From the NCBI RefSeq assembly GCF_004010195.1, contig NC_057718.1, positions 39,600,635-39,664,634 of the forward strand: a stretch of DNA of 64,000 nt. The letters are read 5' to 3'. The stretch comes from Chiloscyllium plagiosum (lineage: Eukaryota). The translations under genes and the position numbers were made by a program. Below, in pieces: positions 1 through 64,000 of the stretch. The first letter of the stretch is position 1. Each line of letters starts with the position of its first letter. The notes under the pieces are model-generated. The model did no database searches, was not told the origin of the DNA, and saw only the letters and a program-made list of their open reading frames with translations.

Positions 1-322
1 TTGTTTGAGAATAAAAATGGACTCTATTGCTTTGAAATTACCCTGCTTATAAATATCTTTTAATAGAGTTGTCCACTATTTTAATGGACATGTAAATGTT
101 TACCTAAATACACACTTATTGCACAGTTATGTATGCAGTGCTTGCGTACAACATTAATTTGAGATTATTGGTGTGCTATACATTTACAAAGAACGACACA
201 TGTTTAATGTCTGAATCACCTCTTCAGGAGATAGATTAATCTTCACAATTTCAACTCCACCCACTATAGCAGAATCCTATCCCCTGACTCCTTGACAATT
301 AAGAGGCAAATATTTATAATCA

Positions 323-452
323 GGGAGAAAGTGAGGACTGCAGATGCTAGAGAGTCAGAGTTGAATTTCTGGTGAAAGGCTTATGCCGAAACGTCAACTC
401 TCCAGCTCCTCGGATGCTGTGACCTGCTGTGCTTTTCTAGCACCACACTTTT
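323..452 (+). mobile_element. Penelope-like terminal-repeat hairpin with a degenerate hammerhead motif
   Basis: gagaaagtgaggactgcagatgct arm, then CTGGTGA-A-AGGC-TTAT-GCC-GAAACGTC. Confidence 0.6.
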
Positions 453-2089
453 TGATAAAGATTTATAACTAGTTATGTTTAATATGTTACCCAGAATCAC
501 ACGATCTACAACATGTCACAAGATCGTATCACATTGTATTACATTAGTAGGAACTTATTTGAACTTTTATTCTCATGGTGTAAGAAAATAGTTCACCCAT
601 TTACTGTCTTGTCAAATACAGTAGAGTACCAAATTTGAAATTAGTGACAATACCCTGTCATTTATTTTTGATATAATAAAACAAAAAAAAATCTTGTTTA
701 CATTTCCCTGAAACGTCTTGGCCTGATCAATGTAAAAAGAAAATTGTGAAATCCTCATCAACATGTCTAACATTGTAGTGCAAACAGACTAGCTTGTTGA
801 TAATTCTCTTAGGCTGGAGCCGTACTGCAGCTGCTCCTGAGACCAGTAATTGTGGCCTGCAGTGTGATTCAGATCAAACTGAAATGATCTGGAGAGAGTC
901 TTGCAGTATTTGCTTTGCTGAGCACAGAAATCACATCAATATCTGACTGCTGAACTATGTTATCACTTTTTGCATAGCAATAAATCTTAATGGCTTGTCG
1001 TCGCACAAACACATCAGTACATGCTATCCCCCCCACCTTAGTCATCACGATCTTGATTACTTCGCCATAACATTTTACAGGAAGAACATCTTTTGACAAA
1101 TGTCTGAAAAAACACAAAGTTTGTCAATGAATCAAATGACTAATTTCTTACATTTGTTGATGCTGCAATGTTTTTGGCTACAAGTTTAACAATTAATTTA
1201 TCAACATGATAATTGCTTCTGAGAAGTTTATTTTCCAAATCTTAAAAGTTATTTGGTTACTGAATGATCAGTACCATATTGATTTATTGTATAAATGGAT
1301 TAGTAGAATTTTAGTAAGTGATCCGAAAAGCCACCAAATGTTTGGAGTCACAATTATGCGAAAATACCACAGAGAGTAGTTGAGTTTCAGTGGGTTGGGT
1401 AGAAATGTCAGTTTGGAATTTTTCTAAATCTTTAGTTGTTACCTGATTGCCAGGAACATCTGACTAATTTCAATTCACAGGTTACAAAAGAGACGTGTTT
1501 ATTGTTCAGTGCATTTCACTTAACTGTTAGTTTTACTATTTGTTCTTGCCAAATTGCTCTCCACCCCTCTTGAGTCTGTTGTCTCCTTGATAGTGCATAG
1601 TTCCACTGGTTCTGTGTGCCCACCAATGTTTAGTCCAAGTGCACGTTATTCATGTGTGAGCCTTGAATTCGAGCTTTAGTAGGTGATTTCAATGTGGGTA
1701 TATTAATCCTCTGCTCACCTGTCACCCACATGCATATTTCTATCAGACGTTTGCTGGGCTGCGACCATGACTGTGATTTCCTGGTCAAATATTTATATCC
1801 TGGCAGCAATGCCACCAATTATTGTAACTGGACAAGCACGTAAATGATGTCCACAAGAGCAGCTCAAAAGCTGGGAATTCTGCATCGAGTAACTAATCTG
1901 ACTTCCCAAAGCCTGTCCATCTTTTACAAGCCACAAATCAAGCATGGCAGAGTACTCGTACTTGCCAGGATAAATGCAGCTCCAACAACACGCAAGAGGG
2001 TTGATACTGTCCAGGCCAAAGAAGCCTACTTGATTGATGCTCTATCCACCACCTCCAACATTCACACCCTACACCATGATGCTTGCCTT

Positions 2090-2960
2090 CATGAGCCCAA
2101 GCACAGAATAGGAGTAAGTAAGTCGTGTTACAACTTTTTAAACATTGGTTAGGCCACAGATAGAAAACTATATACAATTCTGGTCACCACATTATTGGAA
2201 GGATGTAATTGCATTGGAGAGCCTTTAGGGATTCACCAGCATGTTTCATGGGATGAAAAATCTCAGTTAGGACGAGAGACTGGGCAAGCTAGGTGTCTTT
2301 CCTATGGAGCAGAGGAGGCTAAGGGAGTATTGGATTGAAGTATAGACAGAATAGATTACGAGAATCTCTTCCCCAAGGCAGACGTGGTTAAGACCACAGG
2401 GCATAAATGCAAGGTGAGGAGCAAGTGGTTTTGAGAAGAAATGAGACTGAATTTTTTTTTTCAGCTAGAGGGTGGTGATGTATGGAATGTGCTGCCTGAG
2501 AGGGTACTCTTGCAACATTTAAGAAGCTTTTGGGTAAGTATTTTAAATGTCAGGCCATAGATTATGGACTGAGTGCAGTTAAGTGACATGAGTGTAGATT
2601 ACAGTATGGAAACAGACCATTCAGTCCAACAAGTCCACACCGACCTCCAAAGCGTAACCCACCCAGATCCATTCCCCACGCCTATATTTACCCCTGAGTA
2701 ATGCATCTAACACCATGGACAATTGGGCATGGACAATTCACCTGACCTGCACATCTTTGGATTGTGGGAGGAAACCAGAGCAGCTGGAGGAAACCCACGG
2801 GGAGAATGTGCAAACTCCACACAGACAGTCGCCTGAGGTGGGAATCGAATCTGGATCCATAACCACTGAGCCACCATGCCACCAAGTGTAGTTTGGTTTT
2901 CGCTGGTTGGCATAGACATGGTGGGGCGAAGGGCCTATTTCAAAATTATATGACTGTAAT
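2090..2960 (+). mobile_element. Old CR1 3' fragment interrupted by a SINE
   Basis: Decayed ORF2 C-terminal region (ttggttaggccaca...tctggtcacc...ggaaggatg) and 3' tail. Confidence 0.7.
2595..2885 (-). mobile_element. HE1-type tRNA-derived V-SINE
   Basis: tRNA-like head (ggtggctcagtggtt...ttcgattcc), V-domain gactgtctgtgtggagtttgcacattctcc, CR1-like tail. Confidence 0.85.
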
Positions 2961-4574
2961 TAGAGATGTGCAATAAGTGCTAGACATGCCGGCCATACTT
3001 ACATTCCACAAAAGAATTTTTAAAATTGTATCTATGTTGTCATGCTGACTGAAATCAGACCAGATTGGAGCTAGAAGCCTTTCTGATCTGTTTGCTGCAG
3101 CTACTTGTTTTTATTTTGATTGTCAGGTTGAGAGGCAAATGCCTTCATAATGAATGCCTTCATAGTAATTTTAGAGATAAAGGTGTTGTGATGAAGCATT
3201 CTCTCCCAAAATTACAATTGCCAATTTTAATTTGGATACTGGCAGATCTGCTGTGCCTTTCATTAATTTTCTGTCTTCATTTCTTAATAATTGAATTAGT
3301 TCTTCTTTACATTGTGCAGTCGATCAAAACTGACATGGCTAACGAAACAGCTCTATGAAATAAAGGTTGTGAATTGTCAGTAGGCCTTGAGGTAGCAATC
3401 AACAGTTGTTTTGTCTGTGAAGTGAAGAACATAAAGAAGACAATTTTAATCATTTAATATTGACTTTTTTTGTGACATAAGCCAAAAATAAAGCAGAATA
3501 CTAAATTGGACTGCAATGAATTGAGTTTTAAATGGACAAGGGCACAATTTAAAAATAAGGGTATCCCATTTAATACAGAGAGAACAGAAGAATTTCTTCT
3601 CTGAGATAATGTTTGGAATTCTCTTCCCAGTGATCAGTGGTGAGCGGGTCATTGACTGACTATGTTTAAGCCTGGGTTACACAGATTGGCTTACAACTAT
3701 TCTGTTCTCTGTGTTCTTACTTGAGCATTTTTTTTTGTCCCTTTGTGATAAGTATGGATAAATGGAGAAATAACACCAGTGTTACAATGCAAACATGTAA
3801 AATAAAAGCACTGAATTTGCAGAACTGAAAATTATATTTAGCCAGCAGCTGCTAAGAACAACTGTTTTAATACTGTCACATCTCCCACTATAGGTTTTTT
3901 TAGACCTATTTGTTGTTTGGCATCAAAGGTGCTGCTTTTAAATCAACAGAAAGATTAAGAACATAAAAAGCTTTAATCTTTCTGTGATGTGTGTTTATCA
4001 TTAAATGAAAAGTGGTTCAGTACCTTCCCCTCCTGAAACTGTTGACCTTTTATTAGCCTCTCAGCTGCCAGGTTGGGAAGCACCTTATAGGAACCAGACT
4101 AGGTGACAGATCATTAAAACAGACAGTAATGGGTAAAGGTCCACCTTCTGCCCTGACTGAGATCAATCGAACTTCGCAGACTGTGACTTCGATCAAGGGT
4201 CTGACTCAACTGAGTGACTTAGTTCAGTGCATTTCAAACTCTTGAAATGAATCAGGCACCAACAGCCCCCGATCCAGAACGTAACACATTATACTCAGCC
4301 ACAAAGTACTGCATGTAGAGAATGTTTTAATAATACTGTGAAGAAATTGTTATCAATTTATTGATAGATAGCAGCAAGGTGAGTTGGCAAAATCTTCCCA
4401 GCACCTGAATGACTGGGTGTTGGCAGGAAAGTTGGGAAATTCACTTGAGATCAGGAGTGAGGAGCATCCAGTTCGGTACTGAGAGCATAAGTCCCATATT
4501 GCAACCAACTGTTGAATGACAAAATCAGATTCTTGCTAGTGAGCAGTGCAACGCCTATTTACATATGTTAGCAT

Positions 4575-5769
4575 TGTCATGACGTGGAGACAAGCAACCG
4601 AACCAAATCCACCTTTCTACCTCTGTATTAGCAACAGAATAAAATGAAAACCTTCAAAAAACATCAAAATTGACCCCAATGGTTTCCAACCAGACTTTTT
4701 GAATAACCAATCCCAGACTTTATGAATAAACAATTCTCAACACTGCATTGTAGCTTAAACAAAAGACCTGGCAATTTACTAACACTATAATAACTGGCAA
4801 AATTAAATAACAAAGTGATGTAATTAGTCTATGTTTTAAACCCAAAACCTTTGTTTTCAGCTCCATTCACACAAAGGACAGACAGTGAAACAAACAGTTA
4901 TGCGATAAATAAAAGAAAATACAGTCAGGTTCAGGGTTTTCTTCTGGGGTCTATTTGCCAGTGATATGTTTGAAAGTCAGGACACAATTCAAGACAATGG
5001 AAAGTAGCCATTCATAAGTCTAGGAAGTATTTATCGGTTGTGCCTTTAAAACTTATGATCACATTCATAAACATGAGTATTTATAATTCAAAACGTTTGA
5101 AAATCGGGAATCCCTCTAACAAAAGTGGGCAGGTTACTTAAGTGGTTTTCATTATACTTTGTTCTACAGATGTTGGTTTCTTGGTCAGTTTTCTGAAGAT
5201 GTTGATAAAGACCACCTTTACAGATCACTCAGATTAAGGCCTTAATGCTTCTAACATGATTCTTTATTCTCTGAGCTTCCAAGAGCTGATGAGGGAGGGT
5301 AGGCATGGAGTTGTCAAATCTTCATGCTGGATCACCAACAGCCAGATTCCTTCTCACAGAAAATAGTCCAAAACCCAATTCTGACGACTTCCTGACCATC
5401 TCCTCCACAAGGTCACAGTTATTTTTCAACATCTGCCCTCTGCTTGAGCTTACAGTCTTTTGCAGACTTGCTGGAACCAAATTCCCAGCTACTGACCTTG
5501 TTAATGGCCAACTTCATCTATCTGTATAAACACAATGCTCCTCCCCGCTGACAAAACATCTACAGAACTTTTTGACCAGGAACCAACCTGTAATTAACTT
5601 CCAAGCCGGGCCTCATGAATAAACAAAAATTTGTTTGGTCTGTTTTCCTATTAACATGAGCTGATTACCACAGTCCAAAAGTTATCTTTAGCACCCAGCT
5701 CCCAGATCAGACCCCAAATCAAAATTGATAAAAGATTTAAAAGAAGAAAAATCAGTGAGGGCTCTAACA
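4575..5769. mobile_element. Probable solo LTR (1195 bp)
   Basis: TGTCA...TAACA termini flanked by a 4-bp direct repeat GCAT (4571-74 and 5770-73); the interrupted host repeat continues on both sides. Confidence 0.6.
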
Positions 5770-6063
5770 GCATGCAATAGCATTCCTTATGTCTTACCTC
5801 ATCGATATGCAGCTTCCCACCCACTGCATGGCAACTAGATTGCAACAATTCCACACGGTCAGAGCAGTAACCTGGCCACTTCAGCTTGCCACTCGCTTCT
5901 CCAGTTCTCCATTAGTCACCAACATCTCAGGGCACACGGGGAAAGTGAGGACTGCCAATGCTGGAGAGTTAGAGTTTAAATGTGTGGCGCTGGAAAAGCA
6001 CAGCAGGTCACTCAGCATCCGAGGAGCAGGAGAGTCGATGTTTCAGACATAAGTCCCACATTA

Positions 6064-6522
6064 GAGTGGCATGGTGGCTCAGTGGTTAGCACTGCTGCCT
6101 CACAGCGCCAGGGACCCGGGATGGATTCCAGCCTTGGGTGACTGTCTGTGTGGAGTTTGCACATTCTCCCTGTGTCTGCATGGGTTTCCTCCGGGTGCTC
6201 CGGTTTCCTCCCACACTCTAAAGATGTGCAGATCAAGTGGGATTGGCCATGCTAAATTACCCATAGCGTTAGGTGCATTAAGGAATCTAATCTAATCTAA
6301 AAATTCCTGATGGAAGGCTTATGCCCGAAACATCGACTCTCCTACTCCTTGGATGCTGAGTGACCTGCTTTGCTTTTCCAGGTTGCTGCTCTGACCGCGT
6401 GGAATTGTTGCAATCTAGTGGCCATTAGTCAGAGGGAAGTGGGTTACTCTTCGGAGGGTCGGTGTGGACTTGTTGAGTCGATGTGCCTGTTTCCACACTG
6501 TAGGGAATCTAATCTAATCTAA
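6064..6522 (+). mobile_element. HE1-type V-SINE split by a templated insertion at 6281-6425
   Basis: Head and V-domain at 6064-6280; 3' half with (TCTAA)n tail at 6425-6522. Confidence 0.85.
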
Positions 6523-7467
6523 AAATTCCTGATGGAAGGCTTATGCCCGAAACATCGACTCTTCTGCTCCTTGGATGTTGCCTGACCACTGTGCTTTTCC
6601 AGCACTCACCTTTCTACTCTTGGAGCACATGTCATGGGTTGTGAACAAAAGCACCTTCCCACCTTACCACAGCCATTCCCTCCCCTGTCTAACAGAGCCT
6701 CCCACATGGTAATGTGGGATGTCAGTTACCTTCTAACTGACATGCTGGGATGAATAAAGCAAACACTGCAGAGCAACTGTGGGCTGCCAACACTTGACTG
6801 GGTGCACATTTGAGCTTCAAGGATGCTGCCAGGAATTGTGGGAGATCCTGGCAGTGACTTATGCCTGCATTGAGTGGCAGAATATGACAAATGGCACTGC
6901 CATAGTTAATGGTGCATAGTCAATGAGACATACTTCGGGAGATAGCAGGAGAAATTCTGTTAGGGTTCACAGGCAGAAAGCCTTCATGAAACTTACTAAA
7001 AATGACACTTCGCCAAAATCTGGTACGATTCAGCCCAGTGTGTCTGCTACTTACTGCAGAGTCATTTTTTTTTTTGGCCAGAGCACATATAGAGCAGGAA
7101 CGTGGGGGGAACAAACCTGGGGAGGAACAGGAGAACTGGAGCCTGGGGAGAGTATAAACCAAGAGAGCAAATGTTTTCAGAGAGCCACAGCATGGAGAAA
7201 GCATTTGGAGAACAGGAGTATTGTGAAAGCAAAGCAAGAGGCGTCTAGAATATAGCAGAGCACTATAGAGAAAGTGGAGCCTGTGGAGAGCTGGACAACA
7301 GACAGACCAGAAGCTTGGAAGCATCCGGAAAAAGGAGAGAGCGGGTGCCTATAGAAAGTGTAAACACAGAACAGGAGCCTGAGGAATCCGGATGGAATAA
7401 GCACTGGTGGAGAAAAGCAGGAGCATGAAGAAACGACATGTGGCCCTGATCACTGCTTAATTACTTA

Positions 7468-7957
7468 CACAAACACAACAAACAGAAATTGCTGGTAAAG
7501 CTTAGGGTGGCACAGTGGCCCAGTGGTTAGCACTGCTGCCTGGTAGCGCCAGGGACCCGGGTTCGAGGCCAGCCTCTGGTGACTGTCTGCGTGGAGTTTA
7601 CACATTCTCCCTGTGTCTGTGTGGGTTTCTTCCGGGTGCTCCGGTTTCCTCCCACAGAAATGATGTGCAATTCAGGTGAATTGGCCATGCTAAATTGCCC
7701 ACAGTGATAGATGCATTAGTAGGGTCTGGGTAGGTTACTCTTCGAAGGGTCGGTGTGGACTTGCCTAAGGGCCTGTAGGGAATCTGATCTGATCTAATCT
7801 AATCTAGAAGCATCTATGGAGGGAATTCAGAGTTAACGTTTTGAGTCCCGTGGCCCTTCCTCACAACTTTGTTCCTCAGGTCTTTCAGACCTGTCGAGCT
7901 TTTCCAGCAATTTCTGTGTTTGTGTCTGATTTCCAGCATCTGTAGTTCTTTCGGTTT
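7468..7957. mobile_element. Penelope-like inverted terminal-repeat cassette with a 14-bp TSD
   Basis: TGCTTAATTACTTA at 7454-67 and 7958-71; inverted arms (acagaaattgctgg / ccagcaatttctgt); SINE inside. Confidence 0.7.
7505..7805 (+). mobile_element. HE1-type V-SINE
   Basis: A/B-box head, V-domain, TCTAA/TCTGA tail. Confidence 0.88.
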
Positions 7958-8392
7958 TGCTTAATTACTTATCCTTGCTCTGGGTAATCACCTGGCTTTC
8001 CCACCAATAAGGCAGGTACTACATTGCAAATCCTGAAAGATGTCCGTGGACTAGAGTTTGAGACTTACTGCTTTCCCCAATTACTGGATCAGTTACTGTG
8101 ACATAAGTTAGAGTATTCATTCTGAAGATTCATTCCCACCATCAGTTAATAATAATTCTGAAATTGAAAAACAAAAATTCTCATGTAACAAGTATCAAAG
8201 TATAGGTAGAAGCCCATTCATGGAGAAATACCATAATTAATCATCTTAATTCATGAAAATAAAAACAATATTTCACGTGTTAATAATAATTTAATTGCAT
8301 AACACAACCGACGAGTCAAAAGCAGATAGTGTTTAATTTCAACTAACAATTGATCTTTAAACAATCATTAGGTTTGTCGAGCAACATAACTG

Positions 8393-8622
8393 ATGGCATC
8401 CGAAGATAGCTGTGGAGTCAAATCAGGTGTATTCATTCGTCAAGATAGTTCCAGCACGTCACTCTCTCTAGGGTTTGACCCATATCAGGCTGGATTAAAT
8501 CTTCAATTTGTTGAACCATTAGAAGATAGGTACAAATGTGTCACTTGTTCATTTGTACTTTGCAATCCATACCAGACTGGATGTGGGCATCGGTTTTGTG
8601 AAAATTGCATTGCAGAATTAAC
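8393..8622 (+). CDS. TRAF5: TRAF5 coding exon 1 (start codon, RING: CVTC...CGHRFCENC)
   Basis: Acceptor AG at 8370-8371 implies an upstream non-coding exon; ATG at 8393; donor GTAAGT at 8623 (phase 2). Confidence 0.95.
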
Positions 8623-11600
8623 GTAAGTAATAATTTCTAATATTCACTTTCAAAGTTGTTCAATTTTAAATTGTGGATTGGCAGTGAAAGTGAACATCCC
8701 AATAAATGTCGTTGGTTGCAAATCCTATCAGTTTGAATGGATCATTTAGAGAGGCAGTTAGAGGCAATGAGGAATTTACAAGAGCAAGAGGGTGTGATGG
8801 ATGGCAGTTATAGGAAGGGGGGGCATGTCTCAGATACCTTTCCTGGAGTTAACCCATCTGTGACTGTAAGAGATGAAGGCAGGTAGTGCAGGAGTCTTCT
8901 GAGGCTATCCCCATTTCAAACAAGTATGCTGTTTTGGAAAATGTAGGGGGTGATAGATTCTTAAGGAATCATAGCACAAACAGCCAAATTTCTGGTATTG
9001 AGACTGCTGTAATGCAATGAGAGGTATGTCAAGTTCCAAGCCATCGATTATCTTGGGTGTCCAGTCCAAGGTGCAGACAGATGTTTCTGTGGTCAGCAGC
9101 GAAAAATCAGAATGGTGTATTGCCTCCCTGGTGCCAGGATCTGAGAGGGTGCAGAATATTCTCAATATTCTCATGGGGGAAAGGGTCCAGCAGGAGGTCA
9201 TTGTACACATTGGAACCAATGACATAGGAAAGGAAAAGGTTGAGATTCTGAAGGGAGATTACAGAGAGTTAGGCAGGAATTTAAAAAGAAGGTCCTCGAG
9301 GGTAGTAATATCTGGATTACTCCCGGTGCTACGAGCTAGTGAGGGCAGGAATAGGAGGATAGAGCAGATGAATGCATGGCTGAGAAGCTGGTGTATGGGA
9401 GAAGGATTCACATTTTTGGATCATTGGAAGCTCTTTTAGGGTAGAAGTGATCTGTACAAGAAGGACGGATTGCACCTAAATGGGAATGGGAATAATATAC
9501 TGGCAGGGAGATTTGCTAGAGCTGCTCTGGAGGATTTAAACTAGTAGTGTCGGGTGGGGGTGTAGGACCCAGGGAGATAGTAAGGAAAGATTTCAATCTG
9601 AGACTGGTACAGTTGAGAAAAAGGTGAGCTATCAGTCAGGGCAGGCAGGGACAAAGCAGAGAACAAGGTAGGACTGATTAATTAAACTGCATTTATTTCA
9701 ATGCAAGGGGCCTAACAGGGAAGGCAGATGAACTCAGGGCATGGCTAGGAACATGGGACTGCGATATCATGGCAATTACAGAAGCATGGCTCAGAGATGG
9801 GCAAGACTGGCAGCTTAATGTTCCAGGATACAAATGCAACAGGAAGGATAGAAAGGGAGGTAAGAGAGGAGGGGGAGTGTAGTTTTTATTAAGGGATAGC
9901 ATTACAGCTGTACTGAGGGAGGATATTCCTGGAAATACATCCAGGGATGTTATTTAGGTGGAACTGAGAAATAAGAAAGGCATGATCAACTTATTGGGAT
10001 TGTGATGCATTATAGACCCCCGAATAGTCAGAGGGAAATTGAGAAATAAATTCATAAGGAGAGCTCAGTTATCTGTAAGAATAATAGGGTGGATAGTATT
10101 AAGGGTTTAGATGCAGAGGAATTTGTTAAGTGTGTACAAGAAAATATATTCTGATTCAGTATGTGGATGTACCTACTAGAGAAGGTGCAAAACCTGACTT
10201 ACTCTTGGGAAATAAGGCAGGGCAGGTGACTGAGGTGTCAGTGGGGGAGCACTTTGGAGCCAGCCACCATAATTCTATTAGTTTTAAAATAGTGAAGGAA
10301 AAGGATAGACCAGATCTGAAAGTTGAGGTTCTAAATTGGAGGAAGGCTAATTTTGACGGTATTAGGCAAGAACTTTCAAAAGCTGATTGGGCGCAGATGT
10401 TTGTAGGTAAAGGGAAGGCTGAAAAATGGGAAGCCTTCAGAAATGAGATAACTAGGGTCTAGAGAAAGTATATTCCTGTTAGGGTGAAAGGAAAGGCTGG
10501 TAGGTATAGAGAATGCTGGATGACTAAAGAAATTGAAGGTTTGGTTAAGAAAAAGAAGGAAGCATATATCAGATATAGACAGGATAGATCGAGTGAATGC
10601 TAAGAAGAGTATAAAGGCAGTAGGAGTATACTTGAGAGAAATCAGGAGTGCAAAAAGGGGACATGAAATTGCTTTGGTAAATAATGTTAAGAAGAATCCA
10701 AAGGGTTTTTACAAATACATTAAGGACAAAAGGGTAACTAGGGAGAGAATAGAACCCCTCAAAGATCAGCAAGGTGGCCTTTGTGTGGAGCCACAGGAGA
10801 TGGGGGAGATACTAAACGCATATTTTGCTCAGTATTTACTGAGGAAAGGGATATGGCAGACGTAGAATGTAGGGAAATAGATGGTGACATCTTGAAAAAT
10901 ATCCATATTACAGAGGAGGAAGTGCTGGATGCCTTGAAATGCATAAAGGTGGATAAATCTCCAGGATCTTATAAGATGTACTCTAGAACTCTGTGGAAAG
11001 CTAGGGAAGTGATTGTTGGGCCTCTTGCTGAGATATTTGTATCATCGATAGTCACAGGCGAGGTGCCGGAAGACTGGAGGTTGGCTAATGTGTTGCCACT
11101 GTTTAAGAAGGGTGGTAAGAACAAGCCAGGGAAGTATAGACCGGTGAGCCTGATGTCGATGGTGGGCAAGTTGTTGGAGGGAATCGTGAGGGACAGGATG
11201 ACATGTATTTGGAAAGGCAAGGACTGATTAGGGATAGTCAACATGGCTTTGTGCGTGGGAAATCATGTCTCTCAAACTTGATTGAGTGTTTTGAAGAAGT
11301 AACAAAGAGGATTGAAGAGGGTAGAACAGTAGAAGTGATCTATATGGACTTCAGTAAGGCATTCAACAAGGTTCCCCATGGGAGACTGGTTAACAAGATT
11401 AGATCTCATGGAAATCAAGCCATTTGTATACAGAACTGGCTCAAAGGTCGAAAACATAAGGTAGTGGTGGAGGGTTGTTTTTCAGAATGGAGGCCTGTGA
11501 CCAGTGGAATGCCACAAGGATCGGTGCTGCATCCACTACTTTTCATCATTTTATATAAATGATTTGGATGTGAGCATAAGAGGTATAAGTTAGTAAGTTT

Positions 11601-14600
11601 GCAGATGACCCCAAAATTGGAGATTTAGTGGACAGCGAAGAAGATTATCTCGGATTACAACGGGATCTTGATCAGATGGGCCAATGGGCTGAGAAATAGC
11701 AGATGGAGTTTAATTTGAGGTGCTGCATTTTGGGAAAGCGAATCTTAGCAGGACTTATATATTTAATGGTAAGGTCCTAGGAAGTGTTGCTGAACAAAGA
11801 GAGACCTTGGAGTGCAGGTTCATAGTTCCTTGAAAGTGGAGTCGCAGGTAGATAGGATAGTGAAGAAAGCGTTTGGTATGCTTTCCTTTATTGGTCAGAG
11901 TATTGAGTACAGGATTTGGGAGGTCATATTGCGGCTGTGCAAGACATTGGTTAGGCCACTGTTGACATATTGCGTGCATTTCTGGTCTCCTTCCTATCGG
12001 AAAGATGTTATGAAATTTGAAAGGGTTCAGAAAAGATTTACAAGAATGTTGCCAGGGTTGGAGGATCTGAGCTATAGGGAGAGATTGAATAGGCTAGGGC
12101 TGTTTTCCCTGGAGTGTCGGATGCTAAGGGGTGACCTTATAGAGGTTTACAAAATTATGAGGGGCATGGATAGGATAAATAGACAAAGTCTTTTCCTTGG
12201 GGTGGGGGAGTCCAGAACTAGAGGGCATAGGTTTAGGGTGAGAGGGGAAAGGTATAAAGGAGACCTAAGGGGCAACTTTTTAATGCAGAGGGTAGTACGT
12301 GTATGCAATGAGCTGCCAGAGGAAGTGGTGGAGACTGGTACAACTGCAACATTTAAAAGGCATCTGGTGGGAATATGAATAGAAAGGGTTTAGAGGGATT
12401 TGGGCCAAGTGCTGGCAGGTAGGACTAGATTGGGTTGGGATATCTATTCAGCATGGACGAGTTAGACCAAAGCATCTGTTTCCATGCTGTACATCTCTAA
12501 CTCTAAAAGTTGGTTTGTTGTCAGTTTCTTGTACATGCCTATTTCATTTAAGAATTGTAACCATCTGTTAAGCTGACTATCCCTCACTTATTTGATTTGT
12601 AGTTAGTATGATACTGCATGACCTTTGGAGGGAAGGGACTGTTACTCTTAAGTTGACCTAATGTTTTGCAGGTAATTCGTAAATGAATGTTATGACTTTT
12701 TCTCTCCTCCAATTCAAGTTTGCAAGTAAAATATTGATTAAACACATTCTTTTGTGTACTCCTTGTCAGTTAATATGCTTAACATAGCAGATCTGTCTAG
12801 GAATGCTGATCTTTGATATATTTGTGAATGTCCAGATAATCAATATGAATTGTCTTGTAAATTATCTTTGAATTGGGTTTTCAGTAAATCATGGCAATTT
12901 TATTTGCAGAAAGCATAATGAGATTATTCTAATTGAAGGGAGTATGCAGTAGAATTTTGAATGATATGATTTGCAAGGATGATTTTCAGTATTCTGAACA
13001 ATTGAAACTATTTTTAAATCTTTTATCTAATTCTTCTTTTCTGTTTTTAAAATGCTTTCTAGAGAGACTAAACCTATTGCTGTTTGTCCCATTGATCATG
13101 AAAGGATTATTACAAATTGGGTAAGACAACATTATATGTCTAATATATATTAGACAAAGATATAATGGTAAATAGAAAAAAAACTGTGAAATTCCTCTTA
13201 ATGAAAAGCAGTAGTTTCATATTTTCTCCATAATGATCTTCTAAAGAAACCACATTTGCGAAGATTGTACAATTCAAAGTTGTCCATTGTCACAATTTGA
13301 TCAGCAGTTTGTTAATTGTGAAGAAAGGTAAAAATGAAACATTTTTTTATTAAAAAACACAAGTATTCCTTAAAATGCAGCAAACTGCTTTTAAGAAAAC
13401 ATGAGTTGGATGAAGTGATTTTGTATATGTCAGCTAATTATTGTGTGCTTACAATAACATATCATACCAAGAAGTACCACCTGGCTTTTACATTTCCTTT
13501 CGTGAGTTCCTGATCTCAATAGCTTGGCTAGCATACGGGCAGCATGATGGCTCAGTGATTAGCACTACTGTCTCACAGCACCAGGGACCCAGGTTCGATT
13601 CCCGCCCCAGGCGACTGTCTGTGTGGAGTTTGCTCATTCTGTGGGTTTCCTCCGGCTGCTCCGGTTTCCTCCCACAGTCCAAAGATATGCAGGTTAGGTA
13701 GATTGACTATGATAAATTGCCCATACTGTTAGGTGCATTAGTCAGGGGTAAATGTAAGAGAATGGGTCTGAGTGGGTTACCCTTCAGCGAGTCAGTGTGG
13801 ACGTTTTGGGTCGAATGGCCTGATCCACACTGTAAGGAATCCAATCATAGTTATACTTTTGGAAGCCAGAAGGGAGGTTAGTGCTGCATACTTTCTTTAT
13901 GATGCTGTATATTGAACTTAATATTCACAAATTAACTTCATTAAATATAAGCTGAAAATGATTCCTGAAGAAGGGCTCATGCCCGAAACGTCGATTCTCC
14001 TGCTCCTTGGATGCTGCCTGACCTGCTGCGCTTTTCCAGCAACACATTTTCAGCTCTGATCTCCAGCATCTGCAGTCCTCACTTTCTCCTTCATTAAATA
14101 TAATCCAACTTATGCTGCCAACCCCTGCCTTGAGCAATAAAATTCCAATGCTTACAAGAAACTGCCATGTTCAATATGTGTGCCATGTTGAACACAGTGA
14201 CATTGACTTAACAGTACAGAAAGAAAATTAAGTCCTTTGAAAGTGCAATCCCTGTTATAAAATAGGAAATTATGAAGAAAATTGTGCCTGGACATGAAAA
14301 TGGCCTGGGCTTGAGAAAGGTTCAGATTCTGCTCGTGATTGGAGTGCTTTCAAGGCACATTATGCCATATATTTAACATGCCTAATTACATAAATCACAA
14401 GGGGATCAATTCACATGCAGTTCCTTGATATCAAATTCATGTTGATGTGGATTTGACCTTAAATCTATGCTGTGATAGTATTTGAAAGCACACACAAGGA
14501 AGAACTGAATTAGAGAGGCACCGCAATATAGAAAAAAGGCTTAAATATTGTTTTACTAAAGCCTCAGAAATTGGACAAAATGATTTTTTTATATTCTATT

Positions 14601-17600
14601 AAACAATCTCATGAGAGCTTGACTGACTGTCCCTTGTTTAAACTTGGTCCCAGAGCTGCAGAGTATTGCCATTTTATTGTGTTCTATTTGTATTCAATTA
14701 GATAACAATGAACATATTGCAGAGTTATGGTAAATGACCCCACACCCAGTATGTGCCTTTTAACAAGAGGATTATCACAGTTTAATATCGTTCCTCTATA
14801 AATTTTCTTGCCTTGTTCTAGATAGCAAAAGTCTAACGTATCTCTCAGAGCATTTCACATTAAATGAAATCCTTTGAAGTGCAGTATCTGTTGCACTCAG
14901 AAATGAAAGGCATATGTTCGGGTGCAGGGTCAAGTAGCCCCCGGAACTGAACTATTCATTGTTGATTAAACTTTGTTATTGGACCCAGACTTCCTTGTCC
15001 CCTCCCATCATTTTGTGCCCACACGTATATGGGTGCATTAATTCGAATGATGGAACATGCCCTCTGCTATGTTTCTCACAATTTGAATTGTTTGAATTGT
15101 CGGCAGGGCTGCCTGTTAGGCTGTCATGTCTAGCATTCAATGTTTAGAAGGCTTCAGGCAGAGTGACCTCAGGTAGTTGCTCTCAAAAAATGGATGGACA
15201 CTCCCAAGAAACAAGTGAGATGGAATTACTGAGAATTTACAGTATAGAAACAGGCCATTCAGCCCCACCATTTTGTGCCTGTGTTTACGTTCCTCACAAA
15301 AAAGGTAAGATGTATCACAAATTTGCCCATTTTGGTACACATTTAGCATCTACACATAGTTTCTGGATAGCAATATCAGCAGCCAGTCTTACTGATTATT
15401 TTGTGTGCTTGCCTCACTGAAGGCACCCAAGTTAATTTTATTCTGACACCTTCAAATGCATTAGCTCAATCAGCATGCACCAGAACTAAAGAAGGAACTT
15501 CTTGGCTTATTATCGCTCAGTATGATTCATCTATTCACGAGTCATCAAGAGCCTATCAACATCAGTGTTGTAACAAATTCCGACTGGATACTAAAAGAAA
15601 CAGCCAGCTTTTTCTATTTTAGACAGACTAAAGAATGAACAATATCCCATAGAAAGCTTATTTTAAACTCCACTTGTGACACAAGACAGGTTAAAGCCTG
15701 CATCACATATGTGAAGATTTTTTTTAAAAACCATGACTGATAGAAAACTGAAAGTAAAACAGAAAATATGTGAAATATGAAACAAAAACAGAAATTGCTG
15801 GAGAAACTCAGCAGATCTGACAGCACTTGTGGAGAGAAAGTACAGTCAATGTTTCAGGTCCTGTGACCCTTCTTCAGAACTAATTGTAGCTAGGAAAAGG
15901 TGGTATTTGTGCTGAAGTCAAAGGGTGGGAGGAGGAGTGAGAAATAGACAGCAATGGAACCCAGAGAAGCAAAACGACACTTCAGCAGACAAAGGGAGTG
16001 ATAATAGTATGCTCAGGAGAAAGGAAAGCTGATAAGGTGACCATAAGTAGTTGAAAATGGGTTTGCCATGCTGAAAGCAGCCCATGTCACAACAGGGCCT
16101 GGGGTGTGCAATTTGGTAAAGGACATAGATGAAGGTGTTCAGGTTCTGGAATACTTGAACTTAATATTCACTCCTGAAGGTCAAGGGTCCCCCAGGCCAA
16201 AAACGTGATGCTTTGTTTCAGATTTCCAGCATCACAGTTCATTATTTTATTTCCGTATTGGAAATACTCAGCTGGCCAGTTAAATTCTGAAGAGTAAGGT
16301 GTATCATAGTTCTGAGTGGAATCCTTCATTTGAATTCAGGGTTAACCAGCACTACTTAGTCTGACTGTGGACTGAATGACTGTACTTTGTACTTTGTAAA
16401 GTTCTTAGTTTTGTAGAGACTATTTGAGAAGAAAATTTAGGCATTTTACTTTAAGAAAATAATAATATTTAATATGTGCATTTTTTTTAAAGCTATTTAG
16501 AGATAATTGTTGCAAGAGGGAAGTATGGAATTTGATGGTGTACTGTAAAAATTCACCAGCCTGTAATGTAAAAACATCATTCGGACGTTTAGGGGTGAGT
16601 ACTGTAGAAATGTTTATACAATATTTAATAAAGTCTTGATGATTTCCCTCTTACTCAATATTTATGGACATCTTTGTAACATTTGTTCCGATTGGATTTC
16701 ACATTGCAAAGAACATAATTATATCCATCTTTCTTCATATGAAAACTATTTATACAAATACGTGAATACTAGCACAGTTCTGCATTTCTGCTGTAATTTT
16801 ATAGTTTCTCATAATTTTGCAAAATTTAGGAAAGCAGTTTACGATGATGTTACTATGTCCTTAATAGTCAACTGAAATTGCTTTTTGGTACTGGATCTTC
16901 CAATCACTCTGTGACTGTAATAATGCAGAATAACAATGCTATCCTCTTCTACTTTACTCTGCTGTAGATTTCTCATTACGTTATTGACAGTTCAGTGTTT
17001 CACTCTTTAGCAAATTCCATTTATCCCATTCAACATCAATTCCTTCTTCACTATCTTCATTGCTGGGACGGTGTTGCAAAATTTGGACTAACAGCTGCTT
17101 CAGTTCTTGTGATATTCAACTTTCAACCCTAATTTGTGGTTTTTAGCACAATGTTTGACCCATGACCCATGCTGATTAGGCAGATCTTGACACCAATCAG
17201 CATGTAATAGTGATTTGATACTAGTACTGCTATTTTTGGAGTTTAACACTCCAGATAATGCTTACTTCTAACCGTGCTTGCCTGAACATAGGTTCAGTAG
17301 CAGGAATGACCCATCATGACTCCATCCCCTATTTAAAATGATCATTAACTATTTTTGGCTTAGTTGCTGCTTGTTTTTTCTGCCTGTTGCTATGATTGTA
17401 CAAGTCACTGGTACTTTCTGAAGTTTGTTAAAATTTCTAAAGTCTGCATCATGGTGATGGCTGAAAGAGTTTGTCATAACACAAAGGCTTTTGCATAGCA
17501 GGTTGCTCCCAAACTCATGTGCAGTAGTAGGCATTTGTCATGGCATATAGCATGACTGAGAGGATGAACAGAGCTCACACCAAATAAAGAAATACTAGAA

Positions 17601-20600
17601 GGAGGAGGGGGAATGTGAAGGGAGGAGGGCTCTCAGCAAGAAGTTATATCTGCCCTTGACATTCAGGAAGCAATTTTCTTACCTGCGTCAATTCTTTACC
17701 AGACTCCTCCGTACAAAACTCTTTTTCTCTCTCAGGTTAACTATGTTATATTTGAACTTTCATTACACAATAAACAATTTGTGACTCCTCAACTTCTCTG
17801 AGTCGTCTGTAACCTTTGACCAAATTTTACACGCATTCTAACCGCCTGCTGTGTAAAGAGAAATTTTCAATTTTTCTTTTAATTTGTTCTGTAATTTTTA
17901 ACTGTTTTTGCTTGTTTCTTACTAACCATTGAAAACAATCCATAATTATTTATCTTAGCTTAACTCTTTTTGTATTTGAATGTTATCTAACCAAACACCT
18001 TAAATTAAACTTTTAAATGCACTTAAGCTTCTTTGGACAATTGCAAAGCCTGCTATCAACCAAACAAATCCACACTTTATCTTTTCAATTGCATTTAGAT
18101 CCTTTTCTGTAATCGATGTTTACAACTGGATATAATACTGCTACTGCTATCTAACTAAAACCTCATACAGGTTTAGCATTACCTTTTCATTTATGGTTTG
18201 TTTTCTGTTTTCCTTTTGTAGGACATATCTACTTGTGCTGCCATCTGTAGTAACCTTTTGAGACTGCACCAACTTCCTTCGTCTCCCTAACCCACTTAAA
18301 ATCTTACCTTTTAAAGTGTATTCATTTTCCACATTCTTACTTCCAGAATATGCTATTTCACATTTTTATATTTTGAACTATATTTAACAGCCATTTTCTG
18401 ACTTTGACAGCCTATCTCCATCCTTCTGTCCTGCACAGTTCTCACCATCATTTACTATGCACCTAATTTGGTGTCATGGTCAAATTTCAACTCTATTTCC
18501 TCAATTGTTAAGTCTAAATTTGTTTATGTACACTGTAAATAAGAGCAACTCCAGCACAAGCCCTGGTGAAACACTACACATTACACTCAAATCTCAAAAA
18601 TCTTCCTTTTCCACATTGTGTGTTTTCTCTCCTCCAATTAAGTTGTATCAATTCTAGCCACAGTTCCTCCGTTTCTTGTGCTTTGTCTTTGCCATAAATC
18701 TAATTGGTAGTTGATTTTCAAGTAACCGTATGCTTTTTAGATTAGATTAGATTACTTACAGTGTGGAAAATGCTACATTTATTCTTCTGCCTGAATAGTA
18801 CAAATGTATCCACTCACTAGCTGAAATTATTCTGTACTGATCTCACCTCGATTAGTGAATCTTTGCAACTAGATTTTTTGCTTGCTTGTTCACAGGATGT
18901 GGGTATTAGTAGATAAGTGAACATTTATTACCGATCTGTAACTATGCTGGAGAAGGTGCGGGTGAGCTGCCTTCTTGAACAAATGGCAGTCTGTGCAGAG
19001 TGGGTGCACCCTTAGTGCTGTTAGGAAGGGAATACCAGGATCTTGACAAAGCGACAGTGTATGAAAGATGACATATTTCCAAGTTGGGTTGCTGTGTAAC
19101 TTCGAGGGGAACTTTGAAGTGGATGTGTTACCATGTATTTGATACCCTTGCCCTATTAGGTGGTAGAGATTGAGAGTTTGGAAGGAGCTATCAAAGAGAC
19201 CTAGGTGAATTGCTGCAGTGCATCTTGTAGCTATGTTGCACTGCCACTATGCGTCGGGATTGAAGAGGAAGAATGTTTAAGGTAGTGAACAGGCTGCCAA
19301 TTAAGTGGTAAAAACAATGACTGCAGATGCTGGAAACCAGATTCTGGATCAGTGGTGCTGGAAGAGCACAGCAATTCAGGCAGCATCCGAGGACAGGCAA
19401 AATCGACGTTTTGGGCAAAAGCCCTTCATCAGGAATAAAGGCAGAGAGCCTGAAGCGTGGAGAGATAAGCTAGAGGAGGGTGGGGGTGGGGATAGAGTAG
19501 CATAGAGTACAATAGGTCAGTGGGGAAGGAGATGAAGGTGATAGGTCAGGGAGGAGAGGGTGGAGTGGATAGGTGGAAAAGGAGCTGGGCAGGTCGGACA
19601 AGTCCGGACAAGTCAGGGGATCGTGTTGCTGGAGGTTAGAAACTAGGATGAGGTGGGGGAAGGGGAAATGAGGAAACTGTTGAAATCCACATTGATGCCA
19701 CCTGGGGTTCCGAGGTGGCCTGCTTTGTCTTGGATGGTGTCAAGTCTCTTGAATGTTCTTGGAGCGGCACCCAATCTAGACAAATGGAGAGTATTCCATC
19801 ACAATCTTGATTCCTCTAGATGGTGGACAGGCTTTGGGAGCCAGGAGGTGAGTTAGTGGGGTATTAAACTTTGATTCTCAAAATAGAAAAGTCTAAAATA
19901 CAGATAAAAAAGTTATGTTAATCATTACGAGATTAAGGAAAATTATCTGGAAGAGGTAATCTAATTTTATTTCTCTTTGCATTAGTCAGCCTAACTGTCT
20001 GATGCAAAGACAAAATAAATATGAAGAAATTAATTAACTTAGAAAAGTTAACAAACTGCCAAATTAATTTTCTACAAGGTGCACTGTCAAGGTTTCCCCA
20101 CCAATATTACATTTATTGCAGAAAGATGCTGATTTGAAATCCTTCAAGCTTCTGTTTGAGGGAGTCTTGCTGCACACCTATGATCTTGCACAGTAGGGCA
20201 GCATGGTGGCTCAGTGGTTAGCATAGCTGCCTCACAGTGCTAGAGACCTGGATTCGATTCCAGCCTTGGGCGACTGTCTGTGTGGAGTTTGCACATTCTC
20301 CCCGTGTCTGTGTGGGTTTCCTCCGGGTGCTCCGGTTTCCTCCCACAGTCTAAAGATGTGCAGATTGGGTGAATTGGCCATGCTAATTTGCCCATTGTAT
20401 TCAGGGATGGTTACATTAGTCAAGGGTAAGTATAGGATAATAGGGTCGGGGAATGGGTCTGGGTGGGATACACATCGGAGAGTCGGAGTGGACTTGTTGG
20501 GTAGAAGGGCCTGTTTCTATACTGTAGGGGTTCTATTCTATAAGTTTTGAGTGGACACATTAGAGCATTTGAGCAGCTTTGTAAATGTTAATGTAGCAAG

Positions 20601-23600
20601 ACAGTGCACAGAGAGGAATATCCAAATATCTAGTATTTACACTCCTAACTCGGTCTCTTCAATACTTCAATGTTTTCCTCCTCACTCTCTTCAGAAATCT
20701 CATTTTTTGAAATATATCATAGTTTGTCACTTTGCTATTCTATCTACCTTAGTAGAAATATTTAAGATGGAAAGGGGGAAACTATGGAATGCAGTGACTT
20801 AACATAATGCCTAAGTTGAAGTACAGTTCACAATACGAACTGGTATGATTTGCACATTATCAAACTAATTCCTTTATAACGTAGGTTCTCATTTGTACCG
20901 TAGAACCGATGGGAATCTGGCTGATTGCACACATTAAAGGGTAAAATTTTGAATTGAGTGCTCTGGAAACAGGATTTCACCTGTTTGGAGCCTATATCAG
21001 GAAATTGTCCAGATGCAGCCAATGAATTTCCAATCGGAACTAGTAAATTTCTCCTTTGAATTTGCATTCACACTCTGGTCATTCAAAAAAAAAAGGAAGA
21101 AGCCAACCTGGTGTAGTAGGTGCTACTCTTCTAAGCTAGGAGCTAAGACAAGCTTTTCGAAGCAGAGCAGAAAGTACTAAATACAGTTTGGGCTGCTGGT
21201 GTTTTATACTGACTTTTTTGGTGTCAAAAGTGTAAAGGATGTTATTCACTTACATGACAACATTTTTCTTGATGAAGATAAATACTGACCAAGTCAAAAT
21301 CTATGACTTACTGATAATTATTTTTCTCTATTCTTTTAGGATCACCTTAAAAAATGCGAGTTTGAACATGTAGCATGTATCAATGGTTGTGATGCTATCT
21401 TACATAGAAAAGATTTAATTGATCATTTGCAAACAGTGTGTGAATATAGAGAAGAAGCCTGCCAATATTGCAAAGTGAAACTGATCTTTAAAAACATTAA
21501 GGTAATAGCATATTTGGTGGTTAATCAATTATTTTGTTAGCCAATTCATGATTGCTACATAATTTTGTGCTATTGAGAGTAAAAAGGTACTTAATGCTTT
21601 GGTGTTCTGTATATCAGGCTTTGTTTTCATGTGCTGTTCCTGATTTCTGCTGCCTACACAAGAGGCTATTTTGTGACTCTCGACTCATTATCACCAAAAA
21701 CTCCTGGATTCTAAGATTTGAACATGTACTGATGGGCGACATTACAGTGTTGTAGTGAGGGATTGTTACATGCATTGTCCTTTCAAAGAAAGTTTAATAC
21801 CAAGGCCTCAATCTGGCCCCTCAGATTTATTGTAGAGATTCCATGGCACAGCTTGAGAATCATAGAATCACTACAATGTGGAGGAAGGCCCTTCGGCCCA
21901 ACAAGTCCACACCGACCCTCCGAAGAGTAACCCACCCTGATCCATTCCCCTATCCTACTATCCTATATTTACCCTTGACCATTGCACATCCCTGAACACC
22001 ATGGGCAATTTAGTATAGCAAATTCACCTAACCTGCACATCTTCTGACTGTGGGAGGAAACTTGAGCACCCAGAGGAAACCCACACAGACACTGGGAGAA
22101 CGTGCAACATCCCTATAGACAGTCGCCCGAGGCTGGAATTGAACCCAGGTCCCTGGCGCTGAGAGGCAGCAGTGCTTACCACTCAGCCAGCATGCCGACC
22201 ATGTTCATTCTTGCATTCATCCCTAATTTTGGGAGGACATTCCAAAGGCAAATTAGATTATTTTTCTTTCATACTGGAAAGATCAAAGTGGTGCTAATCA
22301 TATGATGAACCCCAATCAATGATCAGTTAGTATAATTAATATACCTGACTGTTTGCGATGCATCTAATTTGGTACTACTTACAGATTTTGCATTTTTCTT
22401 TTACAAGGAGCATGAAGCAGTTGCATGTCCAAATTTTCCGATCCAATGTACATACAATTGTGGTAAAAGTTTATTAAGAAGTGAGGTGAGCAATACTTAA
22501 GTAATAAAATTGCAATATTTACATAAAGATGCATTAATTATCAGTAATAATATTTGATTTTAAAAATTTTATTAGCATTTTTCTCCACCTGTCTCAGTCT
22601 ATCTCACCACAATACACCATGATGTAGGACTGAATCTTAACAGAAGTTACTACATGTTATTTTTGTAGTGCTTCATGGGGGGGTTTCTCTTGCAACGCCT
22701 AGCGAGTTTTCTTATGCAAAGGTCCCAACCTCACCTCTTTAACCAGGTGACAAATGCCCCGTGTACAATACTAGCCTGGTTCTCTGACTGACCATAGGTG
22801 GAAGTCCCCTCATCCCCCAGTTGATGGGATACCCCAGAATCCTTGATAGCCAAGTCATCTTAGAGCCACAACCCTATACATGGACAAATGTTGGCAGTCT
22901 AGTTTACCTTTCACAGTGTATTTATTGGGACATCACCCACAAACCAATGCTACTCCTGGCAGATAGGTTGGCACATCTGACACTTCCTTACACACACATC
23001 TGCCCATCCCTTTCCCTGTTACTGTTTAAGCATCAGGGCCATGATTAACTATATGTCCGTAGCCACATCCCATTTTACAATCCTGCTACTGTTTCCCTAC
23101 TGCCTATCGTAACCCAGTATCTTGCCATTCTTCAAACAGGAAAGCCTTCAATCACTTCAAAACACTCATTTTTATTCACCAACACCAAAAACAAACAGAA
23201 TTCAAACAAACAGAAACTGCATTTGCCTCTTGAAACAGCAATTGACTTTCCAGTGCCAATGATTTTACAGTAAATAAGAGAACACTGCATTCAGCACATC
23301 TGCTGGAAGTGGTTGTCAATTAAGTCCTGTCTGGCTATCATGCTGCAGATAATGTTCCTCCTATTCAAAGCTTCCCCTTCCTCCTCAGAAGAAAGCTCTC
23401 CAGGCTCATCGGCCTCCATCACATCCCCTCTTTTCCTCCTTCATTTGGACAGAGCACAGCATACCGGGATTATGCAGCACACTCTGTCCAGAGTATACTG
23501 CAAGGCACCAACAGACCAATCTAAGCAGTAGAACCTCATCTTCTGAAGGCCTGTTGTCTGCTTCACGGTGGCTCTGGTCGAAGAATGGGCTACATTGTAA

Positions 23601-26600
23601 GTGTTCTCCGCCTCAATCAAGGTACTGCATCGTGCAATCATTCATCATGGTTGAAAAGGAGAGCCCTTGTCTGTCTTTGAAAAGCATTTGGCTCTTGAAA
23701 CTCAGTAGAATCATGAGAGTCCTTGGTGTACCCCACAGTGCTACAGAGTGGTACCAATGATCACAAGTGTATGTTGATAGAATGGCACCCTTTCCCATCA
23801 ATGAACTCAGCCATGTTGTAAAATTGTCCTCTCAGTGCAACGTGAGTACAGTCTGTGCTCTGCACGGGAGGAAAGCCAGCTTTGTTGTTGAAGGTTACTG
23901 CTCGGGATGCAGCACTGACTCGATCATGAGGAAATTAGGTGAATCTGTGAGCCCTGGCACAAATGGATCCACTGTTGTTCATCATTTATAGAAATGATTT
24001 GGATGAAAATATTGGAGGCATGGTTAGTAAGTTTGTGGATGACACCAAAATTGGTGGAAGTGGATAGTGAAAATGTTTATCTAAGATTACAACAGGATCT
24101 TGATTAACTGGGCCAGTGGACCAAAGAATGGCAGATGGAATTTAATGGAGATAAATGCAAGGTGCTGCATTTTGGTAAGACAAACCAGGGCAGGACTTAC
24201 ACAGTTAATAGTAGGGACCTGGGAGAGAGACCCAAGGATGCAAATACATACTTGCCTTGAAAGTAGAGTCACAGGTAGACAGGATGGTAAAGGTATTTTG
24301 CATGCTTAGCTTCATCAGTCACGGCATTGAGTACAGGAACTAGGACATCATGTTATGGCCCTACAAGACATTGGTAAGACCACATTTGGAGTACTGCATA
24401 CAATTCTTGTCATCCTGCAAATGGAAGGATGTTATTAAACTGGAAAGAGTGCAAAAAAGATTGACAAGAATTTTATCAAAACTGAAAAGTTTGAGTTATA
24501 AGGATAGGCTGGGACATTTTCCCTAGAATGTAGGAAGCTGAGGGGTGATATTGTAGACGTTAATAAAGTAATGAGGGGCATAGGTAAGGTGAATAGGCAA
24601 GGTCTTTTCCACAGGGTAAGGGAATCCAAAAACTAGAGGACATCGGTTTAAGGTGAGAGGGGAAAAGAGACCTGAGGGGCAACTTTTTCACACAGAAGGT
24701 GGTCTGTATATGGAACGAGCTGCCGGGGAAGTGATAGAGATGAGTACAATTATAACATTTAAGAGACATTTGCACAGGTACATGGATAGGAAATGTTTAG
24801 AGGGATATGGGTCAAATGTAGGCAAATGAGACTCATTCAGATTTGCAAGTCTGGTTATCATGGACAAGTTGGGCCAAAGGGTCTGTATCCATGCTGTTTG
24901 ACTCTGACTGTGTCTGACTTGTGGATTGTATCCAACGGCATGCCCTTCAGTCATTTGCAATGGGCAGAGAGATGATTCTACTCACCCAACCTGTACTTGC
25001 AGAACTCAGAACATGTTGTCCATCATTAGGTATGGTTCCACGATTGGACAATACTTCTCAAATCTTCCAACCCTGGCAACATCCTTGTAAATCTTTTCTG
25101 AACCTGTTCTCAAGTTTTACATCTTTCCTATAGTAGGGAGATGCAGTAACCTAACCACTGTCCTGTTGAGCTGCACCATGACCTCTGTACAAACTGGATT
25201 TAGCTAGTTCTGCATTGTACAAATAACATTTTGAATGTTGGTGGAAAAATAGACGGCATTGTATCTGCACTCCGACTCATTCATGAGATTGAGTGAGAGT
25301 CATAGCCATGCTTAAAGGACAGGGCAGCCCTGGTCACACAGGGCTTCCTTACCTCATTGTAAGGAAGCAGAAATCTGAAAGTTCTCAAAAATATAGGCAT
25401 CATGCCAACTTCCAGAGTGGTATAGACTTCTAGGCCCTGAGGTGATTACAGATAAACTTTTATCTGTTCATGGAATGGAATCTATGAAAACTGCTGCATT
25501 ATGATATGGTATTCTCAATATAACCTGTGCACAGTCTATAGTGCAGTGAACCTGGGAAGCCAGCTATGTTGCAAATCCTACTGCTTCCACTGCAGCACTG
25601 TCCTTGTCATGGAGAATCAAATTGAAGCCATATGATCTGACACAAATTGCCTCGGTAATAGCCTCCATGCATTTGTGGGTCGTGGATTGAGAAAACCCAC
25701 ACAGTTCCCGAATGGATCCTTGGAAGCAGTTAGTTTCATAAATATTTAGTGCAGTTGTTGCCTTGATGATCACTGGAATAGAGTGACCATCGTGGAAATG
25801 GCATCGAAGATGGTAGACTCCGGACCTCTTGTACCACCTCCTCCTTTCTGAGAGAACCTTCAGCTGTGACTACTTCATGTGGAGACTATTTGGCAGCCAC
25901 TGGAGGTTATTGGTGGTCCTGGGCTTGCTGGTGTATTTGTTCCTCTGTGTAGAAATCATAGCAACAATGACAGTAACCATTGTTGTGGCTTGTTACATTG
26001 ATCACAGTTCCACTGAATTTGTGGGGGAAATATCAGAAACAGAACAGGTCAGTAGTAATGTGAGTAGTCAGCATTCACATCTTACACAAATGACAATTTA
26101 GCATCATCCTGATACAGTGGGACATGGTGGACTTTGACAAGGATGGCTCTGGAATATCTTGTCAGGGATCTTTGACATAATGGACCTTATTCCAATGTAT
26201 GCAGCACAAGACATGCCACACAAATATAGTAGGAAATTGTAAATACAGTAGGATTACTGAAAATCTGACACCCCACCCCACCCTGCATCCTTAGAAAGGC
26301 AGCTTGGGTTTGAAGAGTATGTTGACAGATGCCTACAGTTCAAGGTGCAGTCTGAGATCTTGGATTGTCTTTGGAAGAATGGTGGCCCTCCCATGCCATT
26401 TTTGATGTTGCTTGTGATAACTGTGATCAATCTGCAGTTACCAATGACATGGTCAAGGTTGCTTGTGACCAAGATTTGTAACCCCCACAATTGGACATAT
26501 GCAGAGTTCTATGACAACAAATGTCTTTATCCTGAACTGTGTAATGTCTGATTAATGCTATTGCCCTGTACAGCCTGCTACTCAGACAGAAAGAAACACT

Positions 26601-29600
26601 TACTCCATCTACTCCAGCTGTAGTCAAAGCCCCCTCCATTTCCAATGAACATCTGTGATTCAGATGAAGGTGGAAGGCAACACAGGTCACACTTCACACA
26701 GTGAGTCACATGTTCAGCCTGTTCACCTTACCCCCTCCCTCCACCCCACAACAAAGCTTCATGTTCCTTTTCCTTGCACTCCCTGGCACCACCTCTATTC
26801 TTAGCTTCCACATGATCTCATACAGCTCCTTGAAATACAACTTCATCTTCCAACATTACTCCTGGTTCCAGTCCTCCAAGATTAGCTAAGATATAAGTGT
26901 GGTGATGCACTGGCTCCCCCATCAAAGCCAAGATGGTGATAACCATCAATGACTGCACCCTCCAATCCCACTGTACCCAAGTCCTCTAATGCACCATCTT
27001 CTTCCCCCACTTACATGTTGAGTTGGTCCCATTTTGCATGGGTTTCCTCCGGGTGCTCTGGTTTCCTTCCACAGTCGAAAGATGTGCAGGTTAGGTGAAT
27101 TGGCCATGCTAAATTGCCCATAGTGTTAGGTGAAGGGGTAAATGTAGGGGAATGGGTGTGGGTGGGTTGCGCTTCAGCGGGTCAGTGTGGACTTGTTGAG
27201 CCGAAGGGCCTGTTTCCACACTAAGTAATCTAATCTAATCTAATCTAATCTAATTTTGCTGGTTCCAATCCACACTAGTGACTTCAACTTCCCTACCACA
27301 GCAGTGGCCCCGACAAAGCCCTTGACTCTGAGTTAGCAGGCCCCCAGGACTGACAGTAGACCACCCCCTGACCAGTTTGAATGAACAGCCCAATTAATGG
27401 ATGACCAGACACTGACTGACATGAGGTGCACCAACATATTCATCTGACTACTGCTGACAAGCTGCCTGGCTTTGTGCCTCCACTAAATGACAAGGCGAGA
27501 CAGAAGAGCTCTGAACATGACCAGTACCAGCCTTCATGGACAGGGGGTGCAGACAGTCACTGCCCATTGATGTTGGGCACTGTTGACCAAAATGGAGGCC
27601 CAGACTCGCAAACGGTGATTTGGAGCCACCATTACTGACTCTGCCCCTCATGTCAGGAGTTGTCACTGTCTAGATTCTCTAGTGAGAGAACAGCAAACTG
27701 TATATAAATGAGGTGGATTAGGCATTTATGAAATGTAAATGCATACAAATAGGCCTCTTGTCACTCACTGGCATGACTCTATCTCATCATTGGGTGGAAA
27801 GTTGAACTTATTTTCTTAACATTGTGACTGTCATTTTTCTGACCTTATCATTTTTCCCAATTGACTCAGCATTGCTTACGTTTTTCTGGGGCTGGGAAAA
27901 TTCAGCTCCATGTTACTTTTTTGATCTTCATAATAGTGTTCAGCCTATTTATAAGTTTGGGTTGAAGAAATTAAATAACTATGTATTGCCTTAGAAGAAG
28001 TAGGTACAAAAAAAGTTAATACTGCTGTATTCAACATTATCTATTTTAATGTATTTTCTATAATTCTTTGGTATTTGCTTTGTGTGAAAAATAATTCAGC
28101 AGAATTTATCTCCCAGGCATAAAAACATAATTAATTTTAATAATAGAAGATTGTGGTATGATGTACACTTCATTCAGTACTATGGGAATGAGAAATCCTT
28201 CATTAATATGAATAATCATGGCTTGATGCTAACCTTCAAATAAATGACTCAACAATTCAACAGCAACAAATTTGCTAAATTGCAGAGGGACTGTTCTGTT
28301 CTTTCATTTCTGGGTCCAGACTGATGAGGTGATAGCAAACTTTTGATTAAATAAATGTGCATTTAAGGGGTTACTATCCATGGTGCATCTCTTTTACATG
28401 AAACTGGTTTTAATACAATTATGGAATAAATTCATGTCACAGCATGTGAATGGCTGCTTTGAGAAATAGAACTCACAAATTCAAAGGACAAGAAATGTCT
28501 CTTCAAAATGGGATTGAGTGAGAACGAAGGGAGCTTTTGTCTATTACATCTTAACAACATGCTGAAATGTGCCTGGAGTATTTCAAAATGGATTAGATTA
28601 GATTCCCTACAGTGCGGAAACAGACCCTCCGGCCCAACAAGTCCACACCGACCCTCCAAAGAGTAACCCACCCAGATCCATTCCCCTACTCCCTACTAAT
28701 GCACCTATCACTATGGGCAATTTAGCATGGCCAATTCACCTGAATTGCACATCTTTGGACTGTGGGAGGGAACTGGAGGAAACCCACGCAGATACAGGGA
28801 GAATGTGCAAACTCCACGCAGACAGTCACCCGAGGCTGGAATCGAACCTGGGTCCCTGGTGCTGCAAGGTAGCAGTGCTAACCAATGAGCCACTGGAACA
28901 CACTATAGTTAAGATTTTATGGCCTTCTGTCAACTTGATTTGCACAAAAAGACCCAAACACACTTTTTCCCCTCTTAGTTGGAAGGGCCCAGTTTTGGAT
29001 CCACAGTTAATTTTATCAAGGAGTTCCAATCACACATTCAGATAATGACAGCTATTATCATTCTCTCCACTGAGTTGGTGTTACAAAATATTTATGGTTT
29101 CTCTGTAGCTTGACTCACACTTGATGGAATGTCCAGAAGCTGAAGTGGAATGTAGCTACAAAAAATATGGTTGCCATGTCAAGGTAAGTAACAATATTAA
29201 CTTTCATATCACCAATTATTTAAAATCATAAAACAATGCATAATTGTGACATTATTTTTACAGGAAAAGCGGTGGATGATAAGGGAACATGAACATTCTT
29301 ATTTAAATGAACATTTGTTGCTCGTTGTTACAATCAATACTAAATTAGAAGAACAGGTAATGCTTTCTGAAAAGCACTTGCATATTATTTGTTGCCAGTT
29401 TGAGTTGATGCCTGTAATCTCTGATATTGTCATGCTCCTAGGCTCCCTCCTCAATCCTTCCAGACTTTAGGCTTTCCAGAGTTTCCTGAGCACCTATGAC
29501 ACTTAGGTCTCAAGACTTTGTTTCAAAAGCCTGCACTACCTTTTATACATCAGAAAACATCCTCAATGTTTACAATTGCAGGAATCCTCCATTCAGAGCT

Positions 29601-32600
29601 CTCTGATCTCAGACCAGCCATTGCTTTGCTCAAATACAGGGAAATTCCTTTGAAATGAATCAATTTTTCAGACCCTGCTTGTCCCTGCTGTAAAATTTGA
29701 TCATTTCACAGATTATCCAAAAGGATTGAGGGATTGCAAGCAATTTTATTGAAGAACTACAGCTTAAATACAGTACATAATTAGACCAGATACAGCCCGA
29801 TGTGTAACCTCTAACCCATGAGAATGGTTTACTAGCCCAGAATGAGAGGGACTGTGGAAAGGCAGCAGGATTTGATCTTGCTGCCTGCTGTAATATTTTC
29901 TTCGTTTTTGTGACCAGGGTGAGATATTAAACTGAAAGGTAGCATGGATCCAACTCAAGGCTGAGCTGAGCAAGGTGTTGAACTGAAGCCAACATGGACA
30001 AATCTCGGGGAACTCTCCTCCACTTCTTTCTCAAAAAGCTCTTGTGAGGAAAATATCATCTATTAACTTTATTGTGTGTCAGCTCAAGCAGCTGCTGAGG
30101 AATTGCCCTCAACTAACTTACAATTCTGTAAGCACTATTATTTTTACATTACATTTCCAGAAAACCTTTTTGTAGTCATTCCCAGCGCTCACGATCATCT
30201 GGTGATCTCAGACACCAGTCTCCTCAAAGTATTCTTCTTTTCTCTGTGTGGAACATTTTCTGCAATTTGTTTCACCTGGAAGAGATAAGCCAGAAGCTAT
30301 AACATGAGAGGGCACCACTCCGCATCTAGCAAGGCTGACCAGCAGAATCTGCTGCTCTTAGTGTCTTCCATAGAGAGGATTTACACATTAAAAATTAACT
30401 TGTTTGACCATGTTATGAAATGTATCTTCTGTGCCCATCAGGTTCTGGCGTGAAACCTGAACAAGGAGCTTTTGGCTCAGAAATAGAACACTACTCACTG
30501 CACCTCAAAACCTTCCCTGAAAGTGTTCCCAGATCCTCATTTCAGTACTGCCATGATATAAACTGCTTTCCTTATGCTTCCAGAACTTAGGGCCAATATG
30601 AATGCAAATAAATTAATAACCCACCTAATACTACTCGGTAAAGTGAAGAGTTCAACCTCATATAGTCTCTGATTAACTGTAAGTAGCAGTATTAACTACC
30701 AGTTGTTAAATATGGGTGCACATTTGGGTGCATGGCGCTCATCTTATAGGCACCACCCTTGGTGGTCTAAAATGGCATTCACAGCATGTGCACACATCTG
30801 GAGTAAGTCAAGCCAGACACCATATTGACAAATGTGTTAGTGTTTGTGCACAAAGCTCCCATCAGAAACATGCAGGGTGGGCCACTCACGTGATCAGTCA
30901 GCTTGTAACAGTGATTTAACATCGGCATTGCCATTTTGAAGTTCAGTAATCCAGCTATTGTCTTTTCTTAGTCTTGTACAGGTATGCAAGCAGCAGCAGG
31001 AAGAAAACTCTGCCTAACTAGCAGTGCTGTTTTAAGGCATCGTCAACTACTTACAGCATAGTTGCTGGTTTATTTCTATTGGCTGTTGTGATTGTGCAAG
31101 TGTCGGATACTTTCTAGCATTCTTTAAAGCTGCTAAAGTCTACAGGGACCTCTGTGGCAGGTGGTGTCTGTAAAGTTTTGTCAGTTTTGCTGGCTGTAAA
31201 AATTCTAAACCACAAACCACTTACTCCCACACATGGGTGAACTAGTAGTCATCTGCCTTGGAGAATAAACTGAGGGCTTGCAGATCAGAACAGGCTGCAA
31301 TAAGAAGCAGGGGGAGGGAGAGAAGGACTCCCTGCACAACATTCAGGATGTTCAGGAAGCAACTTGTCTGAATCTCAGCAAGAAACCGTACACTACCTGA
31401 AATATTAACAAGTGAGTGAGGACATTCTCACTGAAATCTAGCAATGGCTGTCTCCACAACTGCAGCCTCAGAGCAGAGTAAGGGTTGCATTGTCATGGTG
31501 AAGGGGACAGTATTTTTGCACTGGGGTCCTTGCAAATATCAGGTACCTTCATTCTGTGGCAGACCACTATTCATTTGTCATCACAACCAACCTACTAGCT
31601 ATTAGACAAGGAAGGCTATTCTATAACAACATTGCTCATGACTTAAGTGTGCAATCCATGCACTTTTGCAGTGTAGTAATCATAAAAGCTTTGCTATTGT
31701 ACAAAATGAGATGAAGCAGACCATTAGCCTGCTGAAACAGCGAGTGGGACTTGGTGCAACTGATGTGCATTGAACTGACCATTTGAAGAACCAGTGGCAA
31801 ACCTGCATTGCTCCTGAGCAGGAAGCCCAACTGAATTTAAATGCCTTTCAGAAATTTAGCTGGCCAATGTCCAGCCATCCCAGGCATCAGGACATTGAAA
31901 GCAGAAATCACACCCATTGTGAGCTGCTGGTCAATCTGAGAAGCATCCTGGGGGACGTCTACAGTACTCTCCTGATGAAGAGCTAATGCCCAAAATGTCA
32001 ATTCTCCTGCACCTCAGATGCTGCCTGACCTGCTGTGCTTTTCCAGCACCATACTCTCGACTCTGATCTCCAGCATTTGCAGTCCTCACTTTCTCCAGAG
32101 TGTGTGCCAGATTCCATGATAGTCTTTTGTGTGTCAGTGTCACACCATCATGAGGGCACAGCCCTTCCCGCTAACTAAACAGAGAGTAGCTGAGGACCAA
32201 AGTGGAGAAAGATGGAGGAGGTAAACTGGACAACCTCAGTTTACCCAGGTTCTGTATGAACAACCCACCTGACTGTGAACCCTGTAACCCTAACTTTAGT
32301 CCCTCATTCTCTGAGCTCACCTTCCCTCTGTCAATCCCACTGCAGTGTTCACAATGTGAAACAATAAATCCAACAAGAAATATGCATTCCAAACCATGTC
32401 AAATGGCATACAAACACCAATCAGTCATCCTCATGCATTCCATTGTCATCAGGGTCCATTTTCCTGCCCTCTAGCTCCTATTCAATACAAATCCAATGGC
32501 CACAGCATGGTGGCTGGGAGCTGCTGAATTTCAATGGGAGAGACTGCAGAGAGAAGATGACCAACTCTGAGCCCACAAAGCCTGGTTTCAGACAGCGCTG

Positions 32601-35600
32601 TTTTAGCATAGTCAGGTTGGCTGACTGACAGGCTAAGGCTCTGGCAGAACATTGAATACTGCCATCATGAGAGAAGACAGCAAGTCTTTACAGAGACATT
32701 GCTAGTCCCTAGTATAACCTCAGCCATTCTGGCATTGTGTTGAAGGACAAATTGCTGGACTGTAGCTGAAATATTCTTGACACAACAATCCACAGTCACA
32801 CTGACAGCTGTCCAAATGTGTATGGCAGCAAGCAAATCTTTAGCTTTAGTTAACACAGATATTGGGGGGCTGCTTCAGCTGCAGTAAAAGGTGATGTATC
32901 AGTTACTGCACATTCTATCATAGTTGGATCCAGAGGTGTGCTAGTGAGTTTGCCACCAGTTTCATGCTGAAAGAATTAGGTTACAAGCTCTGTGCAGACC
33001 CTTTTGCAAATTTGGTGCTGGATCCCTCTGTGCTTTTTTTTGTATCCAGAGCAGGCTTTCTGGCAGGCCTGACAAAGCACCAAGCATTATATTGTGCACT
33101 TGATTTAACCTCCTCTGTAGCCCGCCCCATCAAAATGTTCACCTGAGGTCTCTGTGGTAGACTTCAGGAGAGCCCACCCACTGGTGAGCTGACAGCTATG
33201 CAACACTTACCCTGGCCAATACAGGCCACTTGTGCTCACTGCATCGATGCTATCCTCCACTTTACAGGCAGTGTCAGTCTCTGCCCTAGTGGTAACAAAT
33301 TGTAAATGAAGTTCTGATGTTTTTTCATCATTAGTATTTTCATCTTCCACCTATCATTCTGGTGGCTGTGGTTCCTGAGTATTTGGAAAGAAATTAAGTA
33401 GAGGGGTAAAGTTGTGGTGAGAGGCAATATTGGAGAAAGTAAGAGATGCATACTCGCACAGTCTGCACCTTATAAATCAGAAGCGAGTGTAGGATGGGAG
33501 AGGACACTGCCTGGGGAGGTAGGATGGGAGAAAGAGGATTAGGTATGGTTATACTGTCATCTTCTATAGTTTCACCTCCACCCACTCCAGTGATGGTGAT
33601 CTTCTGCCTGGCAGTAAGGACAGGCCTCTTCCCCACACTGTAAGTTTGCTTTGTTTCCAGTTGTGCAACGTCTTTTCCTGAGAGAGAGGGAGAGGATTGT
33701 CAGTGGGTGTGGTGTAGTCTGCCTGTGTGATGTGGCTGTCAGTAGAATAGCTGTGTAGATGTGGGTGTGAAGCTTACAGCAGTGCTCAGTGTTTGATGGT
33801 GAGGGAAACTGTGATTGTTAAGTAAAAGTTCTGTTGTCACAGACTGTTAGGAGATGAGCAGCATCTGAGATTGTGGTCTACTTGATTGGACGTGACGTTT
33901 GAAGACAAATTTGCTGGTTTTCACTACTAGTGAGGTCATTGAACTTTATGCAGCTCTGTACAGGTACTTGGGCTTGATTCCTGGCATTGTCCAGCAGAGC
34001 TGACTGGCCCCACTGTCTTCCAAACATTTGGAGGGCCTCCTGGCTTCCCATACATACATACTTTCCTGCTTTGCATCTTCGCCACTAAGATCTCGTGTGC
34101 AGTATCTGAGAATCTTGAAGCAGACTCTTTCCTATGTTATGCCATTATTCAGTGCATTTTTAATGTCAGAGTGCCTTATACAAAACAATTCAGCACTTGT
34201 GCTTCAGTATAAGGCACGTCCTCATCAAGAGAAACAGACCAATTTTACTTACTGTAGGCTAACTTCAACCTAGCCCCTCTCAATTTTGATTCCCTCTGTT
34301 GAGGTGTAAAGCAACTCAATGGTGAATTTAGTTTTAGCTGCACACTACAATCTTAGTACCAAACAGCAAACACCAGACTCTGTATGTTGGCAATCTCACA
34401 TTGACAGCATGAAAGACAATGGTGCTTTGTGAGTCCCATGTCATGGGTTTTCCAATTTAGCGTGTATGCTATTATGAAAGTGTTTTATAAAGAAAGAACT
34501 TGCAATTGTAAAACATCATTCAAGTTCTTGGAAAGCTCCAAAGACCTTAAAGCTGATAAATTACTTTTGGAGTGTAGTTATTGTTATTATGAGGAGAGGC
34601 TGTGTAGATTGGGATTATATTCATTGGAATTCAGAAAGATGAGGAGGGATCTTATAGAAACATATAAAGTTATGAATGGAATCAATAAAATAGAAATAGA
34701 TAAGATGTTTCCACTGGTAGGTGAAACTAGAACAAGAGGTCATGGCCTCAAGATTAGAGGAAGCAGGTTTACAATTGAACTGAGAAGGAACTTCTTCACC
34801 CAGAGGGTTGTTAATCTATGGAATTCCTTGCCCAGGCAAGTAATTGTCGCTACTTTCAGTAATGTTTTTGAAAAATAAAGGAATTAAGGGATATGGTGAG
34901 AGTGTGGGTAAGTGGAGCTGAGTTCACAAAAAGATTAGCCATGATCCTACTGAGTGGCGGAGCAGGCTCGAAGGGCTGGCCGGCCTACTCCTGCTCCTAG
35001 TTCTTATAAAGGCAAATTGAACTCAGTAATCTAAAGTATTTAGCCTTAATATTGTTACTTTGGTAGTGTAATTTTTATTCATCTAATGTAATCCATTAGT
35101 AACATTGTTTGGAAACATTACTACATCTGCAGAGGTATTCCAGAGACGTGGGTAGCTGAGGGGATTCACACAGATCACAATGACCTTTCATTTTGAGCAA
35201 TTTACAGAAACATTTTACACAATGCTCTTATTTGCTGAGTTGAAGAAAATACTGTAAAATTTGTTACAGACAAACTGCACATACAATTAAAATTGAAATA
35301 TAGGTGACCACACGAGGAGTATGAATGTTTACAAGGGGTTGAAAAGAATTGTTGCTCAGTTTTACTGTTGGCCTACTTGCAGTAATTCCTAATGTTGTTA
35401 AGTTTTATTCAAACTTCTCTTTAATTTCTTAATGCTAGATTTTAGATTTAAAAAACACTTTATGTGAAAGGAATCAAGCCATCATTCAATTAGAAGAACA
35501 GATCAGCAAACTTGACATGGAAATGAGGCAATTAAATGGGCACATTTCCAAAAATGATGATGAAGTTGCAAGAACACAGGTAAGAAATTTCTCTGAGTGG

Positions 35601-38600
35601 GATTTTCATTGATCACCATCTTTGTAAATAGTTCTGTGCACCCTAAACTGGTAGCTAAATACCTCTGCTTTGGCCATTTGTGACTGGTAAGGCCTCAGCT
35701 TAGGCAATAGAGATGTGGAGCAGATTTCCTGCTCTTTTGATCAGAGGAGATACGTGGAACCACTAACTTAGAGTCATAGAGATGTACAGCATGGAACCAA
35801 CCTGTCCATGCCGACCAGATATCCCAACCCAATCTAGTCCCACCTGCCAGCACCTGGCCCATATCCCTCCAAACCCTTCCTATTCATATACCCATCCAAA
35901 TGCCTCTTAAATGTTGCAATTGTACCAACCTCCACCACATCCTCTGGCAGCTCATTCCATACATGTACCACCCTCTGCGTGAAAAGGTTGCCCCTTAGGT
36001 CTCTTTTATATCTTTCCCCTGTCACCCTAAACCTATGCCCTCTAGTTCTGGACTCCCCGACCCCAGGGAAAAGACTTTGTCTATTTATCCTATCCATGCC
36101 CCTCATAATTTTGTAAACCTCTACAAGGTCAACCCTCAGCCTCCGACGCTCCAGGGAAAACAGCCCCAGCCTGTTCAGCATCTCCCTATAGCTCAAATCC
36201 TCCAACCCTGGCAACTCCCAGTATTCCATGAGATCTAACCTTGCTAATCAATCTCCCACAGGGAACCTTGTCGAATGCCTTACTGAGGTCCATATAGATC
36301 ACATTTACCGCTCTGCCCTCAGCAATCCTCTTTGTTACTTCTTCAAAAAACTCAATCAAGTTTGTGAGACATGATTTCCCACGCACAAAGCAATGTTGAC
36401 TACCCCTAATCAGTCCTTGCCTTTCCAAATACATGTACTTCCTGTCCCTCAGGATGCCCTCCAACAACTTGCCCACCACCGACATCAGGCTCACCGGTCT
36501 ATAGTTCCCTGGCTTGTCCTTACCACCCTTCTTAAACGGTGGCACCATGTTAGCCAGCCTTCTGGCACCTCACCTGTGACTATCGATGATACAAGTATCT
36601 CAGCAAGAGGCCCAGCAATCACTTCTCTGCTTTCCCATAGAGTTCTAGGGTACACCTGATCAGGTCCTGGGGATTTATCCACCTTTATGCATTTTAAGAC
36701 ATCCAGCACTTCCTCCTCTGTAATATGGACATTTTGCAATGTGTCCCATCTATTTCCCTACATTCTATATCTTCCATATCCTTTTGCACAGTAAAAACTG
36801 ATGCAAAATACTCGTTTAGTATCTCCCCCAATTTCTGCGGCTCCACACAAAGGCCGCCTTGCTGATTGATCTTTGAGGGGCCCTATTGTCTCCCTAGTAA
36901 CCCTTTTGTCCTTAATGTATTTGTAAAAACCCTTTGGATTCTCCTTAGTTCTATTTGCCAACGCTATCTCATGTCCCATTTTTGCTTTCCTGATTTCCCT
37001 CTTAAGTACACTCGTACTGCCTTTATACTCTTCTGAGGATTCACTCGATCTGTCTATATCTTACATATGCTTCCTTCTTTTTCTTAACCAAACCCTCAAT
37101 TTCTTTAGTCATTCAGCATTCCCTGTACCTATCAGCCTTTCCTTTCACCCTAACAGGAATATACTTTATCTGGATTCTCGTTATCTCATTCATGAAGGCT
37201 TCCCATTTTCCAGCCATCCCTCTACCTGCGAACATCTGCCCCCAATCAGCTTTTGACAATTCTTGCCTAATACCGTCAAAATTAGCCTTTCTCCAATTTA
37301 GAAGTTCAACTTTTGGATCTGGTCTACCCTTTTCCATCACTATTTTAAAACGAATAGAATTATGGTCGTTGGCCCTAAAGTGCTCAGTCACCGGCCCTGC
37401 CTTATTTCCCAAGAGTAGGTCAAGTTTTGCACCTTCTCTTGTAGGTACATCCACATACTGAATCAGAATATTTTCTTGTACACACTTAACAAATTCCTCT
37501 GCATCTAAACCCTTAACACTATGGCAGTCCCAGTCTAAGTTTGGAAAGTTAAAATCCCCTACCATAACCACCCTATTATTCTTACAGATAGCTGAGATCT
37601 CCTCACAAACTTGTGGAAAATAAACAAAATTCCAGAAGGATCCCAGGCTAAAACTGGCAGAATGTTGTTTTCCCCTACCCAATCTTAAAAATGCTTACTT
37701 CTATAATTCAAACCAAGCATTGAAAACAGTCAGTCATTTTAAAAAATCCTCTAATTATTTATTTGCCCTTTTTGTTGTACTTTAAAAGAATTGGCTCTCT
37801 GCAAAAGAGAAAAACATGCTATTGTTTTTGTTTTATTTTGTAATAGAGAAGTACAGTTCTTTCGAATTGAAACTGTTCAACTAGGGATGAAATGATAATC
37901 ATTCACAATGGCCTAGATTTTCCATGGCCTGACATTGGTTATTCCAGTGTAGATGAGGGTTACAAAGAATTGTCGGAGAAATTGAAGATTCTGCTAGACA
38001 ATCTCCATATGCCTGGAAAATCTTCATTTAGATCAGACAATTCAGAGTTTCAATGAAATTATGTAAATACTTCCTCAGGAAATATTAGACTATTAAATCC
38101 GTAGCCTAACTGGTGATAACTATTCAACTGACCCCAACCTTATCTCAAATGCCCTCAACTACACCTCCTAATAGACCTCTTACAAGACCATGGTCTGACC
38201 ACCACCCCTTTCCCACTTTGCCTCAGTCTCACTTCCCAGCTGCTCAACTCCTACTATCGCCGCTCCACACCCAACCACAACCCCCTCCACCTCCCCTGGC
38301 AGGACCCAATACCCCATTTTGCCTTCCACTGCAGATCTGCTCTCTTTTATCTCACTCTGAACCTAACCACACTTTCACTGCTCTGGACCCAGTGGGACTG
38401 ATCCCCAAATTGATCATCCATTCTGCACCCAACTCCCCTTTCATTCCTATTCCCTTGTTGTGGCACCTACCCTTTGTATGGTATTACTTGGATACTGTAA
38501 AGTTGTAATACTTCTCTGCCAATTTTCTACCCTTTTTTGATCTATTTTATTCTAATTGTTATGTCAACATACTGTTGCTTTAAAACAGAAAATGCTAGCT

Positions 38601-41132
38601 GGGCATACTGACAAAATAATAAAGATTGAGCAGCAATCACAACAACTTTGTAGAAGATTTGATGAAGAAGGAAGAAGTGAAATCTCAGCCCTGAAGGAAA
38701 TCATCAATGTGTTAAAGGAAAAAGTGGATTGTGCTGAAAATAGCATTGCATCACTAGGTCTGTGTTACTTCCAACGTTCTTTCTCGACAGCAATGGTACA
38801 TTTTGTATTTTAATTTATTGTGAATTTGGCAAAGTTTAATCAATTTTAAGCAGAGCTGAACTACTATATTCAGAATTCACTTCAATTGACATTGAGTGGA
38901 CAATTAAACCCACAATCCAAGGGGTAGACCGTAATGACACAGGAGCATGTTTCACACAAAACATTGGCTTTTTGGCTCTCACCAAAAAGCGGTTCAAGAG
39001 CATAAAATGTAGCAACAATAGGTGATTGAGGGTAGATGCTAATTCTAAGTCCAAGCAATTAAGTAGAATATGTTACAACAAAAACAAATTGCTGGAGAAA
39101 TTTAACAAGTCTGTTAGCATCCATGGAGAAAGTAACAGAGTTCATGTTGAGAGTCCAGTGACCTTTCTTCAGAACATAGAAACATCGTACAGCACAGAAA
39201 CAGGCCCATTGGGCCAACTCGACCATGCCAACCAAGTTTCCACAACTAAACTAGTCCCATTTGCCTGTGTTTGCCCCACATCTCTCTAAACCTTTCCTAT
39301 TCATGTATCTGTCCAAATGTCTTTTTAATGTTGTAATTGTACCTGCATCCCGTATTGCCTCTGGCAGTTCATTCCACATGCAAACTACCCTCTCTGTGAA
39401 AAAGTTACCCCTCAGGTCCCCTTTAAATCTTTCTCCTCTCACCCTAAAAATATGCCTCTCGGTAAAAGACCTTTTCTACTCACTTATCTATGTCCCTCAT
39501 GACTTAATAAACCTGTATAAGGTTACCTCTCAACCTCCTACAGTCTACTGAAAAAAGTCCCATATTAAATCGCGGAGCAAGCTTGAAGGAACATCATTGG
39601 ACTTGAACTGTTGACTCTGCTTTCTCTCCACAGATACTGACAATTCTGTTGAATTTCTCCAGCAATTTCTGTTTTTGTATCGGTTTCCAGCATTCGCAGT
39701 TCTTTTGTTTTATTTAAGTAGAATGTGGTTCCTCTTTACCTCAAAGATTACAGCACATGGATTGATTAATGATAAACATGAGAACTGAAAGTGAACTTGT
39801 GGTGTTTGAAATTTCACAGATCCAAACAAAACATGCATTGTCTGGCATTCCTGGGCTGTTGTGAAATTTTGATCCTGAAAAATTTAGTTTTTGAAAGGCC
39901 CAGAGTTCCCTGTGACTGCTTGGGTGTGTAGGAACAGCCCATTCTGCCATTGCATTAGTTGTGCCTAATCTGTATTCCTACTTTGGTTCCATATCTCTTG
40001 ATATTCTTATGTAACAAAATCTATCAATCGTTCTCAGTCTTGAAATTTTCAATTGTGCTAGCTTCCAGCCTTTTGGAGGAGATAGTTAAGATTCTTACGT
40101 GTGGGGAAAAGATATTTCCTGATTTTACTCCTGAATGCTCTATCTTTGAATTTAAGATTGAACTCTCTAGTTCTGGATCTCTCCATCTGAGAAAGTGGTT
40201 TATCTGTGTTTACACTTTCAGATTCCTTAATCATTTAAATACTGTGATTCAGGGTCTTTTGACCCTCCCGACACTCTCATTCTTTCACTCACGTAAATTC
40301 TATCAACGTACCTGCTTTCGCACTTTCTCAGTCCTGCAGGATTGCTAATATATCACCATTTTTGTAATGTATCACAGAAACTGAAGCAGCTTGTATCAGA
40401 ACCTATATTGTTTTGCTTTTGAAATTCAGAATATAATTTAATAGTTATTAATAATCAAAGTATATATAGTATTGCAGCTAACAATACTTTGAAAGTTGGC
40501 AACATTTTAAGGGCATGAGTTGGATTGTATTATGCTTTTTTTTCACTTTAGCCACTTTCGAGCCCTGCCTGAAGCAACATGAATCATTACTAAATGCTCA
40601 TAAGAAACTTCTGGAGAAGAATGATGAAAGATTTCGAGTTATTGAAGCTACTAGCTACAATGGTAAACTGATTTGGAAGATCAACAATTACAAAGCACGA
40701 AAGCAGGAAGCAGCAGAGGGACGTGCACCTTCTCTTTTCAGCCAGCCCTTTTACACCAGTCGCTGTGGATATAGGTTATGTGCTAGGGCATACTTGTACG
40801 GAGATGGCACAGGCAAAGGAACACACCTATCTTTGTTTTTTGTGGTTATGAAAGGTGATTATGACTCTCTCTTGGCATGGCCATTCAAGCAAAAGGTCAC
40901 CCTTTTACTGCTCGACCAGGGTCCTAAGAAAAACCATATTGTAGAGTTCTTTAAGGCTGATGCCAGCAGCACTAGCTTTCAAAGGCCAGTTTCTGAAATG
41001 AATATCGCATCCGGATGTCCAAAGTTTGTATCTCACACTGTGCTTGAAAGTGGGAAAACTGCAACGTTTATCAAAGATGATACATTATTTATCAAAGTTA
41101 TTGTAGATTTATCTGATCTTGAAGATCTATAA
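8393..41132 (+). CDS. TRAF5: TNF receptor-associated factor 5, complete spliced CDS: join(8393-8622,13063-13120,16493-16594,21340-21501,22408-22485,29109-29183,29264-29356,35439-35579,38589-38757,40552-41132), 562 aa
   Basis: All introns are GT-AG with consistent phases; exons sum to 1689 nt (563 codons including TAA). N-terminal GVFIRQDS, FYTSRCGYRLCARAYL and C-terminal DLSDLEDL match TRAF5 rather than TRAF3 or TRAF2. Confidence 0.95.
8750..12505 (+). mobile_element. Near-full-length degenerate CR1-clade LINE (HER1-like) in TRAF5 coding intron 1
   Basis: ORF1 esterase-like HIGTNDIG; ORF2 endonuclease and RT fragments (YRPVSL, QHGF..GKSC, MDFSKAF, PQGSVL) broken by stops and frameshifts; typical 3' tail. 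Confidence 0.92.
13063..13120 (+). CDS. TRAF5: TRAF5 coding exon 2 (ETKPIAVCPIDHERIITNW; end of the C3HC3D RING)
   Basis: Polypyrimidine tract and AG at 13061-62; GTAAG at 13121; 58 nt restores the frame; CPID motif. Confidence 0.92.
13538..13850 (+). mobile_element. HE1-type V-SINE
   Basis: Same head, core and tail. Confidence 0.85.
13951..14088 (+). mobile_element. Short Penelope-like terminal-repeat insertion with a 15-bp TSD
   Basis: CTTCATTAAATATAA at 13936-50 and 14089-103; the 5' gctgaaaatg is the inverse of internal cattttcagc. Confidence 0.75.
13960..13997 (+). ncRNA. Minimal type-I hammerhead ribozyme motif
   Basis: GATTC-CTGAAGA-A-GGGC-TCAT-GCCC-GAA-ACGT-C-GATTC: intact core, stem II, palindromic ACGU stem III, GUC triplet, stem I with 4 of 5 pairs. 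Confidence 0.7.
15775..16250 (-). mobile_element. Penelope-like element 3' end (ORF C-terminus plus terminal repeat with hammerhead motif at 15845-15880)
   Basis: Minus strand PSGVNIKFKYS-like ORF end, then GTT-CTGAAGA-A-GGGTC-ACAG-GACCT-GAAACATT-GAC. Confidence 0.6.
16493..16594 (+). CDS. TRAF5: TRAF5 coding exon 3 (LFRDNCCKREVWNLMVYCKNSPAC...)
   Basis: AG at 16491-92; GTGAGT at 16595; DNCCKRE motif. Confidence 0.95.
17860..18700 (-). mobile_element. Highly decayed CR1 RT fragment
   Basis: Minus-strand ORF 18147-18332 (YTLKGKIL...VMLNLYEVLVR) resembles the CR1 ORF2 C-terminal half. Confidence 0.55.
18880..19860 (-). mobile_element. Fragment of another LINE family, interrupted by a Penelope-like element at about 19308-19718; a related + strand piece lies at about 1820-2080
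   Basis: The flanks rejoin across the insertion (ccaattaagtgg|cctgctttgtcttgg); similarity to 1820-2080. Confidence 0.55.
19308..19718 (-). mobile_element. Penelope-like element 3' end
   Basis: Minus-strand GINVDFNSF ORF end, C-rich spacer, hammerhead motif at 19401-36 with GAAA mutated to AAAA. The same terminus recurs at 63942-64000. Confidence 0.65.
20197..20545 (+). mobile_element. HE1-type V-SINE
   Basis: Same head and core; (TTCTA)n tail. Confidence 0.88.
21340..21501 (+). CDS. TRAF5: TRAF5 coding exon 4 (zinc fingers, DHLKKC...CQYCK)
   Basis: AG at 21338-39; GT at 21502; 54 open codons with TRAF zinc-finger Cys/His spacing. Confidence 0.95.
21715..21857 (+). mobile_element. Possible Deu-domain SINE remnant
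   Basis: Decayed resemblance to the Deu core (gtcctttca...ccaaggcc...ctcag...agattccatggcac), recognised from memory. Confidence 0.4.
21857..22197 (-). mobile_element. HE1-type V-SINE
   Basis: Reverse complement of the SINE consensus. Confidence 0.85.
22408..22485 (+). CDS. TRAF5: TRAF5 coding exon 5 (EHEAVACPNFPIQCTYNCGKSLLRSE)
   Basis: AG at 22406-07; GTGAG at 22486; 78 nt. Confidence 0.93.
23965..24905 (+). mobile_element. CR1 3' fragment inserted in a Harbinger remnant
   Basis: SKFVDDTKIGG-type RT motif through to the 3' tail. Confidence 0.85.
27030..27253 (+). mobile_element. 5'-truncated HE1-type SINE with a (TCTAA)5 tail
   Basis: V-domain 3' part and tail. Confidence 0.8.
28590..28895 (-). 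mobile_element. HE1-type V-SINE
   Basis: Reverse complement of the SINE consensus. Confidence 0.87.
29109..29183 (+). CDS. TRAF5: TRAF5 coding exon 6 (LDSHLMECPEAEVECSYKKYGCHVK)
   Basis: AG at 29107-08; GTAAGT at 29184; CPEAE motif. Confidence 0.95.
29264..29356 (+). CDS. TRAF5: TRAF5 coding exon 7 (EKRWMIREHEHSYLNEHL...LEEQ)
   Basis: CAG acceptor ending 29263; GT at 29357; follows an 80-nt intron. Confidence 0.93.
31400..34300. mobile_element. Decayed Harbinger-like element (transposase remnant on +, possible Myb/SANT-like remnant on -)
   Basis: LQPQSRVRVALS (about 31460) and GYSITTLLMT (about 31614) on +; CIKFNDL-like on - (about 33935). Confidence 0.45.
31968..32097 (+). mobile_element. 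Penelope-like terminal repeat with a degenerate hammerhead motif
   Basis: CTGATGAAGAGCTAATGCCCAAAATGTC...ctccagcatttgcagtcctcactttctc. Confidence 0.6.
34585..35010 (+). mobile_element. CR1 3' fragment (second subfamily, ctcctgctcctagttcttat tail)
   Basis: YEERLCRLGLYSLE...TRTRGHGLKI...FFTQRVVNLWNSLP. Confidence 0.85.
35439..35579 (+). CDS. TRAF5: TRAF5 coding exon 8 (coiled coil, ILDLKNTL...VARTQ)
   Basis: AG at 35437-38; GTAAG at 35580; 47 codons with heptad-like pattern. Confidence 0.88.
35768..37612 (-). mobile_element. 5'-truncated, internally deleted CR1 LINE of the same family
   Basis: Minus-strand ORFs with VGDFNFP, PGNYRPVSL and DLSKAFDKVP; sequence close to the 8750-12505 copy. 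Confidence 0.92.
38589..38757 (+). CDS. TRAF5: TRAF5 coding exon 9 (coiled coil, KMLAGHTDK...IASL)
   Basis: CAG acceptor ending 38588; GT at 38758; 169 nt, phase 1, matching the next exon. Confidence 0.88.
39070..39713. mobile_element. Penelope-like inverted cassette with an 11-bp TSD and CR1 inside
   Basis: TTAAGTAGAAT at 39059-69 and 39714-24; inverted arms aaattgctggagaaattt / aatttctccagcaattt. Confidence 0.7.
39175..39565 (-). mobile_element. CR1 3' fragment nested in a Penelope-like hairpin cassette
   Basis: GERFKGDLRGNFFTERVVCMWNELP on the minus strand. Confidence 0.8.
40552..41132 (+). CDS. TRAF5: TRAF5 last coding exon (TRAF-C/MATH domain, stop codon)
   Basis: AG at 40550-51; YNGKLIWKI, WPFKQKVTL, MNIASGCP and IKDDTLFIK motifs; TAA at 41130-32. 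Confidence 0.97.
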
Positions 41133-41282
41133 AAGAATTTCCAAACATTTATAGCTATTTATGTAATTCAGGGAAGACATTTGCACATGAATTAAAGGAA
41201 TTAATCGACATTGTTGACTATTGAGAACTATGAATGATTAGAAGTTTATATTTGTAATCTTTGTGAATATTTCTATTTTTAT

Positions 41283-41288
41283 ATTAAA
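41283..41288 (+). promoter_or_regulatory. Candidate TRAF5 polyadenylation signal (ATTAAA)
   Basis: ATTAAA about 150 nt after the stop codon, followed by a U/GU-rich tract; another ATTAAA at 41191. No transcript evidence. Confidence 0.3.
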
Positions 41289-44231
41289 CACTCCTTCATA
41301 TAAAGAGTTATTTTTTGAATAGTGATCAATGCATTATTTTGTTTGCGTGATGATTCAGTTCTGTATTACCACTGGAGCCACACAGCACAACTCCAGGCCC
41401 TGTGGATGGGGAATTCAGTGCTTCCAACCATTAACAGTGCGACCTGTTTCCTGTGAAGATGTGTCATGTCTGTCCCACAGGACTTGTCAACTGGCAGACT
41501 ATAACATTGAACAGCCGTACAGTTGGCTGCGTGTGCAGTTTACAGACTCAAACTGTGCTGCTCCACTCAACATACGTTACGCGCTGAATGACAAGCCAGT
41601 ATGTAAAGCTACAAGAAGGTAACACCCAGAGCTGCCCATAGGAGTTTGCAGGGCCTGGGAAAGGTAGATTGTGTCAAGACCCCTGCCCTGGGACAGACGA
41701 AATATACATTCCATTCCACCGAGCAGTTTTCTGGATGTTCCTTTCATTCCATGAATGAAGGTCTCTTGAGTCTGCATGTTTAACTTTGCAAAAGAAATGA
41801 TCACATGGTGCTCGTCTCAACTTTTCAAAGGTCATCCCCTCCCTTGTTTCCTGATCCTCCCATCAGCTTTTGGGGTCCCATGTGCACAAGACCCTGGGTG
41901 ATCATAAAAAATTGCCCTAATCAAGGATTGTCTTAACCAAGTTTTTGGAAATATTGTGAGGTGGATATGGTATTGTAATGAGATGCTGAATTTGGCAGAA
42001 AATGTTGCTGCATCCACATTAGATCAGAAGATTTGGTGACCTCTCAAAATGGCAAGATATTAGGTTGCAGTTTATTGTCTTATGTCAGCCATATCACAAG
42101 GAAATGGACTAGAAACTGGGTAGAGAAGGGAGGGAGGACAGTAGGAGGCATCCACACTGCTTTTCTTTGGAAGGCTACTTACATGCATCTACGCTGATTC
42201 TAGTTTCCATAGGCAGGCATCTCTTCACTCAAGAATTGCTTTACTAAACACCATCTTGTTCATTTACAATTGCCTATTACAGCAACCTCTTGGCCAGAAT
42301 CCTGAAATAAAAGCTCTCCATATCAACTTTGTTGTAACACCTTTCTCAATCAACATATCCAATGATATAAACAAAAAAGGTCTATTCATTCATGTGCAAT
42401 TCCTGAGTGCTTGTCTTGTAGGTGCTGTTGCCTGTACTAGTGCCCCTATACAGTACTAACCCAGTGTTTCAGCTTGGCTGGTGGAAGATCAATGGCTTTT
42501 GGGGGAGACTACAGATAGCCTCAAGCAGCTCTGGGCCTTGAATTACACCAATGTGGCCTGGGTGGCAGCAGCCTGGAAAAGCTGGCTGAGAGGTTGTGGA
42601 ATTCGGAGTGTGATGGTGGTATCATCTTGAGAGAGGTTAGATATTTGTGCTGCACAATGCCATTGCTCCAGCCATGGAGGAATGCCTCAGTGACTTTAGT
42701 AATTTGCTAGAGCACAGATTATGGGACAGTCACAAAACCTGTCTGCCCCGTTGAACACAGAGTTCTACAGCCCCAATGTTTACAGTTTAATGCAGTCCTG
42801 CATGGCAGCAAGGACGGAGCTCATTGCTGCTGTATGAACCTCCACTGCAACACTGAGCATTCAAGGAACTTCAAGCTCCAGTGACTCCAGTGTTTACTCA
42901 CGCCCAGTGACTCACCATGTTCAGGCCTTGATGGTGTTCTCAATGTCAAGATCTGAATTAGTAGCTGAAGTGTTCACTCAGTGGCATGGTGCTGCTGTCA
43001 CCTGCTGGGCGTGCTGTAGAAGGGATGGTTGGAATGAGTGAAGGGAAAGAGCAGGTGCAAAGTAAGAGGTTTATGGTCACACAATTTCTAGCATGCACAT
43101 CATACCAGAAAGCAGGAGGTGAGTCAAGGGAGATTTTAGAAGGAGCATATAGTAGTAACAATGCATCATCTGGAATATTCTCTATGACATGGTCTTGATT
43201 GCAGAGGCCTCCATAATGTAGCTTACCATTTGTTCCCTCAGGCTCAATGTGAAAGAAACCTGGCCTCAGCTGCAACTGACAGTGGTTAAGGTCAGTTTAT
43301 CCTAACACAGAGAGAGGGGAAGGCTAGTGACTGCAGCACAAATGTGTTTTGCTGATGTGCTTCCCATAACTGAATAGGTATTTGGTAGCAGAAAGAGCTG
43401 AGTGTGAGGCTGGTTTCATGGTGGGATTAGGGGTTTGCTGATGCAGTAAGTAAATGTCCTTTGAAGATTGATTCTCATTCTGCGTGAGGATTTTGAACAT
43501 CAACACCACGGATGAAATACAAACATAATGTATTGGAGAAATTCAGCAAATCTGGCAGTGTCTGTGAAAAGACAGAGTCTGATATGTCTGCTTCAGAACA
43601 GAAGGGAGCTAGACAAATGATTGACTCCCCTCTGGGTAAAGACTTCCCTGGTTAACAGTTCCCATTCCTTTCTGAAGATTAGCCCTGAGGGATCTCCTCA
43701 CCAACACCCACCCCTAGAGCATATATAACTGCTTGCCTCTATCCACCTTCACTAGTCAGGCTTTCAGTACCCCTGTTCCCCCTGCAGCTGTCCCTTCTTA
43801 GGTGTTCCTACTTCCAGCCATTTTCCATTTTGTAATGGTTACAAAGGATTGAATGGATAATCTCAGGAATGTGGATTATTTATGACCACTTAGAGGAATG
43901 CTTGCATGTCCTGCTCACGGGGATAGTCAGCATATTAAAATAGTACATGAGGCAGATCTGCTGCACTGTGTGCCTGGACACCTGTCCTGATTCTCACAGA
44001 TCCTTGACTTTGTCAGTGCACCACACCTCCCCATGCTTTCCCCCCTCACCCACCCCACCTGCCTGCCCATGAATCCTTGAATAGGTCTTTTCCTGTGGTT
44101 ACATTTCAAAATGTCTTGAGATGTTTAGCACAGTAAAGGTCATCAGGATCATTGTACTGTTTGCTAGAATTTATGGCTAGAACGGAGATAAAATGGTGCA
44201 CATTGAAGCCAAATTCTTTTGGTGATGATAA

Positions 44232-45105
44232 AAAGTTTGCAGATGACACCAAAATTGAAAGTGAATGGTGGACCGCAAAAAAGGTTACCTCGGAGTATAA
44301 TGGGTTCTTGATCAGATGTGCCAGTGGGCTGAGGAGCGGCAGATAGAGTTTAATTTAGATAGATGTGAGGTGCTGCATTTTGGAAAGGCAAACCTTAGCA
44401 GGACTTCTACACGTAATGGTCAGGTCCTGGGGAGTGTTGGTGAATAGAGACCTTGGAGTGCAGGTTCATAGTTCCTTGAAAGTGGAGTCACAGGTAAATA
44501 GGATAGTGAAGATGGTGTTTGGTATGCTTTCCTTAATTGGTCAGTGCATTGAATATAGGAGGTCATGTTGCAGGTGTACAGTACATTAGTTTGGTCACTT
44601 TTAGAGTATTGTGTGCAATTCTGGTCTCCTTGCTATAGGAAGGATGTTATGAAACTTGAAAGAGTTCAGAAAAGATTTACAAGGATTTTGCCAGGGTTGG
44701 AGGGGTTGAACTGTAATGAGGCTGAATAGGCTGGGACTGTTTTTCCTGGAGCATTGGATACTGAGGGGTGACCTTATAGAGGTTTATAAAATCATGAGGG
44801 GCATAGATAGGGTAAATAGACAAGATCTTTTCTCTGGGGTGGGGGAGTCCTGAACTAGAGGGCATAGGTTTACAGTGAGAGGGGAAAGATATAAAAGGGA
44901 CCTAAGGGGCAACTTTGTCACACAGAGGGTGGTGTGTGTGTGGAATGAGCTGCTGGAGAAGATGGTGAGGTTGGTATAATTTCAACATTTAAAAGCCATC
45001 TGGTCCAAATCCTGATAAATGGGATTAGATTTACATAGGCTATCTGGTCAGCATGGACGAGTTGGACCGAAAGGTGCTTTTCCATGCTGTATATCTGCAT
45101 GATTC
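44232..45105 (+). mobile_element. CR1 3' fragment
   Basis: KFADDTKI motif through to the 3' tail. Confidence 0.88.
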
Positions 45106-45330
45106 AAATTACACACTAGTGTTCATCATAAATACACAGCAGAGAGTAACATGAGCCTCAATGCACTTAAGGCAAGGCACAGGAGCAGAACCAGGCCATT
45201 CCGCCCATCCAGTCTGCTCCACCATTCAATAAGACAATGTTTGAACTGATCTCTTCAGCTCTACAAAAGAGTATTGGATAAAGCTGGTTGAAACAGTCTG
45301 ATCTGAAAAGGATTGTGATCAGAAGGTAGG

Positions 45331-46592
45331 CACCGAGAATACTGGAGAAACTCAACAGCTCTGGCAGCACATGTGGAGAAAGAAACAGGATTGACGTTTT
45401 GGGTCTCCTATGACTCTTACTCAGTCTGAACAGTTCACAGGGCACGTCTCTCCATGGCTCCGGGATAATAATCGCTGTCACCGGGAAACTTCCCAAAACC
45501 GGAAAACAGGAACATTCAACTTGATTAAAACAAAGAGCTTGATTTACTTCTTTAACATAGAACCGGGGGAAATCTGGCGAGAGAGAGAGAATGGCAGGAT
45601 CGTCTGTAAAAAACTGAATTCCAATAAATTGACCTCAACATTTGCAATGTAAATGTTAGGCGTCAGAAATGTCAGTGATGTTGAGGGTACCACGTAAACT
45701 AGGAAATAGTTTGAACTTTGATGAATTTCCTTTGTAATGATCAGAATGGAAATGTTATTAAGAGAGTGAGCAGACACAATGGTTTAAAGGGGATGTACAG
45801 GAGCAGCGAGGAACTCAGACTGACTTGTATCAATCCTAGGAACACACATTCCATCGGACACCACCAGCTATCAGAACCAAGCTGCATTTTGTGACTATGT
45901 ATAGAGTCATAGAGATGTACAGCATGGAAACAGACCCTTCTGTCTAACTCATCCATGCTGACCAGATATCCTAAATCAATCTAGTCCCATTTGCCAGCAC
46001 TTGGCCCATATTCCTCTAGACCCTTCCTATTCATATACCCATCCTGAAGCCTGTTAAATCTTGTAACTACCAGCCTCCACCACTTCCTCTGGCAGCTCAT
46101 TCCACACACACACACCACCTTGTGCGTGAAAAAGATTCCCTCAGGACCCTTTTCAATCTTTCCCCTCTCACCCTAAACCTATGCCCCCTAGTTCTGGACT
46201 CCCCCACCCCAGAAAAAAGACCTTGTGTATTTACCTTATCCATACACAACGATTTTTTAAATGGACAATGTATATTTTTGAAATAAAAGAAACCCTAGCT
46301 ATGACAATGTTGAGCCGGTCTTCCACCTTGACAGGTCTTTGTGACACATCCATGTCTCATTTCGGGGGTTTCTCCACGAGCTCTGTTTTAAAGAGCAAAT
46401 AGTTTTAATAGTTCCCGTTTCCCGGTATTGGGAAGTTCTCACAGTTAGTTTCGGGGGAGAGCGAGAGATATAGAGACGTGCCCTGTGAACTGTTCAGACT
46501 GAAGAAGAGTCATACCAGACTCAAAACGTTAACTCTGTTTCTCTCTCCACGTGTGCAGCCAGAGCTGCTGAGTTTCTCCAGTATTCTGGGTG
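45331..46592. repeat. Inverted repeat, arms about 45331-45513 and 46411-46592
   Basis: The arms share cagtctgaacagttcacagggcacgtctct exactly and aacttcccaa.accgg.aaac.ggaac in inverted orientation. Confidence 0.85.
45900..46245 (-). mobile_element. CR1 3' end
   Basis: Reverse complement of the tail seen at 12200-12500. Confidence 0.85.
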
Positions 46593-47584
46593 TTTGTTTC
46601 AGATTACCAGCAGCAGTAAGGCTCACTGCAGATAAAGGCAAAATTCCGTGGATGCTAGACATTTGAAACAAACAGAGGGGATGAACTAAACCTCCCTGGT
46701 CTCTGCTTCTTTTTCCTCTCCAGATTACAGCTTTAACAGCAGACAGTCTGCATTCTATGCTTCCATTTATAAAGTGACTGATGGTCAGTGGAAACATTTC
46801 CACTGAATTCTTCTCGGTCAGCTGCAGACTGATGTGGAGATTGCTGTTCCCTTTCAGTCATGCTGTCAGTACTGCAGCCGTGTTATCCTGGAGGGAGAGA
46901 GTGTGTGCAGGAGGAGAATATGTCTATGCCTGCTGCAGGGGGTTTGTCCCCTCCAACCGCGTCCCCCTGTGGCTGAGACAGAAGCGACAGCACAGACCCC
47001 CCCCCCCCTCCCGCTGCTGGAACTCCCACTCTGGGAGCAGTCCTGCAGTTAAAGAGCCCCCACCTCCCCCTCCAACAACAATCCAGTTGGAAGCTGTGAA
47101 TTCCCAGCTGCTGAACCATCAAGGTCACATTTGAAGTGAAATGAGTTCGAACTGACTGACTTGCTCCAAGTGCAGATGGAAATACAGTGAGCCGCCTCTA
47201 CCACCAGTAAGTGCTTCATAACCCGCCCAAACGCTGCAGCCATGTGGAAACTCAAACGTAAGTTGTTCTTCATTTCATTGCGGTCTTTACGAGTTGTTGA
47301 TTGAGAATCCCCCCCCGAAATAGTTTGACAGAGCAGACAAGGAGAAATCTTTTTCCCACCTGGAAAAGGATCGAGAGCTAAAAGGCATGGGTTTAACACG
47401 GTTTGGGAAGAATGCAACTGAAGAAAGAGACTGGTGTGGGTTTGGAATGCACTGTCTGGGTAGGGTGAAGAGAGGGTAAAATCAGGATGGATGTTCCCAA
47501 TGACTGGGGAGACCATTACAGAGGGTCACTGTCTAAGGAGATCATTTCGGAGCTGAGATGAGGAGAAACATCTTCACCCAGTGG

Positions 47585-47960
47585 GCGAAAGTGAGGACTG
47601 CAGATGCTGGAGATCAGAGTCTAGATTAGAGGGGCAGGTCAGCCAGCATCTGAGAAGCAGGAAAATCGACGTTTCCGGTAAAAGTCCTTCATCAGGAATG
47701 AGGCAGGGAGCCAACAGGGTGGACAGGTAAATGGGAGGAGGTTGGGGCTGGGGAGAAGGTAGCTCAGCGTACAATAGGTGGATGGAAGTGGGGATGAAAG
47801 TGATAGGTCGGAGAGGAGGGTGAGCGGATAGATGGGGAGGAAGATTGGCAGGTAGGACAGGTATGAGGATGGTGCTGAGCTGGCAGGTTGGAACTGGGTT
47901 AAGGTTGGGGGAGGGCAAATGAGGAAACTGGTGAAGTCCACATTGATGTCCTGGGGTTGA
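47585..47960 (-). mobile_element. Penelope-like element 3' end, inserted in a CR1 fragment
   Basis: Minus-strand QPQDINVDFTSFL, C-rich spacer, CTGATGA-A-GGAC-TTTT-ACCG-GAAACGTC. Confidence 0.65.
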
Positions 47961-48519
47961 AGTGTTCACCCAGATAGTGGTGAGCCTGTGGATTTTTCTG
48001 CCACAGAAAACAGTTGATGCCAAAAGATTCTTTCTGAGGTCTAAACGGATCAAAGGGTATGGGGAGAAAGTGGGGACTGAGTTGAAGCCATGATCATACT
48101 GAATGTGGAACAGGCATCAAGGGCTTAGTGACCTACTCCTGCTCCTATTTTCTATGGAAGTGTGGAGAAGGTAAATTCAATTGAGGCATTCAAGAGTACA
48201 TAGGAACTTATTTAAATACAAATAATTGTATGGGGAAACAGCAGGAAATTGGCACCAGGTCAAAATGTTTGGGGAACTACAATGGGCCAAATAGCCTCCT
48301 GAACAATATACGGGTTTTGTGACATTGGCTAACCAGTAGCTGCTTATTCATAGGGATAATGCGATTACAGGTTGAAAAAGACTGGGTCAGTTTAATTCAC
48401 GTTTTACTGGTGACACAAAGTGAGGATAATGGAGTTAAATAATCATGGCTATTGATCTATTAATTCAGCTATAGCAGGCATAGGCATTTCCCATTTTTAT
48501 TATGACCAATTCATTGATT

Positions 48520-49265
48520 TATAGAGTTAGACAGCATGGAAACAGACCCTTTGGTCTAACTCATCCATGCCGACCAAGTTTCCCAAACTAAATCAATCTG
48601 TTTGTCTGCACTTGGCCCATATCCTTCTAATTCTTTCCTATTCACATACCTATCCAAACATCTCTTGAATGTTGTAACTACACCTGCATCTACCACTTCC
48701 TCTAGCAGTTCTTCTCACATATGAACAACCTCTGTGTGAAAAAGTTGTCCCTCAAGTCCCTTTTAAATCTTTTTCCTCTGACCTTAAAATTGTGCCCTCT
48801 TGTTTTGAATTCCCCAATCCTAGGGAAAGGACCTTTGCTAGTCAGCCTATCTATGTCCGTCATGACTTTATAAACCTCTATAAAGTCACTCCTCAACTTC
48901 TATGCTTCAGTGAAAACAATTCCCAGCTTATTCAGCATGTAATAACTTATAACTCAAACCTTCCAATCGCAGTAACATCCTGTAAATCTTTTCTGAATCC
49001 TCTCCAATTTAATAATAGCAGGGCGACCGGTCTCACCAATATACTGTACAACTGCAACATGACGTCCCAAATCCTAAACTCAATGGTCTGAGCAATGACG
49101 TCAAGTGTTCCAAATGCCTTCTTTACCACTCTGTCTACCTGTGATGCAATTTTCAATGAATTATGTACCTGAACCTCCAGGTCTCTCTGCTCTACAACAC
49201 ACCCAGGGCCTTATCATTTTCTATGTAAGTCCTGCCCTTGTTCTACTTACCAAAATGCAAAATTT
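48520..49265 (-). mobile_element. CR1 3' fragment
   Basis: KTRGHNFKVRG and QVDRVVKKAFG motifs on the minus strand. Confidence 0.85.
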
Positions 49266-49579
49266 GTTGTTACTGAGATTTCTTTATGTCTTTGTTTTGC
49301 TGAAGAGCTGACTATTTTGTTGACTTCATATTCTTATGTCACATTTCTGCACATGTCACATCTTGTCCCATGTTGTTTCTAACAGCCCCACTGGAAATGC
49401 CGCTCAGTCTCAAGTACAAGCACATTTTGGAGGTTTGTATTCTGGAATAAAACAACATTTAAACTGTCATAACATTGCAAACATGGAAGGAGTGTGCATC
49501 AGCAATGTATATGTATTTGGCCACTAGCAATAAACAGTAGCATAATTAGTTGAGCTTTTTTTTTGCTTTTGTTTTCCTG

Positions 49580-49930
49580 TTAGGATTGCTGGCAAATATT
49601 TGCCCATTTCTAATTGTTCTTACACTGAGTGGCTTGCTCAGCCATTTCAAAAGTAAATCACATTGTGTGGATCTGGAGTCACATATAAGGCAGACAAAGG
49701 AAGGATGGTAGATTTCCATCGTTAAGTGGTATCAATGAATGAGATACAATATTTAACAACAAAAAAATGATAGTCATGGTCACTATTATTGAGACTAACT
49801 TTGATTCCAGATTTTTTTAAATGCCTTGAATGTAAATTCAATCTATAGTGATGAGATTTGAACCTATGCCCCCTTGAGTCTGGGCCTACAGGTCACTAGT
49901 TCAGTGACATTAACATTACACTATATCTCC
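49580..49930 (-). mobile_element. Old tRNA-derived SINE (family unassigned)
   Basis: The minus strand has a tRNA-like head with B-box-like ggttcaaatctc; the 3' end resembles the 18880 LINE tail. Confidence 0.5.
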
Positions 49931-50304
49931 CCATAACACTACGTAATTTATTTTGCATTTTAAATCTTTACATTGTGAGCACAGTTTGTTTTTTGTTAGT
50001 CGATGCTGCCTGCAATAAGGTATATTTTGAATCTTCAGCAGAAAGTCCCACGCTGAGCTTTGCACAATAAGAAAGTGATCCGTTATATAATGGGCCAGTA
50101 ATTTCCTGAGCCGTTTCCTGATGCCATAAAGCCTCTGGGTTTAAAGTATAATTCAAAACCAGTGGAAAATATATAAAACAATATTAATTAAAATGACATA
50201 TAATTTGTTATAGACAACAAATCCTTACTAAACTCCTCAGATTGAGAGGTTTCATTGCCATTTTCATGACTTTGTGTTTGCACACTAAATTATGGATGTT
50301 GGAA

Positions 50305-51120
50305 ATTTGAAATTTAAAAATTGCTAAATGTTGGATCTGGCAGTACCTGTGACAAGAGAAACAGTCATTAATATTTTGAGTCAAATCTCTTCTACGGTAC
50401 TGAGGGAGGTAGAAATGTGATGAGTTTTATGTCGTTGACAGAGGGAAAGGTGGGACAACAAATGGGGTAGTCTGGGATGAATTAAATGACAAAGATGTCA
50501 TGGTATAAAATGCAAAAAGACTGATGTTGCAGTTAAGAAAAATAAAGCATTTATCCAGACCGAGTGTAAATGGCAAACCAGAATAAGACCTCACATGGCA
50601 AAAACATAATCAAAATGGGAGAGAAAGTTTGTGGTCTGAGACTGTTGAATCCAGCAGGATGTACCATGCTAAACCTTATGATTAGAGTTTCACTGAAACA
50701 CTGCAGCAGGCCATGAACAGTTCAGAGAGCATGAGAGCAAGACAATGAATTTAAATGGAAAGCTACTGGCTGCTCAGGGTCATGCTTTGGGACTGAGTGA
50801 CAGGTTTCTCAAAGCAATTATCATCCAGTCTGAATTTGTTTCCCCAAATGTAGGGGAGATTGCATTATCAACAATAAATACAATGTGATAAATAGAAAGA
50901 AATACATTACTTTACCTGGAAGAATTTGTTGAGGCACTGAACAATGTGGAGACAGGAGCTAAAAGGGCAAATATTACATTGTCTGCAATTGCACTGGCAA
51001 GAATAGATGCCATAAGAAGGGGACAGAGGGCTGTGTTGATTGAGGCGTGGGCCAAGGGCATGAGATATATCGGACATGGAGAAAGAATGTGAAATGGTTG
51101 GTGTGGGAAGAGGTGATGGA
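50305..51120 (-). mobile_element. Older Penelope-like fragment
   Basis: Decayed terminal repeat at 50305-50405 followed by sequence resembling 15880-16200. Confidence 0.45.
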
Positions 51121-51149
51121 CTTCAGTATTTAAGTTTTTACATTCATCA

Positions 51150-51242
51150 CATTCCTGATGAAGGGCTTATGCCCGAAACATCAATTTTCCTACTTCTCGG
51201 ATGATGCCTGACCTGCTGTGCTTTTCCAGCACCACACTCTCG
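51150..51242 (+). mobile_element. 93-bp hammerhead-containing Penelope-like insertion with a 10-bp TSD
   Basis: ACATTCATCA at 51140-49 and 51243-52; CTGATGA-A-GGGC-TTAT-GCCC-GAAACATC. Confidence 0.7.
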
Positions 51243-52599
51243 ACATTCATCATTACAACAATGCCAATGCCCCAGTGAAATGGAGATGTGTTCTCCAATC
51301 TGCCAACCTTATCATCACCATTGCCACTTCAGGCCCATCTCCCCAATACAAAAACATGTTTTTTTTTAGGACTCCTTAGTGGAGATGGGTGTGGAATTGG
51401 GGAATTCTTGATACCAATAGTCATTTCCTCATGAACATCTGTTGTGGGGGCCAGGAAGTTCCATTTGTGTTTTACCACCTAATTGCAGTTGGAGGCATGC
51501 TCAATGACCATTGACTTTGCACACCATCCACCGTCCCCAAACAAGAAAGCTTGCTGGATCAGTTTGCTAAGTGCTTTGCAGTGAATCACAGGCCTTGATG
51601 TTGAAGTCCAACGTCAAAAGAAGCTGCTGGCCATCAGAAGTAGTTAGCTTCTGGGTCCTAAATATTGCAGTTGGAGACTTAGTCTTAAAGGTAACTAACA
51701 GTGATGAATTAAATCTTTTTGTTTGAGTCTTGCAGGGTTAGGTTTGCAAATCTTGTTGTGGGGTTGGGAGTTGTCAGACACGAGGTCTGGTGGTGTCTTC
51801 TTGAGACCCACCCTTGATCTCCATCCCTGTTTATTGATTGGCTCCAGATTGGGGCAAGTGAGGCCTTGCCCCAAGCCTGAAGGCAGTCCAAGTTGGATAA
51901 ACAGCCACTTTTTTCATTTGCTTGGGGAGTTGGATAAATTGGGCCGCAGGCTGTTAAATTGTTAGCTGTTACATAAGGCCTTCAGTGATGGAGAATTGAG
52001 AAGATCCCCAATGATCATCGTTTGATTGCTGAGGTGGCAAAGGAACAGGCAAATTCCAAATGATCCAATTGTCCTTCTTGCCACTTCCTGGCCCCCTCCA
52101 GAGATGGGAAATTTGTGCCCTTAGAACCTAAACCAAACAAAATTATTTACATCAAATAATTAAGTGAAAGTTACAAGGTATAAAGCAGCAAATGATAGAC
52201 TCTACAATTCTTTCATGCTCACATAATAAAGGCACCAATTACTTTTTTAACTAAATATAGCCTTTAGGGCAAGGTTTTCTCACATTAGCTTCATTCTGTT
52301 CTTTATTGTAGATAGGAATCCAGGAACTCATCTACTGCTGATTCACAGCTGAAACTGGTACACCCTTGTAAAACTGGTTCATCACAGAAATATAATAACA
52401 ATCCCATTGAATTATATAAAAACAAAAAGCAGCTGACATTTGAGACTGATAACTGAGGTAGATCGGCAGCCATCCACATATGGCCATATGACTCTTGACA
52501 AAATCGGAATTGTGAACAAACTTTTGATTATGCTCTAGTTCAAACAATTAACCACGTAGACACATTGATTTGACTTCTTGAGCAACTAAAGCTTTGCTG

Positions 52600-54035
52600 C
52601 AGCTGATGTGCTTGGTCCCATTAGATTACTTAATAGGATAAGAACCCTTGGTGCAGGATGTGGTACATTAGCATGGATAGAGGATTGGTTAATGCGTAAG
52701 GACAGTGAATTGGGGGGGGGGAGCATTTTCAGATGCAACCTATAACTAGTGGAGTACCAAAGTGTAGTCACTACAATTATTTGCAACATATATTAATGAC
52801 TTTGAAGAGGAAAATGTTACTAAGTTTGTAGATGACACAAAAATAAATAAGTGATGGAAGACAGGTAGTGGGAATAACACAGTGTCTGCAGAGCAATATA
52901 AGTAGCTTAAGTGAGTGGATGAAAATATCATCTGGGAAAATATGGTTTATGCACTTTGACAGTAAGAATAGAGAATCTGAATATTGTTTAAATGGAGAAA
53001 AGCCGCAGAACACTATAGATCAGAGAGATTGGGGAATCTTCATGCATAAAGCACAAACAGCTATCAGCCAAGTTCTGTGGTCAGTAGGGAAGACAAATTA
53101 AATGTTGGCCTTTATTTCAAAGGGAATGCAGTATTTAACGAGGCTAAAACTATACAAAGCATGACTCAGAACATGCTGAAGTTTGAGCCCCTTGCCTAAT
53201 ATAAGATTCAATAGCCAGAGACTTTTCCCCAGGGCAGGATCGACTGGTACGAGAAATCATAGTTTGAAGATATTAGGAGGAAGGTATAAAGGAGACATCA
53301 GAAGTAGGTTCTTTACGCAGAGAATTGTGAATGCATGGAATGCGTTGCCAGCTGAGATGGTGGAAGTGAAGTCATTGAGGACATTTAAGCGACTGCTGGA
53401 CATGCACATGAATAGCAGTGAGTTGAGGGGTGCGTAGATTAAGTTACTATATTTTACATTAGGATTAAGTCTCGGCACAATATCGTGGGCCAAAGGGCCT
53501 GTTCTGTGTTGTACTTTTCTATTTACTGGCATTGGACTTTGGAAACAGTCCAGAGAAAGTTCATGAGGCTGATCCTGAGTACTGTGGGACTGTCTTATGA
53601 GGAGAGGTTGAGTAGATTGGGCCTGTATTTATTGGACTGTAGAAGTGTGAAAAGCAACCTTATTGAAACACACAAGATTCTCAGGAAAGTTGACAAGATG
53701 GATGCTGAAAGGTTGTTTCCTCATAAAGGAGAGTATTGGACCAAAAAGCATTATCTCAGAATAAGGGATCGCACATTTAAGGCAGAGATGAGGAGGGACT
53801 TCTTTCACAGAAAGTAGTGAATCTGTGGAATTCTTTACAAGAGGACTATTTAGACTGGCTCATTAAATATATTTAAGGCTGAGTTAGATTTTTAATCAGT
53901 AAGGGCAGCAGAGTTATGGGAGAAGGTAGGAAAGAGGAGTTCAGGATTATCAGACCAGCCATGATTTCTTTGAATGGTGAAGCAGAATCAATGGGCTGAA
54001 TGGCCTCCTTCTGCACCTACATTTTATGTTTTTTG
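52600..54035 (+). mobile_element. Decayed CR1 with a second CR1 3' end nested at about 53200-53525
   Basis: KFVDDTKI; SYEERLSRLGLY; the inner piece has FFTQRIVNAWNALP and its own tail. Confidence 0.75.
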
Positions 54036-54433
54036 CACATGACTTCTATGCAAGAAAGATTTCTTGTAATGATGGGTTTTAAACACATTGCAGTGTTATT
54101 ATCAAAACAAAATACAGGTAAAAGCTCATCACAAACAATCATCCACTTTTATTATAACCACATGCTGTTAAATACGTGCTGTCTAACATTCAGTATGTGT
54201 CATATTGCATTCCTCATCTATTTGTTTTTGATTGCGATCTCACAGTGTAGGTTATCTCAGTAGTTTGGATCTAATGATTTTACAAAGCAATGATGTACGA
54301 ATGAGCAGTACAGTTATGTACAATTGTGCACAGACTTAATTTCCACTTCATGTTTCTTATTTCAAATTAAAGGAATTGTGATTTAAATCCATCAAAGTGA
54401 TGCTGACACGATTGTTTATAATTTTAGCAATTA

Positions 54434-54626
54434 ATGCCAAGTGATCCTACAATTTCACTTAATCTTAAAAAATTGTCGGCTGAAGAAGAATTTCCAAACT
54501 TGGCCAGAAATCAGACTTATATGGCAAAGGTTCTTACAATTCAAATGTACAAGAGACTGAGGGCCAGAGCAACTCAAAGTGGCTTCACACTGGATGATAT
54601 CATCCAACCTGGTGTTGATAAATCTG
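54434..54626 (+). CDS. CK-like coding exon 1 ([23 protein letters not shown]...QPGVDKS)
   Basis: Acceptor AG at 54426-27, six nt before the ATG; donor GTAAGT at 54627; 193 coding nt. Confidence 0.92.
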
Positions 54627-57600
54627 GTAAGTCTCAGTTTAATTTAAAAAATACTCCTTTAGTTTTCATTGAAAAGCTAATAATGTCACATTTTATAGCA
54701 ACATAAATTAAAACATTTATAAATGATACCATTATGCTACTGTAAATGATACGGCATTAAAACGCTGTATGAAATATGAGCCATCCATCTTTTCAATAAC
54801 TTGGGGCATTTCAGTTTTGCAAAGTTTTGTTTGACTTATTCCTGGGAATTTGTTAAGATGACATTTGATCATATGATATTTTGTCTACCGTTTACAACTG
54901 TTCCATTTTCCCTGGTTGGGTGTCAAGCCCTGATTGACATTTTGTTTTACAGTGAGATAAATCATGGAATTTATAAAGAAAGAAACTAAAAGAAAAGAAA
55001 GATTTAAGGATGCGTAATACTTAAATAAAAACGATTTACATGATGTTTCTACAGCATTGGCCTCGATGGGAAACGCAAAAATAAAACCATTGATTCAATC
55101 AAATTCATTGAGCAAAGTGAATTCTAACCAATATGTTCATAAATTTTACAATTTGTAGCAATGTATAACAAATTATAAATCAAACAAAACTGACACCTCA
55201 TTGAATTCAGTGACTCCAATACCTCCAATACCTATTTACTTTAAAAAAAACCCTGAAAGAACTGTGGATGCTGTAAATCAGAAACAAAAACACTTAAATT
55301 GCTGGGATACCTGAGTTTCCTCAGTTCTGAGGAAGGGTCACCCAACCTGAAATGTTAACTCTGATTTCTCTGCACAGGTGCTGCCAGAGCTGCTGAGCTT
55401 TTCCAACAATTTCTGATTTTTGTTTCTAACTATCTACTTCCTTAAATTGATTGACAGCCAATCTGATTTGAAATTGAAACACGTTATCTGCTTGTTGTCC
55501 TTGCTGGACATCAGCCTGTTGATTGTACATTAGTGGCCATTATCAATGTTTGGCTAAATTTCAAGTGCTAATGAGTGTCAGCATAGTAGCTGTTCCATTC
55601 ACCTGAGAATGACTGAATGTTTCAAACTTTTGTACTTAAAGCTGAGAACATCTAAACTCTGGTGTATAATAGCTTCAAGTACAATGTATCAGTAGTTCCA
55701 GTTTATAAATTAAAGTCACAAGTGAGTTAAAAAGATTTTTAGGTCATTGAGACAGGAATTCTAGTAAGAGTTTGTATTTTATTTAATTCCTCAAGATTCC
55801 ATTGGTAATAAGATAAGCAGCCCCGCTTTGTGGACATGTGAATTTTGTTATTTTTGCAATCCTTGATTTTTTCTGTTCCTGATTAAATGTGTAGTGACAT
55901 ATATGAATATACACATACATTATATACATTATATTTCCTACTGACTATTAGGGAAAAAGCAGCAATGAGTGGGTGAACTGATATGACATAGCCCTATGAT
56001 TCACACTGCCATCAGAATGTCATATCTGAGTGCTGTGCAGTGAAGTCTCTCATGATAGCCTGCAGGTTGTGAGGAACATGCTTTTAGAAGGTTGACTCAT
56101 CAGCAATCCTTCAATGTTTCAGATTGCCCATAGATTTGAAACATTACATGAAATGCTTGGGTATCCTGTTGACAGCATTAAAACATTGCCCTCTGCAAAT
56201 CTTACAGTTTTTCTCAGTAGACCACTGAGCAATGATTAGATTAGATTAATTACAGGGTGGAAACAGGCCCTTCGGCCCAACAAGTCCACACCAACCCTCC
56301 GAAGAGCAACCCACCCAGACCCATTCCCCTACACCTAACACTATGGGCAATTTAGCATGGCCAATTCACCTAACCTAACCTGCGCATTTTTAGACTGTGG
56401 GAGGAAACCAGAAAACCCGGAGGAAACTCATGCAGACACAGAGAGAATGTGCAAACTCCACACAGACAGTTGCCTGAGACAGGAATTGAACCCGGGTCTC
56501 TGGCACTGTGAGGCAGCAGTGCTAACCACTGTGCCACCGTGCCGCCCAGAGAATGGACACGTGAATTGCCCATTGTACATGTCCCAGTATTAGCAGGCAA
56601 TGTGCACCCTTGAAAAGCTGATTGATAGAATTAACCTTTCCCTCCAGAGCTGTATCGAATCATCTCTGATTCACACTATCACTGACAAGATGGGTGTAAG
56701 TGTGGGATATGTATGCTGGCCAGGCCCCAGCACACTCTCTGAACATTGGGTTTCAGCTCAGTGCTATGGGGTTTGATTAGCTCAGTTAGCTGGACAACTG
56801 GTTTGCAATGCAAATGATAGCAGGATTAATTTCCTACACTGGATGAGATTACCATGAAGGACTCTCCTTCTAAACCTCTCTTCTTGCCTGAGGTGTGGTG
56901 ACCATCAGGATAAACCACTACCAGTTGTCTCTCTCCAATGAGAGAACAGTCCTATAGTCTGGTAGGACTAAGGTGACTTTACCTTTACGTGTCCACATTA
57001 AAGTGCAAGACCTTGCTTGCAATCATCAACATGGCAGCTCAAGGATCTGTGAGGTCTGAGGCTACCTGTGGTCAAGGAGCTGGTTGACTGAAAGAGATGA
57101 GCAATGCTCTGTCATGACAACTTTACGCATCCTTAGAATGTCCAAAAGGCAGCTCATCTCTCACATGGGTATGATTTCATTTGGCCCTACAGTGAAAATA
57201 GTACTAAAGTTTAAGAATGCAAATTAGGATATTTTTACAAAAGTAAAGATTATGTACAATTATGTGTCACCAATGTGCCCTCAGAACATTATTTTTCTTC
57301 TCTTCCTCCCACTATGTCTAGGTTCAGTCCTGGTTTCCACAGTGGGGTTGGTGAGAGTCTGCTCTATCATTGACCCTGTTGGCTGATCATCTTTATTTGG
57401 GGGGTGGTGGGGGGGGGGGGGATGCTTGGGCCTAATTCTGCTGAGAGGATCCCAAATGCAGGTTCACTTTTTTGAGCTTGAACCTCTGTTAGCTTTGGCA
57501 TCATAGGCAATGGGGTTGGTGAATTGGGTGGTAGGGGTCATAAGGAGGGGCTGGGCTCCTCAGGACAGTCCTGAGAAGAAGCTTCTGAGTAGCCTGTGTG

Positions 57601-60600
57601 TGTAGTTCCTCCTCTGTCAGGGGGCCTGCTAGCGCCATCTTGTCTCCCTGAGAGGAAGGGGCAATTGAAGTGAAGTCGATGTCCCCCATCCTACTTTACC
57701 TTGTAGCTGTTGAGGTCCGTGCACATATCTGACAGAGACTGTGTACTGGACCTGTCTTTTCAGGGCAGTGGCTAAAGTCTCCATGGAGACAGTCAGGTGC
57801 ATGCAAGCTACAGCCAGCATGGCACTGATAATGTTTATGGACTCCTCCATTCTTTAATTCAGTTCACCAACTGCCTCAGACTAACTTGCCTACTGTTCCT
57901 ATGCCTATTTGAGCATTTTGACGGCCATTAATAGCTGACACCATGGAATCCTCTTCTGCCTGGGGCTGTACAGGTACCTGGTCTCTAGCAGTCCCAGGAG
58001 TGACAGAGATCTGGGGAGTTCTTTCCTTGATCAGATGCAGAGACACGTCAGTGATATGCTCCTTGGGTTGTGCTCCTGAGTTTAATCTATCTTCAAGAGA
58101 AAATGAGGTCTGCAGATGCTGGAGATCAGAGATGGAAATGTGTTGCTGGAGAAGCGCAGCAGGTCAGGCAGCATCTATCTTCAAACCCACCAAGGCAAAT
58201 GTTTCTGAGACCCAGGTGTGCGAGTGAAAACCTTGCCATTGCACCCTGTGATAGTTCGGAATTTCCTCAGAGGTGGAAGTCAGGCTGAGGGCTGCCTGTG
58301 CTGGGTCTTCCAGTGTGGAGGTTTGCTGGGTGCTGCTACTGCCTGTGTAAGAGACGGATTTAGTTGTGCAAGAGTTTGCACAGATTCAGAATGAGTTAGT
58401 GTGGTGTGCCAGCACAGCACTGTGAAGCTCATGGGTTGGTTTTCCATGGAATTCACCCGGACCCCATCTGAGCAACCCTCCGTTGAATTAAAAGGAATGA
58501 GGAAACTGATGTTCACCAGCAACACCACCCAAGGCCGGCTTGGCTGAGGTGTAAGCTGATCTCTCCTGCAATGAGCCAAACAGAGTTCATGAGTCTCAGT
58601 GAGATGCATGTACAATTTCAGAGTTAGTTACTTGTGAGTGTGAGGTGGCAGAGAAGGATCGTGGCACTTAACCTTCTAGAGCACAAAAGATAATTTATTT
58701 TCTTCCTATGCTGTTGTGCTTTCTGTCTAACCTGGGACACAGCACTGACTTGGGCCATTAGCTATGTCCACGCTGACTGTGTCTGGTAACATAGCTTCCT
58801 TTGGTGATCTGAAGTGTAAAGGATGGTCCTCCTCTCCACCAGCATTTCCAGGTCCCTTGCCCAAAGTGGAAAGCTAACACACTTTTCTGGACCATTTCCT
58901 CAGAGATAATGATACAGGGCCACAGTCTGTGGCCTAGTTCCTGACTTGCAGAATTTGAAGAACCAACAGGGCTTTAAATATGGCATCTTTGCTGTCTGCA
59001 CTGGAAGGTGCTGGCAGTGGGAGCACTTAAGTCTCTCTTGCCATTTGATTCGACAGGAAGGCTGTCGGATAGCCCAGTGACAACCAATGAGGTGACCAGC
59101 AGAGCATTGCATGCAAAGATTCACTCAGCAATGGAGCAAATGAGCCAAGTACCACAAGTCTCACTCAATAAAGCTTGATAACTGAAAATGAGACAATTCA
59201 ACCCAATGTTACTCATTTAAAACATTGCTATGGAACCACGGATATAATTGTCACTACTTTATTTGTTTGCTTGCCCAAATAGAATATTCTTCCACTAGAA
59301 CTGTGGGTTGTGTGGCTGGAGATGCAGAATCATATACTGTGTTCATGGAGTTCTTTGATCCTCTTATTGAACTTTATCATCGTGATTATCAACTAAACAG
59401 AATGCACAGGAGCAACTTGAATCCAGAAAACCTAAAGGTAGCTTTATAAAGTTTGTTTTGTAATTTCTACATGTTACATTTGGAAAGAATAATATATCGA
59501 ACAAGACCATTTCGGCCTGTTCCAATAGGCCTGTTCCAGAAACAAGTTTGCAAAGTTCCTTATTAATGTTTCCAACTTACTTTTCGATTTTGGGTGTAGA
59601 CACACGTAAACACTTCAAACTCAGAAAAGCAATAAAGCAAAGGTTACCAATTCATATCAACATGTGTCTATATAATCCAAATTTAGCAAATGTTGTCTAT
59701 AGATCATGTGCTTCCTGGCATAGCCGACCTCACTATACCACCACACACCGTCCACTCTCACCACACCCTGCCAGACGTGAGTGGCAAAAAGACCAATGTC
59801 TCCTGATGTACTTAGGCTATATTTTTCCTTATGGTCTTTAATCCATTCAAAATCAGACAGTTATATGTTTTTGTGAAAAAAAAGATAAGCACTGTTTTAA
59901 CTACATTCACTGGAAGTCTCCTCCATGTATTTTGAGACTGTGTTAAAATAAAATTTTTACTGATTTCAAGCCTTACAAAATCAGGAAATAAACTTGGAAA
60001 AGACAGGCTACTTCATTATCCCACTGTACATTGGTTGCAAAGTTTTCATTTTCAAATCCCCCCATCACTATGCAACCTTCCTCCAGGCACACTTTCCCCT
60101 CCTCCTTTCTCTTCCAGCTTTGATAAACAGCACAATTCCCTCTTCCACCCATTCCACTACTGAAGGGAAACCCTTAAACCATCAGGCTCCAACAGTTCAA
60201 AATTTCTTTCATAAACCCTCCATCCTGCCTCCTCATCTGCAAAAACCTTAAAAGTACCAGTGTCTCCATCAACTCCCCTTGTTCATTTCCTATTTCTGAG
60301 CCCCGACTGTGAAGTTGCCTGTGACACTTTGCTACATTAAATGTGCAGATTTACTGTAGCAGACAAAAGTCTTCATCTTTGTTCCAGTAAAAAAATGCAA
60401 TTTAAGTTTCTAGTGACATTTTCAAAAACTATTCATTAACTGTTCTAACAGTCCTTTTTCACTTAATAAGACTTTATTTATTACCTAATCCTTTCTCTAT
60501 TAATCTATTTTCAAACTTTAACATCCATCTAATGTTTTTAGAGAATGTTTTATCATTTATGTTATAAGTATTGTATAGACAATGTTATTTTTAGTTTTTA

Positions 60601-62063
60601 ATAATGATTTCTAATGGAAATATAGAAGTTCTATTTTGCTCATGGTGTTGTGGCAATGTATATATAATTTGACATGCACCCACCAGCGCTGATTTACTTC
60701 CAATACTACTTGCTGTTCTATATTTCATGAAGTCAACAGTTTCTGCTTACATTTAAAAGGTTAGAATATTAAATCATTATTTTCCAGAAAGTCCAATTTC
60801 TAACTTTGCTTCTCGCTGGTCCTGTCATCAGTGCACAGGGAAATTCCTCCTGATGGAATTGCATTTCTTCTCTAAATGCCTTCACACCCAAATTTGTATC
60901 ACATACCTGGCATAACTGCAAGTCAGAATGGGGTCTAGTCAAAATAAAACTTGTACTGTTACAATCCAAGCTAACGTTATTACTAGACAAGAGAGATTCC
61001 ATACTGCAACCTAGCATGATAGATGATGTTTCGTTTTCTTTTGATTTGAACAGTTTTCACTTGCTGAACTATTAGCACATGATGCTGTAGATTTTAAAAA
61101 CAAAACAGAAGTTTATTAACATAAGAAATAAAGATAAAATAGGATAAACAAACTGTCTACTATTCAAATATTTTTAAATAGACAGTAAAAGTGCAATGTA
61201 ATTAATCCCAAAACATTCATTTATAAATTGAAAAGAGAAACAACAGTTTTTGTAAAGCATCCAAAACACAGTCCTGGTACAGTCTCCGAAAACACACCTT
61301 GTATAGTCCCCCAAAACATAACTCATACCAGCTTTGAGTAACCTCCTCTGCATTTTATCCCAATTTTTTAGCTCTGGGAGTATCACTATCTTTGCTTTCA
61401 CTGAATCTTCCCATTCTCGGGAGCACTAGTCTATACAAGCATCTACAAGCATAGGACTTCACAGGAAGTCAAAGTGAAAATAGAAAAAATCTCTCTCTAA
61501 ATTTAAAAAGCCCTTTCTGATATTCTAAACTGGAGTTTGTTTATCTTGTGCAGTTGTAAAACCCTACCAATGTGTATTAAAAAATTAAAGCTTATAAATT
61601 ATATAGTCTCAAAAATTCTTTTGAAATAAATCACAACAGGTAAGAAAAAAACTAAAGTCAGTTATGATCTTCAGACACACAGAAAGCCCACATTATTAAT
61701 AAAAAAAAACAAAACTTATAAAAAATTATAGTAAAGTCATACAGTCTACACTACATTAACTAACCATACAATTGGGCTGGCAGTGCACAATGACAGGAGC
61801 TCCACAAACCTTGTACTGAGTCTATGGATTAAAATCCTTATGTTTATACTACTTGTATCCATTAATTAATAACAATTGAATGGCTGGTTAATAAAAGGCC
61901 TGTAATTATTTATTACCCTTCTCCCTGCAGGGTGGAGCTGATTTAGATGAACTCTATGTGTTGATCTGTCAAGTGAGCACAGGACGTAATGTGGATGATT
62001 TTTGTTTCCCACCTCACTGCAGCCGTGGAGAGAGACGTGCACTGGAAAAACTTGCCAAAGAAG
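54434..62063 (+). CDS. Divergent cytosolic creatine-kinase-family (ATP:guanido phosphotransferase-like) gene, 3'-partial: join(54434-54626,59283-59437,61931-62063); continues beyond the window
   Basis: 160 aa colinear without gaps to CKB/CKM residues 1-160 ([41 protein letters not shown]). Exon sizes 193/155/133 and phases 1/0/1 match the cytosolic CK gene structure. Confidence 0.92.
55242..55429 (+). mobile_element. Penelope-like hairpin with a hammerhead motif (55323-55360)
   Basis: AGTT-CTGAGGA-A-GGGT-CACCCA-ACCT-GAAATGTT-AACT; flanks CTATTTACTT / CTATCTACTT. Confidence 0.65.
56235..56547 (-). mobile_element. HE1-type V-SINE
   Basis: Reverse complement of the SINE consensus, with full head ggcggcacggtggcacagtggttagc. 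Confidence 0.88.
56767..56988 (+). mobile_element. tRNA-derived SINE of another family
   Basis: A-box-like tagctcagttagc head; actttaccttta tail. Confidence 0.5.
59283..59437 (+). CDS. CK-like coding exon 2 ([18 protein letters not shown]...NLNPENLK)
   Basis: AG at 59281-82; GT at 59438; 155 nt. Confidence 0.93.
61931..62063 (+). CDS. CK-like coding exon 3 ([20 protein letters not shown]...[18 protein letters not shown])
   Basis: Strong polypyrimidine tract and CAG ending 61930; GT at 62064; 133 nt. Not in the ORF track. Confidence 0.93.
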
Positions 62064-62465
62064 GTGATTTATTTTGTTTGTTCATTATTGAAGAAATTAG
62101 AAATAACAGAACATTTACCTAAATCTCCAACATTATCCATATTTGAATCCTGCCAATGATACCAGAGGTCACATGATATCAACTTTACAAATGACTTCTG
62201 ATATGCCTGTGACAAAAGCAACCTTCTTTGTTTGTCTCAATGTATGCAGTCTTTGACAAGGTTGACCACAGCATTCTCCTTTGAGACCTCTCCCTGTTGT
62301 CCAGTGCATGAGACCATTCCCCTTCCGCCTCCACCCTCATCTCCCTAACATCCCCTGACATTTCACTTGTCTCAGATTATCTGTTGTTTAAACCCTCATT
62401 TGTGGCTTTTTAAAAGAAAATCTCTAGTGTGGACTATTCCAACGCATTCCTCTTGGTCTGCCACA

Positions 62466-62607
62466 TTTAGATTACTTACAGTGTGGAAACAGGCCCTTCG
62501 GCCCAACAAGTCCACACCGACCCGCCGAAGCGTAACCCACCCATACCCCTACATTTACCCCTTTACCTAACACTACGGGCAATTTAGCATGGCCAATTCA
62601 CCTGACT
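62466..62607 (-). mobile_element. HE1-type SINE 3' fragment
   Basis: Tail-side portion only. Confidence 0.75.
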
Positions 62608-62794
62608 TCTCATTCTCATTCAAGATCATCCAGCACTCTAATGCTTAACTCAATTAAGCTTCATTCACTTGTCCTACATTGACTCCTGGTAAAGCAGAAT
62701 TTTAAAATTCTCTTGCTCATTTTTAAATCCTTCTCTGATTTTTGCTCTCCTTAATGCTATCATCTCCTACTATCCCCACAACCCTCCAAGGTAT

Positions 62795-63255
62795 AGAGTC
62801 ATTGCGTCTTACAGCACAGGAACAGACCCTTTGGTCTAACCAATCCATGCCAACCATAATCCCAAACTAAACTAGTGTCACCTGCCTGACCCTGGCCTAT
62901 ATCCCTCCAAACATTTCTTGTTCATGTAACTGTACCCACATCCACCACTTCCTCTGGAAGTTCATTCCACACACAAACCACTGTCTGTGTAAAATAAATT
63001 GCCCATCATATCTTTGTAAAATCTTTCTCCTCTGACTTTAAAGATATGCTCTCTAATTTTGAAATCCCCCACAGGGAAAAAAAAACACCTGCCATTCACC
63101 TTATGACTTTATAAACCTAAACCGCCTATAGTCCAGTGAAAAAAAGTCCAAACCTATCCAGCCTCTCCTTATAACCCACACTTCCATTCTTGGCAACATC
63201 CTGGTAAATCTCTTCTGAACCCTCTCCAGCTTGATAATATCCTTCCTCTAACAGG
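62795..63255 (-). mobile_element. CR1 3' fragment
   Basis: Reverse-complement similarity to the other CR1 tails. Confidence 0.7.
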
Positions 63256-63941
63256 GCTGATATCTGTGCTCACATTTTGAGCATTACTGAGTTTAATCAT
63301 TCCACCATGGTTGACTGTGCTCTGGGCTCTGGAATTCCTTTTGTAAACATCTGATCTCTACTCATTGTCCTTTCCCTTTGACCAAGCCTTTGATCACCTG
63401 ACTGCATATATTCTTATGTCACGTCATTGTTTATGCCTTGATGCTCCTTTGCTGTGTTTTATTAAATTAAAGGTGCTATATAAATGCCATAAATCCCATT
63501 TCTCTGGCTCAATAATACGTTTGTTGCATATATATTGACATTAATGTCAACCCACCTTTTCAGCCATGGCATTACTCACATTACCAGTCAGTCTCAATTT
63601 TGCTCCCATCAAAGTTTTGTTTTATTTACTGATACCTTATGACTGGTCGCAAGGGATCAAGCAGGTAATATGAGCTCTGTTGTGAATATGAAACAACACA
63701 TCGACTTTTTGCATTGGATGCTTACAAAATTTCAAAACAACACACCCACTCTTACTTTTATATTTGGTGCATAAGTCAACAATGGTTTTTAGAGGGATTT
63801 TTTCAATGTTTTAAATGTTGATTCAGACACCAATGTCTACGGTATAATCTGGTGTTTCGTTTCAGCTTTAGCATTCGCTAAACTATTGAGTGAATTGAGT
63901 TTTATCACCATCTAGTGGTAATCTAGTGATACAACATTAGG

Positions 63942-64000
63942 TAAAAACAATGACTGCAGATGCTGGAAACCAGATTCTGGATTAGTGGTGCTGGAAGAGC
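63942..64000 (-). mobile_element. Penelope-like terminus truncated by the window edge
   Basis: Nearly identical to 19309-19367. Confidence 0.65.

Follow-up and report, generated by a model that had tools for sequence, protein, structure and literature searches.

Cytosolic creatine kinase (CK) is taught as an enzyme of two active chains, B and M. A 64,000-nucleotide stretch of the bamboo shark (Chiloscyllium plagiosum) genome, hereafter the window (C9:39600635-39664634), contains the first part of a further CK-like gene in which arginines of the nucleotide site are replaced, and the question is what such a gene encodes and why it is kept. We propose that it is a third cytosolic CK gene copy, intact and conserved, encoding an apparently undescribed pseudo-creatine kinase. 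Its product is predicted to keep the CK fold and has very probably lost useful catalysis; as most of the ATP-binding and catalytic residues are missing, it is likely to act as a non-enzymatic partner or anchor.

By tblastn and splice context, the gene was resolved into nine intact coding exons of 16, 47, 199, 155, 133, 172, 124, 190 and 191 nt, five of them inside the window on the forward strand and four past its end. Every junction is ag/gt, the 408-residue frame has no stop, and the coding region spans 26.5 kb. The initial annotation had correctly described a gene with canonical splice sites, but it counted three exons in the window and placed the start at the CK-equivalent Met (54434), thereby missing two small upstream exons: exon 1 (47242..47257), with the ATG and a gt donor, and exon 2 (49386..49432, ag/gt). 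Together with the first two codons of exon 3, these put 23 residues before that Met, exon 1 opening this clade-specific N-terminal tag and exon 2 supplying most of the remainder. Exon 3 (54428..54626) matches the Pfam domain PF02807 and, in the CKB numbering used throughout, carries T59P (54608-10). Exon 4 (59283..59437) encodes an altered 60-70 lid loop (H66Y, I69T) and R96Y (59375-77), and exon 5 (61931..62063) encodes S128I, R130Q, R132S and a conserved motif at 145-152. The two codons on which the gene had first been singled out, CAA for Q130 (61970-72) and AGC for S132 (61976-78), read as reported; this exon is free of stops and flanked by ag and gt, and its translation can be laid over human CKB residues 117-160 with no gap. 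Intron 5 then runs out of the window (62064..64000, forward strand). Beyond it lie exon 6 (C9:39668478-39668649), with H191G, exon 7 (C9:39669691-39669814), with E231K next to a retained E232 and R236, exon 8 (C9:39671590-39671779), in which C283 and R292 are kept while N286D, H296L and R320K appear, and exon 9 (C9:39674154-39674344), with a shortened 323-332 loop and the stop codon.

Residue for residue, the spliced product equals P0420 (RefSeq XP_043551696.1, bamboo shark), labelled 'creatine kinase M-type-like'; the gene is already annotated in RefSeq, but under an automatic name only. The protein carries both the N-terminal PF02807 and the catalytic PF00217 domain and is 55-56% identical to CKB and CKM (EC 2.7.3.2; PDB 3B6R, 1VRP, 1QH4). 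From exon 3 onwards its introns interrupt codons 65, 116/117, 161, 218, 259/260 and 323, the same as in CKB (on C10) and CKM (on C41) of this genome. The prediction that the fold is kept rests on the AlphaFold model of P0003, a 98.5%-identical orthologue: its best Foldseek match is CKB (E 2e-41, TM 0.79/0.85), at a mean pLDDT of 68.8 that is weak over the N-terminal 130 residues. As a minor feature of the locus, a common shark SINE-like repeat, with similar copies present, lies at 56381-56512 of the window on the reverse strand; in the RefSeq isoform P0004 of the orthologue, such a repeat forms an extra in-frame exon, probably through exonisation or as a model artefact.

In active CKs, the phosphates of the nucleotide are held by R130, R132, R236, R292 and R320 with R96 as a helper, loops 60-70 and 323-332 close as lids, and the nucleotide-side mechanism appears conserved across phosphagen kinases (PMC12387690; here and below, papers are cited from the portions that were accessible). 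A preprint (10.1101/2024.06.18.598884) further supports roles for the equivalent of E231 and for a His-Asp latch. Against this background, the shark protein bears T59P, H66Y, I69T, R96Y, S128I, R130Q, R132S, H191G, E231K, N286D, G294S, H296L, R320K, G321P and D326N, together with a two-residue deletion in the 323-332 loop, and retains R135, E232, D233, H234, R236, C283, R292 and R341. The five phosphate-binding arginines, among which the initial annotation had rightly placed R130 and R132, thus read Q, S, R, R and K, i.e. two of five are left. In the NEEDH motif E232 is present and E231 is lysine, C283 is present as well, and the lid features, namely the H66-D326 latch and the I69/V325 pocket, are absent, being hit by H66Y, I69T, D326N and the deletion. 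Overall, there are 214 positions at which 97% or more of the 76 ordinary CKs agree, and the protein differs from them at 66. The degenerate active site announced from two codons of exon 5 therefore extends to R96, R130, R132, H191 (which we take to be an active-site residue), E231, N286, H296 and R320.

Single changes at such positions are costly in human enzymes. Indeed, R130H and R132C leave CKM with less than 5% of ATP formation and N286I is likewise crippled (PMC8626780), and the kcat/Km left in CKB amounts to 2.1% for R132H, 10% for C283S, 8% for H296R and 18% for R96P (PMC10557616). These are other substitutions in other proteins, and what makes the case for loss of activity in the shark protein strong is the number of changes stacked in it; with E232, R236, C283 and R292 in place, the shark form may nonetheless have residual activity.

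Homologue searches and cluster look-ups retrieved the same gene from sharks, rays, a chimaera, bichirs, sturgeons, paddlefish, gars and many teleosts, including medaka and trout, the ray-finned members being often named zgc:172076. Of 41 proteins placed in a tree, 17 belong to this gene; they cluster together (100/100), their branching follows that of the species, and the cluster meets CKB and CKM at an open fork via a long stem (0.51). All five nucleotide-binding arginines are present in 76 of 76 ordinary CKs, while one to three are kept in the 19 cartilaginous orthologues (a few of them partial records) and none to two in the 85 ray-finned rows, which include a few same-species isoforms and are related rather than independent events. 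Left out of these counts were P0039, ordinary CKs outside 360-420 aa, multi-domain CKs and the alternative isoforms of most shark records. P0280, a metagenome protein, was also set aside: it scored closer to the clade profile, yet it is separately degenerate and has no N-terminal tag. By eye, it lacks R130, R132, both Glu of the NEED motif and R320, and could be another pseudo-phosphagen kinase.

Among cartilaginous fishes, R96 (one sequence being without the region), R132 and R320 (four gaps) are each found in 0/19, H191G and E231K in 19/19, and R130 is kept in 7/19. The expectation that orthologues would share both losses thus held for R132, which is absent from every cartilaginous orthologue, and failed for R130: of these two residues, only the loss at 132 is common to all 19 cartilaginous orthologues. 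Because seven of them keep R130, its loss is not ancestral, and R130Q probably arose later, inside the cartilaginous lineage. Ray-finned members have R130E in 82/85, R132 in 4/85, C283S in 85/85, R341 in 0/85 and a changed R320 in at least 84/85. Position 231 is lysine in sharks versus mostly hydrophobic in ray-finned fishes, and position 130 is Q or R versus E. Both fish groups have lost 33 of the 214 positions that ordinary CKs hold invariant, R96, R132, H191, E231, N286 and R320 being among them. Since these losses are common to cartilaginous and ray-finned orthologues, decay of the active site began before sharks and bony fishes split, about 450 million years ago, and went further in each line afterwards. 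No lobe-finned fish or tetrapod member occurred among the best 120 of 762 matches of a search that depends on shared words, which suggests that the gene was lost on the line to land vertebrates.

These comparisons also bear on a rival explanation, a decaying pseudogene or a sequencing artefact, in favour of which stand the long branches and the divergent active site. Nevertheless, the nine exons are intact with canonical splice sites and no stop, orthologues exist in 19 cartilaginous species and as 85 ray-finned sequences, and 81 columns are invariant among 30 aligned clade members. The replaced residues are neither a private mutation nor a sequencing error, as the RefSeq protein is identical and S or C occupies position 132 in 19/19 cartilaginous orthologues. 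The frame is open in both fish lineages, which rules this explanation out for practical purposes; we regard it as barely credible. Judged from the alignments, the clade does evolve faster than CKB (70% identity for the window protein versus 88% for CKB, carpet shark against chimaera), but far from neutrally.

Could the protein instead be a slow phosphagen kinase, or one with an altered substrate, at least in cartilaginous fishes? The shark form has E232, R236, C283 and R292, its K320 is a mild change, and R130 survives in 7/19; moreover, the human single mutants retain 1-18% of efficiency rather than none (PMC8626780, PMC10557616), and many members are labelled 'creatine kinase' in databases. 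These names are automatic, however, and a single protein here combines several damaging substitutions. It is the nucleotide side that is hit, where the mechanism is apparently conserved across phosphagen kinases (PMC12387690), and in ray-finned fishes the charge is reversed at 130 and often at 320. A working kinase hence seems quite unlikely to us.

A further view is that of a metabolite sensor, whose half-kept pocket would bind phosphocreatine, a nucleotide or phosphate and change shape without turnover. Indeed, ray-finned members conserve a basic residue at 292 (85/85) and at 236 (78/85), an acidic one at 232 (85/85) and H234 (85/85), and among these the basic 292 and acidic 232 indicate that a ligand may still be bound. 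New residues are conserved too, namely P59 in 97/104 and an acidic 286 in 95/104 members of the whole clade. This view is nonetheless unlikely, as the pocket differs by lineage (K231 against mostly hydrophobic residues, Q or R130 against E130), both lid loops are variable or shortened, and the retained residues may be structural.

The surroundings of the gene are informative about its origin. Some 21 kb past its end, and tail to tail with it, is a MARK KA1 domain (C9:39695817-39695948, reverse strand). CKB and CKM are each followed by one in the same arrangement, at distances of about 56 kb and about 26 kb, respectively; the MARK beside the shark gene matches MARK1 best, and that beside CKB carries the MARK3 motif. 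Directly upstream is a gene identified by best match as TRAF5 (8390..41129, forward strand; RING exon near 8.5 kb, MATH exon 40482-41129), and the blocks of CKB and CKM likewise contain TRAF MATH exons, at distances of 1.3 Mb and 0.35 Mb, respectively. Sec6-family exons occur on both the CKB and the CKM blocks. As three CK-MARK-TRAF blocks on three contigs are what two rounds of vertebrate duplication would leave, this gene, CKB and CKM are probably sisters by whole-genome duplication, born together when the genomes of early vertebrates doubled. In the shark genome, two family searches returned CK exons only on C9, C10, C40 and C41, and the 80 kb at the remaining MARK tail, on C45 (1,867 bases being N), held no CK exon that could represent a fourth copy. 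The TRAF MATH exon near CKM (C41:6708935-6709300, reverse strand) possibly belongs to a third TRAF3/TRAF5-type paralogue. Within the window, TRAF5 ends approximately 6 kb 5' of the start codon of the CK-like gene, on the same strand, and decayed LINE-type pieces (reverse transcriptase, endonuclease and a GDSL-esterase-like ORF) lie between its exons at 9002-11559 (forward) and 36189-37694 (reverse).

Part of the CK sequence has been kept. In both fish groups, 75 of the 214 invariant positions are unchanged, including E19, P21, D54, H145-R152, R209-D213, R215 and W218. E19, P21, D54 and the segments 145-152 and 209-213 hardly vary, from which we infer that the protein still dimerises; R152 and D210 are presumably further residues of the interface. 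CKs are obligate dimers whose interface is stabilised by D54 and R148, and a dimer can be asymmetric, with one subunit open while the other is closed (PMC12387690). A 'dimer-face' set of residues is 98-99.6% kept, but it was picked after the list of kept residues had been seen, and is too circular to be counted as a test. Besides, W211 points into the core (PMC8626780), and some of the conservation of these motifs may serve the fold instead of the dimer face.

The second distinctive element is the N-terminal tag, whose pattern is found in 16/19 cartilaginous and 63/85 ray-finned sequences, i.e. in 79/104 of the clade, and in 0/76 ordinary CKs. Six positions are near-fixed within the 79 tagged sequences, with Tyr in 78, Leu in 77, Glu in 79 and, further on, Pro in 74, 77 and 76. 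In an atlas search, the first 45 residues matched only clusters of CK N-domains, all below 0.9.

From these elements, we favour a scheme in which the protein would likely no longer transfer phosphate and would pair with active CKB or CKM as a non-catalytic subunit, its new basic tag placing or damping the hybrid dimer, so that the chain would be an anchor or a brake for cytosolic CK. We assign this scheme a probability of roughly 45%. It is consistent with the remark that heterodimers of wild-type and mutant CK can be dominant negative (PMC10557616). The catalytic-site residues still present in the shark (E232, D233, H234, R236, C283 and R292) speak against it, as do R130 in 7/19 cartilaginous orthologues and the charged residues at 232, 236 and 292 that most members retain. 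The observations that suit a hybrid dimer are also compatible with a homodimer or a scaffold acting alone.

Such a dead enzyme acting alone, as a homodimer or a monomer docking proteins via its tag or a remodelled cleft and without active CK, would leave the same pattern of lost residues, and the 55-56% identity to CKB and CKM and the faster evolution of the clade would suit it as well. Furthermore, the CK cleft does admit a protein partner: ASB9, which marks CKB for destruction, inserts its D32 into the pocket formed by R132, N286, R292 and R341 (PMC7280518). Yet the 145-152 and 209-213 motifs are unchanged from active CKs in both fish groups; a surface facing only itself could drift by paired changes, as one that has to fit CKB or CKM could not. 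For this reason we find a lone scaffold rather doubtful. Two of the four residues of the ASB9 pocket are changed in the shark and three in most ray-finned fishes, so that this chain would likely escape the grip of ASB9.

A fuller version of the favoured scheme is that the third cytosolic CK of jawed vertebrates turned early into a dedicated non-catalytic subunit forming hybrids with CKB or CKM, its tag anchoring or throttling the phosphocreatine shuttle in a specific cell type, and that it was kept in sharks and ray-finned fishes, including zebrafish zgc:172076, and apparently lost towards land vertebrates. We put this version forward tentatively. If true, creatine kinase would thereby gain its first regulatory pseudo-subunit.

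Comparison with known systems helps to place the protein. It resembles CKB and CKM in fold (TM about 0.8), intron positions, MARK and TRAF neighbours and the four residues E232, R236, C283 and R292, and differs from them in its eight lost active-site residues, changed lid loops, 23 extra N-terminal residues (mostly on two additional exons) and faster evolution. The zgc:172076 proteins and the 'creatine kinase M-type-like' RefSeq records of sharks and rays belong to the same clade and share the tag, though both bear automatic names only and the ray-finned members have decayed further (R130E, C283S, R320D/E, R341T). Pseudokinases and the pseudoenzyme subunits of active enzymes likewise have a conserved fold, lack catalytic residues selectively and persist long after gene duplication; pseudokinases have another fold, however (protein kinase versus phosphagen kinase), and here the binding of a partner is a deduction. 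The glycocyamine kinase alpha-beta heterodimer (PDB 3L2E) is, from its entry title, a single dimer made of two paralogous phosphagen kinase chains, at 39-40% identity to the shark protein. Its alpha and beta chains are both active enzymes.

A third conserved and probably dead chain would change the history of the CK family, correct the automatic 'creatine kinase' labels borne by many fish proteins and offer a natural probe of why CK is dimeric and how it is placed in the cell. With a zebrafish name and members in medaka and trout, the gene is open to direct knockout and assay. In the literature accessible to us, no description of this gene or of a vertebrate pseudo-CK was found; the gene may have been mentioned before, or its expression recorded, in subscription papers and supplements. 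The accessible part of PMC6443941 has nothing on CK paralogues. Searching the accessible zebrafish supplements for '172076' (PMC8961980, PMC8517238, PMC4199137, PMC11607696, PMC5690287, PMC8405809) gave no match to the gene, which may bear another name there, the lone hit lying inside a decimal number.

As regards expression, whole open frames were found on public contigs of 1.3-1.6 kb from a skate, a sturgeon-type fish and another fish (P0011, P0038 and P0364). Since the coding region covers 26.5 kb in the shark, such short contigs point to spliced transcripts in these relatives, their RNA nature being deduced from length. Exon 3 had 11 holders in sequencing runs among the 24 rows listed, with no RNA holder among the matches listed.

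Two other groups of CK genes came to light. In eel-group fishes, P0037, P0041 and P0044 are CKs of 383 residues whose active site is complete; the two that were read have an unusual N-terminus. In the tree, P0037 lies nearer to the divergent clade than any other ordinary CK, possibly through long-branch attraction. In the shark itself, two mitochondrial-CK-like genes stand in tandem on C40 (16133386-16146479 and 16186326-16207921). The first of them is divergent, with a four-residue gap in the 60-70 loop and a Glu at the equivalent of V325, a residue that shifts preference from creatine towards glycocyamine. Two exon regions of these copies are 96.6-99.4% identical, indicating a recent duplication, conversion or an assembly artefact.
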